Shown here: positions 1-64,000 of the stretch, one piece after another
How the letters are laid out: each line of letters begins with the position of its first letter
How positions within the stretch are numbered: the stretch's first letter is position 1
Assembly: GCA_038562455.1 (NCBI GenBank)
Contig: JBCFBD010000007.1
Coordinates: 405 to 64,404 of the forward strand
DNA length: 64,000 bases
Reading direction: 5' to 3'
DNA from: Anaerolineaceae bacterium
Lineage (GTDB): Bacteria; Chloroflexota; Anaerolineae; Anaerolineales; Anaerolineaceae
Made by a program: the position numbers and the translations under genes
Notes under the pieces: generated by a model
What the model was told of the DNA's origin: nothing
Databases searched by the model: none
The model's input: only the letters and a program-made list of their open reading frames with translations

Positions 1-115
1 TTAACCGATTTGAAATTTAAATCGAATGTTCAGAACTCGATTTTACAAATTTCATATATTGTAAATTATGGAGTGAATTTTTTTGGGGGGGAGTTCCATG
101 TATACGTACGGTTAG

Positions 116-187
116 TGTCCCTGGAGAGATTCGAACTCTCACCTACGGCTTCGGAGGCCGGTACGCTATCCATTGCGCTACAGGGAC
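116..187 (-). tRNA. tRNA-Arg (anticodon CCG)
   Basis: The reverse complement folds as a cloverleaf. Acceptor is GTCCCTG/CAGGGAC, T-arm is GAGAG-TTCGAAT-CTCTC, and the anticodon loop is CTCCGAA. No CCA is encoded. Confidence 0.9.
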
Positions 188-214
188 GTGCAGGCTATTT
201 TACCATGTTCAGGC

Positions 215-562
215 TCAAGTGTCTGAGCGTGTGTCAGGCAAATAAAACTCTCCGTCATCATCAGATTTGCAGCTAAAGACTTTCACCACGGCTTCGAGAT
301 TCAATCGCCCATAGATGTGCGGGTACTGCTCGGAGCCCGCTTCGAGGTTCTCAAACACAATCTCAGGCGCAACACGATCCGCATCGATGGTCAGCAGCAC
401 TAGATCTTTGCGACCCGCATAAAAGCGTTTAGCCACATCGAGGATTTGCTCAGCGGTGGAGCAATGGATGAACCGGTCATTTTCAAAGGCGGCGGGAGTA
501 TAAACACCTGTAGTTAGAGCGCTCGACCAGCTTTGTACATCCGTAATGTGATATAGGATCAT
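215..562 (-). CDS. DUF952 family protein
   Basis: 115-aa ORF. MILYHIT...FIHCST..LVLL.ID...YPHIYG matches my memory of the DUF952 pattern. It overlaps the upstream gene by 4 nt. Confidence 0.75.
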   Translation of the reverse strand: MILYHITDVQSWSSALTTGVYTPAAFENDRFIHCSTAEQILDVAKRFYAGRKDLVLLTIDADRVAPEIVFENLEAGSEQYPHIYGRLNLEAVVKVFSCKSDDDGEFYLPDTRSDT

Positions 563-903
563 CTATTAAACTCCAGATTAGTGATCTCAATCGAGACTTC
601 GACCAATCCTTTGTATTCGCCATTTTCGTACCAGGGTGTTTCATGGACGAAGTACGTTTTTCCTTCAGCCCGGCTGATGTATGTGTGCGGGAGCTGCTTT
701 TCCAACATTTCATACAGCTTCGTCCGCGCAGGCTCGGGGTGGCAGTTCAGTAGGGATTTACCCAACAGGTCTTTTCCGCCATCCGGCTCAAATTCGGAGA
801 TCGAAGCCTGATTCATGTACACAATAATACCGGTTTTATCGCATACGGTTATTGGGAATGCAACTTCGTCGAACCAACCAGTATCTTCAATCCACATAAT
901 CAC
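559..903 (-). CDS. Stand-alone PAS domain protein
   Basis: 114-aa ORF with a PAS-like core (ITVCDKTGIIVYMNQA...GKSLLNCHPEP...). Confidence 0.65.
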   Translation of the reverse strand: MIMWIEDTGWFDEVAFPITVCDKTGIIVYMNQASISEFEPDGGKDLLGKSLLNCHPEPARTKLYEMLEKQLPHTYISRAEGKTYFVHETPWYENGEYKGLVEVSIEITNLEFNR

Positions 904-905
904 TC

Positions 906-1886
906 CTATAGACCTAGAATTTTGGTAATTTCAGCAGATAATACTCCGGGATCCTCGATCGAAAAGATCTTTTTACGGCTCTCCACAGTTGTGAGCAACC
1001 CATTCAGATAGCGAGAAAGGTGCTTTCTGAACAAGACGGTGCCAACGCGTGGGGAATAAAGCGCAACCATACCAGCTAAATGTCTGCTAATAACCGCAAA
1101 CAACTCCTGGTGGGAAATCTCCTCGCGACTCTGACCGCCAAACACCCATGGGTTGCCAATCGCAGCGCGGCCAATCATCACCGCGTCACAACCGGTGTGC
1201 GCAATCATCTGCAGCGCCTGTTGTTTGGAGTTAACGTCGCCATTACCGATGACTGGGATGGTTACCAGTGCTTTAACTTCGGCGATCGCATCCCAATCTG
1301 CATTGCCCTGGTACTGCTGACTGCGTGTCTTGGCGTGCACTGTGATCGCACTGATACCGCAATCATCAAGAATGCGGGCAATTTCGAGGTAATTGCGAGT
1401 TTTTTCGTCCCAACCCAGCCTGATCTTGGCGGTGATTGGGAGCGGTAAGTTATTGACCATGTCACAAGCGATTTGATGCACTTTTTGTGGATGCTTCAAT
1501 AGCCCAGCGCCGGCTCCACGGTTGCTGACGTTACGGGCTGAGCAACCCATGTTTATATCCACCAGGTCAGGCTTGTACTGTGCGAGTTTAATGGATGCCT
1601 CGAGCAAACGTGCGGGGTCGTCATCAAAGACCTGGTAGCTGAAAGGGCGCTCGTGGGCGGAGAACTCAGTTTTGTACTTGAGATGCGGATGTCCGTACTT
1701 CACATCAATCCCGTTGACAAATTCTGAAGTACTCAAAGCAGAGCCAAATTCGCGGCAAAGACTGCGGAAAGGGGAATCAGTGTAGCCATCCATGGGCGCG
1801 AGCAGAAGTCGGCCATGGATCTGCACGGGGCCAATGTAGAAGGGGGAAGCGAGAAAATCTGTTGTTTGCATGGTATATCCAGTCAA
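906..1886 (-). CDS. dus: tRNA-dihydrouridine synthase (Dus family)
   Basis: 326 aa. LLAPMDGYTDSPFR, DINMGCS and a TIM-barrel flavoenzyme pattern are typical of Dus. Confidence 0.85.
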   Translation of the reverse strand: MTGYTMQTTDFLASPFYIGPVQIHGRLLLAPMDGYTDSPFRSLCREFGSALSTSEFVNGIDVKYGHPHLKYKTEFSAHERPFSYQVFDDDPARLLEASIKLAQYKPDLVDINMGCSARNVSNRGAGAGLLKHPQKVHQIACDMVNNLPLPITAKIRLGWDEKTRNYLEIARILDDCGISAITVHAKTRSQQYQGNADWDAIAEVKALVTIPVIGNGDVNSKQQALQMIAHTGCDAVMIGRAAIGNPWVFGGQSREEISHQELFAVISRHLAGMVALYSPRVGTVLFRKHLSRYLNGLLTTVESRKKIFSIEDPGVLSAEITKILGL

Positions 1887-1963
1887 TTATAAGGGACAAT
1901 CAACAACTATTTTGAAATTGCGTGTAGGCAACTAATCACACCAACAAAAAAGACAAGAAATAC

Positions 1964-1991
1964 TTGACAATGAACAAATGTTCTATATAAT
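1964..1991 (+). promoter_or_regulatory. Near-consensus sigma-70-type promoter (TTGACA-16 nt-TATAAT) ending 6 nt before the ATG at 1998
   Basis: TTGACA at 1964-1969 and TATAAT at 1986-1991. The ATG at 1998 lies where a TSS is expected, so the mRNA may be leaderless. Confidence 0.5.
1972..1983. promoter_or_regulatory. LexA-type SOS (Cheo) box GAACAAATGTTC inside the promoter spacer
   Basis: Perfect palindromic GAAC-N4-GTTC. The extended sequence TGAACAAATGTTCT is close to the Gram-positive consensus CGAACN4GTTCG. Confidence 0.5.
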
Positions 1992-1997
1992 AAGATT

Positions 1998-2588
1998 ATG
2001 AAACATACATACATGGAAGGAAATGGTTTAACAAGTCCAGAAGTCGGGCTCCCGCGCGGACTGCTGGTGATCTTCGGCGAACACAGCGGGGCGGCGCGGA
2101 TGCTCGACCTGACTGCCGGGCTTTCCTTACGCGGGCCGCTATACCTGCTGGATTGCGGCAACCGCAGCAACATGTACCGGGTGGCGCGCACGCTGCGAAC
2201 ATTGACCGATGACCCGGTGGCGGTGATGCGCAATATCCGTCTTTCGCGTGCGTTTACCTGCTACCAGGTGGTCGCGCTGCTGGAAAAGGTGGCTGCCAGT
2301 CCTTCCGCACCGGTGCTGGTGCTGGATCTGCTCGACACGTTCATGGACGAAAGCGTGCAACTGCGTGAAAGCAGCCTGCTCTTTGATTCCACGCTGCAGC
2401 ACTTGCTGACAGTGGGGCAGACCGTACCCGTGGTGGTGAGCGCAAAGCCGCTCCTGACGCTTTCTGCGCCGCGCTTCGGGCTACTGGAGCAATTGAAAGC
2501 CGCCGCGGCTGAGGTGTGGGAGGAGACCGCTCTGTATCCTGCGCGTCCAGCGGCAAGCACGCAATTGCCTTTACTCCCTGATTATTGA
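1998..2588 (+). CDS. Hypothetical protein, possibly RecA-superfamily (ImuA/SulA-like) with a degenerate Walker A
   Basis: 196 aa. GLPRGLLVIFGEHSGAAR sits where G-P-G-x-ITEI-G-GxGK[ST] is found in RecA-like cores. A hydrophobic strand plus acidic residues (VLVLDLLDTFMDE) resembles Walker B. The gene is GC-rich and is followed by GAGGAGG, the RBS of the next gene. Confidence 0.4.
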   Translation: MKHTYMEGNGLTSPEVGLPRGLLVIFGEHSGAARMLDLTAGLSLRGPLYLLDCGNRSNMYRVARTLRTLTDDPVAVMRNIRLSRAFTCYQVVALLEKVAASPSAPVLVLDLLDTFMDESVQLRESSLLFDSTLQHLLTVGQTVPVVVSAKPLLTLSAPRFGLLEQLKAAAAEVWEETALYPARPAASTQLPLLPDY

Positions 2589-5300
2589 GGAGGTGCTATG
2601 GGTAGAACGATTCTTTCAGCGACGCAAACCTGGATGGAAGAGGATAAAGCCCTGCGGCGGTTTGTGCGCGCACTGCGCAAAGCTGACCAGGACCTGGTGC
2701 AGGAACTACTGGCGCTTTCACGGCGGCATATCGCCGAGGCTTCATACGCAAGCAACCTTTACCCCATGGATATTTACCTGATGTCGATGCTGCTGGAGAC
2801 CTTTCGCAAAGTGAAACAGCTCGAACGACAGTTGGAGGCGCTCGGGGTACAGCCGGAAGAACACACCACGCTTGATCCGGAGTTCCCGGAACTTCCTACG
2901 CTGGTGGAACTGATTTCACCGGCGCGGGAGGGGGCGCGCGTTGGGGAGCAGAAGCCTCCCGCGGGCGTGGAGTACGTGGACCTGCAGGACGGCGCCTGAC
3001 GATGACTGCGCGGTGGCGGGGTTGGCTGCTCGACCTCTACGAGGATGAAGCAGATGGACTACGAATGTGGTTCATCACCGAGGAGGATACGCGGGTATGC
3101 CTGCACCAGCCGCTAGAGGTGGTTTTCTACGCCAGTGGTGATCCTGCCCAGTTGCGTTCTCTATGGGTGACGCTGCGGCGCTACCCGGAAGTGCTTTCAC
3201 TGGCACGCGAGATGCGTCGCGATGCCTTCATGCCCGAGCCGGTCACCGTGCTCAAGGTGACGGTCGACAGCCCGCGCCATCAGTCGCGCATTTTCAGAGA
3301 GATCATGCAGCGTTACCCGCGCCTGGTCTATTATGACGCCGATCTTTCTTCCAATATCCGGCACGCGGCGCGGTATGGCACTTTCCCGATGGCTTTCTGC
3401 GATGTCGAACATGACGAGGCGGGGCGTATTCTCTCTTTGCAGGTGTTGAACTCGCGCTGGGACCTGGCGGCGGTGCACCCGGTTTTCCGCATACTTACCC
3501 TGGAACCGGATTGCGATCCGGGGCGGGGTGAACCCTCTGCGCTCAAGCTGCAGTTTGGTCGGCGCAAACAGACGCTCATGCTGCAACCGGCTGGCGAGTT
3601 GATCCGCAAATTGAATCAGGTACTGCAACAGGAGGACCCCGACTTTGTGTTGACCAGTTGGGGAGACACCTGGCTAATCCCCACACTGCTGGAACTGGCA
3701 AAACAGAGCGGCGAAAAATTGCTTTTCAACCGGGACGAGCAGCGGGAGGTCGCCTGGCAAAAGGAACTGTCGTATTTTTCCTACGGGCAGATCGTTTTTC
3801 GTCCGGAGGAGGCGCATTTGTTCGGCCGCTGCCACATCGACCAGAAAAGCGCGATGATGTGGCGGGATTACGGGCTGGATGGTGTGCTGGAATCCGCGCG
3901 GGTGACGACGCTGCCGATCGAAAATGCTGCCCGCGTGTCGCCGGGTTCCGGCATTTCCGCGATGCAGATGCTCACCGCCCTCGAGCTGGGCATTCTCGTG
4001 CCGTGGCATAAACAGCAGGTGGAAGTCTTCAAAGATGGCATCGACCTCATTCAACGCGACCGCGGCGGATTGATCTACCAGCCGCTCGTCGGGCTGCACG
4101 CCAACATCGCCCAGGTTGATTTCATCTCCATGTACCCGGCGATCATCATCAAGGGCAACATATCGCCTGAAGTGCCGCTACCGAATGGGATCATCCCTGC
4201 CAGTGAGGAATTGGGTGTGGTTCCCCTGACGCTCAAGCCGCTGTACGAGAAGCGTGTGGCGCTAAAACTACGCGGCGCGGGCAAAGCCAGGGATGACCGT
4301 CTGCTGCGGCGTGACAGCGCGCGTGCTTCTGCGCTGAAATGGCTGCTGGTGGTGTGCTTCGGTTTCCTGGGATACAAGAATGCCCGCTTTGGGCGCATCG
4401 AGGCGCACGAGGCGGTGACCAACGGCGGGCGCGAGGTATTGCTGCGGGCAAAAGAGGTGGCAGAATCAATGGGGTGCGAAGTGTTGCACATGTACGTGGA
4501 TGCCCTGTGGCTCAAGCGCCCGGGTTGTACCCGCAAAGAGGATTTTCAGGATGTGCTGGACGAGATCTCGCTGCAAACCGGTCTGGGCGTATCTCTGGAC
4601 GGCATCTACCGGTGGGTGGCTTTTTTGCCTTCGCGCATGGACGAGCGGGTGCCGGTTGCGAACCGCTATTTCGGGGTCTTCCAGGATGGGTCGATGAAGG
4701 TACGCGGTATCGAGGCCCGGCGGCGGGATACCCCCCCATGGATCGCCGAGACGCAGATAAAAATGCTTGAGCGGCTGAGCCGTGCCGGCAGCGTAAAGGA
4801 CCTGCCGGGCAGCCTGGAGATGGCTTTCGAGATCTTCCAGAAAGCATTGGCAGACCTACGGGCAGGCAAGGTGCCGTTGGAAAAACTGGTGGTGACCTCC
4901 CGGGTCAGCCATGAGTTGGAGGCCTATCGCTCGCCGACCCCTGCCGCGCGCGCCGCACTGCAGATTCATGCACAAACCGGTAAGCAGGCACGCCCCGGGC
5001 AGAAAGTGCGCTTTCTCTACACGCGGGGCGAGAGCGATGTGCGCGCGTGGGAATTACCGGGAAAAATCAACCCGAACGATGTAGACAGAGTAAAATATAC
5101 CGAGTTACTCGCGCGCGCAGCCGCCAGCGTGTTTCATCCATTCGGCATTCGTGATGCGCAATTGAAGGAATGGGCGCACACACAATCACTGGCGTTGGAA
5201 TTTGGGTTTGAGCAGGAGGTGCCGCATGTGCGGAAGGTTCGCCATCATGTTCGATCCGGAAGAGCTGGGGCAGAAGTTGGAGTTGGGGGATCTGCCACCT
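2035..5300. other. Compositional (GC-rich) island relative to the flanks
   Basis: Hand counts of G+C per 60 nt. Inside the island: 2041-2100 = 43, 3481-3540 = 37, 4321-4380 = 33. In the flanks: 1921-1980 = 21, 5881-5940 = 25. Confidence 0.6.
2598..2999 (+). CDS. Hypothetical small helical protein
   Basis: 133 aa with a GAGGAGG RBS 6 nt upstream. The stop lies 2 nt before the polB-like ATG. No family recognised. Confidence 0.55.
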   Translation: MGRTILSATQTWMEEDKALRRFVRALRKADQDLVQELLALSRRHIAEASYASNLYPMDIYLMSMLLETFRKVKQLERQLEALGVQPEEHTTLDPEFPELPTLVELISPAREGARVGEQKPPAGVEYVDLQDGA

Positions 5301-5302
5301 GA
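3002..5302 (+). CDS. Family-B DNA polymerase homolog with degenerate exonuclease and polymerase motifs
   Basis: 766 aa. Motif A is DFISMYPAII (about 4118). Motif B-like is KWLLVVCFGFLGY (4337). The motif C position reads YVDALW (4493-4510). ANRY (4658) sits where KKRY is expected. GIEARRRD and an archaeal/Pol II-like N-terminus (GWLLDLY) are also present. Confidence 0.8.
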   Translation: MTARWRGWLLDLYEDEADGLRMWFITEEDTRVCLHQPLEVVFYASGDPAQLRSLWVTLRRYPEVLSLAREMRRDAFMPEPVTVLKVTVDSPRHQSRIFREIMQRYPRLVYYDADLSSNIRHAARYGTFPMAFCDVEHDEAGRILSLQVLNSRWDLAAVHPVFRILTLEPDCDPGRGEPSALKLQFGRRKQTLMLQPAGELIRKLNQVLQQEDPDFVLTSWGDTWLIPTLLELAKQSGEKLLFNRDEQREVAWQKELSYFSYGQIVFRPEEAHLFGRCHIDQKSAMMWRDYGLDGVLESARVTTLPIENAARVSPGSGISAMQMLTALELGILVPWHKQQVEVFKDGIDLIQRDRGGLIYQPLVGLHANIAQVDFISMYPAIIIKGNISPEVPLPNGIIPASEELGVVPLTLKPLYEKRVALKLRGAGKARDDRLLRRDSARASALKWLLVVCFGFLGYKNARFGRIEAHEAVTNGGREVLLRAKEVAESMGCEVLHMYVDALWLKRPGCTRKEDFQDVLDEISLQTGLGVSLDGIYRWVAFLPSRMDERVPVANRYFGVFQDGSMKVRGIEARRRDTPPWIAETQIKMLERLSRAGSVKDLPGSLEMAFEIFQKALADLRAGKVPLEKLVVTSRVSHELEAYRSPTPAARAALQIHAQTGKQARPGQKVRFLYTRGESDVRAWELPGKINPNDVDRVKYTELLARAAASVFHPFGIRDAQLKEWAHTQSLALEFGFEQEVPHVRKVRHHVRSGRAGAEVGVGGSAT

Positions 5303-5840
5303 CCTGAAATCGAACAGCAATATCTCTCCCGGAACGAATATTCCTGTCGTGTTGGATGCCGTAGACCGAAATGTGAAGATGTTTCGCTGGGGGTTGATCC
5401 CCGGCTGGGCGAAGGATGTTTCTGTGGGATACAAGATGATCAACGCGCGTGCAGAAACAATTGATGAAAAGCCGTCATTTCGCGTAGCTTTTCAACGCCG
5501 GCGCTGCCTGATTCCGGCAGATGGATTTTACGAGTGGAAAATCGAGGATGGGCATAAATATCCTTATTTGTTCACTCTTAAAGATAGAAAGCCATTCACG
5601 TTTGCAGGGTTGTGGGAAACCTGGCGCAGCCAGGAGGGCGGCGAGATCAACAGTTGCACAATCATTACGACGGAGCCGAATAGCCTGGTCGCGCAATACC
5701 ATAACCGTATGCCAGTAATCTTGGGGTACGAGAACCGTTGGCGCTGGCTGGAAGAAAGAACAAAGGAAGAACTCAAGGCGATGCTGATTCCTTGTCAGAG
5801 CGGGATCATGGATATTCCTCAACAGGTCAATCGTCTATAA
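5226..5840 (+). CDS. SOS response-associated peptidase (SRAP/YedK family, abasic-site processing protein)
   Basis: Start set at MCGRF (Cys2 is the catalytic residue in this family). NARAE, GFYEW and YHNRMPVIL are present. It overlaps the polB-like 3' end by 77 nt in another frame. Confidence 0.85.
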   Translation: MCGRFAIMFDPEELGQKLELGDLPPDLKSNSNISPGTNIPVVLDAVDRNVKMFRWGLIPGWAKDVSVGYKMINARAETIDEKPSFRVAFQRRRCLIPADGFYEWKIEDGHKYPYLFTLKDRKPFTFAGLWETWRSQEGGEINSCTIITTEPNSLVAQYHNRMPVILGYENRWRWLEERTKEELKAMLIPCQSGIMDIPQQVNRL

Positions 5841-5896
5841 TTTGATCGATAAGGCTATAATTGATCATATACCAATAAGAAAAAAGAGGGCATACT

Positions 5897-7564
5897 GTGG
5901 AACGTCACGAGATCATCAAAGACTTGCAAGAAAAACCTGAAATGGATATATTGATTGTTGGCGGGGGAATTAACGGGGCAGGAGCTTTTCTTGACATGGC
6001 GGTCAATGGGTTAAGGGTCTTATTGATCGACCGGGGAGATTTCTGCTCGGGCGCTTCTGCTACATCTTCTCACATGGCACACGGCGGGATTCGATACCTG
6101 GAAAACGGCGAATTCCGGTTGGTGCGAGAAGCTGTGGCGGAAAGAAATCGCATGATCCGTAATGCGCCGCACATGGTAAAACCCCTGCCGACTGTCATTC
6201 CCATGTTTAAACTTTTTTCAGGGTTCTTGAATGCTCCTTTGAAATTTCTGAATTTGCTCGACAAACCCTCAGAACGAGGTGCGGCGGTTATTAAGATCGG
6301 ACTGATCTTATACGATTCGTTTACTGGTAAAAATCGAACTGTTCCTGCGCACCAATTCTTTGGAAAAAAGGAAACTTTTAAACGTTACCCCCGACTAAAC
6401 AAGGATGTACGATACACTGCTGAATACTATGATGGATTAATGCTTTCACCTGAGCGTTTGAATACTGAAATCATCCTGGATGCTGAAAAAGCAGGAGAAG
6501 CTGCTATGGCGTTAAATTATGCCTCGTTTGACAGCGTGGACGGGGATACGGTACTACTGAATGACTACGTGGGGGAGCAGATACTGAGGGTAAAACCTAA
6601 GATGATCGTCAATGCAGCTGGTCCTTGGATCGATGATGTGAACAATCGAATGGGCAAGCAAACTAATTACATCGGCGGCACCAAGGGCTCACACATCATC
6701 GTTAAAAATCCTGAATTAAAGAAAGCTATCGGCAATAAGGAATTTTTCTTCGAGAACAAGGACGGTCGGATCGTACTGTTGCTGCCATTCTTCGATAAAG
6801 TAATCATTGGAACCTCAGATCTACCTATTGATGATCCAGATGGGGCCGTTTGTACACCTGAAGAAGAGGCGTATTTCATCGACCTGGTCAAGCGGGTGTT
6901 TCCGGAGATCCCGATCCTGCCTGAGCAGATCGTATTCAGGTTCTCCGGTGTTCGACCACTGGAGTATCAGCATGCCAAAACTACCGGACAGATCACAAGG
7001 GATCATACGATAAAAGAAGACCTTTTGGGCAACATTCCGGTATTAAACCTGATTGGCGGCAAATGGACGAGCTATCGCGCTTTTGGAGAACAGACAGGTG
7101 ATAAAGCGCTTGATTATTTAAGTCAACACCGCAAAGGGACTACTGAAGAGATGAAGATCGGCGGTGGAAGGGATTACCCCCCAACTGACCTGGCAATTCA
7201 AGCATACCTGGATGTTTTTTCGACCAAAGGGTTTGAAAAAGGCATTGTTGAAACCCTTTTCGAACGATACGGATCAACAATCAACGAAATAATTGGCACG
7301 GGAACCATTGAATTTCTTAAATCCAACCCGCTTATTACTGTAAATGAGATTAATTTTCTGGCGCGCACTGAAAAGGTAGTGCACCTAGACGACCTTTTAC
7401 TCAGGCGTACATCATTGGGATGGCTCGGATTGATTGACGAAGATTGTTTGCGGGAAATTTCCATGCTAGTTGGTGCAGTGCTAGGATGGAGCACGGATAA
7501 GAAACAGAACGAGATTGAGAGGGTCAAAGCGTTATTCCTGAAGAATCACGGCGTAACCATTTAG
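5897..7564 (+). CDS. glpD: FAD-dependent glycerol-3-phosphate dehydrogenase
   Basis: 555 aa with a GTG start after AAGAGGG. Shows the dinucleotide fold IVGGGINGAG and SSHMAHGGIRYLE. Confidence 0.85.
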   Translation: MERHEIIKDLQEKPEMDILIVGGGINGAGAFLDMAVNGLRVLLIDRGDFCSGASATSSHMAHGGIRYLENGEFRLVREAVAERNRMIRNAPHMVKPLPTVIPMFKLFSGFLNAPLKFLNLLDKPSERGAAVIKIGLILYDSFTGKNRTVPAHQFFGKKETFKRYPRLNKDVRYTAEYYDGLMLSPERLNTEIILDAEKAGEAAMALNYASFDSVDGDTVLLNDYVGEQILRVKPKMIVNAAGPWIDDVNNRMGKQTNYIGGTKGSHIIVKNPELKKAIGNKEFFFENKDGRIVLLLPFFDKVIIGTSDLPIDDPDGAVCTPEEEAYFIDLVKRVFPEIPILPEQIVFRFSGVRPLEYQHAKTTGQITRDHTIKEDLLGNIPVLNLIGGKWTSYRAFGEQTGDKALDYLSQHRKGTTEEMKIGGGRDYPPTDLAIQAYLDVFSTKGFEKGIVETLFERYGSTINEIIGTGTIEFLKSNPLITVNEINFLARTEKVVHLDDLLLRRTSLGWLGLIDEDCLREISMLVGAVLGWSTDKKQNEIERVKALFLKNHGVTI

Positions 7565-7583
7565 AGTTTGTGCTTCAAAATCA

Positions 7584-7616
7584 AAAACCATCATCAAGCT
7601 GATGATGGTTTTCTTG
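7584..7616 (+). terminator. Rho-independent terminator after glpD
   Basis: Perfect hairpin CCATCATCA/TGATGATGG (7588-7608) followed by TTTTCTTGTTCT. Confidence 0.6.
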
Positions 7617-7619
7617 TTC

Positions 7620-7695
7620 TGGCGGGAGCGACGGGGTTCGAACCCGCGATCTCGGCCTTGACAGGGCCGCATGTTAGCCACTACACCACGCCCCC
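7620..7695 (-). tRNA. tRNA-Asp (anticodon GTC)
   Basis: Reverse complement: acceptor GGGGGCG/CGCTCCC, anticodon loop CTGTCAA, T-arm GCGGG-TTCGAAC-CCCGT. The 3' CCA is encoded. Confidence 0.9.
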
Positions 7696-7706
7696 GAACA
7701 GGCAAT

Positions 7707-7735
7707 AGTTTATCACATGGTTTTTCTAACGTCAA
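7707..7735 (-). promoter_or_regulatory. Putative tRNA-Asp promoter (TTGACG-17 nt-TAAACT)
   Basis: On the minus strand, TTGACG is the complement of 7730-7735 and TAAACT the complement of 7707-7712. The tRNA 5' end lies 11 nt downstream of the -10. Confidence 0.45.
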
Positions 7736-7866
7736 GTTCCATGGGCTAACAGTTCCATGGGCTAACAGTTCCATGGGCTAACAGTTCCATGGGCTAACAG
7801 TTTGGGCTAACAGTTCCATAGTAACTGTTCCTTAATAACAGTTCCACAATAACTGTCGTAACAACA
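7736..7866. repeat. Tandem array: 4 perfect copies of the 16-bp unit GTTCCATGGGCTAACA plus 5 decayed 12-14-bp units
   Basis: Perfect units at 7736, 7752, 7768 and 7784. Decayed units are GTTTGGGCTAACA, GTTCCATAGTAACT, GTTCCTTAATAACA, GTTCCACAATAACT and GTCGTAACAACA. Confidence 0.9.
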
Positions 7867-7928
7867 CCAGCCCAGAGAATGACATTCCACAAGGTCCAGT
7901 TCTGCAATAGCCGGAATGACCAAATTTG

Positions 7929-7957
7929 CAAAAAAAGCTGCTCAATATAGAGCAGCT
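7929..7957 (-). terminator. Rho-independent terminator after ndk
   Basis: Hairpin AGCTGCTC-6 nt-GAGCAGCT (7936-7957), followed on the minus strand by a T7 run. Confidence 0.6.
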
Positions 7958-7998
7958 GCAAATATTTTTCCATAAGGATCATGGATATGGGGGTCTGT

Positions 7999-8472
7999 TC
8001 AGTTTAATCCGGTGAACCAGTTTTCACCGTCTCTTCCCCACTCAACCAGTTCAGCTTCTGTGAACCAAAGCGCAATTTCCCGGGATGCGCTTTCTAAAGA
8101 ATCTGAGGCGTGAGTGAGATTGCGGCTCATCATGATCGAAAAGTCATGCCTGATGCTGCCAGGATCAGCTTCAAGCGGGTTGGTTGCGCCCATGGTTTGC
8201 CGCACAGCCTTAACCGCATGTGGACCCTGCCAGACCATTGCCATGACCGGCGCGCTCTTAATATACTTGATCAATCCTTCATAAAAAGTTTTTCCAACAT
8301 GAGCTTTATAATGCTCGCGTGCCAATTGCTCATTTACCAAGAGGAATTTCGCGGCGACCAATTGAAGTCCGCGTGACTCCAGGCGATTGATGATTGTGCC
8401 AACCAGATTTCTTTGCACGCCGTCGGGTTTAATGAGTACGAGAGTCTGCTCCAAAGTCTGCTCCGTTATCAA
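7999..8472 (-). CDS. ndk: Nucleoside-diphosphate kinase
   Basis: 157 aa. TLVLIKPDGVQRNLVG, NxxHASD and the overall Ndk signature are present. Confidence 0.95.
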   Translation of the reverse strand: MITEQTLEQTLVLIKPDGVQRNLVGTIINRLESRGLQLVAAKFLLVNEQLAREHYKAHVGKTFYEGLIKYIKSAPVMAMVWQGPHAVKAVRQTMGATNPLEADPGSIRHDFSIMMSRNLTHASDSLESASREIALWFTEAELVEWGRDGENWFTGLN

Positions 8473-11090
8473 ATAAAGATATTCTTTTCAGCTTCGTGAT
8501 AGGCATCCAACGCTTCGTCGAAACTAGCTTTTCGACTCAACAAATCCCCCAAGTCCTGCCATAATTCAAAGTTTTCTGGGTGGTTCTGCAATGTGGCATC
8601 CAACTCCGCAATAATTTGATCGGATACCTCGTCCTGAGAAGACAGCTTCGAGATTTCCTGCGTGAACGAAGAAAAATCACCCGCTTGGAGAAGGCCAACG
8701 ACCCGCTCAATATCTGACTTACCAATCCCACCATCATCACTTTCAACAGAAGCCGGTTCAATTAAAGAACCATCACCAGCGCCAAACATTGAAGACAAAC
8801 GATCGTCAAGTGCAACTTCTTCTATGGGCAACTCATTGTCAATCTCTGAAACCAATTCCATGGTTTCTTCAATCTCGGTAAATTCCACTAAACTTTCGAG
8901 AGATATTTCTTCATTTGCTTTTGGAATTTCAGTTGTTTTAATCTCAGTAGTTGGAATGTCAGTTTTTTCGGAATCCACTTCTTCCAGCCAGGTTTCAAGT
9001 TCCGCAGTCACTTCTTCGGAAATCGCTCCAGCCCCTTCTGGTTCATCAGGCAGGTCAGTGATCAATTCCTCAATGAACTCCTCGGAATCAGTAACCGATG
9101 TGGGAAGCTCCGCATCAGCCTCAGACCCTACCGTGGACGTGGCACTTATTATCGGTGTGGATTCTGCCGGACCAGCCAATATGTTCTTGACCCATGCAGG
9201 TAAGGAGGAAGGCGTGCTAGTTTTAATCGGCTCAGTCTTGATGTGCTCCGGTTCCTGGTGCTCCACTACCTCGATCTCATGTTCCAAAAACTCTGATTCA
9301 GTAGGCGCTACATCCAAAGGTTCCGATTCGTTGGACTCAGACACGGTTTGGTCTGGTGCTTCTATGGCAGAAGGTTGATCAGAAATTACTTTGTTGTCCA
9401 AATTCAAGTCGACCTCGAAATCTTCAAGGTCACCCGGTTTCGGTTGGGTTGCCTCTTCTGGCGCACTTTCTTCCTCTGCAATGGTATCCAGTTCACCGAT
9501 CAAGTCGCTGGTTTCGATTTCTGCAAGGAAATCAGAGATTTCGAATTCTACAGATCCCGGTACTGAGACAGACTCCTGAGGCTCATTAGTTAAAGAAACC
9601 GCTGGCTCAATATCCATTTCAAAGGTTTCAGGAACCTCAAGGTCTTTCAACCAGTCCGGAAGATTGGGCACGGGTTCTTCACTGTTTACGGTGGGAAGTT
9701 CGAAAGATTCTCTTTCAACAAAATTTTCAATCGGGCTTTCTGGCGCGTTTTCTGTTCCATCACTGGAAATCGGGAGGTCAGCAAAAGGCTCCGACTCATC
9801 TGATAATAACTCTGCGAGCATATCGGGTGGAAGGGGTGGAATGTCTGATTCAGGAATACTTTCGTCTTCGGATGAAGCAAATAATTGCGGCGAATCCATG
9901 CCATCTGTTGGTATCGATTGCAGCCAATCCGGCAGAGACTCTGCCGGCTGGGCAGGCGCTTCTACCTCATCTGATATTTCCGAAATTGGCAGTTCGTTGT
10001 ATGATTCCTGTGTAGTCGCGGGGTTTTCATCCTCGTTTGCTCTTACCCAACCAGCTTTAGCAATCCATTCTGGTAATTCAGACTCATGCACATTATTGGA
10101 TGAAATATCTTTAGTTGATTCATATTCTGGGGTAGCTACTTCATCCTCAATGAAAGGCGAAGGAGGTTCCACCTGCGAGAGTAAACCGCCATCACCTAAA
10201 TCTTCAAAGGGTTCAGGTTGGACCTGGCCAATTACTGTATCTTCTGCATCGTCATGCCAGGGGATACCGATTTGATCTGCCCATTCAGGCGAACGGGAAT
10301 AATCTTCCTCTTGGGAAAAGTACTCGGTTTTTTCGAGCGTCACCTTTTCAGCTGGAACATCGCCTACATTCTCACTCGCTATTGAAATGAAACCATAATA
10401 CGGATCCAGTTCACTAAGTCTCTGTAAGAAAACTGAGGGATGACCTTCAGAATCTGACACAGATGAGGATAACTCGAACATGATACGGTTGGCTTCAAAA
10501 CAATACGGGTGGTCTTGCAAAATATCATTGCAGATCTCAGCGGCAGAGTTTTCGGCATTTGTTATGGTATACATTCGGGCGAGCAACAGCTTCAAATCGA
10601 TGCGTGCCGGATCAGCTTGAAGAGCTGAGAGGGATTCAGCGATCGCTTGTTGATAAAGCTCGCCCTTGGCATACATTCTGATCAATGCACCCCGCGTGAG
10701 TCTAATCTTAGAAGGGAGGGCACCATCACGTCGGCTAATGAGGCGGCGAAACTCTTCCTGAATGGCAGCGTTGGAAGGCTGGGTTTCAAAGGCTTGTTCC
10801 ATGTGCCAAATGGCTTTATCAAGTTCGCGGTTTTCTTCGTGCACGATACTAAGACCTGCATGCGCCACAAAATCGTCTGGAAAGACTGAAATAACTTTGG
10901 TAAAAACTTCGGAAGCATCGGCATAGCGTTTTTCTTCAAGTAAAGCTTGTCCAAGTTGCTGATAGGTTTTGATGGATTTAGGAAATGATGAAAGTATATG
11001 CGTACAGTGGACAATCGCTTCAGACATGGCGTTCTTTTCCAACAGGTCATCTATGAACAAGTGGTAATCGCGAAGCGTAATATTACTCAT
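8469..11090 (-). CDS. TPR-repeat protein with a roughly 500-aa acidic low-complexity region
   Basis: TPR-like helices at the N-terminus and at the extreme C-terminus. Start moved to MSNITL (ATG at 11090) because GGAGG lies 8 nt upstream; the track start is 11108. Confidence 0.7.
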   Translation of the reverse strand: MSNITLRDYHLFIDDLLEKNAMSEAIVHCTHILSSFPKSIKTYQQLGQALLEEKRYADASEVFTKVISVFPDDFVAHAGLSIVHEENRELDKAIWHMEQAFETQPSNAAIQEEFRRLISRRDGALPSKIRLTRGALIRMYAKGELYQQAIAESLSALQADPARIDLKLLLARMYTITNAENSAAEICNDILQDHPYCFEANRIMFELSSSVSDSEGHPSVFLQRLSELDPYYGFISIASENVGDVPAEKVTLEKTEYFSQEEDYSRSPEWADQIGIPWHDDAEDTVIGQVQPEPFEDLGDGGLLSQVEPPSPFIEDEVATPEYESTKDISSNNVHESELPEWIAKAGWVRANEDENPATTQESYNELPISEISDEVEAPAQPAESLPDWLQSIPTDGMDSPQLFASSEDESIPESDIPPLPPDMLAELLSDESEPFADLPISSDGTENAPESPIENFVERESFELPTVNSEEPVPNLPDWLKDLEVPETFEMDIEPAVSLTNEPQESVSVPGSVEFEISDFLAEIETSDLIGELDTIAEEESAPEEATQPKPGDLEDFEVDLNLDNKVISDQPSAIEAPDQTVSESNESEPLDVAPTESEFLEHEIEVVEHQEPEHIKTEPIKTSTPSSLPAWVKNILAGPAESTPIISATSTVGSEADAELPTSVTDSEEFIEELITDLPDEPEGAGAISEEVTAELETWLEEVDSEKTDIPTTEIKTTEIPKANEEISLESLVEFTEIEETMELVSEIDNELPIEEVALDDRLSSMFGAGDGSLIEPASVESDDGGIGKSDIERVVGLLQAGDFSSFTQEISKLSSQDEVSDQIIAELDATLQNHPENFELWQDLGDLLSRKASFDEALDAYHEAEKNIFI

Positions 11091-11139
11091 CAGGCAATTC
11101 CTCCGCATTAATTATTTTCAAAATAATATTATACATGAG

Positions 11140-11176
11140 TTGAGAAAAGAACAAAAAGGCATGGGGATCCATGCCT
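11140..11176 (-). terminator. Rho-independent terminator after rpoD
   Basis: Hairpin GGCATGG-GGAT-CCATGCC (11158-11175), followed on the minus strand by TTTTTGTTCTTTT. Confidence 0.6.
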
Positions 11177-11182
11177 TGAACC

Positions 11183-12388
11183 TTATTCACCTAGATAATC
11201 GCGAAGCTTGCGTCGGATCGAAGGGTGACGCAGCCTGCTCAAGGCTTGCGCTTCGATCTGTCTGACGCGCTCACGGGTCACGCCCATTTTTCGGCCAACT
11301 TCTTCAAGCGTGTAAGCCTGCCCGTCGAGCAAACCATAACGGAGTTGCAGGATCCTGACTTCACGCGGTGGTAGGCCGTTTAAAACCTCTTCGAGATGCT
11401 CACGTAGCAGGTTGTAGGTCGCGGAATCGTCAGGAGGAGGAGCTTCATCATCCTCGATGAAATCGCCCAGCACGGAATCTTCTTCGTCATCAGTAGGTGT
11501 CTCGAGCGAAAGTGGTCGGCGCGCAACCTGGATCATGTTTTCGACTTTCTTTGGAGGTACATCGAGAGCAATGGCCAGTTCCTCAACAGTTGGTTCGCGA
11601 CCCAGACGCTGGGTTAATTGATGCTGAACACGTAATAGCTTGTTGATTTGGTCACCCATGTGAACAGGGACCCGAATCGTTCTACCCTGGTCTGCAATGG
11701 CGCGTGTGACAGCCTGGCGGATCCACCAGGTAGCGTAAGTACTGAACTTGTGACCGCGCCGGTAATCAAACTTTTTAGTGGCGCGTATCAGACCGATATT
11801 GCCTTCCTGGATCAGGTCGAGGAACGGAACACCGCGCCCCATGTATTTCTTCGCCACACTGATTACCAGACGCGAATTGGCTGTGATCAGGTGTTCCCGC
11901 GCAGCCCATCCATCTTCAATAAGTTTACGTAATTCGAGGCGGCGTTTAATGTTGACATTGCCTTTAGCCAATTCCTCGCGTGCCATGCGACCGCGCTCAA
12001 TACGTTGGGCAAGCTCCACTTCTTCCTCGGCGTTGAGTAAAGGGACTCGACTGACTTCTTTTAAATATAGCCCGATCGTGTCATCGGTATCAATGTTTTC
12101 GAGGTCATCAGTAGCTGCCTTGACCTCAGTGCTTTCTTCATCGTGGGTCGTTAATTCTTCGTCTGAAGGCTCTTCGTGGATGATCTCATCTTCAGTATAA
12201 GGGATTCCTGCGCTCATCAGAGCAGCGAACGTTTCCTCAAGCTGTTCGACATCCTGTTCCGCCTCTGGGAAGAACTGCAGGATGTCATCAATGGTAATAT
12301 ATGATTTTTGACGACCAAGCTCAATCAACCTGGCTATCGCAGGGTAATCTTCATCTTCATCGTCAATTGGTATGATAGGTTTATCCAA
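11183..12388 (-). CDS. rpoD: Primary RNA polymerase sigma factor (sigma-70 family, group 1)
   Basis: 401 aa. Region 2 is [36 protein letters not shown]. Regions 3 and 4 are present, along with an acidic N-terminal region 1. Confidence 0.95.
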
Positions 12389-12550
12389 ATAGCACCAGCC
12401 TTAAATTTCTTCCTGAACTTCTATTTTCTTATCAGAATACACTTGTTTTGTAAGAAATACAATAGAAAATATCCTATTAAATATCTGACAGACGATGCCC
12501 TTTTGCTACGTGCTTCCCATGGGCAAAACCCCGCTATTATACAGGAAATT

Positions 12551-12713
12551 ATAAAAAACGGATATGAATAAAACGGAATAAAACGGAACATGAATAAAAC
12601 GGAATAAAACGAAAATGGATAAAACGGAACAAACGGTAAAATAATACGGTAATACTGCATGAATAAAACTGTATACTATGTGCTGACCTCTTCTCAACAA
12701 TGGGATAAAACGG
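12551..12713. repeat. Cluster of about 10 ATAAAACGG-type motifs (5 exact), including a 26/25-bp tandem duplication
   Basis: Exact copies at 12568, 12578, 12594, 12619 and 12705. Variants at 12551, 12604, 12630, 12641 and 12663. Spacings are mostly 10, 15 or 16 nt. Confidence 0.8.
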
Positions 12714-12715
12714 GA

Positions 12716-12743
12716 TTGATTTATTTCTAAAATTCTGTATAAT
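12716..12743 (+). promoter_or_regulatory. Putative hppA promoter (TTGATT-16 nt-TATAAT)
   Basis: TTGATT at 12716-12721 and TATAAT at 12738-12743, about 70 nt upstream of the ATG at 12815. Confidence 0.35.
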
Positions 12744-12814
12744 GATTTTTTTCAATGCGCCTCTGGCGTTTTAAATATCTTTGCAGCAAAAATTTAACGA
12801 TTTTTGGAGGAAAG

Positions 12815-15124
12815 ATGGATATTTTAGGGTTAGCTCGGCACGGATTGAATAGTTTCGAGCAAATCGGTATTGTCTCTGTTCTGGTTGTCGCGTTGATCAG
12901 CTTAATTTATGCCTGGCTGCTGCGCGGCATCGTCATGAAAAAGGACAAAGGCACTGCAAAAATGCAGGAAGTGTGGGAAGCGATCAAAATCGGCGCAGAT
13001 TCATACCTCTCACGTCAATTGAAGACCATTCTACCAGCGATTGGTCTTCTTTTTATCGCGCTGTTTTTATCTGTATATGTTGTACCTCCGAGTCATGAAG
13101 CAAAGCTTGAGTTCCCGGAAAATACGCAGCTCATTATCGCTGTTGGTCGAGCGCTGGCATTCGTTCTGGGCGCTACTTTCTCGCTGATCGTAGGTCAGCT
13201 CGGAATGAGAATGGCAATCCAGGCGAGTGTAAGATCGGCATCTGCCGCCCGCAGGAGCTTCAACGAGTCTCTTTCGATTGCGTATTATGCCGGCACCATC
13301 ACCGGTATGCTCACCGACGGTTTAGGCTTGCTGGGTGGAACAGTAATCTTTATCATTTTTGGTAAAGCGTCGCCTGATGTTCTGCTCGGTTTCGGCTTTG
13401 GCGGCACACTTCTCGCGTTGTTCATGCGCGTGGGAGGCGGCATCTATACAAAGGCTGCAGATGTAGGGGCAGACCTTGTTGGCAAAGTTGAAAAAGACAT
13501 TCCTGAAGATGATCCCCGCAACGCAGCAGTGATCGCTGACCTGGTTGGTGACAATGTGGGTGACTGCGCAGGTATGGCAGCCGATATTTTTGAAAGTTAC
13601 GAAGTTACGATCGTTTCCGCATTGATCCTCGGTATCGCTCTCTGGTCGATGGATCCTGAAAATGGATTGAAATGGATCGTTTACCCGTTGATCATTCGCG
13701 GCATTGGTGTATTGAGCTCCATCCTGGGTACTTTCACAGTTCCCATCTGGGAAAAATTCCCCATCAAGTTCATGCGTGCTCATGATGCTGAAGAATCCAT
13801 GTTCAGATCGTACGAAGTTTCCAGCGTCAACACGGTCCTCTGGTCGTTCGTTGTAGCAATCGCGTATGCGCATGACTGGAAACTGGCCATGTTGACCACG
13901 ATCGGTGTTGGATTGGCTGTCGCCTTCAACCCGCTCACTTCCTACTTCACTTCAACCAAATCAGCCCCGGTAAAAGAGGTCGTTGAATCGACCAGGTTTG
14001 GTCCTGCCACAACCATCCTTTCCGGGCTTTCACTGGGTATGGAATCGAGCGTTTGGGCACTCGTCGTGATCGCTATCAGCTTTATTTTCTCACTCTTCCT
14101 ATATGGAAATATGGAGCCAATTTATGTGCTTTACGGCGTTGCAATGGTTGGTATCGGTATGCTTAGCCACACGGGCAACAATGTGGCAATGGACTCATAC
14201 GGCCCAATCTCGGACAATGCCAATGGTATTGGCGAGATGGCCTGGCATGACCAGACTGATGAGGAGACCAAGCGCGCCCGCCAAATTATGGCAGACCTCG
14301 ATGCGGTTGGCAACACCACAAAAGCCATCACTAAGGGGGTGGCGATCGCTTCGGCGGTCATCGCTGCGGTCAGTCTCTTCTCATCCTACATCACGGACGT
14401 TTCAAGGGTGCAGATGGGGTTGATCAATGAATTAGGCATGGACATCGAAGTACTCGATTCGATCCGGGTTTCAGATATCAAGGTGTTTGTTGGCTTGCTA
14501 TTGGGTGGAGCGCTACCTTGGCTGTTTTCATCACTTTCCATCCGTGCGGTAACCCGCGCTGCCGGCAAGGTGGTGGAAGAAGTTCGACGCCAATTCAAAC
14601 TGCCCGGTATTATGGAAGGCACCAAGAAACCTGATTACGCCCAGGTGGTTGGTATTTCCACCGCTTCAGCTCAGAAAGAGTTGATTCCATTGGCGATCAT
14701 CGCCGTGGTGATGCCGCTCCTGATCGGACTTGTGTTGCAGGTTGAAGCGCTTGGCGGTTTCCAGGTGGGAGTGATCCTCAGCGGACAGCTATTGGCTGTC
14801 TTTATGGCCAATACCGGAGGCGCCTGGGACAATGCAAAGAAGATGATCGAAGACGAACCCAGGAATCTAATTGAAAATACCGGCAAGGGTTCAGAACGGC
14901 ACAAAGCCGGCGTTGTAGGTGATACCGTTGGTGATCCCCTCAAGGATACCGCTGGTCCGGCTTTGAATCCGATGATCAAAGTGGTTAATTTGGTCAGCCT
15001 GATCGCAGCACCGGTTATCGTGCGCTACCAGGAATTGGGTGCTGTCGGCTGGGTCGTTGTGGCTATACTGCTTGGCAGCGTAACCTGGGCGATCATGCAG
15101 AGTAAGAAGCCTGTCACAATCTAG
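12815..15124 (+). CDS. hppA: Membrane-bound proton-translocating pyrophosphatase, K+-independent type
   Basis: Start set at MDILG (GGAGG RBS). GGIYTKAADVGADLVGKVE and DNVGDCAG are present. The GNTTKA motif (Lys rather than Ala) is characteristic of K+-independent H+-PPases. Confidence 0.9.
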   Translation: MDILGLARHGLNSFEQIGIVSVLVVALISLIYAWLLRGIVMKKDKGTAKMQEVWEAIKIGADSYLSRQLKTILPAIGLLFIALFLSVYVVPPSHEAKLEFPENTQLIIAVGRALAFVLGATFSLIVGQLGMRMAIQASVRSASAARRSFNESLSIAYYAGTITGMLTDGLGLLGGTVIFIIFGKASPDVLLGFGFGGTLLALFMRVGGGIYTKAADVGADLVGKVEKDIPEDDPRNAAVIADLVGDNVGDCAGMAADIFESYEVTIVSALILGIALWSMDPENGLKWIVYPLIIRGIGVLSSILGTFTVPIWEKFPIKFMRAHDAEESMFRSYEVSSVNTVLWSFVVAIAYAHDWKLAMLTTIGVGLAVAFNPLTSYFTSTKSAPVKEVVESTRFGPATTILSGLSLGMESSVWALVVIAISFIFSLFLYGNMEPIYVLYGVAMVGIGMLSHTGNNVAMDSYGPISDNANGIGEMAWHDQTDEETKRARQIMADLDAVGNTTKAITKGVAIASAVIAAVSLFSSYITDVSRVQMGLINELGMDIEVLDSIRVSDIKVFVGLLLGGALPWLFSSLSIRAVTRAAGKVVEEVRRQFKLPGIMEGTKKPDYAQVVGISTASAQKELIPLAIIAVVMPLLIGLVLQVEALGGFQVGVILSGQLLAVFMANTGGAWDNAKKMIEDEPRNLIENTGKGSERHKAGVVGDTVGDPLKDTAGPALNPMIKVVNLVSLIAAPVIVRYQELGAVGWVVVAILLGSVTWAIMQSKKPVTI

Positions 15125-15146
15125 TAAAGCCCGCCTGTGACTTTAT

Positions 15147-15172
15147 AGAGGAACCGAGCGATTGGTTCCTCT
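15147..15172. terminator. Bidirectional hairpin terminator between hppA and the rluA-family gene
   Basis: AGAGGAACC-8 nt-GGTTCCTCT, flanked by A/T-rich tracts on both sides. Confidence 0.5.
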
Positions 15173-15173
15173 A

Positions 15174-15827
15174 TTATTTAATCAGGTTGGCCATTTCAGT
15201 GGGCAAGGAGGAGCACAGCTCAACCATACTGCCAAGTATCGGATGTTGAAAGGATAATTTGCTCGCGTGGAGCATTAGACGAGTGCCAGTGTCAGGGATC
15301 AATGCGCTTGTTTTACCATACAGGCTGTCATTGAGTATAGGATGTCCGATAGAAGAAAGGTGCACCCGTATCTGGTGGGTATATCCTGTTTTGGGATGAG
15401 CAGTGATTAGCGAGTAACCGGTAAATTCATTAATCAATCTGACTTTAGTGGAGGCGGGTTTGCCTTTGACCTGGTCGGCGATTGTGCGGTGATTGCGGTC
15501 GCCATTCACTCTCAATGGAATATCGATCGTCATTGTCTCGGTTGATAGCAAACCTTGTATGAACGCTTTGTATTCTTTTTGAACTTTTCGGCTTTCAAAT
15601 TGTACGGAAAGCGCTCGATGAACATCTGCACTTAGTGCGAAAATGACGATCCCGCTGGTATCCTTGTCCAGGCGGTGAACCGTCCACACTCGGCCGAATT
15701 GGCTGGTTAAGAGGGAGCGTAGATTGGGTAAACTGGTATCATATCCGTCCGGAATGGTGAGTAATCCGGACAGCTTTTCGACTGCAATAAAAAAGGGATC
15801 CTGATAAAGGATCTCCAGCGCGTCCAC
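15174..15827 (-). CDS. RluA-family pseudouridine synthase
   Basis: 217 aa with the catalytic motif HRLDKDTSG. Confidence 0.85.
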   Translation of the reverse strand: MDALEILYQDPFFIAVEKLSGLLTIPDGYDTSLPNLRSLLTSQFGRVWTVHRLDKDTSGIVIFALSADVHRALSVQFESRKVQKEYKAFIQGLLSTETMTIDIPLRVNGDRNHRTIADQVKGKPASTKVRLINEFTGYSLITAHPKTGYTHQIRVHLSSIGHPILNDSLYGKTSALIPDTGTRLMLHASKLSFQHPILGSMVELCSSLPTEMANLIK

Positions 15828-15833
15828 TAGGTA

Positions 15834-16673
15834 TTATTCGATGAAAAAGCTGGCGGCTACGACACCCGGACCAACATGCACAATGATTGCAGGGGGCAGG
15901 TCTGTGATTTGTACAGAATCAATCATGAGATGGTCCTCAAATTCCTTCTTCAGCGCTTCGGCATCTTCCATCGCATCAGCCTCCAGGATAGCCAGGTAGG
16001 AATCCGCACTCGCGAGGCATTCCTCTTTGACCAGTTCGACGATCCTTGCCAGTGCCCTTTTTTTCGTGCGCTGCTTTTCGAATGGATTGACTTGCCCATC
16101 CTTGAAAAGAAGGATAGGTTTAACCTGCAACAGGCTGCCCACCAAAGCTGTGGCTGTACCGATGCGGCCACCCTTGTGCAGATATTCGAGCGTGTCCACA
16201 TAGAAATAGATGCGCATTTTTTGGCCCAGCTTCTCTATTTGTTCAACGATAAAATCAGCAGATTTCCCTTCGTTCGCCCAAAAAAGCGCTTTCTTTACGA
16301 GCGTACCAAGGGCAGGGCCAATAGTCTGGGTATCGACTACACGGATATCAGCTTCAGGGAATTCAAGCGCAGCGTCTGCTGCGCTACGGAAAGTTCCGCT
16401 AACTTTTTGAGATGGGCAGACGACAATGATGGTATCATTTTGAGATGCAAATTTCTCATAAATCGGATGATATAGAATAGGCGGAGGTGCAGCCGTTTTC
16501 GGAAGTACCGGGGATTTTTTCAACTTCTCAAGGAACTCCCTCGTTGTGATTTCATTATCATCGCGGTAGGCTTTATCTTCAAAAATGATGATCTGGGGTA
16601 TGTAAGAAATCCCAAGCCTTTCTGCTTCATTTGGGGCAATCGTGGAAGTGGTATCAGCTACTATTCGAATCAT
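15834..16673 (-). CDS. DegV family fatty-acid-binding protein
   Basis: The MIRIVADTTSTI start has a GGAG RBS, and using it removes the overlap with the upstream gene. A DegV-like pattern runs throughout. Confidence 0.8.
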   Translation of the reverse strand: MIRIVADTTSTIAPNEAERLGISYIPQIIIFEDKAYRDDNEITTREFLEKLKKSPVLPKTAAPPPILYHPIYEKFASQNDTIIVVCPSQKVSGTFRSAADAALEFPEADIRVVDTQTIGPALGTLVKKALFWANEGKSADFIVEQIEKLGQKMRIYFYVDTLEYLHKGGRIGTATALVGSLLQVKPILLFKDGQVNPFEKQRTKKRALARIVELVKEECLASADSYLAILEADAMEDAEALKKEFEDHLMIDSVQITDLPPAIIVHVGPGVVAASFFIE

Positions 16674-16687
16674 CGCATTTCTCCAGT

Positions 16688-17299
16688 TTATAAGGAATTC
16701 CCGCAATTTGGGCAAAATTTTTCTGCTTGTTTAACAACAAAACCACAATTTTGACAGGTGGAAGGTTGAATATCCCCAAGAGGCGCGCCGCAGGCGATGC
16801 ACCTGGGTTCGCCTGGTGGGTTGGCGGTATTACAGTAATCGCACACATACCGGTTTAGTCGTTCTGAAAGTTCGAACCCGGAACCGAGTGAACGGGCAGT
16901 GCTGTCAATCACATTCCAGACATTATCGACCAACTGTACGTATTCGATATCCTGAGCGATGTCATCAAGGCGGTTTAGCAGGTTGAGCGGATTATGCAGT
17001 GCGGCGAGGGTGGATACACCCAGGCTGGCAGCAATTCCGAGCCAGGCTTGCTGGTTGACCGCCACTGCGACACCATCAGCGACGTTCTGCAGCGAAATGC
17101 TCAGAGCGGTTTTGCCGCCAGAGCGTGCATACGGTGAGGATGCCAGCTGGACCAGGAGACTGTCGCCTGAACCAAATTGCTGTACCTGAAGATTGCCATG
17201 AGAAAAATGTGCCACGATCGCCTGGGCAAGGTCGCGGTTGGATAGTTTGCCGTGATAAATTCGTTGAGGCATAAATGAATTATAATCAAAAAACGTCAC
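16688..17299 (-). CDS. Hypothetical protein with a C-terminal double zinc ribbon
   Basis: Four CxxC pairs: CDYC...CIAC...CQNC...CPNC. The N-terminal 140 aa are not recognised. Confidence 0.6.
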   Translation of the reverse strand: MTFFDYNSFMPQRIYHGKLSNRDLAQAIVAHFSHGNLQVQQFGSGDSLLVQLASSPYARSGGKTALSISLQNVADGVAVAVNQQAWLGIAASLGVSTLAALHNPLNLLNRLDDIAQDIEYVQLVDNVWNVIDSTARSLGSGFELSERLNRYVCDYCNTANPPGEPRCIACGAPLGDIQPSTCQNCGFVVKQAEKFCPNCGNSL

Positions 17300-17320
17300 T
17301 CTAAACTCAATGGAGAAGTA

Positions 17321-17944
17321 ATGGCAATTCGCAAGTATAAGTGGTGTCTAATTACAATATACGCGACTACCCTGATTTTGGTTGCATTCACGTTTACGAT
17401 ACCCAAAAAGGTAATGGCTCAGCAGCCGACAGGTTCGATTCCTACTGTCACCGGTACGCCAAAAGGGATCACGGCAAAGATTAAGATCGGTGTCACAGAG
17501 GACCAGGTCAATGTAAGATCAGGCCCAAATGTACTCTATCCTGAAATTGGTGTCATTGTTTTAGGTGTTGAGGTTCCTGTGGTGGGCAAATCGATGGGTG
17601 GCGATTGGCTGGTGATTGAATATCCCGGGGTGCCTGGAGGAATCGGCTGGGTCTGGGCTTTTTATATGGATGTAAGCCCAGGTGAGTTGAAAGTTGTAGA
17701 AAACCCTCCATCACCGGTTCCTATTACAACAGTGACAATTGATCCCACGATGGCAGCGCAATTCATCACAACGCCCGAGGCGACACGCTTGCCGACATTT
17801 ACCCCACCGCCTCCCTTGACAATCCCAACATATGAGTCCTCGACCGGACAGGAGCTTGGGGGTGTACCCATCGGATTGATCATCGTCATCCTTTTGGTAT
17901 TAGGCACGTTGATGGGTTTATTCTCATACTTTCAGTCGCGATAA
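17321..17944 (+). CDS. Bacterial SH3 domain membrane-anchored protein
   Basis: N-terminal TM/signal segment, SH3b-like VNVRSGPNVLYPEIG...GDWLVIEY, a Pro/Thr linker and a C-terminal TM. Confidence 0.6.
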   Translation: MAIRKYKWCLITIYATTLILVAFTFTIPKKVMAQQPTGSIPTVTGTPKGITAKIKIGVTEDQVNVRSGPNVLYPEIGVIVLGVEVPVVGKSMGGDWLVIEYPGVPGGIGWVWAFYMDVSPGELKVVENPPSPVPITTVTIDPTMAAQFITTPEATRLPTFTPPPPLTIPTYESSTGQELGGVPIGLIIVILLVLGTLMGLFSYFQSR

Positions 17945-17962
17945 GCGGGTAGTGGGTCATCC

Positions 17963-18415
17963 ATGGATATCAAGATCGTTGCCAAGAACCGCAAAGCTCA
18001 CTTCGAATATTTCATTTTGGAGACCTTTGAAGCGGGTATCTCGCTTAAAGGGTCTGAGATCAAATCGATCCGGGCAGGGCAAGTGAGCCTACAGGAATCT
18101 TATGTACAGGTGGATGCCAGTCAGGCGTGGCTGATGAACTCGCATATCGCCTCCTACCAGGCGGCCAGTTATTCTGATCACGATCCGAAACGACCGCGAA
18201 GGCTGTTGCTGCATAAAAAAGAGATCCGCATCCTGCATGCTGAGGTTAAACAGAAGGGCGTGACGGTTGTACCGGTAAAAATGTACTTGAAAAATGGCAG
18301 GGCCAAGGTGGAAATTGCCATTGCCAAGGGCAAGAAACTCTATGACAAGCGGCAGGATATTGCCAGCAAAGACCAAAAACGTGATATCGACCGATTCATG
18401 AGCGGAAAAGACTGA
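17963..18415 (+). CDS. smpB: SsrA-binding protein
   Basis: 150 aa. NRKAHFEYFILETFEAGISLKGSEIKSIR is the canonical SmpB pattern. Confidence 0.95.
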   Translation: MDIKIVAKNRKAHFEYFILETFEAGISLKGSEIKSIRAGQVSLQESYVQVDASQAWLMNSHIASYQAASYSDHDPKRPRRLLLHKKEIRILHAEVKQKGVTVVPVKMYLKNGRAKVEIAIAKGKKLYDKRQDIASKDQKRDIDRFMSGKD

Positions 18416-18416
18416 C

Positions 18417-19121
18417 ATGATCTCCAACGCCTGGTTATCAATGGTTGTCACGCTTGTTCTTTGCATCGTTTGGATGAGAATAATTAACTTGTTTACAGAT
18501 CGACAAGTCATCGGAAGGTCTTTTTCACGTAAATTGATCCACATAGGAACTGGCCCAATATTTGTTTTATGCTGGATGCTTTTTCCGGATAAGAACATCT
18601 CAAGATACCTGGCAGCCCTGGTTCCCTTTCTGATTGCCCTGCAACTGTTTCTGGTTGGAAAAGGGAAGATGCAGGATCGCACTTCCATACTGGCGATGGC
18701 CAGGAGCGGAGAAAAATCCGAGTTATTGAAGGGACCGCTGCTTTATGGCATCGTTTTCGTGTTAATCACAGTTTTCTTCTGGAAATCGATACATGCGGGT
18801 GTGGCACTAATGATCCTGTGCGGTGGGGATGGCATTGCCGATATCGCTGGTAACCGGCTTAAATCACCTCGATTACCTTGGACGAAGAGCAAGACAGTCG
18901 CAGGATCGATTTCTATGTTCCTCGGCGGAATTCTCCTGGTATTGGCGATTATTGTATTGGTAAGGGGAAATTTTCTTATTCATTCGAGTGTCGAAGACAT
19001 CATTTTGCCTCTTATTTTGATTTCATTCCTGGCAACATTGGTTGAATCCTTCACGCCGTCGGATTGGGATAATTTATCGGTAACGGGGGTTTCACTGGTG
19101 TTTTCACTTATACTACTGTAA
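18417..19121 (+). CDS. Polyprenol/phytol (dolichol) kinase or CDP-alcohol-type cytidylyltransferase family membrane protein
   Basis: 234 aa and multi-TM. GGDGIADIAGNRL and KTVAGSISMFLGG resemble the CTP-dependent kinase family. Confidence 0.5.
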   Translation: MISNAWLSMVVTLVLCIVWMRIINLFTDRQVIGRSFSRKLIHIGTGPIFVLCWMLFPDKNISRYLAALVPFLIALQLFLVGKGKMQDRTSILAMARSGEKSELLKGPLLYGIVFVLITVFFWKSIHAGVALMILCGGDGIADIAGNRLKSPRLPWTKSKTVAGSISMFLGGILLVLAIIVLVRGNFLIHSSVEDIILPLILISFLATLVESFTPSDWDNLSVTGVSLVFSLILL

Positions 19122-19131
19122 AAAGGAATCT

Positions 19132-20652
19132 ATGAAAATAGACCATCTCCACGATATTGCCATAAGCGATGTGATCAACGTTGCGATCGAAAAAGTTAGT
19201 ATCGATCTTACGGCGGGGACCCTTGAAGCGGTTACAAAGTCTCACGATACCGTTGAAGCGATCATAAAAAAAGGAAAACCTGTTTATGGAATCAATACGG
19301 GATTCGGTGTTTTTGCGGATCGGACTATCGACGAATGTTCAATTCAAAAGTTGAATCGAAACTTGATCGTTAGTCATGCTGTAGGAACCGGTAACTCTTT
19401 AGACGAGCAGGTAGTACGGGCTGCCATGTTTATCAGGGCAGTTACATTGGCGAAAGGATATTCCGGGGTGCGGCCCGAGATCATCCTCACTTTGCTTGCC
19501 ATGTTAAATCGAGGCGTTACACCGGTTGTACCTGAAAAAGGCTCATTGGGTTCTTCAGGAGACTTGTGCCAGCTTTCTCATATGGCGCTCGTACTGTCAA
19601 AAGACGAACAAGACCTAGAACACGAATCGGGCCGGGCATTGTACGAAAATCTCGAGATGAGCGGTAAAGCTGCTATGTCACTGGCTGGAATTGAAAGAGT
19701 CATCCTCACCGCAAAAGAAGGCCTGGCAATCAACAATGGCGCAACTTTTTCTGCCGCATTGGGAGCATTGGCAGTCTACGAAGCAGCGTACCTGGTTAGA
19801 GTTGCAGAGATTGCTGCTGCCTTATCAATGGAAGCGTTGTGCGCACGCTCGGACTTTCTTGATCCTAGAATACATGCTACGCGTAGGCAATTAGGACAAA
19901 TTCAATCGGCTATTAATATTTCAAAACAACTCAAAAATAGTACTCTGCTCGATTCGTTGTCTCAAGTACAGGACGCATACTCGCTGCGCTGCGCTCCTCA
20001 GGTGATCGGAGCAGTTCGCGACACAATAGAATACACCAAAACCATTGTCGAACGCGAGATCAACGCGGTTACCGATAATCCATTGATCTTTGAAAATGAA
20101 CAAGCCATTTCCGGCGGAAATTTTCATGGGGAACCGGTTGGATTGGTGATGGATTATCTTTCAATCGCATTAAGCGAGCTTGGAGCAAATTCCGAGCGCA
20201 GAAGCTTCAGGTTGACTGACGAAAATTTGAGCAATGGCTTACCACCGATGCTTGTCAATAACACATTATCTGCAGGGTTGAATTCAGGATTGATGCTGCC
20301 TCATTACACCGCGGCTTCACTAGTCCTGGAAAATCAAACCCTCGCCACACCGGATTCCATTCGCTCACTACCCACTTCGGCCAACCAAGAGGATCACAAC
20401 TCCAACGCCATGACCGCCGCCCGGCATGCCTATGAGATTGTTGGCAACCTAAGACAGATCCTGAGCATCGAATTATACGCTGCCGTGCGTGGAATCGAAT
20501 TGCGTTTAAAGGTGAATAATGGTAGATTAGGGGACGGTACTGGAGCGACTGTGGAAAAGATGAGCAAGATCATCCCGTTCATCCAGGGTGACACCCTGTG
20601 GGGCGAAGAGATCGCCAAGGTTAATCGATTGCTTAAAGAGCACAAAATATAG
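19132..20652 (+). CDS. hutH: Histidine/aromatic amino acid ammonia-lyase family enzyme
   Basis: 506 aa. The MIO region is GSLGSSGDLCQLSH, with NGATFS and QEDH also present. Substrate is not determinable. Confidence 0.75.
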   Translation: MKIDHLHDIAISDVINVAIEKVSIDLTAGTLEAVTKSHDTVEAIIKKGKPVYGINTGFGVFADRTIDECSIQKLNRNLIVSHAVGTGNSLDEQVVRAAMFIRAVTLAKGYSGVRPEIILTLLAMLNRGVTPVVPEKGSLGSSGDLCQLSHMALVLSKDEQDLEHESGRALYENLEMSGKAAMSLAGIERVILTAKEGLAINNGATFSAALGALAVYEAAYLVRVAEIAAALSMEALCARSDFLDPRIHATRRQLGQIQSAINISKQLKNSTLLDSLSQVQDAYSLRCAPQVIGAVRDTIEYTKTIVEREINAVTDNPLIFENEQAISGGNFHGEPVGLVMDYLSIALSELGANSERRSFRLTDENLSNGLPPMLVNNTLSAGLNSGLMLPHYTAASLVLENQTLATPDSIRSLPTSANQEDHNSNAMTAARHAYEIVGNLRQILSIELYAAVRGIELRLKVNNGRLGDGTGATVEKMSKIIPFIQGDTLWGEEIAKVNRLLKEHKI

Positions 20653-20664
20653 GTATTAATAAAA

Positions 20665-21762
20665 ATGGTAAAAATTAATCGTAGAAATTTTTTAAAGTTG
20701 GGTATTTTTGGACTCACCGCGACCGCTTTAGGAAATATCCATCAAGCAGATGCGTATTTACCTGAATTTCCACAAGGTCAGCGTCTTGGAAGGACATTTT
20801 ATACTGTTGATATTAAAGCCAAACCTGATCCAGAAAGTGCGACTGTTAAATCGGTTTTTAACGACAATGTTCTTGTCATCGTGCGTGAAGTGATCGGTAA
20901 ACCCTATACAAGTTATTGGAAGAAACGCATCTGGTATGAAACACCAGAGGGGTACATCCCTGCAATCAGCGTGCAACCTGTACAAAATCTCCCCAATAGT
21001 CCATTTATAGAATTACCCACTTATGGCAACGCTCCAGGCATGTGGGTGGAGGTGACCGTCCCTTACGTGGATATATACCTGGATGGCGCTGCAGCAAAAT
21101 CCCCCAGACTGCAAGAGACGATCGACCCGCGTTTTTATTACTCCCAGGTGCTATGGGTAGATAGCATTACTACCAATACCAACAACGAAATCCTTTACCA
21201 TGTGACAGAGAAACACGGTTCTTACGGTGATGTATTCTGGGCTGATGCGAGGGCTTTTAAACCAATCACCCCTGAGGACATTTCTCCTATTACACCCGAG
21301 GTTTTAGACAAGAAAATCGTCGTGGATGTTAATCACCAGACAATGTCTTGCTTCGAAAACGGTCAAGAGATACTGTTCACACGTGTTTCCACCGGAGCAA
21401 AATACAATTACGAGGGGCAACTGGTGGATGCATGGGCAACTCCGGCAGGCGACTATCATTCTGTTAGTCGCAAGTACATCTCTCTGCACATGGCAGGCGG
21501 TGATACGAAGGCTTCTGGTTACGAAGAATTCGCAGTCTCGTGGAATTCAATATTTGCCACAGGTGGTGTAGCGATTCATGGAACATACTGGCATAACAAT
21601 TACGGTGAGATGCTCTCTCATGGTTGTGTGAATGTCGAGCCTGAAGTCGCAAAATTTATTTATCGCTGGACACTACCGGTAACACCTTATTTTGAAGGCG
21701 TTCTGGAGATCCAGGATTATTCCGGTACAGACGTCCAGGTCATCGATCGGGATGCCAGTTAG
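20665..21762 (+). CDS. L,D-transpeptidase (YkuD) family protein with a Tat-type signal
   Basis: RRNFLKLG twin-arginine signal and the catalytic motif HGTYWHNNYGEMLSHGCVNV. Confidence 0.8.
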   Translation: MVKINRRNFLKLGIFGLTATALGNIHQADAYLPEFPQGQRLGRTFYTVDIKAKPDPESATVKSVFNDNVLVIVREVIGKPYTSYWKKRIWYETPEGYIPAISVQPVQNLPNSPFIELPTYGNAPGMWVEVTVPYVDIYLDGAAAKSPRLQETIDPRFYYSQVLWVDSITTNTNNEILYHVTEKHGSYGDVFWADARAFKPITPEDISPITPEVLDKKIVVDVNHQTMSCFENGQEILFTRVSTGAKYNYEGQLVDAWATPAGDYHSVSRKYISLHMAGGDTKASGYEEFAVSWNSIFATGGVAIHGTYWHNNYGEMLSHGCVNVEPEVAKFIYRWTLPVTPYFEGVLEIQDYSGTDVQVIDRDAS

Positions 21763-22752
21763 GTGATCAAAAGCATAATGCGCTCATTAACCCTCTATTA
21801 TTCTGATCTCCCCGAACAAAAACAAATCACAAAGGAAATCCAAATCCTGTGCGATAACTTGGGTGTGCTGTTCGTTGATCTTTGCATTGACAATAATGTG
21901 GAGTTACAAAGACGATTTGGTAAACAGGCTCCAGTTGTGTTGATCGGTCCATATCGCCTCAATTCACCCTTTACTCTTAGCGAAGTTGAAGTTGCCGTTA
22001 AAGCCACCCTACAGCAAGATGAAAACGTATCCGATCCAGTGGATGCCAGTAGAAGATTCACAATGACGAGACAGGAAAAGTTGGCGATGTGGTTTTCGAA
22101 AAACTACGCCTGGGTCATCTCAGTCATAATCCTGGTATTCCTGGGATTCTCTGCCCTGCCACCAGTTCTGGCTGCGAACGGAAATTTCGGTGCAGCGAAT
22201 GCTGGTTACAAATTTTACTCGTTCGTATGTCACCAGCTTGCATTTCGATCTTATTTTATTGAAGGTGAACAAGCTGTTTATCCCAGGGAATTGGCGCAAA
22301 TCCCAAAACTCATTACTTACGAAGAATTCACTGGACAATCTTCTGGGGATATCGTTTTTGCGCGCGGATTGATCGGTGATGAGGTGATGGGCTACAAATT
22401 AGCGTTATGCCAGCGGGATGTGGCTATCTATGCGGGACTTGGTTTATTTGGTCTTTTTTTTCACTTTTCGGGAAGAAAGATTAAGAATTTGCGTTGGATC
22501 TACTGGTTGATCATATCCGTCATCCCCATCGCGATCGATGGCGGATCTCAACTGCCAGGGCTCTCAGCAGGTTGGCCTGCCTGGCTGCCGAATCGTGAGA
22601 GCACACCATTATTACGGACTCTCACAGGCGGCTTATTTGGTCTTGGAACTGCATGGTTTGTTTTCCCACTGATGGAAGAAAGCATTCGTGAGACGCGTTT
22701 TTCACTGGAACGCAAGTTAAATATATCAAAAAGGTATTCAAGCCGGCAATGA
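21763..22752 (+). CDS. Glutaredoxin-like (Cys-less) N-terminal domain fused to a DUF2085 membrane domain
   Basis: 329 aa with a GTG start directly after the upstream stop. CHQLAFRS and multiple TMs are typical of DUF2085. Confidence 0.55.
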   Translation: MIKSIMRSLTLYYSDLPEQKQITKEIQILCDNLGVLFVDLCIDNNVELQRRFGKQAPVVLIGPYRLNSPFTLSEVEVAVKATLQQDENVSDPVDASRRFTMTRQEKLAMWFSKNYAWVISVIILVFLGFSALPPVLAANGNFGAANAGYKFYSFVCHQLAFRSYFIEGEQAVYPRELAQIPKLITYEEFTGQSSGDIVFARGLIGDEVMGYKLALCQRDVAIYAGLGLFGLFFHFSGRKIKNLRWIYWLIISVIPIAIDGGSQLPGLSAGWPAWLPNRESTPLLRTLTGGLFGLGTAWFVFPLMEESIRETRFSLERKLNISKRYSSRQ

Positions 22753-23534
22753 GGCAAATTACTGCAATCAATCGGCTACAGTATCTCACACCTGATTTTC
22801 ACCCATTTGACAATATTGTCTGCGGATTTTTCACCAGGTCTGGCGGGGTTAGCCCTAATCCTTTCAAGTCCTTGAATATCAGTATATCTACAGGGGACAA
22901 TCTCGATAACGTGGTAGAAAATCGCGACAGGATATTCCATGCAATCGGAAGACCTGTTTCATCGATGTTCGATGTCTGGCAAACACATAGTGATGTCATT
23001 GTTTGCACGGATAATCCGCGCAGTGTAAACGCAGAACTACAAAAAGCTGATGCGATTTTTACCCGCAACCCGGATGTAACCCTGATGATGCGGTTTGCAG
23101 ATTGCGTGCCGATCCTCATTTACGACCCTGTGGAGAGCGTGGTTGGCATAATCCACGCTGGCTGGCAGGGTACGGTAAATGAAATTGCTGCAAAAAGCAT
23201 CCGTATGATCGTCAGTAATTATGGCTGTAAAGCCGAAAACATCCACGCAGTAATTGGCCCATCTATTGGTCCGGACCACTACGAAGTCCGAGAAAATGTG
23301 GTAAGGGAAGCAAGGCGTGTATTCCAGAATGATGAGCAGATCATCAACACTCGCGGAGATCAATACTTTTTTAATCTGTGGCAGGCTAATCAACAAGTGC
23401 TGTCAATGGCTGGGGTTTCAAATGTTCATCAGACTGAAGTGTGTACAGCCTGTGATACTGAAAGTTGGTTCAGTCATCGGGCAGAATCCGGAAAGACTGG
23501 CCGATTTGCCGCGGTCATCACTTTAGCACAGTAA
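22749..23534 (+). CDS. pgeF: Peptidoglycan editing factor PgeF (YfiH/DUF152 laccase-domain protein)
   Basis: 261 aa. ADCVPILIYDP, HAGWQG and CTxCD...FSHR are present. Confidence 0.85.
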   Translation: MRQITAINRLQYLTPDFHPFDNIVCGFFTRSGGVSPNPFKSLNISISTGDNLDNVVENRDRIFHAIGRPVSSMFDVWQTHSDVIVCTDNPRSVNAELQKADAIFTRNPDVTLMMRFADCVPILIYDPVESVVGIIHAGWQGTVNEIAAKSIRMIVSNYGCKAENIHAVIGPSIGPDHYEVRENVVREARRVFQNDEQIINTRGDQYFFNLWQANQQVLSMAGVSNVHQTEVCTACDTESWFSHRAESGKTGRFAAVITLAQ

Positions 23535-23568
23535 AAAATATAAGGAACCCTGAGATATAATTACCATT

Positions 23569-23823
23569 ATGACAATAATAAACTTAGCAATCCAAATCGT
23601 AATTCAAATCATCACTTTCGTCGTGATCGCCCAAGCGATCAGCACTTTTTTCCTGCCACCTGGTAACCCGGTACGCGATAAATTGGATCAGCTGGTCAAC
23701 CCTGTACTGAATCCCATTCGAAGAATTGTGCCCACCATCGGCAACTTTGATTTCAGCCCAGTCATTTTGATCATTCTACTCCAGGTAATAGAGTACTTCC
23801 TTTTACGATTAACCACGTTATGA
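23569..23823 (+). CDS. YggT family membrane protein
   Basis: 84 aa with two TMs and a DFSP motif. Confidence 0.7.
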   Translation: MTIINLAIQIVIQIITFVVIAQAISTFFLPPGNPVRDKLDQLVNPVLNPIRRIVPTIGNFDFSPVILIILLQVIEYFLLRLTTL

Positions 23824-24140
23824 CTCAACCTCGGCATTTCCGACTGCATGATGGTAAATCAGGTTCAGCCATCACGATCAGAGTGACGCCGAGAATGGCA
23901 AAGAACGAAATTTATGACATTTTGGATGATGGTACTGTAAAAATTCGCTTGACTGCGCCGCCTGTAGATGGGAAAGCAAATCAAGCGCTCTCCCGATTCT
24001 TAGCCGAGGTGCTGGATGTTCCAGTAACTTCGATAGAAATCATTGCAGGCTTAACTGGGCACGACAAGATTGTATCAATACTAAATCTGAAAACTGACCA
24101 GGTTCAAGCAAGATTATTGAAACATTTGGCAAAGAAATAG
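23820..24140 (+). CDS. DUF167 (YggU) family protein
   Basis: 106 aa. VTPRMAKNEI...RLTAPPVDGKANQAL is present. Confidence 0.8.
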   Translation: MTQPRHFRLHDGKSGSAITIRVTPRMAKNEIYDILDDGTVKIRLTAPPVDGKANQALSRFLAEVLDVPVTSIEIIAGLTGHDKIVSILNLKTDQVQARLLKHLAKK

Positions 24141-24141
24141 A

Positions 24142-26619
24142 TCATTCGCGCATTGAGAATTCATGAAAAGCGCGGGATGCGATCTCCCTTAATGGATTGT
24201 CGATCGCGACCAGGTGTTTAATCTTTGAAACAACTGTTGTATTCGGGCGCACGAGCAGATATTGCAGCGCCATCAGGGATTCGGCAATTTTCTCACTTTC
24301 CAATATGGAAAACAATAGTTCATATGGGTAATCGTTGGCAGGGATGCCGACACCTCTTTTCACCGCTGCATTTACTAACAAGGGATTATCGACGAGCCTG
24401 ATCAGTCGCTGTGGTGTGTAAATCTCAGGAGTATATTTGTCATGGAGTGCTTGCGCTGCGGCATCACGGAGTATCCATGCTGAGTCGGTACGGCTAATTT
24501 CGTCAAGCATAGTGGTCGCCCATTTGTCAACAGTCAAGCGCAAGCCATAAATTGAAAATCTGCGCAGCGTGGCATTTTCCTGGTGCGCCAATTGACGAAT
24601 CAACTGATGCCCGGTATTTGGATATTGAGAACTCAATTCAGAGATGATACGACCGTAACGCTCAGGATCTGACTCGATCACCTCAAGAAGCAGTTGAGCT
24701 GCCCGGGGGTCAGATGAGATCAACAGGGAAAGAAACCCGAAAAGCGCAACTGTGACTTGCGAATCCTCCAAGATATTAATCAGGAAGGATTCATGCTGCT
24801 TTAGGGGTAAGAATGAGTAGAAGAACGCGCAAATTTTGCGGCAATCCTTGCCGGGGAGTGTTTCGAGTTTGCCTAATAACTGCGAAAATAATACGGGGTT
24901 CGCATAGTTGATAATGGTTGCGAATTTTATCTTGGATGAAAGTGGTAATTGTTCTGAGACGATATATTTGGCGAGTTTCGGGAAGGTCGTGCTGAGCGCA
25001 GCCGGTTGGGCGCGTTTTGAAAACATGTGGCTCAAAATGATGGAAAGGCTTCTCCCATCATAAGGATCAAGTGCCTCGAGCCATTTTACAACGTATTCTG
25101 AGTGCGTTGCTGATAACTTTGTTGCCTGGTCATCAATCGCAGAATGGATGAGAGTGTGAATGTCTCGCTCGGATGTATGGGTGTCGGATTGGGCGAGAAG
25201 GCGTACCAATATTGATGAGTTTGTGAATCGTAGCTGGTCTGCAGTTTGTGATAAAACGTGACACTCAATTAACCAGTTAAGCGTTTCCGTTGGACTTCCA
25301 ACCTTGGATTCTGGCAGAGTGGAGAATAAATTCTGGGCATCATGTAGACTGGAACTGAAATTCCCTTGGCTCGAGAAGAGTTGCGCGAGTCGAGTCAGGT
25401 AATTGTAAGGGATTTTGTCTTCAGTCTTTCTCTGCAGGTAGGGTACGATAGTTTGACTACCGGGTATGTAATCCCGGAACAATACTGACATGACAGTGAA
25501 AGTGAAATCGGCATAAGTTGGGTGGACATTGTCCTGGTTCATCCATAAGGTGATCAGGTCGATTACCTGAGAACCGCTTGGTCCGGCAGCGAACGAGGGA
25601 TTGACACTCTGCCATACCTTGAGCCATGCAGAGAGGCCTTGCCGAAATTCATTTTGACCGGGAGGGATGATTGGCAGAATCGAGAAGCCAGCTGCGTCCA
25701 ACCTTCCTGAATAGTAAGGTCCGCATGTAGTGACCATCAACACTCGCGGGTTTTCTTTATGCAGCCGTTGGAGCAATGTAACAGCCAAGTTGAATTCTGC
25801 CTGACGCAATTCATCCAAACCGTCAACAAGAAGCAGTAACTGAGATTGGCCGAGGTTCTCAGAAAGCGATTTAGCGATTTCAGGAGGAGGGAAGTCAAGT
25901 CCCTCGTCATAAAGGCAGCGGGAAAGGCAATCTAAAAGAGGTAAGTTACTATAAGGCGATAAATGGGTAATATGGAAAAAGAGCGGCAGGTAATCATTCA
26001 AGTTGGTGTCGGCACAGCGTTTTTCAAGTACTTCAGAGGCTAAGTTGGCAAGGCAGGTGGTTTTTCCTGCACCGATCCCGCCTGAGAGAGCTATATTGCG
26101 ACGACCGGATAGTGCTTGAGAGAGTGTAAGTTTTGGCAGGGGAAGTTCACAGGCTAATTCTGGAACATCCATAACCGATAACGCTTCCAGGAAGAAAATT
26201 GGCTCTTCCTCAGGGAGTATTGCGACGTTGGCATGCAAAGGATGACTATAAAGAAACTGAGGAACATAAATATCATTCAGGCTGCAAAGTTCTGGCCCCA
26301 GATGTTGCATTTGCACTTTCTTGAGCATGTGCTTGCGTAATAAAGTAAACGTGTCTGAGGAATCCATTTTCTGTATTTTTTGAATCTGATTTGCCGGTTT
26401 GAGCTTTTTTATCAATACAGGAATATATTTAATTAATAGTACTGTAACTACGATACCTAGAATAATTCCTAATATGATTGAGAGCAGGTCAACTGTATTT
26501 GTCAAGGCGGTTTTCTCGATCAATCTGCGTAGAGTATCCTGCCACACGAAGGGCAGAAGAACAACACTGATGGGGATTTTGCAAATTGGCATTGTGAGGG
26601 GGTGAGGCTGGTGCCGCAT
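24142..26619 (-). CDS. Membrane-anchored NACHT/STAND-type P-loop NTPase with C-terminal HEAT-like repeats
   Basis: One N-terminal TM. Walker A is GGIGAGKTT and Walker B is LLLLVDGLDEL. The helical repeat tail includes ATLRRFSIYGL and ILRDAAAQAL. The start is uncertain; a TTG at about 26523 overlapping the upstream TGA is an alternative. Confidence 0.6.
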   Translation of the reverse strand: MRHQPHPLTMPICKIPISVVLLPFVWQDTLRRLIEKTALTNTVDLLSIILGIILGIVVTVLLIKYIPVLIKKLKPANQIQKIQKMDSSDTFTLLRKHMLKKVQMQHLGPELCSLNDIYVPQFLYSHPLHANVAILPEEEPIFFLEALSVMDVPELACELPLPKLTLSQALSGRRNIALSGGIGAGKTTCLANLASEVLEKRCADTNLNDYLPLFFHITHLSPYSNLPLLDCLSRCLYDEGLDFPPPEIAKSLSENLGQSQLLLLVDGLDELRQAEFNLAVTLLQRLHKENPRVLMVTTCGPYYSGRLDAAGFSILPIIPPGQNEFRQGLSAWLKVWQSVNPSFAAGPSGSQVIDLITLWMNQDNVHPTYADFTFTVMSVLFRDYIPGSQTIVPYLQRKTEDKIPYNYLTRLAQLFSSQGNFSSSLHDAQNLFSTLPESKVGSPTETLNWLIECHVLSQTADQLRFTNSSILVRLLAQSDTHTSERDIHTLIHSAIDDQATKLSATHSEYVVKWLEALDPYDGRSLSIILSHMFSKRAQPAALSTTFPKLAKYIVSEQLPLSSKIKFATIINYANPVLFSQLLGKLETLPGKDCRKICAFFYSFLPLKQHESFLINILEDSQVTVALFGFLSLLISSDPRAAQLLLEVIESDPERYGRIISELSSQYPNTGHQLIRQLAHQENATLRRFSIYGLRLTVDKWATTMLDEISRTDSAWILRDAAAQALHDKYTPEIYTPQRLIRLVDNPLLVNAAVKRGVGIPANDYPYELLFSILESEKIAESLMALQYLLVRPNTTVVSKIKHLVAIDNPLREIASRAFHEFSMRE

Positions 26620-27224
26620 AAGGTGCAGGTTTGGTCATCCACTTTACCAACCGCCACCCCACCTTTACGTGAACGAAGGTCTTCGTATTGCTGAAGTATC
26701 GGTTCTGGAACCTGGATAGCAAGCAATTTATGCTCTGTGACCAGCCTGGTTTTTTCTTGTACGAGCGCATCGGCTTGAGCAGTTAGATCAATGTTGGCTT
26801 GCTGGTTAACCTCTTTTGCTTGTTCAACTTTTTGTTCAAATGAGTGCCAGATCATTTCTTTTTCCTCCACTTCGAGCATGGAGTTCATTTGCTCCTCTTC
26901 CATCAAGGCAATGGCAGCCTTAATAGACGCAATCTCCTTTTGCAGATCCTGAAGTTCTTTCGGGTTTTTGATCATCCCTCCATACAGGGCGGATTCAGAT
27001 TGTTCCAATTTATTACGCCGGTCGAGGATTCGTAATTCGATAGTTTGAAGTGCAGATGACGCAATATCAAGCTCACGCTTAGCTGCTTCAAGTTTGGAGC
27101 GCACCGCAATCAATACGGGATCATTCTCCAATAAGCGGGAAATCTCTTTTGTCCGGCTGTCAATCGCAGCCAGCCTGGAATCGATTTTCTGTAGTTGATA
27201 TAAGTGAAATGGCGTATTCATCAC
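26520..27224 (-). CDS. COG1579/DUF164 coiled-coil protein with a C4 zinc ribbon
   Basis: 234 aa with a long coiled coil, then CTLCG...CPSCGRILY. Confidence 0.75.
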   Translation of the reverse strand: MMNTPFHLYQLQKIDSRLAAIDSRTKEISRLLENDPVLIAVRSKLEAAKRELDIASSALQTIELRILDRRNKLEQSESALYGGMIKNPKELQDLQKEIASIKAAIALMEEEQMNSMLEVEEKEMIWHSFEQKVEQAKEVNQQANIDLTAQADALVQEKTRLVTEHKLLAIQVPEPILQQYEDLRSRKGGVAVGKVDDQTCTLCGTSLTPSQCQFAKSPSVLFFCPSCGRILYAD

Positions 27225-27244
27225 GCATCCTCTGCATGCCTATT

Positions 27245-27277
27245 ATATATAAAAACGGGAAGGCATTCACCTTCCCG
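27245..27277 (-). terminator. Rho-independent terminator after the PHP-AlbA_2 gene
   Basis: Hairpin CGGGAAGG-6 nt-CCTTCCCG (27256-27277), followed on the minus strand by TTTTTATATAT. Confidence 0.6.
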
Positions 27278-27298
27278 GGGGCAACGAATTACAGGAGT

Positions 27299-29050
27299 TT
27301 ATTCCACCAGGTCTTCATCGCGTAAGAAGGTTTTCCAGACGCCGTGGATGCCATCGACGGTGACGCCAAAGAAATATCGATCTCCCTCGGGCGTGCGCAG
27401 GATCAGGTCATACAGGTGATTCTTGCCCTGTTGGTATTGCCTGATCAGACCATAATCACCGTGCCAGGTTATGCCAATCGTATCAATTTGCGGGATGATC
27501 TCGTTGTATCGTGTGATTGCGTAGTGCCACAAGCGCCGGGCTGAAGCTACAGTTACGTTCTTTACGAGGTTGCCATTTCGTAGATCGCGCATGGTAAAAA
27601 AGCTTTTACCACCGCGCAGTACTGGGGGAATTACCTCTACACCGGTGCGCGGAGCCACATTTTCATCGGCACTCTCTTCACTGCTGGGCAGGGGTGGCGG
27701 GAGATTCGGCTCAACCTGTGGAACCGGTGCAACAGAAGTGGCTGAACTTCTCAACACGAGCGTCACAATCTCATCCCGAACAGCAAGGTTGGTTTCATCT
27801 TCATCTCGGATAAAGATCTTGTTTTCATCGAGCGCATATGGGGTCTCGTCGCCGCGCGGGATCAGGACGCGAATCACTGACACGCCCTTGTAGGTTTGGG
27901 TGTCGAGTGTAAGGTGGACAGGCGGACTGATTCGGTTCTGTACCTCTTTTTCAAGCTGCTTGATGGCTTGATCAGGGGTATTAATCCCTGTTGGTGGTTT
28001 CTGCACATCTGCAGAAAGACCGATAAAGAGTGTGCCGCCATTGGTATTGGAGAACGCACAAATATCAGCGAGGACTCCATAGAGATTGCCGCCTCTTACG
28101 TTGAGATTTTCATGAAAATCCTGAATAATGTTCCTGCCCTCATCACGGGCAGTTTGGATGAAGTCAACTGCGGGTTCCTGCGTCTGGCGATGGGGCTTGG
28201 TCCGCGAAAAGTCGTTGGATTGAAACAATTCATACAACGCATCGAAGCTGAGCTCATCCAGCAGGACATCAGTTGTACGATCACCAACGCCTGGATTCTT
28301 CTTTCTAACCGGGTCAGTGGACAATCGGTGGCTGTCTGAACCCTGGATACAATGCATGCGTCTTGGATATTCAGGCTTAGTACCGTTGAAAAATGCCGCC
28401 GTAGTGCGTGGTCCTTTCTGTTCGAGGTCGGTGACTTCAAGGGCGTGCAGCTGTTTATCCTGGGTGTATGCGATGCGAGTTTGTCCGCCAAAGTTAATAC
28501 CGCGCATGGCTACGCCGTTACTCGAGTTGGCGTGTGCAGCTATGACAATACCGCCGGCATCGTGGATGATCTTGTAAGCAGACAGAACATCCACAGAAGC
28601 GCCGATGGCAGGGTTGCCTTCTTCAAGGCTGCCAGCTGGAATGCCCAAATTGATAAGAACGTGTTCGATTTCACGTACAGTTTTTTCAGGAGAAAACAGA
28701 CCGATAATATGAAAACCAAAAGTAGCAGTAAATTCAATACCGGGTAAGACTAAAATCTTTTTCAATAACCGGCGATATTCGTCCAGGCGGGTCTTTTCTT
28801 CAGGCAGCAGGCGGCCCAACTTTTCCAGCATCTCCAACTGGTCGATATTCTCTCGCAGGCGTCGGTAACCCGCGACTGTATTGTGATCGGTGAAAGCGAT
28901 AATATCCAATCCCCGAGATTCGGCTTTGCGCAGGATATCCAGGTTGGTGACATCCGGTTGTTGAAAATCCAACGAAGCCGGCGTGTGCAGGTGAATATCC
29001 ATTGTGTACCATTGTCGTTGGGTTTTCTTGTGAAAATTTTTTGATCTCAT
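27299..29050 (-). CDS. PHP-domain phosphoesterase fused to an AlbA_2 (Schlafen-like) domain and an unknown C-terminal domain
   Basis: PHP motifs: DIHLHTP, FTDHN, IAAHAN, GSDSH. AlbA_2-like segment: ICAFSNTNGGTLFIGL...VIRVLIPRG...IFIRDEDET. Start trimmed to ATG 29050 (or 29002) because the longer ORF runs into the tRNA. Confidence 0.6.
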   Translation of the reverse strand: MRSKNFHKKTQRQWYTMDIHLHTPASLDFQQPDVTNLDILRKAESRGLDIIAFTDHNTVAGYRRLRENIDQLEMLEKLGRLLPEEKTRLDEYRRLLKKILVLPGIEFTATFGFHIIGLFSPEKTVREIEHVLINLGIPAGSLEEGNPAIGASVDVLSAYKIIHDAGGIVIAAHANSSNGVAMRGINFGGQTRIAYTQDKQLHALEVTDLEQKGPRTTAAFFNGTKPEYPRRMHCIQGSDSHRLSTDPVRKKNPGVGDRTTDVLLDELSFDALYELFQSNDFSRTKPHRQTQEPAVDFIQTARDEGRNIIQDFHENLNVRGGNLYGVLADICAFSNTNGGTLFIGLSADVQKPPTGINTPDQAIKQLEKEVQNRISPPVHLTLDTQTYKGVSVIRVLIPRGDETPYALDENKIFIRDEDETNLAVRDEIVTLVLRSSATSVAPVPQVEPNLPPPLPSSEESADENVAPRTGVEVIPPVLRGGKSFFTMRDLRNGNLVKNVTVASARRLWHYAITRYNEIIPQIDTIGITWHGDYGLIRQYQQGKNHLYDLILRTPEGDRYFFGVTVDGIHGVWKTFLRDEDLVE

Positions 29051-29086
29051 AGATACAACTTTCTCTAACAAATGCTTAAATGCCAG

Positions 29087-29159
29087 CGCCCTCGGTGGGA
29101 GTCGAACCCACAACCATCGGATTAGAAGTCCGGTGCTCTGTCCATTGAGCTACGAGGGC
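29087..29159 (-). tRNA. tRNA-Arg (anticodon TCT)
   Basis: Reverse complement: acceptor GCCCTCG/CGAGGGC, anticodon loop CTTCTAA, T-arm GTGGG-TTCGACT-CCCAC. No CCA is encoded. Confidence 0.9.
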
Positions 29160-29165
29160 TGAACT

Positions 29166-29597
29166 TTAGCGACAGGGGCGGATCCCTTTGTATACGTTCG
29201 GGCTGGAAATAGTGCGAAGGATCGTCTCTGCAGGCCTGCCAATTTTATCAGACAAATCCATAGGGCTCAAAGGCGTGTTGCCATTGGCGAGGAAAACCCT
29301 GAAAATCGCATCCACTAATGCAGTCTGTTCAGTGTAAAAACCTTCCAACCTGGCGCAATGGTCCATTAATGTGGATTGAAGACCGTCCAAATTGTGGACC
29401 TCGGCGGTTTCGGGGTCAACCCAGTCGATCATCGTTCGTATTTCAGCGCCTGAAAATGCAGCCTGGTGCTCTGGACAAAGATAACTCAACAGGAATACGC
29501 GCCAGTTGGCGTCGTGATCTTTCCACCAATCAAAATCGATGTGATATGAGGTGCGTAAACCTGGTTTCACAAAACTAAATTTTTGGCCGTCGGTCAT
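29166..29597 (-). CDS. Hypothetical protein (143 aa)
   Basis: 4-nt ATGA overlap with the upstream 521-aa gene. No family recognised. Confidence 0.55.
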   Translation of the reverse strand: MTDGQKFSFVKPGLRTSYHIDFDWWKDHDANWRVFLLSYLCPEHQAAFSGAEIRTMIDWVDPETAEVHNLDGLQSTLMDHCARLEGFYTEQTALVDAIFRVFLANGNTPLSPMDLSDKIGRPAETILRTISSPNVYKGIRPCR

Positions 29598-31159
29598 GAG
29601 GACGAAGTCTCCTCTAATTTGAAGTAGAGGTCACCGAGGTGTTTTGCCCAGGGTTGTGTGTACAGGATTGAAAGAACCTGGCTGGTGGAAACTCGCCGGA
29701 CGACATTCACCGCTGCGTACAATTCCTGCGCGTGGATCTGGTTCTGCAGGTTAAGTTTGCCCATTTCACGCATCACCGTCTGCACTACTTTTTCGACGGG
29801 TTGTTTCGCCCGTGAGGAACTTGTCCAAATGCTGTCGATAGCGTTGACATCGGGAATCATGATCGCCATACGATCATCGAAGGTGCAACTGATCACCTGT
29901 TTGAGCAGGGCGAAAACAATTCCGCCATCCGTGCCTACCAGGACGGTTTTGATCCAATCGCGAGAATTCTTGCTTTTTTGTGTTTGGATGATCACTTCAC
30001 CGGATTCTTTTCCGCGGCGGACTGTGATATTACTGCCAGGAATGGCACCCTGTTGTTCGTACCATTCCCTTAATCCAAACACGTACTTATTCGGCCTCAC
30101 CACCCAACCGGAGAACTTTTCCTGGCTGTTGCCATCAGAAAAGTTAAATTTGACACGGGGAGTTTCGTGAGCAGTAGGAAAGATGCCTTTGACCCTGTTT
30201 GTGAGCGGAAGGGTTCCCGCCCGCCAATGCGGATAAGAAAGGCTGATTATTGCCTCATCTGTTAACGCAGAATCAACCTCGTCCTCCTCCAACTCGTCAA
30301 ACACCAACCGATTTAACTCATCCAGGCCTGCCAGCTCTGCATGGGATTCCGGTAATTTTCCTGAAAAGACAAGGGGCATGGGAGGTTTTTGTACTTCCAT
30401 CGGTTCAAGCCGCTTCAGAAACCATAATGTTATACCGGATGGTCCTACTTCATCAAACCGGCCATCTTTTTCGAGGGCATAATTCAGCGAAAATTCAGTT
30501 AAATATTCATTGTTGCTGGTAGGTAATTCAATTTGCTCGATCAATTCTTTGGTTGAAAGCGGACCGCCATTGGCCATCTCAAGCACTGCTTCGCATAAAT
30601 TCAGGTGACCAATGCTGATGTCGAACAACAGGGCACGAGGGAAGTAATGTCTCGCAATGCAAACCAGGTCATTGCTGGTGGCGCAGCTTTCAGCAACAGA
30701 TTCAACGAGCCGTGTGCCGAATTTCTCAAAAACAAAATCCGCGTCCAGAAGGTCATCTTTTTTCACGGGAACGGGATGGTTGAGTTTATGGTCTTTAATG
30801 TTAGCTGCAAAAGAAGCTGAAGCGCCAGATTCGAAATCCACATCGATCACCTGCAGTTCGGCATAATCCGGGTTAAACCCTGAGCGTATGGCACGTACTT
30901 TCCCCACCTCATTTGATCGGGTTGGAAACACCAACACATCGCCTTTTGAATACTGTTTTTCGGGCAAATAGAGTGTCCCCAATGCCAACTGCTGGGATTT
31001 GAGTTTTTCTTCTTGGGCAGTGATTGCTTTACCGATTATGAATTTGGTGATTTCAAACTTGTCGAGGGGGGTTTCAGTTTCTAATAGAAAATTATAAATA
31101 TCTTCCAACTCTTGTTCCGTCAACGTGTAGGAGAACCAAAAATCTTCGTTAATTGTCAT
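29594..31159 (-). CDS. Hypothetical protein (521 aa)
   Basis: Long ORF in the sense orientation of the operon. A possible winged-helix-like segment is LCEAVLEMANGGPLSTKELIEQI. No family recognised. Confidence 0.6.
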   Translation of the reverse strand: MTINEDFWFSYTLTEQELEDIYNFLLETETPLDKFEITKFIIGKAITAQEEKLKSQQLALGTLYLPEKQYSKGDVLVFPTRSNEVGKVRAIRSGFNPDYAELQVIDVDFESGASASFAANIKDHKLNHPVPVKKDDLLDADFVFEKFGTRLVESVAESCATSNDLVCIARHYFPRALLFDISIGHLNLCEAVLEMANGGPLSTKELIEQIELPTSNNEYLTEFSLNYALEKDGRFDEVGPSGITLWFLKRLEPMEVQKPPMPLVFSGKLPESHAELAGLDELNRLVFDELEEDEVDSALTDEAIISLSYPHWRAGTLPLTNRVKGIFPTAHETPRVKFNFSDGNSQEKFSGWVVRPNKYVFGLREWYEQQGAIPGSNITVRRGKESGEVIIQTQKSKNSRDWIKTVLVGTDGGIVFALLKQVISCTFDDRMAIMIPDVNAIDSIWTSSSRAKQPVEKVVQTVMREMGKLNLQNQIHAQELYAAVNVVRRVSTSQVLSILYTQPWAKHLGDLYFKLEETSSS

Positions 31160-31219
31160 ACCTTTTTACCATTTTATTCAATAGATTAACTCATTCATTA
31201 TACCTTAGGTATTTGTAAA

Positions 31220-32629
31220 TTACGGGTATTCAAAACTCAACCAATCAAGTGGATCAACCTGGACGCCATTCACCCATACTTCCCAATGTAAATGTGCGCC
31301 TGCGCCTTCATAGTCACCCGCTCCGTTCACCCTGCCGGTATTCCCGACTGTGCCGATCTGTTGCCCAGCTGCAATGTGGTCTCCCTCCTTAACCAGGAGG
31401 GTCTGCTGATGGAAGAACCCGCTGAACACTCCCCAGCCATGGTCAATAAAGACCGTGTTACCCCGCACAGAAAGTGGACCTGCAAATACCACCTGACCAG
31501 CAGCCGGCGCTACGATCGGCAATGTCATTCCTCCGGCGAAATCCACCCCGGTATGAAAGTAGACGGTTGGATCATCATTATATTTTCTTCGAGTTCCAAA
31601 TAACGAGTTGTACTCCTGGTAATAAGCAGGGCTTAAGAAGATTCCGTCCCAGTACCTGTTTTTGGAAGCAGTGGAGACTAGCGACTGTATCAATTCATTT
31701 TCAGGACCAGTGATGGAGGGGTCAATGGTGGATGGATTGACATTAAGCGGAGGGTCGTCTTCAAATATACCCGGTTCAACCAAAACAGATTGTGAGAAAG
31801 TCTGGCTGGTACCATCTCTATGCATGGCAGTAAGGCTGAATGTGATCAGACCGGGCTGCTGGAGGGCATGAATCCCTTGCAGTGCATAAAATTCACCATC
31901 AGCAACGCTGAAAAACCGAAGGGGGCGTTCGCCAATAAACCCGCTCAGGGTGACGTCCTGGTCAGTCAATACTGAGATCACTTCTGTCGCTCCTTGGACA
32001 AGAGGAAGGGGAGCGAAGGTCACTTCACCCATTTGATGTGCGAATAGATCAATAGCTGGGTTTTGTGAATTTTCTCGCGAAAAAACCACAGTACCGGGCA
32101 GGTATTCATGAGAATGTGAGTACTGGTTTTGTAGCATCAAGGTACGTGGGTTTGCCTGGAGTCTGGCGGATATCTCGAGACTGGTTTGCGCTTCAGTTGT
32201 GATTGCCGCTGGAGTAAGGGGTTCTGATCCGATGGGAAGCAGTAGGATCAACTCGGATCCGGCGTAAACACTTGCCGGGGAGAGAAGATTATTAATTTCC
32301 AGGATTTGCTCGCGGGTGACCTGGTACTTCGCAGGTAAATTTCCGAAAGTTTCTCCGAGGTTGGTGGTTATGATGGTTAAAATCCCACTGAGACCTGGAT
32401 AACTGGGAATGAGGATTACCTGCCCTGGAGAGATCATATCGACATCGCCGAGGTTGTTGACCTGGGCGATGTCATCGATCGTAGTATCGAACAGGTCGGC
32501 AATGTACCCGAGCGAATCACCAGGCTGGATTACGTAAGAAGGATAGCTGGATTGAGCCTGGGCTGAAGGAACTGTTGTGGAAAAAAACAACAGGATTGCG
32601 ATGATGATCGGAAAAAACTTACTGAACAT
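31220..32629 (-). CDS. Secreted LysM-domain M23 metallopeptidase
   Basis: Signal peptide, LysM (YVIQPGDSLGYIADLF), and M23 motifs HTGVDFAG and GAHLHWEV. Confidence 0.85.
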   Translation of the reverse strand: MFSKFFPIIIAILLFFSTTVPSAQAQSSYPSYVIQPGDSLGYIADLFDTTIDDIAQVNNLGDVDMISPGQVILIPSYPGLSGILTIITTNLGETFGNLPAKYQVTREQILEINNLLSPASVYAGSELILLLPIGSEPLTPAAITTEAQTSLEISARLQANPRTLMLQNQYSHSHEYLPGTVVFSRENSQNPAIDLFAHQMGEVTFAPLPLVQGATEVISVLTDQDVTLSGFIGERPLRFFSVADGEFYALQGIHALQQPGLITFSLTAMHRDGTSQTFSQSVLVEPGIFEDDPPLNVNPSTIDPSITGPENELIQSLVSTASKNRYWDGIFLSPAYYQEYNSLFGTRRKYNDDPTVYFHTGVDFAGGMTLPIVAPAAGQVVFAGPLSVRGNTVFIDHGWGVFSGFFHQQTLLVKEGDHIAAGQQIGTVGNTGRVNGAGDYEGAGAHLHWEVWVNGVQVDPLDWLSFEYP

Positions 32630-33002
32630 CTGATACCTCTAATGTATCACCGATTGAAAAATCCGCCAAACGGTCTGGATGGAGTTCTAAGGTATATTGA
32701 GCAGGGTCCCTGGGCGCATAGAAAGGGTGCCACTTTTTTGCCAGTGTTTTATCGACCACAATGTAATCCTTATTCAGCCAAAGTACGCTAATATCGAAGC
32801 GCATAAATAACATGTGGATTGAGGTGTTTACCCGGGATTCTGACGTTTCTTTGAAGAACAAACCGAAATCAGGATTGATCTCTTTTCTGAACATCAATCC
32901 CATCAATTTTGTTATAAACTTATCACAAACTTGTGCAGTGATTAGCACATTGGGATAGCGTGTGTTGATAATTTTGACTGATTTCATAGGATAGATTATC
33001 AT
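32619..33002 (-). CDS. DUF192 domain protein
   Basis: 127 aa. GLMFRKE...GLFF...MRFDISVLWL is present. Confidence 0.75.
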   Translation of the reverse strand: MIIYPMKSVKIINTRYPNVLITAQVCDKFITKLMGLMFRKEINPDFGLFFKETSESRVNTSIHMLFMRFDISVLWLNKDYIVVDKTLAKKWHPFYAPRDPAQYTLELHPDRLADFSIGDTLEVSDVQ

Positions 33003-33042
33003 TGTCTGGTAACTTGACTAGTTTACCATAAGGGAAACGAGA

Positions 33043-33810
33043 ATGAAGATTACAACGTGGAATGTCAATGGTTACAGGGCGGTATTGAAGAAAGAGTTCA
33101 AGAAGAGCATCGAGGAATTATCCCCTGACATTTTATGTCTGCAGGAAACCAAGGCGCGATTAGAACAACTCACTGAAGAAGATTATTATATCCCAGGGTA
33201 TCACATCATTTGGAACTCTGCGATTCGCCCGGGATACAGCGGTGTGGCTTTATATTATCGCGATAATATGAATCTTGATGACATTTCTTGCGGTTTAGGC
33301 GAAGAGGAGTTCGACGTCGAAGGCCGCACGATCAAGGTAAATTTTGGGAACACGATCCTGTTTAACAATTATTTTCCCAATGGGCAGCGCGGTCAAGATC
33401 GCGTGGATTACAAGTTGCGATACTATGCGTTTTTGCTCGAAAAATGCAAAATATTGCACGGCAATGGACAGAATATCATCATCACCGGGGATTTCAACAC
33501 TGCTCACACTGAAATTGACCTCGCAAACCCAAAGGAAAACAGTAAAACCTCCGGTTTCTTACCAGAAGAACGGGAATGGATCGATATTTATCTTAATAAT
33601 GGATTCAAGGATGCCTATCGTGAAATCTACCCTGGCAGAATACAGTACACATGGTGGACGTATCGGTTCACTGCGCGGGTGAGGAATATCGGATGGCGTT
33701 TAGATTACTTCCTGGTGTCCAATGGATTCATGGATCAAGTGGAAGATGTTATTATTCATGATGAAGTACTTGGCTCAGATCATTGTCCTGTCAGTATAAT
33801 TATTAAGTAA
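33043..33810 (+). CDS. xth: Exodeoxyribonuclease III
   Basis: 255 aa. WNVNG, LCLQETK, GDFN and SDHCPV are present. Confidence 0.9.
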   Translation: MKITTWNVNGYRAVLKKEFKKSIEELSPDILCLQETKARLEQLTEEDYYIPGYHIIWNSAIRPGYSGVALYYRDNMNLDDISCGLGEEEFDVEGRTIKVNFGNTILFNNYFPNGQRGQDRVDYKLRYYAFLLEKCKILHGNGQNIIITGDFNTAHTEIDLANPKENSKTSGFLPEEREWIDIYLNNGFKDAYREIYPGRIQYTWWTYRFTARVRNIGWRLDYFLVSNGFMDQVEDVIIHDEVLGSDHCPVSIIIK

Positions 33811-33841
33811 CTAGTCGATACTTTAGCGAAAGGGATGTTTT

Positions 33842-34495
33842 ATGCAAAAACAAAGGATATTGATCGTCGATGACCATGAGGTAGTGCGACTTGGTTTGAA
33901 ATCGTTGCTGGATCAGCATCCTTATTTTGAAGTAGTCGCCGAAGCTGGTAGCGCAAAAGAGGCTATCGAAAATGTAGAAAAATTTTCACCTGATGTGGTG
34001 TTAATGGATATCCGACTTCCAGGCGTATCCGGCATTGAAGCTTGTGAAGAAATCACCAGAAATTTCCCGGATACAAGGGTGATCATGCTGACCTCCTATG
34101 CTGAAGATGAAATGCTCTTTTCTGCAATCCGGGCAGGTGCTTCAGGATATGTGTTGAAGCAGATCGGTGCAGAAGATTTGATGAAGGCAATTGAAGCGGT
34201 TGGCAGAGGTGAAGGTTTGCTCGATCCTGCGGTGACGCAAAGGGTATTTCAGGAAGTACGGCGTGCAGTCAGGGAAGAGGAAGCTTCTGCATTCGCCAAC
34301 CTTTCACAACAGGAAAAACACGTATTAATGCTCGTATCTGAGGGACGCACAAATCGGGAGATCGCCAAGAGTTTATACCTCGGAGAAGGCACTGTGCGCA
34401 ATTACGTGAGCAGCATTTTAAGCAAGCTGGGCGTAAGTAATCGAGCAGAAGCAGCTGCTTATGCCGTGGAACACAGTCTGAAAGATTATTTGTAA
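33842..34495 (+). CDS. NarL/LuxR-family response regulator
   Basis: REC domain (ILIVDDH...[10 protein letters not shown]) plus a LuxR HTH ([27 protein letters not shown]). Confidence 0.9.
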
Positions 34496-34503
34496 AACTG
34501 CAG

Positions 34504-34884
34504 TTAAGAGAAAAGATTGGCGATTGTCTCGAATAATGGTGGGCCGAAAATTAAGACACCAACCATCACGCTGAAAATCGCTGCAACCAATACTGCACCG
34601 GCAGATATATCTTTCGCGTATTTGACCCTGGGATCGATTTCTGGATGAGAAACATCAAACAGGTATTCAATTGCAGTATTGAACAATTCAGTGATCCAAA
34701 CCAGGCTAACCGCTAACATTATGAAAAGCCACTCTGTCGTTGAAAGACGAAAAAGCAAGGCGAAAGCGATCACCAGGAGCGTCGCTACAAGGTGAAATTT
34801 TGCATTGTCTTCAGAAGTGATGCATTTCTTTAAACCCGAAAAAGCATTGCGCAGCGAAGAAAAAAATCCCCCGTTCTTATGCAT
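34504..34884 (-). CDS. dgkA: Diacylglycerol/undecaprenol kinase (DgkA family)
   Basis: 126 aa with three TMs and the ELFNTAIE motif. Confidence 0.8.
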   Translation of the reverse strand: MHKNGGFFSSLRNAFSGLKKCITSEDNAKFHLVATLLVIAFALLFRLSTTEWLFIMLAVSLVWITELFNTAIEYLFDVSHPEIDPRVKYAKDISAGAVLVAAIFSVMVGVLIFGPPLFETIANLFS

Positions 34885-35365
34885 CGAAATCGTCCGTAAG
34901 ATTGGCAGTATTCATATATCCCATTGATGCCATAATCTTTGTTTGGATGGACCACATTTCTTTCTTCTCGACCTCATCGTGATGGTCATACCCGAAGAGA
35001 TGGAGGATGCCATGCACGGTCAACAAAGAGACCTCTTCTTCGAGATTGTGTCCCAAGCGTAAGGATTGGTTCAGAGCAGTGGGGTATGAAATCGCAATGT
35101 CGCCCATATAGGTCATGTCGCCGCCTGGAACTTCAAAACGGTTATCAAACGCAAGCACGTCGGTGGTTTTTTCCTCTCCCCGGTAGGTCAGATTCAAATC
35201 CTGCATGTAATCATCGTCGCATATCAGAATGGACAGCTCGATGTGCTGCTCTGTTGCGAGGAAAATCAAAGCTTCATACGCCGCCTTTTGAATGGCCGGC
35301 TCAATGGAAACCTGTAAATCTTCAAGATTGACCTCAATGTTGATGGTGTGAGCAGGAGTTCTCAT
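34877..35365 (-). CDS. ybeY: rRNA maturation endoribonuclease YbeY
   Basis: HGILHLFGYDH zinc motif. Confidence 0.9.
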   Translation of the reverse strand: MRTPAHTINIEVNLEDLQVSIEPAIQKAAYEALIFLATEQHIELSILICDDDYMQDLNLTYRGEEKTTDVLAFDNRFEVPGGDMTYMGDIAISYPTALNQSLRLGHNLEEEVSLLTVHGILHLFGYDHHDEVEKKEMWSIQTKIMASMGYMNTANLTDDFDA

Positions 35366-37473
35366 TTCGCGGTTGCTCTAGTTTGTTCCTGCCGATCTTC
35401 AGGATAAGCGATACGGGGATGATAAGTATTCATCAATGTCTTGTGAAATGATGCCTGAATTAAAGTCAGATCTTTCAAAGTGAGGTTCGTGTTCTTTAGC
35501 AAGCCTTCCTTATATATATTGTCGAAGACGCTATTAAGAAGCTTGACCAGTTCTTCCTCATTTTTTGGCGTAGTTGATCTGGCACGTGCTTCAGTGATGT
35601 CGGCAAGCATGGATATGCCAGTTTCTTTTGACCGGGGTTGTGGACCAGGATAACGAAACAGTTCAATATCTACCAGGCTGGGGTTGTCAGCCTGTTGCTC
35701 AAGCGCGCGATTATACTGATACTTGGTCACCTGGGTGCCGTGATGCTCTCGAATAAAGTCCTGGATGCGAGGTGGAAGATTATATTTTTCCGCCAACTTG
35801 ACACCGTCATGAATATGAGCAATTATCGTTTGGGCTGCAATGACCGGGTCCATGTCATCATGCGAGTCAATGCTGCCCTGGGGTTGGTTTTCGATGAAGA
35901 AGGAAGGGTTTTGGGCTTTTCCTGCATCGTGATAGTACACACCCACACGGGTTAAAAGCGCATCAGCTCCGATCGCGTTCGCGGCTTGTTCTGCCAAGTT
36001 TGCTACTTGGAGCGTGTGTTGGTAGGTTCCCGGAGCATTTTGGAGAATAAAGCGCAGCAATGGATGATCGGAACGCGATAACTCGGTCAGGTAGAGAGGT
36101 GTCGGTAAGCCTAGTAATTGTGACAAAAGGAATTGGAGCAACAATGCAATACTGGCAGACGCGAACCCATTTAAAACGATCGTGCCGAATAAGGTTACCA
36201 GACCGACCATATCTGTGGTCGGGTTGGGCAATCGATAGGCTAACACGACAAGGAAACCTGCAAAAGCTATGGAAAGCGCTGACCAAACGAAGGTGACAAA
36301 ATTCTTACCTTTTCCCAGTACGCTGGCTCCGACCAGGCTGGTAATGATGTAAAAGACAAGCAGATCAGGCGTGGTTGTGACACCATAAGTCACCAGGATG
36401 CTGAGAATGATCGGCAAGATGAAACTGATTTCAAAATTGAATAACGAGACCAACAGGAGAGCAAATGCCGGCAAGGGAAAGAAAAAAGGAATGATCGTAC
36501 GGTTGGGGATGATGATCTTTGCGGCAACGAGAAACAGTAGGAACGAAACGGCAATCACTAATAATGAGCGAATATCGGAGAGCGGGGTGTTTTTTCGCTT
36601 GGAAAAATACAAGATTATAAAAATGACAAACACTACTACCAACGCAACGGAAGCGATGTAGTCTTTGGTCAATTTCTCAGGACGGATCAAATTAAGTTGT
36701 ACAAGCGCTTCATATTGTTCTGCCGTGATCACCTGTCCGCGCAACACGATCGCCTGGCCTTCAGCATAAGTCTTGATCACCGGTGCAACCAAGTTTTCCG
36801 CATCCTGGCGAGATCTTTCGGTCTCGACTTGAGAATACAACGAATTTGGAACAATGTACGGTTGTACGAGGTACTGGATGATCCCAATTTCTTCGGCCGA
36901 AAAAGAATAGCTGATCAAACCGGGAATGCGGTTAACCACCTCTGGGAGTTGGTAATCACGAATGTTTTCTCTCATGATCAACTCCAGGATGCGCCTGGAT
37001 TCATCCTGCACGGTGATCCAATGCTCTTCGGATAAGTCAATGATTACCCCGGCTATTTCCGGATCAAAAACCAGGGATTGCACCAACTTAAGGTCATCTA
37101 TTTTTTGATATTCATCGGCGTATGGATCTGAGCGAACAGAGGAAATGAAATCTAGCGTGCGATTCAATTTTTCTAGCTGCCCCCGGTTGATGCTTGGATC
37201 AGCTGGCAGATAGATTGGGCTGATGGCATTGGCTGCCTCGTTCTTGGCCCTGGTGGTCAGTATTTCACTTTCGTATGAAACAGTGCGCGGCGAAGTGAGA
37301 TCGCTGCTGGCGACATCACCAGCCTGAAGTGGCAGGGAATCCTGCCGAAGCGCGATCGGGAACACGAGCGCGAGATAAGACATTAACGCGGTTACGATTA
37401 ATAGAAGACCGCGGATTGTACGGCGGAATTTTTCTTTCCTGGATTGCGCCTGACTGTTCGCTAGGTTAACCAT
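35362..37473 (-). CDS. 7TM-HD membrane phosphohydrolase (PgpH/YqfF-like)
   Basis: 703 aa with an extracellular domain, 7 TM helices and an HD domain (HTLQVANLAE...YYHDAGK). Confidence 0.8.
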   Translation of the reverse strand: MVNLANSQAQSRKEKFRRTIRGLLLIVTALMSYLALVFPIALRQDSLPLQAGDVASSDLTSPRTVSYESEILTTRAKNEAANAISPIYLPADPSINRGQLEKLNRTLDFISSVRSDPYADEYQKIDDLKLVQSLVFDPEIAGVIIDLSEEHWITVQDESRRILELIMRENIRDYQLPEVVNRIPGLISYSFSAEEIGIIQYLVQPYIVPNSLYSQVETERSRQDAENLVAPVIKTYAEGQAIVLRGQVITAEQYEALVQLNLIRPEKLTKDYIASVALVVVFVIFIILYFSKRKNTPLSDIRSLLVIAVSFLLFLVAAKIIIPNRTIIPFFFPLPAFALLLVSLFNFEISFILPIILSILVTYGVTTTPDLLVFYIITSLVGASVLGKGKNFVTFVWSALSIAFAGFLVVLAYRLPNPTTDMVGLVTLFGTIVLNGFASASIALLLQFLLSQLLGLPTPLYLTELSRSDHPLLRFILQNAPGTYQHTLQVANLAEQAANAIGADALLTRVGVYYHDAGKAQNPSFFIENQPQGSIDSHDDMDPVIAAQTIIAHIHDGVKLAEKYNLPPRIQDFIREHHGTQVTKYQYNRALEQQADNPSLVDIELFRYPGPQPRSKETGISMLADITEARARSTTPKNEEELVKLLNSVFDNIYKEGLLKNTNLTLKDLTLIQASFHKTLMNTYHPRIAYPEDRQEQTRATAK

Positions 37474-37912
37474 TTAATAAATCTTTGACTACCCTGCTTA
37501 TCCGATCAGGTTGCGCCTGGCCTTTGACCGAAGACAGAAGCTCCTTCATTACTTTTCCCATATCTGCCGGGCTTGAAGCACCAACCTCGGCAATGGCTTT
37601 ACTGGCGAGTGCTGAAAGCTCTTCGTCAGAAAGTTGTTGAGGTAGAAAACCGTTCAAAACATCGATTTCTTTGAGAGCCTGATCTACCAGGTCAGCCCGG
37701 TTCGCATTTGCCAATTCCTTGATCGTTTCGGTGCGGATCTTGACCTCTTTTTGCAGAATGGAGAGAATTCCCTGGTCGTCGAGACTGGTGCGGGATTCGA
37801 TTTCCGCAGTTTTTATCGCGGCGAGCACCAGTCGCATGGTGTTACGGGTGAGTTCATCGCGATTGCGCATCGCTTCATGCATCGTGTGTTCCAATTTTTC
37901 CTTCAACGCCAT
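37466..37912 (-). CDS. GatB/YqeY domain protein
   Basis: 148 aa with the typical LK..M..AMR..D and GKVMK pattern. Confidence 0.85.
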   Translation of the reverse strand: MALKEKLEHTMHEAMRNRDELTRNTMRLVLAAIKTAEIESRTSLDDQGILSILQKEVKIRTETIKELANANRADLVDQALKEIDVLNGFLPQQLSDEELSALASKAIAEVGASSPADMGKVMKELLSSVKGQAQPDRISRVVKDLLNG

Positions 37913-37916
37913 GGTT

Positions 37917-38285
37917 TTACTCCACTGTGATCAAGTCTTTGATGGACGAAAATAAAAACTCTCCAAAACCTGGAACATACAACAACTCATCAACGCTTTC
38001 AAACTTACCATATTTTGTTCGAAAATCTATTATCGCAGCAGCTTTTGAGGGTCCGATACCAGAAAGATTGGTCAATTCTTCAAGGCTTGCGTTATTGATA
38101 TTAATTTTACCTTGATTTGAGGATGGGATAGGTGGATCGGATTCCTGTTCCTCCACTGAGTACTGGTTAGCGACTATGGAACTACTTACTGGTGAATTAG
38201 CTCGATTGATGAATAAGAACACAATTCCAGAAAGAATGAATCCTGCTAACACGCCAGCTAAAAAGCATTGTCTTTTAGAAGACAT
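37917..38285 (-). CDS. comEA: ComEA-family helix-hairpin-helix DNA-binding protein
   Basis: N-terminal TM, then ININNASLEELTNLSGIGPSKAAAII. Confidence 0.75.
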   Translation of the reverse strand: MSSKRQCFLAGVLAGFILSGIVFLFINRANSPVSSSIVANQYSVEEQESDPPIPSSNQGKININNASLEELTNLSGIGPSKAAAIIDFRTKYGKFESVDELLYVPGFGEFLFSSIKDLITVE

Positions 38286-39184
38286 TATGTGGGTTGATTT
38301 TCAAGTATATACATGGTCTCGAAAGCGGTTCTAGCGACCTCGATCATTTCATCCGTGGGTTCGACCGTTGTTAATTTCTGCATTGCCATGTTCAGCGAGG
38401 AAAGGTATTTAAAGACCGGATGGGAAACGTGATTGGATGAAAACCGCATGTATTCGTAAGCAACCATGACGAGCACCGGAATCAGAACAATTCGCGTTGC
38501 AAGTTTTACCAGGATATTCGGGATTGGACCGAGCAACGTAAAAAGGATGATTGAAAAGAACACCAGGATCACGATGAAACCAGTACCGCAGCGTGGGTGG
38601 TAAAGCGAAAACGCCTTGATGTTTTCGACCCTCATCGGTGCGGATGACTCAAAAGCGTTGATTGTTTTGTGCTCTGCGCCATGGTAAGAAAATACACGCT
38701 TGATATCCGGCATCTTGCCGACGCCCCAAATATAACCGATAATCAAAATTAAACGGATCAATCCTTCGATCATATTCGCTGTGAAAGCAGAAAGTGCAAG
38801 CCATTTTTCAAACAGAGACGCAATTCCAGCAGGTGCCAGGAAAAATAGGCCAATGGCAATGGCAAAGGAAACAATGAATGTGAGGGTCAATGCGGAACCC
38901 TCGATCTTCTCATCCTCGCCAGCCTGAATGTTCGCAGAAATGGTGAGGTATTTGCTGCCCAATCCGAGCGCGTCCCATAGGATGATCAACCCTCGTAGAA
39001 ATGGAATTTTCACTAGCTTGGAGGTGTATAGTCCGCCGAGTTTCTCAGTTTGGGTGATGATCTCGCCATTGGGGGCACGGAATGCGGCAGCCAGATAAGT
39101 AGAACCACGCATTAATACCCCTTCAATTAACGCTTGACCACCATAAGATGGGAGTTTGAGCGTGCTGTCTTTTTGGTCTGACAT
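38285..39184 (-). CDS. DUF1385 family membrane protein
   Basis: 299 aa. GGQALIEGVMMRG-like start and YHGAEHK are present. Confidence 0.8.
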   Translation of the reverse strand: MSDQKDSTLKLPSYGGQALIEGVLMRGSTYLAAAFRAPNGEIITQTEKLGGLYTSKLVKIPFLRGLIILWDALGLGSKYLTISANIQAGEDEKIEGSALTLTFIVSFAIAIGLFFLAPAGIASLFEKWLALSAFTANMIEGLIRLILIIGYIWGVGKMPDIKRVFSYHGAEHKTINAFESSAPMRVENIKAFSLYHPRCGTGFIVILVFFSIILFTLLGPIPNILVKLATRIVLIPVLVMVAYEYMRFSSNHVSHPVFKYLSSLNMAMQKLTTVEPTDEMIEVARTAFETMYILENQPT

Positions 39185-40557
39185 TATTGCTGCTCCTGGA
39201 CGTTGAGGAAGAAATGGATTAGAGCATGCACGCCTTTACGCCAGGTAGGCAGATCAAGCTTTTCGTTTGGTGAGTGGATGCGGTCATCGGGCAATCCAAA
39301 GCCGGTAAGCACTGAATCGATCCCGAGCACTTCCTGCATGTCGGCAACCACTGGAACGCTGCCGCCTTCACGCTTGTACGAAGGGGAGGTGCCCCATACT
39401 TCTATGAATGCTTTGGAAAGCGCTTTTGTTGCTGGCATGTTCATGTCTGAAAGGCTGGGCGAACCAATACTCAACAAACGCAATTCCCATCTCACAGTAT
39501 CGGGGACATTCTCCTCCAAAAATGCAGAAAGTTGTTCGTAAACCAGCTCAGGCTTTTGATTTGGCACAAGACGAGTGGAGATCTTAGCCATTGCCCTGGA
39601 GGGGATGATCGTTTTTGAACCTTCACCAGTGAACCCGGAAAGTATTCCATTCACTTCAAGCGTAGGGCGGGCGCCGATACGTTCATTGGGAGTAAACTCT
39701 TTTTCGCCCCACAGCGCAGGAACACCGGTTTGAGCTAAATATTCATCTGTACTGGTGCTGAATTTCGATAATTCAGCACGTTCACTTTCTGAAAGGGGTT
39801 CAACCAGGTCGTAAAAGCCGGGCAAAGCAACTGCGCCGTTCTCATCGTGCATCTTGCTGATCAGGTCGGCTAAAACCTGGGCTGGATTATGAACAACACC
39901 ACCATAACTACCAGAATGCAGGTCGTGGTCAGGTCCAAATAGGTTCAATTCGAAATAGGATAGCCCTCGCAATCCGTATGTGATGCCAGGCAAATCCTTG
40001 CGGCTCATCCCCGCATCAGTGTTGAGCGCAACATCCGATTTAAGCAGATCCTTGTGTTCCGTGAGGAATTGCTTGAAGTTCGGTGAACCAATCTCCTCTT
40101 CTCCCTCCAGGATGAATTTAATGTTGACAGGTAAGCCTGTCGTTGATTTGAGAGCCTGAACAGCTGACACACAGGCGAATATTTGGCCCTTCATGTCAGA
40201 CGCACCACGGGCGACCAGATTATCCCCGATGCTCTGCGCTGTAAAAGGCGGTGTTTTCCAAAGATCAGTTGGATCCTCAGGCTGAACATCGTAATGCCCA
40301 TAGATGAGGATCGTTGGCTGCGTAGGACCTGCCTGCAGGTAATCGGCATAGACAATTGGATGGCGGGCAGTGGGGAAAATCTGAACATGCTGCAAACCAA
40401 TCGTTTCAAGCTTGGCTGCAATAAATTCGGCAGCTTTTTGAACATTCTCCTTATGTTCCGGGTCGGTGGAAACGCTAGGTATGGCAATGAAATCTGTCAA
40501 TTCTGAAATCATCTGTTCGTAATGGGTTTCAAAGTAATTGATCGCCTCGATTGTCAT
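39184..40557 (-). CDS. M20-family dipeptidase
   Basis: 457 aa. YGHYDVQP, ARGASDMKG and LEGEEEIGS are present. Confidence 0.85.
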   Translation of the reverse strand: MTIEAINYFETHYEQMISELTDFIAIPSVSTDPEHKENVQKAAEFIAAKLETIGLQHVQIFPTARHPIVYADYLQAGPTQPTILIYGHYDVQPEDPTDLWKTPPFTAQSIGDNLVARGASDMKGQIFACVSAVQALKSTTGLPVNIKFILEGEEEIGSPNFKQFLTEHKDLLKSDVALNTDAGMSRKDLPGITYGLRGLSYFELNLFGPDHDLHSGSYGGVVHNPAQVLADLISKMHDENGAVALPGFYDLVEPLSESERAELSKFSTSTDEYLAQTGVPALWGEKEFTPNERIGARPTLEVNGILSGFTGEGSKTIIPSRAMAKISTRLVPNQKPELVYEQLSAFLEENVPDTVRWELRLLSIGSPSLSDMNMPATKALSKAFIEVWGTSPSYKREGGSVPVVADMQEVLGIDSVLTGFGLPDDRIHSPNEKLDLPTWRKGVHALIHFFLNVQEQQ

Positions 40558-40665
40558 GGGTGCAAAAACTCCCTCTTTAAAATTTTGTCAATTGTATCAC
40601 TTTACCCTTGCAGCAGAGCTGCCACGTGGCTTTATGCTAAAATATTTTATATAAGAGAGGTCACT

Positions 40666-42006
40666 ATGATTATCCATAATACGACCATCATTACTTGGGA
40701 AGCACCAAATAGAATTTTACGCGGCTTCGCGCTGCGGGTAGTGGAAGACCGCATCACCGAGATCGATGAGGCGCCAAAACTTCTTGAAATGTACCCGCAA
40801 GATGAAAGGATCGACGCTGGCGGGCAATTATTAATGCCTGGCTTGATCTGCGCCCACACTCATTTTTACGGGCTGTTTTCCAGGGGGATGGCGATTCACG
40901 GCGATGCACCAGCTGATTTTGTGGAGATTCTGCAGAAATTATGGTGGCCGCTTGATCAATCCCTACGGGAAGAAGATATCTACTATTCAACCTTACTTTC
41001 GGCTACTGACGCAATTAAGCACGGCACGACCACTGTTTTTGATCACCATGCTTCACCAAGTGCTATTTTAGGATCGCTCGACGTAATTGAGAAAGCAGTG
41101 TCAGAAGTAGGACTAAGGACGAGCCTGTGTTATGAAGTAACAGACCGCGGCGGGGCAATTAAAACGGAAGAAGGCATTCAAGAAAACCTGCGGATGATCG
41201 AGAAGACTCGTTCATACCCAGCGGGCTCGCTTGTTACCGCAATGTTCGGTTTGCACGCGGGGTTAACTTTATCAGACGAAACGCTGAAAAGGTCAGCGGA
41301 ATCCATCCAGGAAGGGTACGGTTTCCATATTCATGTGGCAGAACACCAATCCGATGAATTTAACAGCCTCAACCGTCATGGTAAAAAGGTGATTGATAGG
41401 CTCGATGAATTTGGTATTACTGGCAAAGATTCGATCTTCGTACATGGGGTTCACCTTGATTTGAAGGAATTGGAAATCATTCGTGATACTGGTACATGGT
41501 TGACCCACCAGCCTCGTTCCAATATGAACAACGCAGTGGGAATGGCAAGTATTGAGGGAGCGATCAGGTATGGCATCCCAGTGTGCATGGGAAATGACGG
41601 CTTTTCCTTTGCCATGTGGGACGAATGGCGCGCATGCTATTTGGCACATAAACTCTGGAATAGGGATCCACGGAGCATGCCGGGCGACCTCGTGAGCGAG
41701 ATGGGGGCGGTCAATAACGCAAAGCTCGCCTCGCAATTCTTTAAAGACAGGATCGGTACAATTGAGGTCGGTGCTAAAGCTGACCTGATTTTGGTAGACT
41801 ATAAACCGATCACTGATATGACTGAAGGAAATTTGCCCTGGCACATATTATTTGGTTTCAGAGACTCTCAGGTAACCACAACGATCATCAACGGAAAAAC
41901 TGTCATGAAAGATCGGGTGATTAGTGGGATTGATGAAGCTGAAATTGCACAGCGAGCGGTCGGGCTTTCACAGGAAGTTTGGAAAAGATATCAAAAACAG
42001 TTCTAG
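40666..42006 (+). CDS. ssnA: Amidohydrolase-superfamily aminohydrolase, SsnA-like
   Basis: Start at MIIHNTTII (AGAGAGG RBS). The metal motif is CAHTHFY, with HVAEH and GNDG also present. The SsnA assignment is tentative. Confidence 0.6.
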   Translation: MIIHNTTIITWEAPNRILRGFALRVVEDRITEIDEAPKLLEMYPQDERIDAGGQLLMPGLICAHTHFYGLFSRGMAIHGDAPADFVEILQKLWWPLDQSLREEDIYYSTLLSATDAIKHGTTTVFDHHASPSAILGSLDVIEKAVSEVGLRTSLCYEVTDRGGAIKTEEGIQENLRMIEKTRSYPAGSLVTAMFGLHAGLTLSDETLKRSAESIQEGYGFHIHVAEHQSDEFNSLNRHGKKVIDRLDEFGITGKDSIFVHGVHLDLKELEIIRDTGTWLTHQPRSNMNNAVGMASIEGAIRYGIPVCMGNDGFSFAMWDEWRACYLAHKLWNRDPRSMPGDLVSEMGAVNNAKLASQFFKDRIGTIEVGAKADLILVDYKPITDMTEGNLPWHILFGFRDSQVTTTIINGKTVMKDRVISGIDEAEIAQRAVGLSQEVWKRYQKQF

Positions 42007-42018
42007 GAGAGGAGCAAG

Positions 42019-42684
42019 GTGACAAGGATAGCGATCATCGGAGGTACGGGCAAAGAAGGGAAGGGGTTGGCGTATCGATGGGCATTAGCTGGGCATGATG
42101 TGATCATCGGTTCGCGCAATATTGAAAAAGCGCAACTGGCTGCTGACGAAGTAAACTCGGCACTACCGGAGAACGCCATCAAGGTAGGGGGCTTGGGGAA
42201 TATCCAGGCGGCAGATTGGTGTGAAATCGTAACCTTAACCGTGCCATTTTCTGCTCATATTTCCATGCTCGAGTATCTAAAAGAGGTGGTCAGAGGGAAG
42301 ATCTTGATCGATGTGACCGTGCCGATCGTGCCACCAAAAGTGACGATCGCTCAAATGCCCGAGGCTGGCAGCGCTGGCAAGGAAGCACAAAAAGTGCTGG
42401 GTGAAGATACCCCGGTGGTAATCGCTTTCCAGAATATTTCTTACGAAAGATTGATGAAAGACGAAGATATTGATTGCGATGTGTTCGTATGTGGCACGTC
42501 AAAAGAAGCACGCGATGTTGTGATAGGCCTAGTGGAAGATGCTGGGATGGTCGGCTGGGATGCAGGCCCCATGGGTAACGCCATGGTGATCGAAGGATTG
42601 ACCTCTGTACTCTTATATATCAATAAAAGATATGGTAGTTCAGAATCAGGGGTAAAGGTAACTGGTGTGAGTAAAAGGATGTAA
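42019..42684 (+). CDS. npdG: NADPH-dependent F420 reductase
   Basis: 221 aa. IAIIGGTGKEGKGLAYRWALAGHDVIIGSR is present. Confidence 0.8.
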   Translation: MTRIAIIGGTGKEGKGLAYRWALAGHDVIIGSRNIEKAQLAADEVNSALPENAIKVGGLGNIQAADWCEIVTLTVPFSAHISMLEYLKEVVRGKILIDVTVPIVPPKVTIAQMPEAGSAGKEAQKVLGEDTPVVIAFQNISYERLMKDEDIDCDVFVCGTSKEARDVVIGLVEDAGMVGWDAGPMGNAMVIEGLTSVLLYINKRYGSSESGVKVTGVSKRM

Positions 42685-43455
42685 GTGAAAAGACAGCTCA
42701 CTCTCATTCCTTTAATTGGTATGCCCGATTTCAAAGCCGGTGACAAGGTCATTGAAATAATTATTAATCATGCGCGTAGAGAAAAAATACCAATTAAGCA
42801 TGACGATATTATTGTTATCACCCAAAAAATAATATCCAAATCGGAATCTCGATTGTTTGATTTACGCTCTGTTACGGCTTCGTCCCGTGCAGAGGAATTG
42901 GGAACCATAACAGGTAAGGATGCGCGTTTAATTCAACTTATCCTGAATGAAAGCCAGGAGGTATTGAGAGCACATCAGGGGCTGATCATCGTCAGACATA
43001 GATTGGGCTTCGTGTGCGCCAACGCCGGGATTGATCACTCGAACACCATTCCAGGGGAAGAGTCTGACAATTTTGTCCTGCTCTTGCCTCTGGATCCTGA
43101 CAAGTCCGCACAGAAAATTCAGAGGGAATTTTTCGAGCTTACCGGCTTGCAGGTGGGCGTACTGATCATCGATTCACACGGTAGGGCATGGCGCAACGGC
43201 ACTATCGGTACGACAATCGGAATGGCGGGTGTGCCAGGAGTGGTGGATCTGCGAGGTAAAAAGGACTTATATGGCTATACATTAAAAGCCACTCAGGTTG
43301 CAGCGGCTGACGAACTTGCAGCAGCTGCGTCGCTTGTAATGGGCCAGGCAGATGAATCCATCCCTTGCGTAATAGCGAGGGGATTTCCTTATGCCTTGCG
43401 AGAATCAAATCTGAAAGAACTAATTCGGTCTGAAGACCACGATTTGTTCAGATAA
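42685..43455 (+). CDS. cofE: Coenzyme F420-0:L-glutamate ligase (single-domain CofE)
   Basis: 256 aa. ITQKIISKSE, CANAGID and IDSHGRAWRNG are present. There is no C-terminal nitroreductase-like domain. Confidence 0.85.
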   Translation: MKRQLTLIPLIGMPDFKAGDKVIEIIINHARREKIPIKHDDIIVITQKIISKSESRLFDLRSVTASSRAEELGTITGKDARLIQLILNESQEVLRAHQGLIIVRHRLGFVCANAGIDHSNTIPGEESDNFVLLLPLDPDKSAQKIQREFFELTGLQVGVLIIDSHGRAWRNGTIGTTIGMAGVPGVVDLRGKKDLYGYTLKATQVAAADELAAAASLVMGQADESIPCVIARGFPYALRESNLKELIRSEDHDLFR

Positions 43456-43472
43456 TTGAAAACCCCAAACGC

Positions 43473-44414
43473 ATGAAATCGATGAAGATCACAGCATTAG
43501 CCGGAGGTGTGGGAGGCGCAAGACTCGCTAACGGCCTGTCGAAATTACTCGAGCCTGGTAATTTCAGTGTTATCGTCAATACAGGTGACGATTTTTTCTA
43601 TTCGGGCTTGTATATTTGCCCGGACCTGGATACCGTCACATACACGCTGGCCGGGATCAGCGACCCGGTAAATGGTTGGGGTATAGCTGACGATAGCTGG
43701 CATGTCTTGACCGCATTGGAACAGATCGGTCATCCGGTCTGGTTTCGCCTGGGCGATCGCGATCTCGCTACACATATCGAAAGAACGAGACTCCTGCAAT
43801 CAGGCGTGTTATTGTCAGAGGTCACAGCAGCGATATCCCAACGATTGGGTGTCCAGCATACCATCCTGCCCATGACCAATACTTCTGTGCGAACGCTGGT
43901 TGAAACAGATGAGTTAGGCATCCTGTCATTTCAGGAGTATTTCGTAAAGCACAAATTCCAACCTACAGTGCGGTCAATCCAATTTGCAGGTATTCGGGAA
44001 GCTGCTATTCCACCTTCCGTTACAAATGCGCTTGAGTCTGCAGATCTTATTGTGATCTGCCCTTCCAATCCATTCGTGAGCATCGACCCGATTCTTTCCA
44101 TACCCGGTATGCGTAACTTGGTCAGGCAAAAAAATGTGATCGCTGTGAGCCCTTTAATCGGTGGAAAGGCCCTCAAAGGTCCAGCAGCTAAATTGATGCA
44201 GGAAATGAACCTCGAACCCAGCGCGTGCAACATTGCAAAACACTATGGAGACCTATTGAACGGCTTTGTGCTTGACCAGATGGATATGGAAGATGCCGAG
44301 CCCATCAGGCAATGCGGTATAATTCCATTGGAAACCGATATACTGATGACCGGTATGGAAGGGCAAGCCCGATTGGCTCGGGAAGTCATCGAGTTTGGTG
44401 AAACTTTGCTCTAA
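43473..44414 (+). CDS. cofD: 2-phospho-L-lactate transferase
   Basis: 313 aa. LAGGVGGARL, NTGDDF and ICPSNPFVSI are present. Confidence 0.9.
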   Translation: MKSMKITALAGGVGGARLANGLSKLLEPGNFSVIVNTGDDFFYSGLYICPDLDTVTYTLAGISDPVNGWGIADDSWHVLTALEQIGHPVWFRLGDRDLATHIERTRLLQSGVLLSEVTAAISQRLGVQHTILPMTNTSVRTLVETDELGILSFQEYFVKHKFQPTVRSIQFAGIREAAIPPSVTNALESADLIVICPSNPFVSIDPILSIPGMRNLVRQKNVIAVSPLIGGKALKGPAAKLMQEMNLEPSACNIAKHYGDLLNGFVLDQMDMEDAEPIRQCGIIPLETDILMTGMEGQARLAREVIEFGETLL

Positions 44415-44417
44415 AGG

Positions 44418-45044
44418 ATGGAAAAAATGCCATTATGGGCAATCGTTCCGGTAAAACCGCTGCGCAGAGGCAAATCACGCTTATCACCGGTTTTATCAGA
44501 GGATGAACGAACCGCATTAAACCAGACTCTTCTCACCAATACTTTAAAAATTCTCTCATCAGTTCCACAGATCGACAGGATTATGGTTGTGAGCCGTGAC
44601 CCGGCCGCACTGACGCTGGCAAGAGATTTTGGCGCACGAACTGTGCTTGAAAATGGCAACCCGGAATTGAATACTGCCTTGAGGCGTGCTTCAATGGTCG
44701 CGAAAACGCACCTGGCAAATGAAATTTTGATCATACCCGCCGATTTACCACTCATCTCCAAGTTCGAAATTGAGGCGTTTCTCAAACGCTCAGGGAATCC
44801 ACCAGAGATCATCATCTCGCCTGACCGTCGCAGGGATGGAACCAATATGCTATATATCAATCCTGCCGGATTGATCCAATTTCATTATGGGACAGGTTCA
44901 TTTCAGAAACACATGGCAGAAGCCGAAACCAGCGGCGCCCGCATTGAAATCGTCGAATCCACCAGCCTAGGACTGGACCTCGACATCCCAGAGGATCTTG
45001 AAATCCTTCAGCAATTGCAGCAGCAGGAACTCAAACCATCTTAA
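44418..45044 (+). CDS. cofC: F420 biosynthesis guanylyltransferase (CofC/FbiD)
   Basis: 208 aa. WAIVPVKPLRRGKSRL and DLPL are present. Confidence 0.8.
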   Translation: MEKMPLWAIVPVKPLRRGKSRLSPVLSEDERTALNQTLLTNTLKILSSVPQIDRIMVVSRDPAALTLARDFGARTVLENGNPELNTALRRASMVAKTHLANEILIIPADLPLISKFEIEAFLKRSGNPPEIIISPDRRRDGTNMLYINPAGLIQFHYGTGSFQKHMAEAETSGARIEIVESTSLGLDLDIPEDLEILQQLQQQELKPS

Positions 45045-45062
45045 TTTACAAGGAGATTACAC

Positions 45063-46061
45063 ATGAAGCAGCGAATGGCTCTTTATCTACAAGATGCGCA
45101 CGATTTAAGAGATGGATTGGATTATGTGAAATACGCCGAGTCACGGGGTTTCGAAGCTGTATGGCAGGCTGAGAGCAGGTTGGTGCGTGATGCAATCGTC
45201 CCGATGGCAGCTTACGCTGCAGTCACCAACACGCTTAAAGTAGGCTCCGGTGTGATCAACAACTGGACTCGTAATATCGGTTTATTGGCTTCAACTTTTC
45301 TCACATTGGATGACCTGGCTCCTGACCGCATCATTTGCGGTATCGGCGCTTGGTGGGATCCGCTCGCACGTAACGTGGGCATCGATCGCAGAAAACCACT
45401 GCTCGCAATGCGGGAAACTGTGACTGTGTTTAAAAAACTGCTCAATATGGAAAATGTTACTTTTCACGGTGAGTTTGTTCATGTGGACGGTATTGAACTT
45501 GACGTGGTACATGGTAGAAAAGAGCCGCGGAACGTCCCCGTGTATATTGGCGCAACTGGCGATAATATGATGGAAATGACTGGTGAGATTGCCGATGGAG
45601 CTGTGCTGAATTATTGTGTTCCACCTGAATACAACCTCCGGGCTTTGGAACTCCTGGAATCCGGGGCAAAAAAGAGTGGCAAATCGCTGATGGACATAGA
45701 CCGCCCGCAATTAATTGTCTGTTCAGTGGATGAGGACCATGATAAAGCCATTGATACTACCAGAGAGTTGCTAACCCAATACCTGGCACAACAACCGCAT
45801 ATCGCCAAAGCTTCGGGCGTTTCCTCTGATGTGGTCGAAAAGATCCAGTCGATTCTTGGATGGCCAGCCACACATGAGCAAATTTCCCACGCCAAACACC
45901 TTGTGCCAGAAGAGTTGATCCTGCGCATCACCGCTTCCGGCACGCCGGTTGAAGCACGAGCCAAGGTGTATGAGTATATCCAGAATGGCTGCACCTGCCC
46001 GATCCTTTACCCCGTCGGTGGCGATGTGCGCCTCTTAATCGATACATTCGCCCAAAACTAA
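45063..46061 (+). CDS. LLM-class (luciferase-like) F420-dependent oxidoreductase
   Basis: 332 aa. The luciferase-like TIM-barrel pattern and its position next to the cof genes support the call. Confidence 0.75.
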
Positions 46062-46110
46062 GCAATCTTGCAATTGTAGTTTGAACTTAATCAGAATACC
46101 GGAGAAATTG

Positions 46111-47457
46111 ATGAGTAACTCGCCAATTCACGTAATCGGGCATGTAAATCCTGACACTGACTCCATCGCTGCCGCTATCGGCTACGCGTGGCTGATCCGT
46201 GAGCGAGACGATGTGGATGCCGTGGCAGGTCGCGCAGGTGCAGTAAATTCACAAACTTCCTGGGTGCTCAAGACTCTGGGAATTGAAGCGCCCATACTGA
46301 TCACTGACGCGTCACCGCGCTTTTCTTCGGTGGTACGCAGGCTCGATACAACAACGCCGGATGTGCCGCTCAGAGTCGCGTGGACGCTCGCTAATCGCAC
46401 CGGTGGCATCGCGCCGGTGCTTAACCCTGACGGCACCCCCTTCGGACTGATCACCGGCAGGAGCCTCTTCAACTATCTCGGAAAACTGGTAGGCAGCACC
46501 CTGAACAAGCCGGTGGCGCTGGATAAAATTCTCGACCTACCTTGCGGTGAAGCATCTGACACGGCCGTCTCAAAATACCAGGTCAACGCGAAAATTCGCG
46601 ATGTAATCAACCGGATCTTGCGGGAAGAAGGGGACGAGGTCTGGGTGGTGGATGAAAATGCCGGCTATGTGGGAATTTGCCGCCAAAAAGATTTGTTGAA
46701 TCCTCCCAGGTTGAAAGTGATACTGGTGGACCATAACGAGCCATCACAGAGTGTCGCTTCACTTGAGGATGCCGAATTATTAGAGATACTCGATCATCAC
46801 CGCTTGGGTAACCCATCTACTCACCATCCCATCAAGATGACTGTAGATATAGTCGGCAGTACCAGCACGCTGGTATCGGAAAGGATCGAGGAGTCTGGAT
46901 TGAGCGCGCCGCAACCAATCGCTGGAATTATGCTGGCTGGTCTTTTATCGGACACACTGATCCTGACCTCGCCAACTACCACCGAACGTGACAAGGAAGC
47001 CGCAAAAAGACTCGCGCGGTGGGCGTTCACACCCGGTGGGGTACTCGCCGGTGAAACAATCCAAACGTTTGGCGAAAAGATTCTTTCATCGAGCGCCGGG
47101 CTAGGCAACCGCTCTCCGGAAGAGATCGTCAACACCGACATGAAGATCTACAGCGCAGGCGGTCTTGATTTTGCGATTGCCCAAGCCGAAGTGAGCGACC
47201 TTAACGAGGTAACGAAACATCTTAACCCGCTCAGTGAAGCGCTGCACATGTTGCGCAAGGGCAAAAACCTCGATTTCGCTATGTTGATGGTGACGGACGT
47301 GGTGCGTGGTTCTAGTCGGCTTATCTTCTCGAATCCTCCCGCGGAAATGGAAGAGCTGCCTTATCAGCCACAAGCGGATAACACTAAACTGGCTGAAGGC
47401 GTTGTCTCCAGAAAGAAGCAATTGTTGCCTGTCGTGTTGGGGTTACTGGAAAAATAA
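46111..47457 (+). CDS. ppaC: CBS-domain-containing family II (DHH) inorganic pyrophosphatase
   Basis: Start at MSNSP (GGAG RBS). HVNPDTDS, VDHNE, DHHR and a DHHA2 tail are present, with a CBS pair inserted. Confidence 0.75.
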   Translation: MSNSPIHVIGHVNPDTDSIAAAIGYAWLIRERDDVDAVAGRAGAVNSQTSWVLKTLGIEAPILITDASPRFSSVVRRLDTTTPDVPLRVAWTLANRTGGIAPVLNPDGTPFGLITGRSLFNYLGKLVGSTLNKPVALDKILDLPCGEASDTAVSKYQVNAKIRDVINRILREEGDEVWVVDENAGYVGICRQKDLLNPPRLKVILVDHNEPSQSVASLEDAELLEILDHHRLGNPSTHHPIKMTVDIVGSTSTLVSERIEESGLSAPQPIAGIMLAGLLSDTLILTSPTTTERDKEAAKRLARWAFTPGGVLAGETIQTFGEKILSSSAGLGNRSPEEIVNTDMKIYSAGGLDFAIAQAEVSDLNEVTKHLNPLSEALHMLRKGKNLDFAMLMVTDVVRGSSRLIFSNPPAEMEELPYQPQADNTKLAEGVVSRKKQLLPVVLGLLEK

Positions 47458-47468
47458 CCTGTCATTAA

Positions 47469-48923
47469 ATGGATTCTCAATCGAGAAAACAGGAGCAAGA
47501 CCCAATGTGGAAGTCTTACCTTATCCCTGCTAATCTTCAAGATGCCCTGGAATTGTTGAATTCAGCTCCAAATAACAGTCGCATCGTTGCGGGTTCAACC
47601 GACTTGATACTTGAGATCAAGCGCGGCATCCACCCGGGTATCAGCACGCTCATCGACATATCCCGGGTGCCCGGGCTGGATACGATCACAGAAGACCAGG
47701 ACGGCTCGATTCATATAGGTGCCATGGTTACGCACAATTCAGTTGCGAGTTCGGCGATCATGCGGGAAAAAGCCGCATGCCTGGCTGAAGCGTGCTGGCA
47801 GGTCGGTTCGCCGCAGATCCGCAACCGGGGAACGATCGTGGGTAACGTGGTGACTGCTTCTCCTGCGAATGATACGATCCCTGCGCTAATGGCGCTTGGG
47901 GCGACCATTCGTGTGGCCTCCAAACAAGGGGAACGGATACTTAAGGTTGAAGATCTATTCACGGGTGTGCGAAAAACGGTACTTAAATCGAATGAGATCG
48001 TGAAAGAAGTCATCATCCCAGCGTATGGTGGCGATCACAGGACAACTTTCTATAAATTTGCCCTGCGCAATGCGCAAGCCATCTCACTGGTCAACACAGC
48101 GATTTCAATTGAGATTCAGCCGAATAACACAATTTCCAACGTAGTGATTGCCGTCGGGGCTGTCGCGCCAACCGTGATCCGCTTACGGCAACTGGAATCA
48201 CGCATTGTTGGAACAAAACTGGACCACATCGCAGAAATCGATTTTTCTCGCGTAAATGATGAGATCCGCCCGATCTCCGATATCCGCTCTTCGGATTTAT
48301 TCAGGCGTGACATGACCTCGACGATCATCAAACGCAGTTTTGAAGCACTTGCCGATGCTAACCATCGACCTCAATTGCCAGAGCATCCAGTCACCTTAGC
48401 TACAGGAAACGTAACGGTAGACCCGGTTGACTCTACATATCTCGTGGATGATTCACACGCTATCCTCACGCGCATCAATGGACGCGAGCACATTTTCACC
48501 AATGCCCACCGCAAATCTCTACTCGACCTTATCCGAGAAGACGCCAGATTGATCGGCAGCAAAGAGGGCTGCGCGGAAGGGGAGTGCGGCGCATGCACAG
48601 TCCACATGGACGGCAAAGCCGTCATGGCTTGCCTCGTTCCCGCACCTCGCGCACATATGGCTGAGATCACAACAATCGAAAGCATTTCGGAGAATGGTCA
48701 TTTGCATCCGGTCCAGCAAGCTTTCATCGAAGAAGGAGCAGTGCAGTGCGGATATTGCACGCCGGGTTTCATCATGTCCGCTGTTAAATTGCTCGAAGAA
48801 CGTGAAAATCCAGATAAAAACGCGATCAAAGAATCGATCACTGGTAATCTTTGCCGCTGCACAGGATATTATAAGATCATCCGGGCAATCGAAAAAGCTG
48901 CTTCAGGAGAGGTTCACTCATGA
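47469..48923 (+). CDS. Xanthine dehydrogenase-family FAD-binding subunit fused to a [2Fe-2S] subunit
   Basis: The N-terminal FAD_binding_5-like part has AGSTDL and GNV motifs. The C-terminal part has GCAEGECGACTV and CGYCTPG...CRCTGY. The start may be ATG 47505. Confidence 0.8.
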   Translation: MDSQSRKQEQDPMWKSYLIPANLQDALELLNSAPNNSRIVAGSTDLILEIKRGIHPGISTLIDISRVPGLDTITEDQDGSIHIGAMVTHNSVASSAIMREKAACLAEACWQVGSPQIRNRGTIVGNVVTASPANDTIPALMALGATIRVASKQGERILKVEDLFTGVRKTVLKSNEIVKEVIIPAYGGDHRTTFYKFALRNAQAISLVNTAISIEIQPNNTISNVVIAVGAVAPTVIRLRQLESRIVGTKLDHIAEIDFSRVNDEIRPISDIRSSDLFRRDMTSTIIKRSFEALADANHRPQLPEHPVTLATGNVTVDPVDSTYLVDDSHAILTRINGREHIFTNAHRKSLLDLIREDARLIGSKEGCAEGECGACTVHMDGKAVMACLVPAPRAHMAEITTIESISENGHLHPVQQAFIEEGAVQCGYCTPGFIMSAVKLLEERENPDKNAIKESITGNLCRCTGYYKIIRAIEKAASGEVHS

Positions 48924-49270
48924 CCAAACATAATATGTTTCGCACCGATTTCCCGCCGAAACCCTCAAAACTGCCGATGCATCCCGTCTGGCGGGGCATT
49001 GGCTTGATCTTGATGGTCGTCCTGCCAATCGGATCTTACTTGTTCGCATCAATGCTGATCGAAAACAAAGACCGTTTCAGCTGGGTGATCATTCCGACTG
49101 ATATCGTGCTCAATCGCTATCCGCAAGATCCGATGATCCTCGTGCGCCTGCTGTACGCACTCATCATCCTATTCGCAGTCGCGGCAGTGCTGGCGTTTTT
49201 TACATTCCTTATGTCTTCACTTTTCGGTCCAGCGAAGCACGATCCTTACGATGCGCCACCTGAGAGGTAG
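48920..49270 (+). CDS. Small two-TM membrane protein inside the XDH-like operon
   Basis: 116 aa. There is a 4-nt ATGA overlap with the upstream gene and two clear hydrophobic helices. Confidence 0.5.
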   Translation: MTKHNMFRTDFPPKPSKLPMHPVWRGIGLILMVVLPIGSYLFASMLIENKDRFSWVIIPTDIVLNRYPQDPMILVRLLYALIILFAVAAVLAFFTFLMSSLFGPAKHDPYDAPPER

Positions 49271-49299
49271 GTAAGACCCCCAAAACCAGGAATTTATCC

Positions 49300-51516
49300 A
49301 TGCAAACTATTGGAATCAATCAATTACGCAACGACGCACTGGCCAAGGTAAAAGGTGAAGCGCTTTACCCCGGCGATTACAACCTGCCTGACTCACTGCA
49401 CATGAAAGTTCTGTTTTCTGAGAGAGCTCACGCTGTCGTTAAAAACGTTGACACATCCAGGGCGACGATGGTTCCAGGTGTGGTTATGGTTTTGACCGCT
49501 GCTGATGTACCCATCAACGAGTACGGCTTGGGAACGCCTGATCAACCTGTTTTGTGTGGTCCGGGTTCAAGCAAACCGTTCGCGGATCACGTGCGGTTTG
49601 TTGGTGACCAAGTGGCAGTGGTGATCGCCGAGACCGCCGAGGCAGCTGAGCAGGGGTGTAAAGAAATCGGGGTTGATTATGAAGATCTCCCGGTTGTTGG
49701 GGATATTTATCAAGCACTATCACCCGGTGCAACACTGGTTCATCCGGAACGCGATTCGAACGTTTTCGTGCAGAATAAGGTACGCAAAGGGAATGTCGAA
49801 GAGGCATTCGCGAAGGCAGATGTGATCATTGAGGGCGTGTACAAAACGCCTGTCCAAGAGCATGCCTTCCTGCAACCAGAGGCAGGGGTCTCGTATATCG
49901 ACAAGGAAGGACGAATCACCGTTGTTGTAGCCGGACAATGGACGCATAAGGACCAGGAGCAAATCGCTCATGCGCTCGATGTTGAGATTGAGAAGGTGCG
50001 CGTAATCTACCCGGCGATTGGCGGCGCATTTGGCGGCAGGGAAGACATGTCTGTGCAGATCATCCTCGCCCTTGCAAGCATGAAGCTACAGAAAATAGGA
50101 ATCTCGAGACCGGTAAAGATCGTCTGGTCGCGCGAAGAGTCGATGTTTGGACACCACAAGCGCCATTTTTATGAGATTAAGGCCCGCTGGGCAGCCTCCA
50201 TTGAGGGGAAGCTGTTAGCAGCTGAGGTGGATATTTCAGCAGATGGAGGTGCTTACAACTACACTTCTAACAAAGTGCTGGGTAACGCCACATTGATGAG
50301 CACCGGCCCATATTATTTCCCTAATGTGCGCATAGATAGTCGAGTAATCTATACAAACAACCTCCCAGGCGGGACATTTCGCGGTTTTGGTGGTCCACAG
50401 GGAGCGTTCGCCGCTGAGTGCCAGATGAACAAGCTGGCAGATAAATTGGGCATCGACCCAGTGGAATTGCGCATGCGGAACTTGTTGAAAGAAGGGGACA
50501 CTTTGCCGGTCGATTCCCCCATGCCTGAAGGAATCAGCATCGACAAAGTTGTCGAAACCTGCGCCATCCACGCGGGTTGGAATAAGAATCTCGAAAAGGG
50601 GTATGTCAAACCTGAAATCGCGCAAGCCGGCAGTAAAAAACGGGGAATTGGGTTCGCGTGTTCCTATAAAAACGTTGGCTTTTCATTCGGTGCAAAGGAG
50701 AATTGCTGGGCGATCATTGAACTGCATGGTAAAACCGAGATCGAAAAGGTCATTCTGAGGCACGCCGGCGCGGAGGTCGGGCAGGGATCTCATACTGTCT
50801 TTACCCAGATGGCGGCTCATGCACTGGGTGTGCCTTACGAGCTCGTTGAATTGCGCGCATCGGATACTTCCTTCACCAATAATTCCGGCAGCGTCAGCGC
50901 TTCGCGCATGACCTTTATGGCAGGTAATGCGATTAAAGGCGCTGCTGAGCGAGCATTGGACAAATGGCGCAACGAGGAACGACCAGCAATCGTCGAGTAC
51001 CAATATTTTTCGCCGCCAACCACACCTCTAGACCCCGAAACCGGAAAAAGCACGCCCAACTTCGCATACGGTTATGTGGCTGAAGCAATCGAATGTGAAG
51101 TGGACGAGGAAACGGGTAGGGTTTCAATTGTAAAGGTGCATTGTGCAGACGATGTGGGCAAAGCTATCAATCCAATGTTGATCGAGGGGCAGATTGAGGG
51201 GGCTGTGGTGCAAGCTACCGGATATACCATCCTCGAAAACTTTATCCAATCAAATGGCAGTGTATTGACCGATAAGTTGTCCACATACCTGATTCCGACC
51301 GTGCTTGATATTCCCGGTGAAGTGGATTCGATCATCCTCGAATACCCGGATAAAGTCGGTCCCTGGGGCGTTCGTGGGATGGGAGAAATGCCTTATCTAC
51401 CTTTCGCGCCTGCAGTTATCGCCGCCGTGCACCAGGCGACGGGAGTCTGGTTTGACGAATTTCCACTGACCCCTGAACGAGTATATTTCGCGGTCAAAGC
51501 CGCTAAAAAAGAATAA
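49300..51516 (+). CDS. Xanthine dehydrogenase/aldehyde oxidase-family molybdopterin-binding subunit
   Basis: 738 aa. GGAFGGRED, FRGFGGPQG and GQGSHT motifs are present. Confidence 0.85.
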   Translation: MQTIGINQLRNDALAKVKGEALYPGDYNLPDSLHMKVLFSERAHAVVKNVDTSRATMVPGVVMVLTAADVPINEYGLGTPDQPVLCGPGSSKPFADHVRFVGDQVAVVIAETAEAAEQGCKEIGVDYEDLPVVGDIYQALSPGATLVHPERDSNVFVQNKVRKGNVEEAFAKADVIIEGVYKTPVQEHAFLQPEAGVSYIDKEGRITVVVAGQWTHKDQEQIAHALDVEIEKVRVIYPAIGGAFGGREDMSVQIILALASMKLQKIGISRPVKIVWSREESMFGHHKRHFYEIKARWAASIEGKLLAAEVDISADGGAYNYTSNKVLGNATLMSTGPYYFPNVRIDSRVIYTNNLPGGTFRGFGGPQGAFAAECQMNKLADKLGIDPVELRMRNLLKEGDTLPVDSPMPEGISIDKVVETCAIHAGWNKNLEKGYVKPEIAQAGSKKRGIGFACSYKNVGFSFGAKENCWAIIELHGKTEIEKVILRHAGAEVGQGSHTVFTQMAAHALGVPYELVELRASDTSFTNNSGSVSASRMTFMAGNAIKGAAERALDKWRNEERPAIVEYQYFSPPTTPLDPETGKSTPNFAYGYVAEAIECEVDEETGRVSIVKVHCADDVGKAINPMLIEGQIEGAVVQATGYTILENFIQSNGSVLTDKLSTYLIPTVLDIPGEVDSIILEYPDKVGPWGVRGMGEMPYLPFAPAVIAAVHQATGVWFDEFPLTPERVYFAVKAAKKE

Positions 51517-51525
51517 ACTGTTTCA

Positions 51526-51783
51526 TTATTCAGCGTCAGGCTCTTCGAGCTCGCCAGCCATCATCGCTGCGATGATTTTTTTGGCATCTTGTACATACTT
51601 GGTAGGTACAAGCACATCCACTTCCCCCATCGGTCCCACGCTCAAACCATATGCAGTCCCTGCTGATTCTTGATTAATATAGGCAGGGATTTCAAACGAC
51701 TCTAGGAGAATCCTCACCGACTCTGCCTCCAGTTTTCCGTTGGCGACAAAAACAACTTCATTCCTGATATGTCGTGTGAACAT
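51526..51783 (-). CDS. DUF2007-like small protein
   Basis: 85 aa. EAESVRILLESFEIPAY resembles the putative signal-transducing DUF2007 fold. It overlaps the upstream gene by 26 nt. Confidence 0.5.
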   Translation of the reverse strand: MFTRHIRNEVVFVANGKLEAESVRILLESFEIPAYINQESAGTAYGLSVGPMGEVDVLVPTKYVQDAKKIIAAMMAGELEEPDAE

Positions 51784-52996
51784 TGTTTTTCCCTTTCATT
51801 TGCAAGCGAGTGATGCGCCGTTCCAAATCGCGACGGAACATGAGCGGAACCACTGTTTTGGGTTTTTGTTCCAAAATGGTAGTACACATTTCGCACCATT
51901 GCAAAGCAGTCAAATATTCACGCCGTTTGTGTTCATAATACTTAGCCAATTCCACACAGGCGTAAGGATCGCCCTGCAAGGCAGCGATCTCCCAATGAGT
52001 CAAGGCTTCCGGTAAGCATTTCTTGACCTTGTGGATTTGACCGAGCATTGCATTTACTGATAGCAGCTGCCCGGAGGTTAGTTCCCTGGTTAATACAAGT
52101 TGTGCACCCTTCTCTGCGATGTCGTGCGACCCCAGGTCCCAATAGACCTTACTAATCGCGAGCAGGTCATCCGTGGATATATCCTCATCAGATTGGTCAA
52201 ATTCGAACAATCGGGATATATGGATCATCAACGCAGCCAGTGAGACAATATCCTGGGCATTATGGTAGATCACATCCGATAACTTTGAGGGGTCGTGCGT
52301 GCGAAGGTATTCGAAGTAAATATCCGGGATCATCCACCCAGGCACATCCTCCGAGGAGCGGGGAAAGCCAAGAATGGCAACCTCGAGATCTTTCAAAGTA
52401 CAGGAAGGGAGAGTTTTCCGCCAAAGTTTTCGGGAAATATGCAAAATATCCACGTGGGCAAGATCGCGCAGGAAGACCGGCAACTTGTTCAGCACCAGGC
52501 GATTCTGAACCAGTGGGATATCAAAAGATTTACCGTTGAAAGAAACAAAGATCGTGTCGGGCTTGATCAAATCGGCGAGGTGTAGAAGCATCGCCATCTC
52601 TTCAGACGGGTCATGAATGATCAACTGCTCAAGTAGAAAGCCATCTTCTTTGAAACGCCCTATGCCAATGAGAAATGCAAATGTTCCCGCTCCGCCGGAC
52701 AGACCGGATGTCTCGGTGTCAATGAATAACATGCGTTGCAGCGCATCCGGTGCGTAATCGATGCGGGAGCTATGTTGCAAGGTTTTTGTGTCGATTTTTT
52801 GCGTGAATTTAACATTGCCGTGCTGGTAATCCCAGGCAAAGATTTGATCTTTCTTTATGAATGATCCAGCGGAATTGACGACTTCAACCCCATCGATTGC
52901 ATGTTCCAGGGTCATTTGCTGATCCATTTGAGGCTGCTCGATAGCCACAGCTGGTTTGAACCCGAGCGATTTTAATCGGTCAGATAATGAATCCAT
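51758..52996 (-). CDS. RNase H-fold exonuclease with a C-terminal TPR-like region (YprB/MrfB-like)
   Basis: FIDTETSGL DEDD-type exonuclease motif, with YHNAQD. It lies immediately downstream of the MrfA-like helicase. Confidence 0.65.
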   Translation of the reverse strand: MDSLSDRLKSLGFKPAVAIEQPQMDQQMTLEHAIDGVEVVNSAGSFIKKDQIFAWDYQHGNVKFTQKIDTKTLQHSSRIDYAPDALQRMLFIDTETSGLSGGAGTFAFLIGIGRFKEDGFLLEQLIIHDPSEEMAMLLHLADLIKPDTIFVSFNGKSFDIPLVQNRLVLNKLPVFLRDLAHVDILHISRKLWRKTLPSCTLKDLEVAILGFPRSSEDVPGWMIPDIYFEYLRTHDPSKLSDVIYHNAQDIVSLAALMIHISRLFEFDQSDEDISTDDLLAISKVYWDLGSHDIAEKGAQLVLTRELTSGQLLSVNAMLGQIHKVKKCLPEALTHWEIAALQGDPYACVELAKYYEHKRREYLTALQWCEMCTTILEQKPKTVVPLMFRRDLERRITRLQMKGKNNVHTTYQE

Positions 52997-53000
52997 AATT

Positions 53001-55526
53001 CTATTCCTGCAGGTATTTTATCAGTTGTTGGGTTTCTTTTTTACCGCCGCCAGCCAGGTCAACTGAAGGGCCTACGCAGGATGGACAACCTTCGCTGCAT
53101 TCACAGGTTTTCACCAGTCCGCCAGCCTGCAGCAGCAGATCATCAAAATGATTGAACAAATACTCCGTCAAGCCAATGCCCGCCGGCACGTTGTCATAAA
53201 ATATAATGGCAGGTTGGTTCTCTGCGAAACGGGCGGCGGGGTCAAAGAAACTGCCCAGGTCGCCACTGTCACTCATTACCATCAACGGCGCAAGTGATTC
53301 CAGCAGATGGTGCAATCCGGATAGCGCGCTCCTGACCCTTACCTGGTTTTCCACCAATGCGTGACAATCTACGCAGAGTGTCACCAGGTTGCTGGCAGCG
53401 TTCGCCTTTTCAATCGAAGTGAATGACTTGAAGGGGATTTTATGGTGTACGTGATGTGCACTGACGGTTTCTTTTTTACCGCAGACCTGGCAGGTAAAAT
53501 CGTCGCGCAGACGTATACGGTCACGGATAACTGTCCAATCACGACCGTAGTTGTTCGGGTCGCTGCGCCATAAGCCATCGTGGCGCATCTTGTCCACGCA
53601 TTCAGGTTTGACCACCATCCAGAAGGCTACAGTGCGCAGGTCGGTGGCGGGCAGATCCAAATCGGTCACGTCCAGCACCTCCCTGGTTGTCCAGTGAATA
53701 CGTTTATACCCGGTCACCTTGCTTGTTACCACCACCTCACCATGATTAAGGATGTAATTGCCATGCTCAAGGGTCCCGTTGAGAGAAAGTATTTCCACTT
53801 CAGTGTTCAGGATCGGCTCCGTGATGTAATCACCAGCAAAAAAAGACAGATTTGCAGCACTTTTTTCTAGGTCCAGCTCCTCCACACGGTAGGTCTCTCC
53901 ATCGTGAATGTAGACTGCGCCGGGGTGAACCATCCACAATCCGCTCGTATAATCAACCTCTCCAATGACCTTCACATCACCCAAGAGATTATGGGCACGC
54001 AACAAGATTGATCCTGAAGAAGCACTGCGTAAAGAAATGTGCTGCGTGGGATAATCGTTAGAAACCCAGTGATATTTACCATTTTTATGGAACAATAACG
54101 CAGCTTCGGTCAGATAATCTAGATATTGGCGTAAGGTCTCCGGTTCAAGATTGCCAAAATGCTCGTTTTCCTCAATGGGACCTTCCGCCGCCGCTGCTTG
54201 GAGGTGCTCGATCAGTATGAGGGGATTATCCGGATTGATCAATGCCTCTTCCGGGTTACGCGAAAGCAGATATTGAGGATTGCGCGCCAGAAACTGGTCG
54301 AGTGGATTCATAGAAGCAATAAATACAGCAAGCGAAGGATTGAACTTGCGGCCGGCTCTGCCTGCGCGTTGAACAAGCCCAGAGATGGTGCCCGGATAAC
54401 CGGGGAGAAGGACAGCGTCCACGCCCCCAATATCCACGCCCAATTCAAGCGCATTGGTGGCGATGCCAATCTTGATCTCTCCTCTTTTCAACCCCTCTTC
54501 AATCTCCCGCCGTTCACCGCGCAAATATCCGCTGCGGTAACCTCGAACTTTGGTCTGTGGGATGCGCAAGACAGCGCGCGTGTCGCGCAGTAGGATTTCC
54601 ACAAACCTGCGCGTACGGCAGAAGACCAGCGTTTGAATGCCTCTTTGATAAAGCAGCGCTAATAATTTGCCAGTGGTGGGGAGCAATCCCTCCCGAATGC
54701 CAAATTCCTCGTTGATCATCGGCGGGTTGTAAATCATGAAATACTTTTGACCTTGCGGAGAACCGTCTCTACTGACGATGGAGACCTCCTGCTGTATGAG
54801 CTGGCGCGCATGCTGTAGCGGATTGTGAATGGTCGCGGAGGTCATGATAAAGACCGGTTTTGCACCATAGAAACGGGTGATGCGCAGCAGCCGGCGCATC
54901 AAGTTCGCGACGTGTGAGCCAAAAATGCCGCGGTAGATATGAATTTCGTCGATCACAACGTATTTTAAGTTGCGAAAGAATCTCTCCCATATCGGGTTGT
55001 GAGGTAGGATGCCGATGTTCAGCATGTCTGGATTGGTGAGAAGTATGTTGGCTTTATCTCTGATCGATGAGCGGTCCTTCTGCGGGGTATCGCCATCGTA
55101 GATCGCCGGACGCACTAGGGCGCGAAGTTCCTGTGGAATCAAGTCATACAGACTGTTCAATTGATCATTCGTCAACGCCTTGGTTGGAAAGATCATCAGC
55201 GCGGTGCTGTCGGTATCTCCGCATATTGCGTTCAGGATCGGCAGTTGGTAACACAGGCTCTTGCCACTAGAGGTTCCGGTGGAAATCACGAAACTCGTGT
55301 TTTCCTTCGCCAGATTGATCGCTTCAGCCTGGTGAGAATACAAGCGGTCAATTCCTTTTTTGAGCAAGGAATCACGAACGAACGGATTCAAGTCAGTCGG
55401 AAGTTCCTCAAATTTCGCTTTCCGCGCATCGGTGATGTGCAGGTGAGCGATATTCTCCCCAAAATTTTGGTCAGTGGTGAAAGCATTAATTAGAGAATTG
55501 ATAGGCGAATCATCTGAGGTGGGCAT
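53001..55526 (-). CDS. DEAD/DEAH-box helicase with a C-terminal DUF1998/MZB domain (YprA/MrfA-like) and an HNH-like insert
   Basis: GTSSGKS (Walker A), DEIH, QRAGRAGR and the terminal CECSEGCPSC. The HNH-like segment is CQVCG...HHVHHKIPF...NLVTLCVDCH (about 53361-53492). Confidence 0.8.
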   Translation of the reverse strand: MPTSDDSPINSLINAFTTDQNFGENIAHLHITDARKAKFEELPTDLNPFVRDSLLKKGIDRLYSHQAEAINLAKENTSFVISTGTSSGKSLCYQLPILNAICGDTDSTALMIFPTKALTNDQLNSLYDLIPQELRALVRPAIYDGDTPQKDRSSIRDKANILLTNPDMLNIGILPHNPIWERFFRNLKYVVIDEIHIYRGIFGSHVANLMRRLLRITRFYGAKPVFIMTSATIHNPLQHARQLIQQEVSIVSRDGSPQGQKYFMIYNPPMINEEFGIREGLLPTTGKLLALLYQRGIQTLVFCRTRRFVEILLRDTRAVLRIPQTKVRGYRSGYLRGERREIEEGLKRGEIKIGIATNALELGVDIGGVDAVLLPGYPGTISGLVQRAGRAGRKFNPSLAVFIASMNPLDQFLARNPQYLLSRNPEEALINPDNPLILIEHLQAAAAEGPIEENEHFGNLEPETLRQYLDYLTEAALLFHKNGKYHWVSNDYPTQHISLRSASSGSILLRAHNLLGDVKVIGEVDYTSGLWMVHPGAVYIHDGETYRVEELDLEKSAANLSFFAGDYITEPILNTEVEILSLNGTLEHGNYILNHGEVVVTSKVTGYKRIHWTTREVLDVTDLDLPATDLRTVAFWMVVKPECVDKMRHDGLWRSDPNNYGRDWTVIRDRIRLRDDFTCQVCGKKETVSAHHVHHKIPFKSFTSIEKANAASNLVTLCVDCHALVENQVRVRSALSGLHHLLESLAPLMVMSDSGDLGSFFDPAARFAENQPAIIFYDNVPAGIGLTEYLFNHFDDLLLQAGGLVKTCECSEGCPSCVGPSVDLAGGGKKETQQLIKYLQE

Positions 55527-55597
55527 GAGGTTTGCTTTGCATTATACTATTGGAAATATTCCTTTGTTTTCTTGATAGACTACAGCGAGGTGCAGTC

Positions 55598-56332
55598 ATG
55601 GCATTGATCGACAACGTTATTTTCGGAGCGCTGGTCGGAATACTTACCAACTACCTCGCGGATGTGCTGCCTATCACCCGCAAATTCTCGCAGCCGCTCT
55701 GCCTGAATTGCGGCAAGATGTTCACTCTCCGGGAGTACCTTTTCTCATTCAGATGCCCCAAATGCAAGCGTAAAACGCCCGCCAGGGTGATCATCGTTTT
55801 GATCCTCTCGATACTTAGCAGTATCTTGCTCGAATTTTTCCCTTTAGGGAATTTAACTTTCTGGGCCACTCTGCCTTTGATGCTTTTCCTGGGTGTAATC
55901 CTGGTCATTGATATCGAGCACAGAGTCGTGCTCAAGGAAACCAGTTATCTCGGCTTAGTGCTTATGTTTGTCTATGGCATCATTCTGCATGGTTTCCTGC
56001 CTACGCTGTTCGGCGGACTGGCAGGGTTGTTGATCATGCTTGGGTTGTATTTTCTCGGAGTGCTGTTCAACAAGATTGTGGGATGGATTCGGGGACAATC
56101 GATCGATGAGGTTGCCCTGGGATTTGGAGACGTGTATGTCACCACTTTTCTGGGGTTTCTGACCGGTTGGCCGGCAATCATCGCTGTACTTCTCCTCGCC
56201 ATCCTGGCGAGCGGCGTTTTTTCACTATTCTACATCCTGGTAAAAGCCATTCTCAGAAAATATCAGTCCTTCTCAGCCATACCCTATACACCATTCCTGA
56301 TCCTTGCGGCCGTGGCAATCTTTTACATCTAA
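55598..56332 (+). CDS. A24-family prepilin peptidase
   Basis: Start at MALIDN. N-terminal Zn ribbon (CLNCG...CPKCK), multiple TMs and the GFGDV catalytic Asp motif are present. Confidence 0.75.
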   Translation: MALIDNVIFGALVGILTNYLADVLPITRKFSQPLCLNCGKMFTLREYLFSFRCPKCKRKTPARVIIVLILSILSSILLEFFPLGNLTFWATLPLMLFLGVILVIDIEHRVVLKETSYLGLVLMFVYGIILHGFLPTLFGGLAGLLIMLGLYFLGVLFNKIVGWIRGQSIDEVALGFGDVYVTTFLGFLTGWPAIIAVLLLAILASGVFSLFYILVKAILRKYQSFSAIPYTPFLILAAVAIFYI

Positions 56333-56359
56333 TAAATTTGCATTTTGGATGTTAACCGA

Positions 56360-57958
56360 TTATTTCAGAGGCGGTCCGGCATTCAGTATCGCAGGATCGA
56401 GTTCGTCGGCGAAACGTTCCATACGCATGCGCATTTTCGTAATCAATCCCGCCGCAGTTTGATAATACTTGTCCTTCTCCTGCCAGGTATTAACTGGTTC
56501 GAGGATTTCATCAGGTATGCCCTCAAGTGATGAAGGGATCTGCAGACCAAACACAGGTTCGGTCTTTAAAACGCTAACAGGGATTCTATTTTCTAGCGCC
56601 AGGCGGATCATCGCCCGGGAAAAGGGCAAGTGGATACGTTTGCCGATACCGTAAGGACCACCAGACCAGCCGGTGTTGACCAACCAGACACGCGGTAGGT
56701 GGGTTGTAATACGTTTGAACAACATGCCAGCATAGACAATCGGTGAAAGGGGTAGAAAAGGTTCACCAAAACAGGTCGAAAATGTCGCCTCAGGTTCGGC
56801 AGATAACCCCTCCTCAGTTCCAGCGAGTTTAGCGGTATAGCCCAAAAGGAAATAATAAACTGCCTGCTCGAAACTCAATAGTGAAATGGGCGGGAGGACG
56901 CCGAAGGCATCAGCACTCAGGAAAAAGATGTTATCTGGATGCGAACCAATTCCAGTTGGTACATGATTGTCGATGTAAGCGATGGGATAAGCAGCGCGTG
57001 TATTTTCAGTTTTGCGATTGTCACTAAAATCGATCTCACGCGTATCAGGATCATACCCCACATTTTCGAGTAACGATCCAAAGCGTTGTGATGCCTCCCA
57101 GATCAGAGGCTCTAGCTCACGGCTAAGATTGATGGTTTTTGCATAACAGCCATTCTCAAAATTGAAAATTCCATTGTGGCTCCAACCGTGTTCATCATCC
57201 CCAATGAGTGACCGGTCAAGGCTGGAAGAAAGTGTGGTCTTTCCTGTGCCAGAAAGACCAAAGAAAAGGGCGGTGTCGCCATTTTTACCGACATTCGCAG
57301 AACAATGCATTGGAAAAACATCTTTTTCCGGCAACACCCGGTTCATCACAGTAAAAACCGATTTTTTGATTTCTCCAGCGTATGAGGTGCCGCCAATCAG
57401 GATCATCTTTTCAGCAAAGTTGATGATCACGAAGATTCCCGTCCTGGTCCCATCGATAACAGGATCCGCGGAAAATTTTGGCACATGTAACAGCGTAAAA
57501 TCTGGGATTTCGTCAACATCAAGCACTATTGGTTTTAACAGATCGCGCGTGAACAACGCAGCCCATGCCTGATCTGAAATGAACCTGAATGTTTTTGTAT
57601 AATTTGGGTCGCGCCCAGCAATGGCGTCCTGCACGTACAGTTTACGCTTTGCGAGATATTGCTTCACTTTTTTATAGATGGTTTCATACTGCAGCGCAGA
57701 GATGGATTTGTTGACATCCCCCCATGCGATCTCCGCATCCGAGGCTGTTTGGTTGTCGACCAAGTATTTATCATTCGGTGATCGCCCCGTGTGCACACCG
57801 GTTTCTACAATGACTGCCCCAGTATGGGACAGGACACCTTCGTGTTCCAGTAGTATAGATTCAATTAATTTTGCTACATCGTGGTTATAGAAAACTTCAT
57901 TTTGCTGATCAATGGCAAGATAGGACAGACAGGTATTTGAAGTTGCGGAAATAGTCAA
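56360..57958 (-). CDS. pckA: Phosphoenolpyruvate carboxykinase (ATP)
   Basis: 532 aa with the GLSGTGKTTLS kinase-1a motif. The overall PckA pattern is present. Confidence 0.95.
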   Translation of the reverse strand: MTISATSNTCLSYLAIDQQNEVFYNHDVAKLIESILLEHEGVLSHTGAVIVETGVHTGRSPNDKYLVDNQTASDAEIAWGDVNKSISALQYETIYKKVKQYLAKRKLYVQDAIAGRDPNYTKTFRFISDQAWAALFTRDLLKPIVLDVDEIPDFTLLHVPKFSADPVIDGTRTGIFVIINFAEKMILIGGTSYAGEIKKSVFTVMNRVLPEKDVFPMHCSANVGKNGDTALFFGLSGTGKTTLSSSLDRSLIGDDEHGWSHNGIFNFENGCYAKTINLSRELEPLIWEASQRFGSLLENVGYDPDTREIDFSDNRKTENTRAAYPIAYIDNHVPTGIGSHPDNIFFLSADAFGVLPPISLLSFEQAVYYFLLGYTAKLAGTEEGLSAEPEATFSTCFGEPFLPLSPIVYAGMLFKRITTHLPRVWLVNTGWSGGPYGIGKRIHLPFSRAMIRLALENRIPVSVLKTEPVFGLQIPSSLEGIPDEILEPVNTWQEKDKYYQTAAGLITKMRMRMERFADELDPAILNAGPPLK

Positions 57959-57981
57959 TTTTTACTCCAAGGTAAGGTTAA

Positions 57982-60423
57982 TCAAGGTGCCTTATTCAAC
58001 AAAAAATGATACCAGAACCATACTATCTCTGAAGAAGGTTTTTGATAAATAGAGGAACTAGAGTCCTGTAGTTCAGCATAAGGGAAGAATCCGCGCGAAA
58101 TAAAACCAGTGATCCAATCGCGGGCTGCACTGCTTTGTATTGCAGCACTGTAGATCTTAGCCTGAATTTCCAGGTCAACGGCTCTCTGGTTTTCCAGACC
58201 TGGTGAAATAAGCTGGTAGGCATTTGATGTGAGCATGCCATATATTGCCTGTTCAGAGGAGGGGTACGAGATACCGATCAGTACAGGCTGATCGGTCACA
58301 CTGACGATGGGCTTTACCAGGGTATCCAATATAGTATCAAAGTACCGTCGTATCTCGCTAACCGAGCCCTGTTTAATCTCCAGCGACGGGGATAAGAGTA
58401 CATATACCATATCTACCTGGTCCAACCATGTGGGAATGTAGGTATTAGAAGCACTGATCGTCACAACACCGATCAGTTTTCCCTCGAAACGCTGCCGTAA
58501 ACCGGTGATGATCATGCCCCAATGTTCGTCACTGAGCGCTCTCGGTACTCTACCCGTGTCAACCGTATGCTGTCCAACTTCTATATAAGGGGCAGAGGGT
58601 TCTGTAATTACCAGCGCATCTGTTGCCATTAATTGAGCCAGATCGGCATGGTGGAAAAGGAAACGCTGATATTGCTCATACCAGGTCGTCTTGAATTCCT
58701 CTGACCACAGATCGGAAGAATAATAATTTATTGCGCCTTGCGTGTAGTTTACTTGTGGGTATAAAAATGTCCTTTGCCCACTTATGGTCACATGGTTGAT
58801 CATGGTCACGAGTTCATGCCACTGTAGGTCTTCGCCTGGTGCGATCGATAAATACGGCTGTCCTGAACTGGATGTTGTCCATGTGGGTGAGAGAATGACG
58901 AAATCTCCACCTAGTTGCTGTGAGAAGTTGAGTCCTGAGGTAATTGTCGCCCGCCAGCCGGCAGCATACGCAGGAGCAAATTCGACTCCAGCCATAAAAC
59001 CGGGGCGGGTGCCAAGCGCTTCAAATGCCAGGTACTCGGTAGAATCGACTGTTAATGCAGATAATCCTGACCATTCGACCACAGTATTCGTGATTGTTCG
59101 GCTCTCGGGGAGGGGAGCAAGGGTAGTCGGACCTGAGGTTTCACCGACACTGATCTCACATAATCCATTGCGGCAATACCGGTATTCCAGCGAATCGGTG
59201 AAGTGCAAGGGCGAGTAAAGGGTAAATTCCCAGATCCCGGAACCTCTGGAGACCATTGGCAGTGGTTCCGTCCAATCAAAAGGTTTGAACTGAATATACA
59301 CTTTTTCATTGGCGGGCGTGGCATCAGGTACCTTGACGGTGATCTTTACCGGGGCAATCTGCGAATATGAGAATGACATCACCCGGTCACGCATGACCAT
59401 GCCTTCCTGTATCACCAGGTCTCGCGTGATAAAACTTCCGTCGTTAGATAATTCTGTATTCCAAAATCCATCGCCGAATGAGTATTTGTAGCGCAAGTGC
59501 AACCCAACCGGCAGTTCCAATTCGATGAAGTACCGGTTATTCGCGGCGTAGATCATGGTTGGGTAATTTACCGCAGAGCCGGCAGAACCGGATGACAAAT
59601 CAGCATAAGCATTACCCAGGTTCGATAGATTGCTAATGAATCTCAGCGGCATTTCTTTTGGATGGTCGCGTGGCAGCGTGACCTCAAACCTCACCAGCGT
59701 AGTGGGTCGCTTTTTCAGATACACCAGCACAGGTGTGGACGCACCTTCCGCGATCAAAGCCCCCTGTTGAAAGGTCTCGTAGCTGCCATCCATGCTGTAA
59801 ATGACAAGATTGTGCACACCGGGCACCAACTGGTTCACAATAAATGATCCATCAGAGGCGGTGATTACCTGCTTACCGCCTACACTGATCAAAAGGTTGG
59901 GAATTGGCGCATTATTCACCTGATCAATCACTTGGCCCGTGATACGTCCCACCTTTCTATCTAATGTATTTTCTGACCAGGCAGCCACGATATCTTCGAT
60001 GATTCGTGGGCCATCCAGGCGTGCAATCCGAAAACGTACCGGTTCGCCCTCAGCAGTCCTTTCATAGTCCGTTTCGCTCGATACCCGCACATAACGGTAC
60101 TTGACTTCAGTGGAGATCTTTAGAGGAATACGCAAGGAATAATGCGCCGCGTCCTCACGAACCATCTCGTACCTGGCGGCATTGAAGTATACCCCTGTGA
60201 CATCATCCACGATTTCCAGCATGACTTTGGCATCGGCGGTTACATCCTCAGGCAGGGTAACCTTGAAGAGCACCTCAGCAAGTTGGAAATCGTTGGTAGT
60301 TAGTTGAGAAGTTAATGAAGAGAGATTTGAACAAGAAGATATGAAAACGAGTGACAGGAATAGAATAAGAAACGTGTAAGCAGGATGAATTAATCTGAAG
60401 TGAGTGACACGATTCTTTGACAT
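57982..60423 (-). CDS. Lipoprotein with three CBM-like beta-sandwich repeats, a CarboxypepD_reg-like domain and an unknown C-terminal domain
   Basis: Lipobox FISSC. GRITGQVID...PIPN...DGSF matches a carboxypeptidase regulatory-like fold. The first ATG is at 60423; the track starts at TTG 60432. Confidence 0.55.
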   Translation of the reverse strand: MSKNRVTHFRLIHPAYTFLILFLSLVFISSCSNLSSLTSQLTTNDFQLAEVLFKVTLPEDVTADAKVMLEIVDDVTGVYFNAARYEMVREDAAHYSLRIPLKISTEVKYRYVRVSSETDYERTAEGEPVRFRIARLDGPRIIEDIVAAWSENTLDRKVGRITGQVIDQVNNAPIPNLLISVGGKQVITASDGSFIVNQLVPGVHNLVIYSMDGSYETFQQGALIAEGASTPVLVYLKKRPTTLVRFEVTLPRDHPKEMPLRFISNLSNLGNAYADLSSGSAGSAVNYPTMIYAANNRYFIELELPVGLHLRYKYSFGDGFWNTELSNDGSFITRDLVIQEGMVMRDRVMSFSYSQIAPVKITVKVPDATPANEKVYIQFKPFDWTEPLPMVSRGSGIWEFTLYSPLHFTDSLEYRYCRNGLCEISVGETSGPTTLAPLPESRTITNTVVEWSGLSALTVDSTEYLAFEALGTRPGFMAGVEFAPAYAAGWRATITSGLNFSQQLGGDFVILSPTWTTSSSGQPYLSIAPGEDLQWHELVTMINHVTISGQRTFLYPQVNYTQGAINYYSSDLWSEEFKTTWYEQYQRFLFHHADLAQLMATDALVITEPSAPYIEVGQHTVDTGRVPRALSDEHWGMIITGLRQRFEGKLIGVVTISASNTYIPTWLDQVDMVYVLLSPSLEIKQGSVSEIRRYFDTILDTLVKPIVSVTDQPVLIGISYPSSEQAIYGMLTSNAYQLISPGLENQRAVDLEIQAKIYSAAIQSSAARDWITGFISRGFFPYAELQDSSSSIYQKPSSEIVWFWYHFLLNKAP

Positions 60424-60455
60424 AATATGCAATTAAAGCAGCGAAACACAAGTCT

Positions 60456-60881
60456 CTATTCGAGCAGGTTCTGTATTTCCCCGGTATGGTCCACCAAGCT
60501 GCCCAAAACCCCATTCACAAACCGGGAGGAGCTGTCAGATCCATAAATTTTGGCAAGTTCGATCGCCTCATTGATGGCCACTTTGATGGGCGTGCACTTC
60601 GCTACCGCGAATTCCCACAAGGCGATGCGCAGAATGTTGCGGTCGATGATCGCCACCTGATCCAACGGCCACTCTGGAGCATGTTCGGTGATCACAGTAT
60701 CCAATTTTTCGATGATTGGGGATACCCCATATACGATCTGCCTGACGAAATCTTCGAGTTTAAGCTCGAGTTGTTCGTCTTCAAGCCGTGCAGTAATCGT
60801 CTCGCCCAACTCATGCCCTGCAACATCGTACTCGTAGAGTACTTGAAGTGCGATTCCGCGGGCTCTAGTGCGAGATTTCAA
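60456..60881 (-). CDS. nusB: Transcription antitermination factor NusB
   Basis: 141 aa. RARGIALQVLYE...DRNILRIALWE is present. Confidence 0.9.
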   Translation of the reverse strand: MKSRTRARGIALQVLYEYDVAGHELGETITARLEDEQLELKLEDFVRQIVYGVSPIIEKLDTVITEHAPEWPLDQVAIIDRNILRIALWEFAVAKCTPIKVAINEAIELAKIYGSDSSSRFVNGVLGSLVDHTGEIQNLLE

Positions 60882-60887
60882 AGGTAC

Positions 60888-61256
60888 TTAATCCGCTTCG
60901 AAATCGATATCTTCGATGTGCACATTAATCTTGCCGATATCCATCCCGACCATTTCTGAAATCGACCTGGAAACCTGGTGCTGAATGGTGCGCGCGACTT
61001 CGCGCACGTTCACATCGCGCTTCAGAATGACGTAGAGATCCACATAGACCCTGTCATCTTCAACAGAGATGTTCACGCCATCGTGCATCCCTTTTTTGAA
61101 TAGTGTGTTCACGTCCCTGGGTACTGCTGTCAGGCGGCTAACCCCCGAAACGCTCAGCGTGGTCAGCTGGGCTATCGAAACCAACACGTCAAGTGCGATG
61201 GTGGTTTTGCCTATAGGTTTTTGATTGGTTGTCATAGTTTCTCTCCACTCTTTCAA
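60888..61256 (-). CDS. Asp23/Gls24 family envelope stress protein
   Basis: 122 aa. GKTTIALDVLVSIA..., a VxV pattern and an acidic tail are present. Confidence 0.8.
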   Translation of the reverse strand: MKEWRETMTTNQKPIGKTTIALDVLVSIAQLTTLSVSGVSRLTAVPRDVNTLFKKGMHDGVNISVEDDRVYVDLYVILKRDVNVREVARTIQHQVSRSISEMVGMDIGKINVHIEDIDFEAD

Positions 61257-61294
61257 TTTACGCTGTAATTATAAACCTTTATCTCATGAATAAA

Positions 61295-62035
61295 TTACGG
61301 CAAGTGAGCCAGGATGAAGTCAAGGCAAATTTGCTGGACCACCGGCAGCTGCTTGTCCAAGAGAATGATATGACTGGATTCCTCAAGGTACACGAAATCC
61401 TTATCCTCGTACCGGATGTGCTTATAGGCATACAATGCCCCCATAGGGTCGATCGTGTCATCCAATTTCCCTTGGAATATGATCACCGGAATTTTGATCT
61501 TCTTCAGGTTACTTTTCACGAGCCGTTGAAGATCGAGCAGGCTTGCAGCCGCCCTGAGTGGAAAAGAGGCGTAGCTCTGCTGGGGGATGTTGGGATTTGG
61601 TTTCCCTTTTTTTATCAAGGGCTTGAATCGCCAGATGAATTTTGCCAACCACAAATTTCGTATCTTTATTGCAGGGGCGAATACCATGGCACCCAAAAGG
61701 GTAGGATAGCGCGCTGCCAGGTACAGGGCTAACAAACCACCCATCGACTCGCCAAGAACGAACACCCTATCGTAACTTTTCATTAATTCCAATAATGCGT
61801 TTTCAGCAGTGGAAGACCATTCCCGCCAGGTAGTCTTGTTCATTTCCATGGCATTTGTCCCATGCCCTGGTAGCAAGGGTCCGCGAGTGGTGTATCCTTG
61901 CCCGCTGAAGTAAGTAGCGATTTGCCTGACCTCAACAGTTGTGGCGGTAAACCCATGCAGGCATAAAATGGCAACCTCTCCGCGCGGCCAAAAAAAGTCA
62001 CTGCCATCGAGATGCGGATTGCGTAAAAGTCCCAT
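61295..62035 (-). CDS. Alpha/beta hydrolase (carboxylesterase/lysophospholipase-like)
   Basis: Start at MGLLRN (ATG 62035, 4 nt after the upstream stop). LHGFT, the GESMGG nucleophile elbow and PGHG are present. Confidence 0.8.
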   Translation of the reverse strand: MGLLRNPHLDGSDFFWPRGEVAILCLHGFTATTVEVRQIATYFSGQGYTTRGPLLPGHGTNAMEMNKTTWREWSSTAENALLELMKSYDRVFVLGESMGGLLALYLAARYPTLLGAMVFAPAIKIRNLWLAKFIWRFKPLIKKGKPNPNIPQQSYASFPLRAAASLLDLQRLVKSNLKKIKIPVIIFQGKLDDTIDPMGALYAYKHIRYEDKDFVYLEESSHIILLDKQLPVVQQICLDFILAHLP

Positions 62036-62039
62036 GTCT

Positions 62040-63329
62040 TCAGACAATTGTCGCTCCTGTAAAGCGCGGAAGCACAGCGGTTGCGTATGGCAGAACGGCA
62101 ATCTTATCGGCGCCAGTCACATTTTTCTGGATAAAATTGGAAGTTTTCAAGTTTTTAGGCAATGGTTTGAGTAACAATGAATTTACAAGCCCATCAGGCA
62201 TTGAAGATCTGAGGTACACCGTGCATTTTTCCAGGATGCGAGCAACCTGGTAGGCTTTATGCGGTCCCACTGAAAAACCTGTGCGCGAGAATTTTTCGAT
62301 CACCTGAGCTGGAGTCTCCATGCCGACCATGAAATCGAGATATCCTTGCGAGCCCGCCCCTTCGCGACACTCGGCGAAAAGCAGGATTAAGCCGCCCTGG
62401 CGGCAGAATTGAGAGGCGTGCGTCATGGCTTTTTGTGCTTGATAAAGATTGATGTCCTTCGGATATCCGCCTGCGCTTGCGATCACAACATCGTACTGAC
62501 CTTCAGTCTCCACCTGACAGATCTGGTTGACCAGCTTGATTCCTGCAGCCATGACCGTAAGCGGCTCGCCAAAAAAGACCTGCAGGATGTGCTTGTTTTC
62601 ATCCAGAACGGCGTTCAAGGCAAGGTCTACGCCGACAATCCTGCCGATCTCCTCGATATCCTGCCTGAGGGGATTTTCAGCATAATTACCTAGTGTCGAT
62701 GCCGGGTCGACCAGCAGCCGATGGTTGGTTGTAATAGTCTGCCTGCCGCATAAACCAATAGCGGCCGACTTGACGCCGCCAGAAAATCCCGCGAAATGAT
62801 GCAATTCAATGTCGCCCACCACGATTTTCAGGTCATGGTTGTAGAATTCATTATTGACTAACACAGGAGTGCCGCGTAAAGTTTGCCCGATTTCGTATAG
62901 TTTATCCTTATCGTCGCAATTATGCGGGATGATAGTGAAATTTTGGATGATATCTTCGCTAAGGACCAACCCAAATTCCTCTGGTTGCATAGGCAGGTGA
63001 GTGCCGGAAGCGATAAATATCGTAATGTTCTCTTTCAGAACACCACGATCAAGCAACCTTGTAATCAGCGGTGTGAGTAGCAAAGAGTTTGGTACCGGCC
63101 TGGTCTTATCGTTGACGGTGATGGCAATTCGTGAATCTTTTCCCAACAGTTCAAGAGGTGATTGCACTCCGAGAGGGGAGGAGAGCGCGTCAGCCACGAG
63201 TTCTTCAGGGCTCGAAACAACAAAGTGGGATAAGTGCCCAGGCAATAAAAGATCAACACGCTGGTTTTTATCAAAAATATCAAATGCTAATTGTTCGCCA
63301 CCATATGGAAGATCAAATTTCATGTGCAT
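62040..63329 (-). CDS. larA: LarA-family (DUF2088) nickel-dependent racemase/epimerase
   Basis: 429 aa. VNDKTRP, ASGTH, HHFAGFSGG and KAMTHA are present. Confidence 0.75.
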   Translation of the reverse strand: MHMKFDLPYGGEQLAFDIFDKNQRVDLLLPGHLSHFVVSSPEELVADALSSPLGVQSPLELLGKDSRIAITVNDKTRPVPNSLLLTPLITRLLDRGVLKENITIFIASGTHLPMQPEEFGLVLSEDIIQNFTIIPHNCDDKDKLYEIGQTLRGTPVLVNNEFYNHDLKIVVGDIELHHFAGFSGGVKSAAIGLCGRQTITTNHRLLVDPASTLGNYAENPLRQDIEEIGRIVGVDLALNAVLDENKHILQVFFGEPLTVMAAGIKLVNQICQVETEGQYDVVIASAGGYPKDINLYQAQKAMTHASQFCRQGGLILLFAECREGAGSQGYLDFMVGMETPAQVIEKFSRTGFSVGPHKAYQVARILEKCTVYLRSSMPDGLVNSLLLKPLPKNLKTSNFIQKNVTGADKIAVLPYATAVLPRFTGATIV

Positions 63330-63525
63330 ATTCCTTATTCTTATCTTGAATAATTATAGCAACCTGCAAAGAAAATCATTCCATTATTTGCATAATCGAT
63401 CAAACTTGGATCTCAAAAAAACTCCAGTACCCTCAAGCAGGGCAGCCAGATGTCATATTTTGTGTTCATGGTTTCGATAAGTATTATTATCATAAACATG
63501 ATATAATAGTGGCGATTGGAGGACT

Positions 63526-64000
63526 ATGACTACGATCACCCAGGCTATCCAGCTTTACATTCGATCCATAGAATTAGCGCGCAGTCAAAACACTGCCACC
63601 ACTTATCGCAATGCATTAAAGTATTATGCAAGCGTGCTGGTTGACCATAAAATGGATCCGGATTTGACAGCCATCGAATTGCTGCAGGAAGATTCGATCA
63701 TCTGGTTGACCATTGCGCTCAAGCACCACGCAGCCACCACAGAACGGCTCTACCTTACAGCCATCACCGGATTTTTCGAGTTCCTGGTAGCAGAACGTCT
63801 GGTGGAAATCAACTTACCCAGGGTGCGCCTATTGATCCAGCAGCGCGCGCGCAAACCCGGGCAGCGCTTGCCGCAGTTCCCCGCGTCGCAGATCGATCTG
63901 ATCCTCGAAAAAGCCGATGAACTTCTCACCAGGCCGAGCGAAGACGAACCCGAGCGCCTGGTTAATCTACGCGATAGAGCTTTCCTCTACACATTGGCGG
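63526..64000 (+). CDS. Tyrosine-type recombinase/integrase (Xer-like), 5' partial at the window edge
   Basis: GGAGG RBS, and the frame stays open to the end of the window. An N-terminal SAM-like core-binding domain is followed by RDRAFLYTLA, the typical entry to the catalytic domain. Confidence 0.7.
   Translation, partial: MTTITQAIQLYIRSIELARSQNTATTYRNALKYYASVLVDHKMDPDLTAIELLQEDSIIWLTIALKHHAATTERLYLTAITGFFEFLVAERLVEINLPRVRLLIQQRARKPGQRLPQFPASQIDLILEKADELLTRPSEDEPERLVNLRDRAFLYTLA

Follow-up and report, generated by a model that had tools for sequence, protein, structure and literature searches.

The window, that is the whole 64 kb stretch of Anaerolineaceae DNA analysed here, carries four co-directional genes that, according to its ORF list, span positions 1998-5840 behind one promoter (Table 1). 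All four were found where the initial annotation had placed them, and they encode proteins of 196, 133 and 766 aa and a fourth of 204 aa, counted from an ATG, that begins with MCGRF. The genes are designated iRadA, PPB2, PolB2 and SRAP. The evidence supports a multi-protein cassette of mutasome type, in which a recombinase-fold protein with a dead ATPase and a small helical protein accompany SRAP and a family B polymerase whose exonuclease is dead.

Table 1. Positions in the window of the genes, regulatory elements and protein motifs of the operon.
Feature	Position	Strand	Basis or remark
Sigma-70 type promoter, TTGACA-16 nt-TATAAT	1964..1991	+	Hexamers match 12/12
Cheo-type LexA box, GAACAAATGTTC	1972..1983		Inside promoter spacer
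iRadA, inactivated RadA/Rad51-like protein	1998..2588	+	Fold matches, P-loop loss
Beta-clamp-binding-type motif QLPLL	2562..2576	+	iRadA residues 189-193, near C-terminus
PPB2, arCOG07300 family, small partner of PolB2	2598..2999	+	MGRT start, helices
PolB2, family B DNA polymerase, dead exonuclease domain, Tyr-Val-Asp motif C	3002..5302	+	
D353-R354-G-G, D(K/R) loop motif of PolB2	4058..4069	+	Alignment, conservation
Polymerase motif A DFISMYP, D373 kept	4118..4138	+	Aligns with DFSSMYP of 5mdn
Polymerase motif C H496-M-Y-V-D500-A	4487..4504	+	Profile alignment pairs it with YGDTDS
SRAP, YedK/HMCES family, N-terminal Cys2	5226..5840	+	Pfam SRAP 2.5e-68, full length

The near-consensus promoter with a GAAC-N4-GTTC box in its spacer, as initially described, was borne out. 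Of 74 regions upstream of orthologous operons, 71 carry TTGAC[AGT]-N16/17-TATAAT, with no alignable DNA 5' of the promoter, and the locus consensus of the box is the extended palindrome AGAAC-N4-GTTCT. The exact box occurs once in the window and is not significant alone, because 58 of 100 shuffled windows hold at least one. Its placement inside the promoter spacer is strongly conserved: an exact box lies just 5' of the gene 1 homologue at 44 of 73 related loci, a one-mismatch box occupies the same place at 24 more, and 44 of the 50 exact boxes present in 952 kb of related loci are at the operon-promoter position. In metagenomes the exact 14-mer AGAACAAATGTTCT is mostly intergenic; its sites adjoin lexA, recA, uvrB and Y-family polymerase genes, and it stands in front of two more PolB2 operons, arranged as here. 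The LexA of Chloroflexi uses the Gram-positive box; we infer that LexA is the binder of the operon box, and the cassette is probably SOS-controlled. No lexA gene lies within the 64 kb window. The iRadA ATG stands 6 nt past the -10 hexamer, a geometry that predicts a leaderless iRadA message.

Neither gene 1 nor gene 2 gave a Pfam or NCBIfam match. The AlphaFold model of the gene 1 product (pLDDT 80, pTM 0.77) has the RadA/Rad51 core fold, with the N-terminal domain absent; its top 50 PDB fold matches were all RadA, Rad51, DMC1 or Rad51 paralogues (E about 1e-7, probability 1.00). HMM comparison with RadA found no significant similarity (best E 0.99), and the link between iRadA and RadA is thus structural only. 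The protein had been read as a core of the RecA/ImuA/SulA type; its fold corresponds to archaeal/eukaryotic RadA/Rad51 and not to any of these three. The broken P-loop that had been pointed out was upheld, with GEHSGAAR occupying the site and the Walker A lysine present in 0 of 21 homologues. In the same 21 proteins Q189 of QLPLL is invariant and L192 nearly so, and a QxxLF-like motif falls within the last 22 residues of iRadA at 72 of 75 loci.

PPB2, preceded by GGAGG 6 nt 5' of its ATG, has three helices (residues 4-27, 31-51 and 56-81; the model is of low confidence, pLDDT 57), in line with its first description as a small helical protein, together with an N-terminal MGRT arm and a C-terminal extension. 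It begins with MGRTILSATQTW, invariant among 20 homologues. The MGRT start recurs at 74 of 75 loci and in 104 of the best 150 of the 402 family representatives retrieved by profile search.

Assignment of gene 3 to family B was verified by HMM search (Pfam DNA_pol_B, 1.7e-24). NCBIfam NF004416 matched at 9e-113, whereas no Pol II model did better than 1e-13, and residues 199-391 are 33% identical to haloarchaeal PolB2 (E 1e-30). Profile alignment to solved family B polymerases agreed on the loss of exonuclease acidic residues in Exo I and Exo II, the DxE of the former and the Asp of the latter being missing. Within motif A D373, S376, M377, Y378 and P379 are invariant among 14 homologues, and DRGG, found in 80 of 80 loci, aligns with ADRGG of haloarchaeal PolB2. 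Motif C had been called degenerate, which is correct for its first Asp, replaced by Tyr (Y498), but not for the second, kept as D500, since the original register was off by two; [YF]VD is found in 71 of 80 loci, and the published table places this motif in class 'YVD' (PMC11791011). The protein also has Asn for the KKRY lysine and Val for the motif B Asn. Archaeal PolB2 has the same substitutions.

These substitutions, the missing exonuclease residues and the location of the clamp motif on the accessory protein and not on the polymerase might suggest a dead, ImuB-like scaffold that, with the RecA-like protein, brings DnaE, DnaE2 or DinB from elsewhere to the clamp. Such a role is very unlikely: all homologues examined keep D373 and D500, the window has no gene for ImuB, DnaE2 or a Y-family protein linked to the operon, and the Sulfolobus PolB2 known as Dpo2, which carries the equivalent substitution (IID), is robust as a polymerase, acts as a translesion extender (PMC8764526; PMC11791011) and is required for targeted mutagenesis (PMC11791011). 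The two kept aspartates and the active archaeal PolB2 with a like substitution indicate that PolB2 is probably the catalytic subunit, the activity of bacterial PolB2 being an extrapolation from Sulfolobus. The mutasome-type reading first proposed therefore holds for a multi-protein, probably SOS-controlled cassette but not for a PolB in ImuB's dead-scaffold slot.

Across 80 related genomes, scored only at loci with enough upstream DNA, iRadA and PPB2 lie directly 5' of PolB2 in every case, so that the three core genes are always together and in the same order, the co-occurrence anticipated at the outset. In the alternative raised by Makarova et al., iRadA and PPB2 would form the functional core of a complex that serves replication control or the restart of stalled forks rather than translesion synthesis; some haloarchaea have the iRadA-PPB2 pair but no PolB2, and archaeal operons adjoin orc1/cdc6, both of which fit it (PMC4104785). 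For the bacterial cassette it is highly improbable, given the unbroken association of the three genes, the SOS-type operator and the Sulfolobus genetics that link PolB2 to damage tolerance and mutagenesis (PMC11791011). The base composition of the three-gene block (GC 0.598 against 0.478 in the remainder of the window; GC3 0.68-0.72 against 0.42-0.58) and the frequency of family B polymerases in mobile elements might hint at a mobile or viral replication module of recent acquisition rather than at host repair. That reading has next to no probability: the GC excess recurs in 69 of 71 loci and is thus an old property, the operon keeps its syntenic place between Dus on one side and GlpD, Ndk, TPR and RpoD on the other in genomes with flanking-protein identities of only 56-75%, and no integrase, repeat or transposase adjoins the operon in the window. 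The operon-wide GC3 excess persists in spite of this synteny.

The fourth gene is a SRAP over its full length, as first annotated. It starts 77 nt within the PolB2 3' end, with AGGAGG 6 nt 5' of its ATG. The SRAP start falls within PolB2 in each of the 29 sequences that carry the gene (the window and 28 loci), with overlaps of 65-143 nt in a constant frame offset, and 28 of the 29 begin with MCGR[FY]. SRAP belongs to the operon only in the window's clade (PolB2 identity at least 59%) and is absent from it in about two thirds of related genomes, and is thus an accessory rather than a core part. Proteins of this family covalently shield abasic sites in single-stranded DNA.

The operon system itself is not new, although the cassette had been thought undescribed. 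Makarova, Krupovic & Koonin saw it in bacteria with lexA in 2014 (PMC4104785), and Timinskas, Timinskas & Venclovas modelled the PolB2:iRadA:PPB2x3 complex in 2025 (PMC11791011); both studies derive the bacterial operon from archaea. The latter reports SRAP and lexA as enriched neighbours of bacterial PolB2 operons, and its supplementary table includes the four-gene Anaerolineaceae form iRadA-PPB2-PolB2-SRAP with motif C HMYVDALWL and the iRadA clamp motif 'QLPLL', which near-identical operons have at position 188. As a gene-level study it is silent on promoters, on leaderless starts and on any SOS box or operator. The conserved box-in-spacer promoter, the predicted leaderless start, the GC3 excess and the overlap of SRAP with PolB2 by 65-143 nt are additions of this analysis.

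The region is very probably a chromosomal bacterial PolB2 mutasome operon, iRadA-PPB2-PolB2 with a 3' SRAP gene, for which the following working is proposed. LexA bound between the -35 and -10 hexamers would block RNA polymerase; DNA damage would lead to LexA cleavage and to one mRNA starting from or next to the iRadA ATG, and the internal Shine-Dalgarno sites or coupling would allow translation of PPB2, PolB2 and SRAP. Published AlphaFold models predict a heteropentamer of catalytic PolB2, lacking proofreading, with one iRadA and a PPB2 trimer, in which the MGRT arm of PPB2, touched by the D(K/R) loop motif, would enter near the active site and the PolB2 loop ending in DRGG would bind iRadA as RadA subunits bind one another (PMC11791011). 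QLPLL may tie the complex to the beta clamp. By analogy with Dpo2, translesion synthesis would proceed by extension of mismatched or lesion-paired primer ends, and SRAP may protect abasic sites at the same stalled forks.

Compared with the bacterial PolB2 mutasome operon (PMC4104785, PMC11791011), the window cassette presents no substantial difference, sharing gene order, YVD motif C, dead exonuclease, the C-terminal beta-clamp motif of iRadA and the MGRT arm of PPB2. Its proteins are homologous to archaeal PolB2/Dpo2, iRadA and PPB2 of Sulfolobus islandicus, likewise damage-inducible and encoded in one operon, with the first Asp of DxD replaced, no proofreading and a D(K/R) loop motif; the Sulfolobus order is, however, PPB2-PolB2-iRadA, with motif IID and PCNA-type clamp motifs, and archaeal operons adjoin orc1/cdc6 where bacterial ones adjoin lexA (PMC11791011). 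This homology replaces the proposed analogy with ImuA-ImuB-DnaE2, likewise a multi-protein, SOS-linked mutagenesis module that has a recombinase-fold protein of compromised ATPase and an accessory subunit able to bind the clamp, but with non-homologous parts: the window system has neither ImuB (inactive Y-family) nor DnaE2 (C-family polymerase), its polymerase-fold protein is probably the catalyst, and its recombinase-fold protein resembles RadA and not RecA. E. coli Pol V (UmuD'2C-RecA) follows the same architectural logic, in which the polymerase binds a recombinase-family protein via a filament-type oligomerisation motif and a small-subunit N-terminal arm reaches the active site, with clamp use and SOS control (PMC11791011); Pol V employs a Y-family catalytic subunit, a UmuD' dimer and active RecA, whereas the window system has a B-family subunit, a PPB2 trimer and an inactive paralogue dedicated to it. 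E. coli DNA polymerase II, likewise a family B enzyme, is SOS-induced, has a beta-clamp motif and behaves as an extender, but it differs from the PolB2 of the window in consisting of one subunit, with its DEDDy exonuclease intact and a DTD motif.

The four-gene cassette of the window belongs to the already known class of PolB2 mutasomes and is not a new mutasome. PolB2 is an archaeal family B polymerase that reached bacteria in a single transfer, and it has two partners. One is iRadA, a homologue of RadA whose ATPase site is dead; the other is PPB2, previously termed arCOG07300, a small protein of three helices (Timinskas, Timinskas and Venclovas, 2025, PMC11791011). The same study reported iRadA-PPB2-PolB2 as the sole bacterial gene order, an enrichment of lexA, SRAP and DUF72 genes around polB2, an N-terminal MGRT arm in PPB2, a D(K/R) loop motif in PolB2, beta-clamp motifs located mostly at the iRadA C-terminus, and confident AlphaFold models of a PolB2:iRadA:PPB2x3 complex for 40 archaeal and bacterial sets (PMC11791011). 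Linkage of the three genes in bacteria, with lexA sometimes in the same operon, was described by Makarova et al. (2014, PMC4104785), and PolB2 is treated as an established group in a 2026 survey of bacterial polymerases (PMC12926913). The initial annotation had read the anatomy of the cassette well: the ORFs, the promoter with its box, the DNA_pol_B and SRAP domains and the broken P-loop are all present. Its interpretation as an analogue of ImuA-ImuB-DnaE2 built around a dead PolB gives way to homology with the archaeal PolB2 operon. The supposedly undescribed system has been described down to its SRAP-bearing Anaerolineaceae variant (PMC11791011), and the value of the cassette as a new bacterial mutasome class is gone.

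The four ORFs are co-directional, with gaps of 9 and 2 nt between genes 1 and 2 and genes 2 and 3. They were compared with 80 genome loci that carry a related polymerase gene, nearly all labelled Anaerolineaceae or other Chloroflexota and including the cultured Flexilinea flocculi (L029). The co-occurrence that had been proposed as a check is borne out, as iRadA and PPB2 lie directly 5' of PolB2 in every locus with sufficient upstream DNA. In the clade of the window the operon occupies one syntenic slot, preceded by Dus and followed by GlpD, Ndk, a TPR protein and RpoD.

Coordinates of the cassette, its control elements and other features (positions in the window unless a related locus is named)
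Feature	Position	Strand	Remarks
iRadA (gene 1)	1998-2588	+	
PPB2 (gene 2)	2598-2999	+	
PolB2 (gene 3)	3002-5302	+	
SRAP (gene 4)	5226-5840	+	
Promoter TTGACA-16 nt-TATAAT	1964-1991		upstream of iRadA; 12/12 match
Box GAACAAATGTTC	1972-1983		within promoter spacer; only exact GAAC-N4-GTTC in 64 kb
iRadA start / -10 spacing	1991-2000; compared with the regions upstream of iRadA homologues in L001-L080 (related loci)		6 nt
SRAP/PolB2 overlap	5226-5302	+	from ORF coordinates
PPB2 C-terminal extension	2850-2996		residues about 85-133
NACHT and Schlafen/AlbA_2 genes	24142-29113	-	825 aa and 604 aa
F420-related domains	42019-45044		
Helicase with MrfA and HNH domains	53001-55526	-	
PolB2-convergent gene	L038 (SRAP-less relative), 8233-8970	-	begins IGTSGWVYRHW
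PolB2 operon	L083 (metagenome locus), 3200-4600	-	PolB2 47% identical, iRadA 36%
PolB2 operon	L166 (metagenome locus), 450-1060	-	iRadA 41% identical

Gene 3 is a family B polymerase, as had been stated (Pfam DNA_pol_B, 1.7e-24), but E. coli Pol II, to which it had been aligned by hand, is not its closest reference. Among NCBIfam models, NF004416 (9e-113) and NF004418 (5e-95) match best; other archaeal PolB models (1e-37 or weaker) and the Pol II models (1e-13; 25-51 bits against cut-offs of 570-1435) fall far behind both. Residues 199-391, which align poorly to solved canonical PolBs, share 33% identity (E 1e-30) with the degenerate exonuclease region of PolB2 from the haloarchaeon Natrialba, the haloarchaeal comparison sequence being the N-terminal 399 residues given in a table of PMC11791011. 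Across the motif B-C stretch, 33 of 61 positions are identical to Natrialba PolB2 versus 22 of 61 to a canonical PolB. The D(K/R) motif before the palm GG...P segment reads D353-R354-G-G, with DRGG present in all 80 loci, and RDRGG of gene 3 aligns to ADRGG of haloarchaeal PolB2. By these sequence comparisons, gene 3 appears nearer to archaeal PolB2 than to the other family B groups.

The catalytic motifs were located by aligning a profile of 14 homologues to solved PolBs, including 5mdn. In this alignment DFISMYP of motif A corresponds to DFSSMYP, ANRY stands at the position expected for KKRY, and H496-M-Y-V-D500-A of motif C falls on Y-G-D-T-D-S of 5mdn. Motif C is degenerate, as claimed, its first Asp being replaced by Tyr, but the pairing of YVDALW with YGDTDS was two residues out of register, and the second Asp (D500) is kept and invariant in the 14 homologues. 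A [YF]VD motif C is found in 71 of the 80 loci. Exonuclease residues had also been reported missing. In the profile alignment to solved PolBs, nothing in gene 3 corresponds to the Exo I DxE, and L225 stands opposite the Exo II Asp (KOD D215); Exo III could not be aligned. Judged on Exo I and Exo II, the 3'-5' exonuclease active site of PolB2 appears to be lost.

No match to gene 1 was obtained in Pfam and NCBIfam scans, and its profile HMM gave a best RadA match among PDB sequences that was not significant (E 0.99), so that the relationship to RadA is visible through fold comparison only. This agrees with the earlier finding that some iRadA groups are recognisable only by HHpred-level methods (PMC4104785, 2014). 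The AlphaFold model of the 196-aa protein (pLDDT 80, pTM 0.77) returned RadA, Rad51, DMC1 or Rad51 paralogues for all of its top 50 PDB fold matches (E ~1e-7, including 2zub), with RecA absent from these 50; the protein had been described as RecA-like, a label that should be replaced by RadA/Rad51. GEHSGAAR stands at the Walker A position, which is free of lysine in 21 of 21 homologues. The protein is modelled as a RadA/Rad51 ATPase core and lacks both the N-terminal domain and the ATPase residues. The C-terminal QLPLL (residues 189-193), whose Gln is invariant in 21 homologues, is a putative beta-clamp-binding motif, and a QxxLF-like iRadA tail occurs in 72 of 75 loci.

Gene 2 corresponds to PPB2, the small three-helix protein with an MGRT arm. 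Its N-terminus, MGRTILSATQTW, is invariant in 20 homologues, PPB2 starts with MGRT in 74 of 75 loci, and three helices are predicted with low confidence. Pfam and NCBIfam scans returned no match; a precomputed Pfam label, PF26485, is attached to all listed homologues. The monomer model is poor (pLDDT 57), and a fold search with it returned nothing usable. PPB2 is published as being stable only as a trimer, with which a poor monomer model is compatible, although it is no test of that finding. Among 1.84 billion representatives, 402 relatives were identified with a sequence profile, mostly of 80-130 aa and matching from residue 1, and the MGRT start occurs in 104 of the 150 best of these. Two relatives are apparent fusions, iRadA-PPB2 (P0500) and PPB2-PolB2 (P0495), which fit a physical interaction of the PolB2 partners. 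PPB2 of the window exceeds the usual family members of 80-95 aa by about 45 residues. The added segment varies, but its acidic end, EYVDLQDGA, is conserved, with Tyr126 invariant in 20 homologues. Several PPB2 homologues (P0241, P0248, P0265, and P0304) are named 'aryl-alcohol dehydrogenase-like predicted oxidoreductase' or 'predicted dehydrogenase' by one source, which looks like misannotation.

The cassette is preceded by the region's only strong promoter-like site. The GAAC-N4-GTTC box reported in its spacer is indeed there, and its position is kept across loci. A single box alone is unremarkable, since 58 of 100 shuffled windows also contain at least one exact copy. Of 73 loci, 44 have an exact box just 5' of iRadA and 24 more have a one-mismatch box; these 44 make up nearly all of the 50 exact boxes in 952 kb of loci. 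The aligned upstream regions have in common CTTGACA-tAGAACAaaTgTTCTATATAAT-N6-ATG, and DNA farther upstream cannot be aligned. In two more distant metagenome PolB2 operons the box has the same placement within the promoter; in one of them (L083) a gene for a 139-aa GerE/LuxR-type regulator comes first, before iRadA. In a metagenome scan the 14-mer AGAACAAATGTTCT was located at 120 sites, of which some 90 look intergenic. Its surroundings include lexA, recA, uvrB, and Y-family polymerase genes but also numerous unrelated genes and some DNA of eukaryotes, and the scan offers only generic support for an SOS role.

As in the LexA (SOS) regulons of bacteria with Cheo-type boxes, the palindrome overlaps the promoter. 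In work on Dehalococcoides, the LexA of Chloroflexi reportedly recognises a Gram-positive-type box. Neither Pfam scans covering 20 ORFs nor a search for the G[DNESQ]SM signature revealed a lexA gene in the window. From the conserved LexA-type box in the promoter alone, the operon may be expected to be induced by DNA damage. Of 74 sequences, 59 have exactly 6 nt between the -10 hexamer and the first in-frame iRadA start codon, and 7 more have 8 nt. Neither a 5' leader nor a Shine-Dalgarno sequence fits into the 6-nt spacing, and a leaderless transcript starting at the ATG is thus predicted. Promoter, SOS box, operator, and leaderless start are not mentioned in PMC11791011.

Gene 4 encodes a SRAP protein (PF02586; YedK/HMCES; 2.5e-68 over residues 1-201 of 204) beginning with MCGRF, so that the catalytic Cys immediately follows the start Met; 28 of 29 orthologues have MCGR[FY]. 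The SRAP start is embedded in the 3' end of PolB2 in each of the 29 sequences that bear SRAP, the window and 28 related loci, by 65-143 nt and with a constant frame offset, and it is usually preceded by an AGGAGG-like site. SRAP follows PolB2 only in the clade of the window (PolB2 identity of at least 59%) and is absent within 6 kb of PolB2 in the remaining loci. PolB2 of the SRAP-less relatives is about 30 residues shorter, which suggests that the extra tail is a side effect of the overlap. In one SRAP-less relative (L038) the gene convergent on PolB2 looks, from its sequence, like a DUF72 protein.

The operon also differs from its surroundings in base composition. GC content is about 0.60 in genes 1-3, about 0.47 in the flanks, and about 0.50 in SRAP, and GC3 is 0.68-0.72 in the three core genes (1998-5225) versus 0.42-0.58 in nine other genes of the window; SRAP has a host-like GC3 of 0.57. 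The GC of the operon exceeds that of the flanks in 69 of 71 loci, by a mean of 8 points. Recent horizontal acquisition was rejected as its cause on the grounds of synteny among diverged genomes: flanking proteins are only 56-75% identical between genomes that keep the syntenic slot of the operon, which shows vertical inheritance. No cause of the GC3 excess was found in the analysis of the window and related loci, and its persistence in a vertically inherited operon is an oddity. In a single locus (L026) the operon is far below its flanks in GC (0.445 versus 0.645); the contig may be chimeric, or the operon may genuinely have been transferred to a GC-rich host.

Other parts of the window hold further genes of interest. 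Adjacent genes for NACHT-domain and Schlafen/AlbA_2-domain proteins may form a defence locus against phages. An MrfA-like DNA repair helicase of unusual composition is also encoded: a DEAD-box helicase whose MrfA zinc-binding domain is C-terminal and into which an HNH nuclease domain is inserted. The F420-related domains (F420-dependent NADP oxidoreductase and CofC-like guanylyltransferase) suggest biosynthesis of cofactor F420 in this Anaerolineaceae genome.

Two accounts (PMC8764526, PMC11791011) describe Sulfolobus Dpo2, a PolB2 whose DxD motif reads IID, as an active polymerase without proofreading that can extend both mismatched and lesion-paired termini and on which targeted mutagenesis depends. 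By analogy, the polymerase of the cassette is probably the catalyst itself, and the absence of DnaE2 then needs no explanation. The published AlphaFold models suggest that the proteins of the window would form the PolB2:iRadA:PPB2x3 assembly. LexA would repress the promoter, and damage would induce one leaderless mRNA; the iRadA tail would then bring the PolB2 complex, which would extend difficult primer ends, to the beta clamp, while SRAP would shield abasic sites at the same forks. There is apparently no experimental study of a bacterial PolB2 complex in the literature.

A bolder proposal is that in the Anaerolineaceae clade SRAP is functionally coupled to the PolB2 mutasome and is not a mere neighbour, that the leaderless transcript of the unit is directly repressed by LexA, and that SRAP captures abasic sites in single-stranded template while the proofreading-free PolB2 complex extends past the adduct. 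Taken as a whole this is a speculative and rather unlikely scheme; if true, SRAP and PolB2 would constitute a dedicated pathway of abasic-site tolerance, for which no test in any organism was found in the literature. What the window adds to the published system is modest, namely the conserved operator with its predicted leaderless start, the embedded SRAP, and the compositional anomaly. The first two provide concrete hypotheses on the expression of the module and on the joint working of abasic-site shielding and extension synthesis. SOS control is directly testable, since Anaerolineaceae operons, including those of cultured strains such as Flexilinea flocculi, have a very clean and conserved promoter-operator.

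Among the known systems, ImuA-ImuB-DnaE2 combines an inactive Y-family ImuB, a C-family DnaE2, and a RecA-like ImuA, whereas no Y-family or C-family domain was found in the cassette with Pfam and NCBIfam. Pol II of the E. coli type has an intact DEDDy exonuclease and DTD, whereas gene 3 has lost the Exo I and Exo II residues and carries YVD. In the prokaryotic PolB2 mutasome operon, iRadA, PPB2, and PolB2 are adjacent and co-directional in this order, as they are in the window, and the clamp motif is placed at the C-terminus of iRadA or of PolB2, rarely of both; in the window it is on iRadA. The supplementary table of PMC11791011 lists Chloroflexota and Anaerolineaceae operons of the form 'iRadA PPB2 PolB2 SRAP'; it gives their motif C as HMYVDALWL (class YVD) and their iRadA clamp motif as QLPLL at position 188, and it records no PolB2 clamp motif. 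These are near-identical operons, and their motif C and clamp-motif strings are the same as those of the window.

Follow-up and report, generated by a model that had tools for sequence, protein, structure and literature searches.

How a bacterial PolB2 mutasome is switched on has so far been addressed only obliquely, as the system is known from comparative genomics and structure prediction only. The operon has been published (Makarova 2014, PMC4104785; Timinskas 2025, PMC11791011), and its connection to the SOS response was drawn from a frequently neighbouring lexA gene (PMC4104785; PMC11791011), so that damage-inducibility has hitherto been guessed from gene neighbourhoods. The word "promoter" is absent from PMC11791011, and our literature search found neither a LexA box nor a leaderless start reported for a bacterial PolB2 operon, nor any SOS regulon reported for Anaerolineae. 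A locus of an uncultured Anaerolineaceae bacterium poses the question in concrete form. Within a stretch of 64,000 nucleotides (the window, C61:405-64404 of an assembly that was searched throughout and comprises 2.82 Mb in 170 contigs at 53% GC), a palindrome of the form GAAC-N4-GTTC lies between the two hexamers of a consensus promoter, directly ahead of a polymerase cassette. Is this palindrome an operator, which repressor would bind it, and where would the transcript begin?

The anatomy of the promoter can be read directly from the sequence, which runs TTGACA-at-GAACAAATGTTC-ta-TATAAT-aagatt-ATG from 1964 to 2000 and comprises the following elements.

1964-1969, plus strand: -35 hexamer TTGACA, matching the consensus at 6/6 positions; TTGAC[A/G/T] in 74/74 related promoters
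1970-1971: "at" between the -35 hexamer and the box
1972-1983, no strand assigned: predicted LexA (SOS) box GAACAAATGTTC, a perfect GAAC-N4-GTTC that fills the -35/-10 spacer
1984-1985: "ta" between the box and the -10 hexamer
1986-1991, plus strand: -10 hexamer TATAAT, matching the consensus at 6/6 positions; TATACT in 2/74 related loci, otherwise near-invariant
1992-1997: "aagatt" between the -10 hexamer and the ATG, without a Shine-Dalgarno sequence
1998-2000, plus strand: ATG of iRadA, the predicted transcription start (leaderless mRNA), 6 nt past the -10 hexamer

A sequence-only reading of this DNA had proposed the same succession of TTGACA, palindrome, TATAAT and ATG, with the palindrome filling the spacer; every element was confirmed in its place. 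Relative to the predicted transcription start, the LexA-type box occupies -26 to -15. When positions 1700-6200 were scanned for sigma-70-like promoters, the site at 1964 scored 12/12 against the consensus with a spacer of 16 nt, and no second strong match was found in that interval. The same consensus scan revealed no promoter-like minus-strand site for the divergent dus gene, a gene that adjoins the operon in part of the related loci only.

What, then, does this promoter drive? Downstream of it lie four co-directional, tightly spaced genes, iRadA, PPB2, PolB2 and SRAP, with these features.

1998-2588, plus strand: iRadA, 196 aa; RadA/Rad51 fold, broken P-loop GEHSGAAR, C-terminal clamp-type QLPLL
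2589-2593, plus strand: Shine-Dalgarno sequence of PPB2, GGAGG
2598-2999, plus strand: PPB2, 133 aa, a small helical partner; starts MGRTILSATQ
3002-5302, plus strand: PolB2-type family-B DNA polymerase, 766 aa; PF00136
5214-5219, plus strand: Shine-Dalgarno sequence of SRAP, AGGAGG, within the 3' end of polB2
5226-5840, plus strand: SRAP (abasic-site protection); starts MCGR, PF02586 with E 3e-68, 77-nt overlap with polB2

The polymerase finds archaeal PolB structures in the PDB (E ~1e-33) and has NF004416 as its best NCBIfam model, at 378 bits and under the 516-bit cut-off of that model; its homologs carry Anaerolineaceae or Chloroflexi names, and only a weak Shine-Dalgarno sequence, GGACGG, precedes it. 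Sequence searches were less informative for the first two genes, as iRadA matched no sequence in Pfam, NCBIfam or the PDB and searches of the same three resources with PPB2 returned nothing useful; their identification as mutasome components comes from the fold of iRadA and from a motif in the literature. An AlphaFold model of iRadA based on 32 homologs (pLDDT 86) has RadA, RAD51 and RAD51 paralogs as its top PDB folds (E ~3e-7, probability 1.00, TM 0.55-0.65), and the alignment reveals a degenerate Walker A motif, GEHSGAAR in place of GxxxxGK[ST], together with a C-terminal clamp-type motif, QLPLL/QxxLF. A conserved N-terminal MGRT motif has been described for PPB2, iRadA-PPB2-PolB2 is the sole gene order reported in bacteria, and SRAP has been noted as a neighbour of the bacterial operon (all PMC11791011). 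The present operon resembles the published mutasome in gene order, in its MGRT-type PPB2, in a RadA-fold iRadA with a dead P-loop, in the clamp motif and in the nearby SRAP gene: on these features it is the published iRadA-PPB2-PolB2 mutasome operon plus SRAP. What had been described from the sequence as a repair-type cassette can be given this more specific name from domains, fold and gene order. A fourth gene encoding SRAP runs across the end of the PolB2 match only in 28 of the more closely related loci, and the cassette forms a compositional island of ~60% GC between flanks of ~47%.

An eight-base core is a weak signal in itself, and the earlier reading had cautioned that one copy per 65 kb or so was to be expected by chance, adding that no second copy had been seen. 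Both remarks proved correct. GAAC-N4-GTTC is unique in the window, where shuffles predict 0.98 copies, and at least one copy appeared in 58/100 shuffled windows. The whole genome holds 64 copies with 10 of them intergenic, about the ~15% non-coding share, on gene calls that are crude; the bare core is enriched neither in the window nor in the intergenic DNA of the genome. Because its count equals chance, it is placement and context that carry the argument. A further one-mismatch box at 5332-5343, inside SRAP, was set aside as a chance occurrence that is unconserved in 28 relatives.

Context begins with the full box. With its reverse complement counted, the exact 12-mer GAACAAATGTTC has 3 copies in the 2.82-Mb genome, where ~0.3 would be expected on both strands. 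One copy belongs to this operon, one to lexA and one to an unknown gene of 81 aa on C84, and all three lie within the spacers of TTGACA...TA(T/A)AAT promoters. The lexA gene itself, on C100, is a 241-aa ORF encoding an intact LexA with both LexA_DNA_bind (PF01726, 54.5 bits) and Peptidase_S24 (PF00717, 87.8 bits) domains, and RecA is encoded on C50 (452 bits). The lexA promoter reads TTGACA-ct-GAACAAATGTTC-gtg-TATTAT, with 12-mer and spacer position identical to those of the PolB2 operon, and is followed by an AGGAGG-bearing leader. At recA, where the promoter reads TTGCCT-ttatt-GAACATATGTAC-TATAAT, a one-mismatch box abuts the -10 hexamer. These two genes, which were looked up independently of the motif, are where a different operator would have spoken against the proposal; what they carry is the identical 12-mer and a box one mismatch away. 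One-mismatch boxes also occur at the promoters of uvrA, uvrB and dinB (the IMS domains of dinB were confirmed), three genes recognised afterwards from the hit list. A genome scan had been suggested as a check, and its outcome was divided: the core showed no enrichment, while boxes did appear at the lexA, recA, uvrA, uvrB and dinB promoters, and the boxes of the SOS genes lie mostly between -35 and -10 or abut the -10 hexamer. Further genes boxed upstream encode a NurA-domain protein, an SLT transglycosylase, a DnaA_N-domain protein and an IS605-type TnpB. Sites of this kind, counted within 120 nt upstream, are confined to 2.2% of predicted genes; raising this fraction to the fifth power for the five SOS genes overstates the case, as only lexA and recA had been chosen beforehand. 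For this survey an iterated 20-bp weight matrix was employed as a finder only, as it drifted to TA-rich flanking positions, in part those of the overlapping -10 hexamer, and gave the box of lexA itself less than 11 bits, so that its scores are no measure of affinity.

A real operator could nevertheless belong to a repressor that is not LexA, for example another winged-helix or HTH protein. The genome does offer two weak LexA_DNA_bind-like matches, at C50:26660 (in a 101-aa frame) and C100:15857 (in a 349-aa frame), both sub-cut-off at ~23 bits. The motif family, moreover, may serve more than one regulon, as at least 8 very strong TAGAAC-ATAT-ATTCTA palindromes stand at promoters of apparently non-repair genes; for the 12 loci that have the strongest palindromes, a search of Rfam with E values allowed up to 0.1 gave no family. 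Against such a repressor stands the signature of a LexA regulon, namely the 12-mer at lexA itself and related boxes at recA, uvrA, uvrB and dinB. The autoregulatory boxes of lexA are also conserved in five relatives from three families, whose lexA promoters keep cTTGACA-N2-GAAC-N4-GTTC-N3-TATnAT, and for Gram-positive bacteria GAAC-N4-GTTC is well established as the motif of LexA (PMC3323433). On this balance a different repressor seems quite improbable, and the identification as a LexA box that had been made from the window is borne out by the identity at lexA, the single mismatch at recA and the conservation at related operons described below. The palindrome at 1972-1983 is supported, through these sequence comparisons, as the LexA operator of this organism.

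Similar arrangements have been observed elsewhere. The LexA (DinR) "Cheo box" of Bacillus subtilis has the same GAAC-N4-GTTC dyad, an A/T-rich centre and an overlap with the core promoter, and the Bacillus-type LexA regulon includes an autoregulated lexA together with recA, uvrA and uvrB, as the regulon predicted here would. The LexA motif of Dehalococcoides is also GAAC-N4-GTTC; the LexA of Dehalococcoides ethenogenes (Chloroflexi) reportedly binds it, a finding that is said to be that of Fernandez de Henestrosa et al., J Bacteriol 2002. Unlike Bacillus-type boxes, the one described here belongs to an uncultured Anaerolineaceae host and has a PolB2 operon as its target, and members of this clade typically have the box fixed within the spacer, at a distance of 0-3 nt from the -10 hexamer.

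If the palindrome is a regulatory site of the mutasome, it should be retained wherever the operon is, and a scan of species-representative genomes allows this to be followed. The scan yielded 80 Anaerolineaceae-type PolB2 loci of 54-85% identity, and only Anaerolineae-like loci were returned. With the window included, DNA upstream of iRadA was available for 75 loci, and 74 have the layout TTGAC[A/G/T]-N2-5-box-N0-2-TATAAT or TATACT, with boxes of 0-2 mismatches (46 are perfect), these loci being kin and not 74 independent events. In the one exception, L017, foreign DNA is joined inside the -10 hexamer and cuts the promoter. The same layout is seen in the cultured Flexilinea flocculi TC1, which reads TTGACA-aata-GAATAATTGTTC-TATAAT-tgaaat-ATG. 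When 62 aligned loci were anchored on the -10 hexamer, GAAC, GTTC and TATAAT each reached an information content of 1.8-2.0 bits, compared with 0.8-1.7 for the N4 centre, 0.7-1.0 for the six bases after the -10 hexamer, 1.7-1.9 for the ATG and ~0.1 upstream of the -35 hexamer. The encoded proteins have diverged much further, with identity among the related loci dropping to 33% for iRadA and 54% for PolB2. Between clades the offset of the box within the spacer differs by 0-3 nt, and in related loci with an intact promoter the box is never lost. An even sample of 401 Chloroflexota genomes widens the view: PolB2 occurs in 17, including this one, 16 of them from the same order and 1 from another order of the same class. 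Among distant loci with PolB2 identities of 44-51%, a perfect or one-mismatch box lies upstream of the operon in 11/13; ten of these boxes are in the promoter spacer, and that of the different-order genome follows a TTGACC...TATAAT pair.

These data bear on the most deflationary reading of the locus, in which the palindrome is no operator and has been conserved merely by lying within the strong promoter of a recently spread cassette. Its single occurrence per window equals chance, the cassette is a GC island (~60% against ~47% in the flanks), and the mutasome has been traced to horizontal transfer from archaea (PMC11791011). Passive retention would nonetheless have to account for half-sites that stayed invariant while iRadA diverged to 33% and PolB2 to 44% identity, for an N4 centre and a discriminator that vary next to them, for DNA just upstream of the -35 hexamer that is random, for a box that shifts by 0-3 nt in the spacer between clades and is always kept, and for the same dyad at lexA and recA. 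We consider it extremely improbable. Half-sites that stay constant around a centre that varies are what a dimeric repressor site should show and simple shared ancestry should not, and as judged from the aligned loci the dyad is evidently under strong purifying selection.

The second question concerns the start of the transcript, which the earlier reading had placed at or next to the start codon in calling the gene probably leaderless. As the 7th base past the -10 hexamer, the first letter of the start codon at 1998 occupies the canonical +1. In 63/73 loci an in-frame ATG (once GTG) that is open to the conserved iRadA core stands exactly 6 nt past the -10 hexamer, and in another 7/73 the start is 8 nt past it. 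The N-termini of iRadA differ in length among loci, by as many as eight residues, against a constant distance from promoter to ATG. Leaderless initiation strongly prefers AUG, and GTG would be unusual; ATG accounts for 63/64 starts at the 6-nt position, with GTG in L005. Within the operon, the first cistron is without a Shine-Dalgarno sequence and PPB2 and SRAP have strong ones. Shine-Dalgarno sequences are also used by lexA and recA.

The same spacing stands out genome-wide. Before ATG or GTG ORFs of at least 100 codons, TAnAAT occurs 68 and 63 times at spacings of 6 and 7 nt, compared with mostly 11-32 and a maximum of 42 at other spacings up to 30 nt, an excess of roughly 90 genes or ~4%. 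This agrees with the 4.0-5.7% of genes that are leaderless in those Chloroflexi genomes that have them (Zheng 2011, PMC3160421). The 5' end of the message is also predicted to be open: the first 40 nt fold with -0.8 kcal/mol here, against -9.8 for internal stretches, and across loci the medians are -2.65 and -8.44 kcal/mol, the 5' end being the weaker in 61/64.

Alternatively, the LexA operator could be real and the mRNA leadered, or translation could begin further downstream, for instance at the ATG at 2013. Conservation is poor over the first 15-20 residues of iRadA, which could be dispensable, and three related loci have longer leaders of 14-23 nt, two of them (L025 and L027) with AGGAG-like Shine-Dalgarno sequences. 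Such a start is harder to reconcile with an ATG that is in frame 6 nt past the -10 hexamer in 63/73 loci, where a random position would be so in one third, and with an ATG triplet at 1.7-1.9 bits whose neighbours have 0.7-1.0 or less. No Shine-Dalgarno sequence precedes 1998 or 2013, the intergenic region is without another promoter-like site, and the second in-frame ATG of the window is unconserved in relatives. We judge a leadered or downstream start unlikely. The earlier suggestion of a leaderless start gains from the fixed 6-nt spacing, the missing Shine-Dalgarno sequence, the genome-wide peak and the unstructured 5' end, and a leaderless iRadA mRNA is a supported prediction in which the transcription start is placed by the position of the -10 hexamer.

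Leaderless mRNAs with a -10 signal ~7 nt before the start are known from Actinobacteria, Deinococcus-Thermus and some Chloroflexi (PMC3160421). The iRadA gene shares with the leaderless genes of Zheng 2011 a TAtaaT-type signal at the distance at which transcription start and start codon coincide, an AUG and the missing Shine-Dalgarno sequence; unlike them, it combines these features with a spacer operator and has them conserved across an order for one operon, its own transcription start being a prediction.

Taken together, a LexA-repressed consensus promoter, a leaderless transcript and a PolB2 mutasome operon would constitute an SOS switch, a reading of the sequence that we regard as likely. 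In the undamaged cell, by analogy with LexA-repressed promoters, a LexA dimer at -26 to -15 would block access of RNA polymerase to the -35 and -10 hexamers; once DNA is damaged, LexA would cleave itself under stimulation by RecA and leave the promoter open. Transcription would then begin with the first base of the start codon, position 1998, and yield an mRNA without a 5' leader, from which iRadA would be translated by leaderless initiation, and the downstream cistrons would use ribosome-binding sites of their own, strong for PPB2 and SRAP and weak for PolB2. The product would be a PolB2 translesion "mutasome" together with a protein that shields abasic sites. Because lexA lies on another contig, the PolB2 module appears to be wired into the SOS regulon in trans. 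This distinguishes it from the published PolB2 operons with their neighbouring lexA genes, the link here being a cis operator in the promoter.

Parallels exist among other mutagenic polymerases. The imuA-imuB-dnaE2 cassette and E. coli umuDC and polB are LexA-regulated. Like imuA-imuB-dnaE2, the PolB2 operon would be a multi-gene error-prone polymerase module that includes an inactive RecA-like subunit and is silenced by a strong LexA operator. This is analogy, not homology: the proteins are unrelated to those of imuA-imuB-dnaE2 and umuDC, the polymerase is a family B PolB2 as opposed to a family C DnaE2 or family Y UmuC, and the PolB2 module, unlike those two, is of archaeal origin. By the same analogy, the combination of perfect operator and perfect promoter would point to tight repression and a large range of induction, as for other mutagenic polymerases.

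A bolder extension would make the spacer operator and the leaderless start an obligatory, co-inherited part of the PolB2 module across Anaerolineales, the operon having been recruited to the SOS regulon a single time, close to the root of the order, and the absence of a 5' UTR having itself been selected. We hold this to be doubtful. If true, expression of the mutagenic polymerase would need only cleavage of LexA and a 70S-type initiation that persists through damage, which would amount to a dedicated "late SOS" expression channel.

Taken separately, the operator is an ordinary Gram-positive-type LexA box and the operon an ordinary bacterial PolB2 operon. Judged by sequence, the locus is very probably an SOS switch of an ordinary type on a target for which it had no earlier report, a result that is useful and unsurprising. 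The conserved promoter box would provide a direct regulatory link in a clade without an adjacent lexA. It would also add an error-prone polymerase of archaeal derivation to the SOS regulon of Anaerolineales, an order that abounds in anaerobic digesters and sediments. For a class that has been poorly studied, the analysis supplies a LexA motif to work with and an initial list of SOS genes, lexA, recA, uvrA, uvrB and dinB, to which the NurA-domain gene, the IS605-type TnpB and several unknowns may be added as candidate members. The locus is also a natural example of a predicted leaderless operon, in which the first cistron is without a Shine-Dalgarno sequence and later cistrons have one.

The three mutasome genes, encoding iRadA, PPB2, and PolB2 (window 2001-5200), have a GC content of about 58-63% as opposed to about 45-50% in the flanks; the promoter and the first ~12 codons of the operon are AT-rich. 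This contrast, together with the AT-rich 5′ end, fits a foreign origin combined with a requirement that the start of the transcript stay unstructured. At the C-terminus of iRadA, alignment reveals a conserved Q-x-x-L-[FL] motif, which reads QLPLL in the window (2560-2585) and QPALF or QLALF in relatives, and which is of the beta-clamp-binding type described for some PolB2 complexes (PMC11791011). Downstream, the SRAP gene (N-terminus MCGR) starts after an AGGAGG sequence within the last ~25 codons of polB2 and in a different frame (overlap at window 5226-5302). This overlap with the polB2 3′ end is retained in the 28 closest loci, where the tblastn matches overlap by 28-73 nt; in a more distant clade (54-59% PolB2 identity), SRAP does not adjoin polB2.

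Among the related loci that have upstream DNA, one from Chloroflexi MAG X2_MetaBAT.11 (L017:1680-1750) is alone in having no promoter. Unrelated, coding-like DNA lies upstream of '...TAATtaggatATG', with the junction falling within the -10 element, and the -35 element and operator of this locus seem to have been lost through insertion or rearrangement.

The strongest palindromes of the genome that holds the window (G000) constitute a second promoter class, TAGAAC-ATAT-ATTCTA, scoring 24-31 bits and overlapping or lying directly 3′ of cTTGACA-N7-TATAAT.

Strong-palindrome sites in G000 (contig:position); the first eight are loci L085-L092.
C38:5415
C35:2680
C93:20314
C56:40987
C82:3090
C154:2290
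C60:44537
C59:55609
C142:17848, further site
C60:28906, further site
C77:48974, further site

These promoters are followed by a leader of ~250-320 nt that carries the repeated words AGTTATCGAAACCAT and GATTCGTTTTTGATTCG, the former present in ~20 copies genome-wide, almost all of them 100-400 nt downstream of a strong-palindrome box. Three of the leaders contain a boxA-like TGCTCTTTACCATCCCCCATAC, and an Rfam search of the 12 strongest-palindrome loci at E up to 0.1 returned no family. Judged by eye from their N-termini, the genes that follow seem to encode a membrane and a secreted protein, along with an enzyme of 720 aa. Promoters and leaders together could represent either a mobile promoter cassette or a family of leaders under SOS control. 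The leader word ACTTATCGAAACCAT occurs once in the window, in intergenic DNA with no adjoining LexA-like box.

63468-63482, minus strand, ACTTATCGAAACCAT copy
63526-63999, plus strand, flanking ORF of at least 158 aa
62040-63329, minus strand, flanking ORF of 429 aa

Elsewhere in the genome, LexA-type boxes also precede the following genes.

C14:1349, minus strand, putative IS200/IS605-type TnpB gene (by eye), one-mismatch box GAACATTTGTTT abutting TATAAT
C84:13197-13522, 81-aa protein, preceded by TTGACA-ataat-GAACAAATGTTC-TAAAAT
C34:5164-6356, 387-aa NurA-domain protein, 17 nt downstream of one-mismatch box AAACAAATGTTC-CATAAT

In the TnpB-like gene, 6 nt separate the -10 element from the ATG, and this transposon-associated nuclease may be both SOS-controlled and leaderless. 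The box on C84 is the third genome copy of the exact 12-mer common to lexA and the PolB2 operon, and a Pfam search of the 81-aa protein gave no match; its gene is an uncharacterised SOS candidate. NurA is an archaeal-type end-resection nuclease, and the C34 gene would be the second archaeal-flavoured repair gene of the putative SOS regulon.

Follow-up and report, generated by a model that had tools for sequence, protein, structure and literature searches.

The window (the whole 64 kb stretch of DNA that was analysed) carries on its forward strand a family-B DNA polymerase gene embedded in an operon. The genes iRadA (1998..2588), PPB2 (2598..2999) and polB2 (3002..5302) follow one another on the same strand with intergenic gaps of 9 and 2 nt, and the 3' end of polB2 overlaps the start of an SRAP gene (5226..5840, + strand). 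Upstream of the operon, a sigma-70-type promoter (TTGACA-16 nt-TATAAT; 1964..1991, + strand) agrees with the consensus at 12 of 12 positions and is the only such site within the interval 1800-6000. The spacer of this promoter contains the palindrome GAACAAATGTTC (1972..1983, + strand), which starts 26 nt before the ATG of iRadA and is the sole match to GAACN4GTTC in the 64 kb window. We take this palindrome to be the LexA site of this phylum, corresponding to the Cheo or Gram-positive/Dehalococcoides-type box. The exact motif occurs at 25 of the 62 related loci, and at about 20 of these its first base again lies exactly 26 nt from the iRadA start, for an expected background of 0.012 occurrences per 200 nt. 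GAACAAATGTTC is a putative binding site of LexA.

The product of polB2 is a protein of 766 amino acids. The initial annotation had described a family-B polymerase homolog at this position, and the ORF is indeed real, with a match to Pfam DNA_pol_B (E-value 1.7e-24) and to an archaeal PolB of the PDB (1.9e-33). The family profile aligned with the Pyrococcus PolB with a score of 367 bits (2e-108) and with the E. coli Pol II with a score of 121 bits (3e-34), in the latter case over the polymerase half only, so that the choice of Pol II as reference in the initial annotation was not the appropriate one. Among the NCBIfam models, the best match was NF004416 with 378 bits, which is under the model cut-off of 516; the Pol II models gave 25-51 bits for cut-offs of 570-1435. 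The AF2 model (pLDDT 83.2), used for secondary-structure positions only, displays the full PolB fold, and a Foldseek search with this model returned 5mdn as best match (3e-38), with TM values of 0.6-0.7 to archaeal PolBs. A search of genome contigs with the single PolB2 protein recovered one locus (L001), peptide patterns being too specific, and a search of metagenomes with a PolB2 alignment (A1) recovered 80 loci. A homologue from Thermoplasmatota (E-value 2.5e-91, 30% identity) is encoded in an operon of the same kind as that of the window. [quoted passage not shown] The polymerase of the window is an ordinary member of this already described PolB2/G2 family.

The conservation of individual residues was counted over 111 diverse representatives of the PolB2 homologues, sharing 30-56% identity. 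All the peptide strings on which the initial annotation had relied were located, namely ILTLEPD (3491-3511), SWGDTWLIP (3656-3682), GRCHIDQ (3824-3844), VDFISMYPAII (4115-4147), KWLLVVCFG (4337-4363), YVDALW (4493-4510) and ANRY (4658-4669), and its description of an inactivated exonuclease combined with non-canonical polymerase motifs is real. The register of the motif Exo I can be read in two ways, at residues 167-170 by pairwise alignment and at residues 146-148 by profile alignment, and both lead to the same conclusion: acidic residues occupy both positions 146 and 148 in none of the 111 representatives, and D-x-E at 168/170 is found in a single one. The proposed loss of the Exo I Asp thus holds at either register. 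Pairwise alignment places W220 and L225 opposite the Asn and Asp of Exo II of the Pyrococcus enzymes (which we take to be N210 and D215), in agreement with the loss of both residues that had been noticed by hand; the combination N...D at 220/225 exists in one representative out of 111. The Exo III region, which had been considered as deleted, falls short of its counterpart in the Deep Vent polymerase by about 45 residues (query 247-299 versus target 237-334), and only 12-24 residues separate GRxHxD from the next helix in the PolB2 homologues. Judged from these alignments, the exonuclease domain of the window PolB2 is decayed and lacks the DEDD set.

The polymerase core is intact. The catalytic Asp of motif A, whose retention had been recognised from the outset, is D373 (4118..4120, + strand), included in the sequence DFISMYP together with the steric-gate Tyr378; D373 is conserved in 111/111 homologues and Y378 in 102/111. 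In the AF2 model, D373 closes the strand 364-374 and is followed by the helix 377-385. Motif C is located at 4487..4501 (+ strand). The HMMER pairwise and profile alignments, ungapped in this region, pair H496-M497-Y498-V499-D500 with Y-x-D-T-D (target LYIDTDGLY), which corresponds to the signature HxxxD that defines PolB2 (PMC8764526, PMC11791011). In DTD, Tyr498 has taken the place of the first Asp, and D500 preserves the second Asp, which is the metal ligand. D500 is invariant (111/111) and H496 is found in 103/111 sequences; Asp occurs at position 498 in none of them, this position being occupied by Ile or Leu in most of the family. D500 lies at the turn of the hairpin 493-498/501-505 of the model. 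The initial annotation had assigned a Leu to the second Asp of DTD, its register being off by two residues; because of this shift, its lead reading of a possibly inactivated PolB paralogue devoid of a metal-ligand Asp is not supported, and the evidence favours its fallback reading of an active but atypical translesion enzyme. According to these alignments, both members of the catalytic pair, D373 and D500, are in place and do not vary within the family. The changes reported by hand in the two other motifs were recovered: motif B keeps its Lys (K446, 110/111) while its N and Y are substituted by V450 and F453, and KKRY is replaced by A-N-R-Y.

Ahead of motif A, the loop E341-x-F343-K344-x-G346...D353-R354-G-G (4022..4069, + strand) combines a motif resembling the FxxA-type Rad51 oligomerisation motif with the D(K/R) motif, which is group-specific (PMC7544198). 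D353 is conserved in 111/111 and K/R354 in 100/111 sequences; E341, F343, K344 and A/G346 are conserved as well. This loop has a low pLDDT in the monomer model, and the roles proposed for it are the binding of iRadA and PPB2 (PMC11791011).

The Pfam scan gave no match for these two partners, and PF26485/DUF8156 was apparently absent from the Pfam set scanned; their homology was set by profiles and by comparison with the archaeal operon. iRadA (196 aa) is an inactivated homologue of RadA/Rad51. A profile built from 45 homologues detected the RadA of P. furiosus (1.1e-5), then Rad51 and DMC1, and hhalign related iRadA to the Rad51-family protein of the archaeal PolB2 operon with a probability of 97%. 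The window protein corresponds to a RadA/Rad51 core that lacks both the N-terminal domain and the ATPase residues. The Walker A site GxxGxGKT reads GxHAxxxxML in the iRadA family alignment (A3), where no GKT/S is present, and GEHSGAAR in the window protein. The C-terminus of the latter, ...STQLPLLPDY, contains the putative beta-clamp binding motif QLPLL; the pattern Q-x(1,2)-[LF]-x(0,1)-[LFW] is found in 36 of 60 iRadA homologues, and L[FWL] near the C-terminus in 53 of 60, the alignment A3 showing C-terminal ends that resemble Q-x-x-L-F. PPB2 (arCOG07300 / Pfam DUF8156) is a small, presumably helical subunit with the N-terminus MGRTILSATQ. The sequence MGRT-x-x-S-x-T is invariant over 69 homologues and is followed by Gln in 62 of them. 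By BLASTP, PPB2 matches the DUF8156 protein encoded in the archaeal operon (4e-8), whose sequence likewise begins with MGRT, and the PPB2 homologues at four related loci (L002-L005) bear the precomputed assignment PF26485.

Among 55 related loci with enough upstream DNA, PPB2 was detected in 54 and iRadA in 53, and the order iRadA-PPB2-PolB2, the sole order reported for bacteria, in 51. The operon of the Thermoplasmatota homologue has the organisation Rad51-DUF8156-PolB-x-SRAP. A Pfam scan of the 101 immediate flanking ORFs of the related loci revealed no consistent neighbour outside the three-gene core, and the 25 commonest families of these ORFs did not include lexA. Bacterial PolB2 homologues linked to an inactivated RadA, to arCOG07300 (PPB2) and to lexA were described between 2008 and 2014 (PMC4104785), which makes out of date the view that a bacterial SOS-linked case would be unusual, and later work has treated them as group G2 (PMC7544198) and under the name of PolB2 mutasome (PMC11791011, PMC12926913). 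Taken together, ORF 3002..5302 probably encodes the catalytic subunit of an SOS-induced bacterial PolB2 (group G2) mutasome, expressed from an iRadA-PPB2-PolB2 operon of archaeal descent that would have passed to bacteria as a unit of three genes. The GC content of the cassette, higher than that of its flanks, is in line with a foreign origin.

The SRAP protein, which starts with MCGRF, belongs to the YedK/HMCES-type abasic-site sensors (Pfam SRAP, 2.5e-68). Its gene overlaps polB2 by 77 nt, an overlap kept in 8 of the 10 SRAP-linked loci, and an AGGAGG is located 7 nt before its ATG. SRAP is adjacent to the PolB2 operon in only 7 of 63 related loci and is therefore not a core part of the system. 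A further suggestion, which we put forward tentatively and regard as rather improbable, is that the four genes form a unit repressed directly by LexA in the Anaerolineae-type lineage, SRAP being coupled translationally and functionally through the 77-nt overlap with its internal Shine-Dalgarno sequence. SRAP would mark and protect abasic sites, the clamp-tethered PolB2 complex would then extend past them, and the Tyr at the first Asp position might tune the use of metals. If true, this would be the first bacterial case of a family-B extender in the role of Pol V or ImuABC.

Four other explanations were considered for the polymerase. It may be a PolB paralogue devoid of catalytic activity, whose sole function would be that of a scaffold or of a DNA-binding module, comparable to the C-terminal half of Pol epsilon; the loss of the first Asp of DTD, the non-canonical motif B and KKRY and the dead exonuclease are in line with this, as is the long-standing annotation of PolB2 as inactivated (PMC4104785), a view held before 2020. 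However, both metal-ligand carboxylates are kept in all 111 representatives, and K446, Y378 and several Arg/Lys of the fingers and thumb are retained with them, a conservation that one would not expect of a dead enzyme. Moreover, polymerase activity is robust in the Sulfolobus Dpo2, which shares the HxxxD motif (PMC8764526), and the primer-independent PolBs, which likewise lack the first Asp, are active (PMC7544198). We therefore regard a dead enzyme as quite improbable. An active, exonuclease-free polymerase whose main role is gap filling, or the processing of abasic sites or DNA-protein crosslinks with the translationally linked SRAP, and not mutagenic bypass, appears unlikely. It draws on the conserved overlap and the own AGGAGG of SRAP, on the SRAP that also follows the archaeal operon, and on Dpo2 being accurate on undamaged DNA and poor at insertion opposite lesions (PMC8764526); the scarcity of SRAP among the related loci speaks against it, as does the observation that, among the polymerase genes of S. 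islandicus, dpo2 alone is required for mutagenesis after damage (PMC8764526).

That the enzyme is the orthologue of the E. coli Pol II, an accurate SOS polymerase with diverged motifs, is barely conceivable. The two are bacterial, SOS-linked polymerases of family B, but the profile scores and the partial alignment given above favour the Pyrococcus enzyme, and Pol II is a single-subunit polymerase with an active exonuclease (PMC11791011). Membership of the Pol II family was rejected on the absence of the Exo motifs and of the first Asp of DTD and on the NCBIfam scores far under the cut-offs. A replicative polymerase of a prophage, casposon, pipolin or defence island is very improbable too. The cassette has a GC content of about 60%, for 46-51% in its flanks, a difference consistent with a foreign origin, and phage-like genes lie just downstream at one homologous locus (L005). 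On the other side, the cassette is flanked by the housekeeping genes dus, a glpD-like gene, ndk, rpoD and H+-PPase, and a MAG at 77% identity displays the same synteny. No integrase or Cas1 was found in the Pfam scan of cassette-adjacent genes, nor among the 25 commonest families of the 101 flanking ORFs of the related loci. PADLOC detected no defence system, its lone match being the polymerase part of a homing-endonuclease model, and a loss of proofreading is not what one would expect of a replicative enzyme. This origin was rejected.

For the SOS-induced PolB2 mutasome, the following mechanism can be proposed. The strong promoter would be repressed by LexA through the box GAACAAATGTTC, whose presence and conserved position are observed, and DNA damage would lead to the expression of the operon. 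PolB2 would then assemble with one iRadA and a PPB2 trimer, as suggested by published AlphaFold models whose motifs are present in the window: the FxxA-like loop of PolB2 is predicted to bind iRadA, and the MGRT arm of PPB2 to insert near the D(K/R) motif. Through the QLPLL at its C-terminus, iRadA may tether the complex to the beta clamp. D373 and D500 would serve two-metal catalysis without proofreading. The residues presumed to sense the minor groove are lost in motif B (N to V, Y to F) and in KKRY (to xNRY). Since proofreading and these residues are both missing, PolB2 is most likely an extender of primer termini that are mismatched or paired with a lesion, an activity demonstrated biochemically for the Dpo2 of S. 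islandicus. During this response, the protection of abasic sites would probably fall to the SRAP encoded downstream. Purified Dpo2 with HxxxD is active and exonuclease-free (PMC8764526), and the polymerase activity proposed for the window PolB2 is extrapolated from the Sulfolobus enzymes, with which it shares about 30% identity or less; the literature search found no bacterial PolB2 that had been purified or tested genetically.

The main value of this analysis is corrective: a polymerase seemingly dead by hand alignment is a standard PolB2/G2 with an intact two-carboxylate active site, and the linkage of bacterial PolB2 to the SOS response was already on record. The locus is also a clean candidate for experiments, with a perfect promoter embedding a LexA box, all the predicted interface motifs on the three subunits and an adjacent SRAP.

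The closest known system is the bacterial PolB2/G2 mutasome (Kazlauskas 2020, PMC7544198; Timinskas 2025, PMC11791011; PMC12926913), with which the window shares HxxxD, D(K/R)GG, an unconserved Exo I, a deleted Exo III, the gene order, the PPB2 MGRT arm, the C-terminal beta-clamp-type motif of iRadA, a nearby SRAP and a link to the SOS response. This link consists here of a putative operator inside the promoter and not of a neighbouring lexA gene; the window also differs by the Tyr at the first Asp, where most members have Ile or Leu, and by the 77-nt polB2/SRAP overlap, and nothing essential differs. The Dpo2 of S. islandicus and S. solfataricus (PMC8764526, PMC7390963), archaeal and distant in sequence, is the only form biochemically characterised. 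Both enzymes keep only the second Asp after an invariant His (IID in Dpo2, YVD in the window) and have in common the absence of Exo motifs, a damage-inducible expression (presumed for the window) and an operon with iRadA and PPB2, whereas Dpo2 has a more decayed exonuclease domain and depends on PCNA and on Orc1-2/TFB3-type regulation rather than on the beta clamp and LexA.

The E. coli Pol II (PolB) is likewise a bacterial, SOS-induced polymerase of family B, but its DEDD exonuclease is active, its DTD is canonical and it consists of one subunit; it is only distantly related and scores 121 bits against 367 for the archaeal PolB. The E. coli Pol V (UmuD'2C-RecA) and ImuA-ImuB-DnaE2 are SOS-regulated, multi-protein mutasomes in which a polymerase is combined with a small accessory subunit and with a member of the RecA/Rad51 family; the polymerases themselves are of family Y or C, so that the likeness is functional and does not reflect polymerase homology. 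Finally, the eukaryotic Pol zeta (Rev3-Rev7), an analogy already drawn in PMC11791011, is a multi-subunit, damage-linked extender of distorted termini that belongs to family B and has an inactivated exonuclease. Pol zeta retains the canonical DTD, has accessory subunits of unrelated origin and is no orthologue.

The polB2 gene is an uninterrupted reading frame of 766 aa (3002..5302, forward strand), in which all the peptide strings quoted by the initial annotation were recovered at their coordinates. The encoded protein is a true member of polymerase family B (Pfam DNA_pol_B, 1.7e-24). The closest solved structures are archaeal PolBs (5mdn, 1.9e-33), and a search with the family profile matched the PolB of P. 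abyssi at 2e-108. An AlphaFold2 model obtained with 50 homologues (mean pLDDT 83.2, pTM 0.78) aligns structurally with archaeal PolBs (TM 0.6-0.7), and its top Foldseek match is 5mdn (3e-38). The family comprises 715 clusters at 50% identity (E < 1e-30), and one protein from public metagenome data (P0001) is identical to PolB2 of the window. Conservation was counted in 111 full-length representatives sharing 30-56% identity. The motif HxxxD is the PolB2 signature (PMC8764526), and the D(K/R) motif is restricted to the polymerases of the archaeal B2 and the bacterial G2 group (PMC7544198); the latter is present in the window as D353-R354-G-G (D in 111/111 representatives, K/R in 100/111). The gene belongs to the known, published PolB2 kind. 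Eight family members (P0177, P0195-P0197, P0203, P0236, P0245 and P0246) are 1200-1300 aa long, with the query match split around residue 453, inside motif B, and probably contain inteins. In PADLOC, the window protein matches only a homing-endonuclease model, in the polymerase part of that model.

The metal-ligand Asp of motif C had been considered as lost, from a register that was two residues off; pairwise and profile alignments both retain it as D500. The segment L-H496-M-Y498-V-D500-A-L-W aligns there without gaps on L-Y-x-D-T-D-S/G-L-F/Y, so that the first Asp of DTD is replaced by Tyr498 and the second is kept. In this motif the second Asp binds the metal, and the first is directed away from the active centre (PMC8764526). 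Among the representatives, position 498 is occupied by I, L, Y, N or V and never by Asp, while D500 and the motif A residue D373 are each conserved in 111/111. The motif B residue K446 is conserved in 110 sequences, His496 of the HxxxD signature in 103 and the steric gate Tyr378 in 102; several Arg and Lys residues of the fingers and thumb are also near-invariant. In the model, D500 lies in the turn that joins strands 493-498 and 501-505 of a beta-hairpin, and D373 at the end of strand 364-374, directly before helix 377-385; this predicted placement is the one classically seen in motifs C and A. The unusual polymerase motifs had otherwise been rightly described: the motif B deviations (V450 and F453 for Asn and Tyr) are real and family-wide, and KKRY is x-N-R-Y across the whole family. 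In RB69-type enzymes, Asn and Tyr in motif B, together with KKRY, probe the nascent base pair and the one at the primer terminus through the minor groove. A tolerance of distorted termini would fit the loss of these residues.

The exonuclease domain is inactivated, as had been proposed. In Exo II, T-S-W220-G-D-T-W-L225-I-P aligns on the Pyrococcus sequence T-Y-N-G-D-N/S-F-D-F-P, and the Asn and Asp are therefore Trp and Leu in PolB2. For Exo I, the pairwise alignment to 5mdn places F-D-I-E on L167-E-P-D170, and the family profile alignment places D-I-E on L146-Q-V148; the latter register fits better with the strand count of the model. The carboxylates are unconserved under both registers: positions 146 and 148 are never acidic together (0/111), and D-x-E at 168/170 is displayed by a single representative (1/111). 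The segment expected to bear Exo III lacks about 45 residues relative to Deep Vent polymerase and comprises only 12-24 residues in 111/111 representatives.

The neighbourhood matches, item by item, the described PolB2 mutasome operon (PMC4104785, PMC11791011). The inactivated RadA homologue iRadA (1998..2588, 196 aa) belongs to a family whose profile detects P. furiosus RadA (1.1e-5), then Rad51 and DMC1; the position of the Walker A loop is occupied by GEHSGAAR, and the C-terminus, QLPLLPDY, is a beta-clamp-type motif that most homologues also have at this end. The small subunit PPB2 (2598..2999, 133 aa) begins with MGRTILSATQ; all of 69 homologues share MGRT-x-x-S-x-T, and in 62 of them Gln comes next. 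In the 55 related metagenomic loci with sufficient upstream sequence, PPB2 is found in 54, iRadA in 53 and the order iRadA-PPB2-PolB2 in 51. Published models assign the binding of iRadA and PPB2 to a PolB2 loop (PMC11791011). This interface loop, E341-x-F-K-[TS/D]-[AG]...D-[KR]-G-G, resembles the FxxA-type oligomerisation motif of Rad51 and is a low-confidence loop of our monomer model. Downstream, the abasic-site sensor SRAP (ATG at 5226, MCGRF start, Pfam 2.5e-68) is preceded by AGGAGG 7 nt before its ATG and overlaps the polB2 end out of frame by 77 nt (5226-5302). Among SRAP-linked related loci, the overlap is of 77 nt in 8/10, and of 83 and 95 nt in the remaining two. In the model, residues 743-766, the PolB2 tail encoded by this overlap, are disordered.

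Upstream of iRadA, a sigma-70 promoter TTGACA-16 nt-TATAAT (1964-1991, 12/12 consensus) contains in its spacer the box GAACAAATGTTC (1972-1983). This is the single GAACN4GTTC of the 64-kb window, which is about the number expected by chance. The exact box was found in 25/62 related loci (background 0.012 per 200 nt), and in about 20 of these 25 the distance from the start of the box to the iRadA start codon is exactly 26 nt; it is this conservation, not the single occurrence in the window, that is the evidence for an operator. The palindrome is presumably the LexA operator of this phylum, and the box is a conserved SOS-type operator, putatively for LexA. As for the rarity attributed to a bacterial SOS-linked enzyme of this kind, published work already describes such enzymes. 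Of the 101 flanking ORFs scanned, 9 encode a small HTH protein of the GerE/LuxR type directly next to the cassette (for example L019 3446-3871, L024 3454-3864); it is absent from the window, and may serve as an alternative local regulator in the lineages carrying it.

The cassette is flanked by housekeeping genes (dus, a glpD-like gene, ndk, rpoD and H+-PPase), and the synteny is identical in an Anaerolinea MAG (L001, 77% identity, core genes at 5002-8307). The three core genes (1998-5302) have about 60% GC and a GC3 of about 69-70%, against 46-51% GC in the flanks and about 50% in SRAP. This contrast fits a horizontal origin, as proposed in the literature. As it also persists in L001 at 77% identity, the composition of the core genes is unadjusted to the host. 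In another locus (L005 7917-11991), the cassette (59% identity) is directly followed by phage-like genes (Phage_min_cap2, P63C, IS1595-type Zn ribbon), a hint that mobile elements carry or adjoin some of the copies. None of the three tRNA genes found in the window (116-187, 7623-7695 and 29087-29159, all on the reverse strand) abuts the cassette, and there is thus no obvious tRNA-targeted integration site. The window also encodes an 879-aa protein (8469-11108, reverse strand) whose two ends contain TPR repeats; between them lies a very long, acidic stretch of low complexity in which Glu, Asp, Ser and Pro are abundant.

The catalytic pair is intact, the exonuclease is dead, and all partner genes and interface motifs are present. 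Damage would induce the expression of the operon, PolB2:iRadA:PPB2(3) would assemble, and the complex would be tethered to the clamp through iRadA. A literature search for PolB2 experiments found none on any bacterial member. By analogy with S. islandicus Dpo2, for which extension of mismatched or lesion-paired termini has been measured (PMC8764526), PolB2 may extend such termini. An archaeal counterpart is found in a member of the Thermoplasmatota, where a PolB2 homologue (30% identity, E 2.5e-91) belongs to an operon ordered Rad51-family/DUF8156/PolB/one gene/SRAP. Its Rad51-family protein is homologous to iRadA of the window (hhalign 97%) and its DUF8156 protein to PPB2 (BLASTP 4e-8), both of the latter starting with MGRT.
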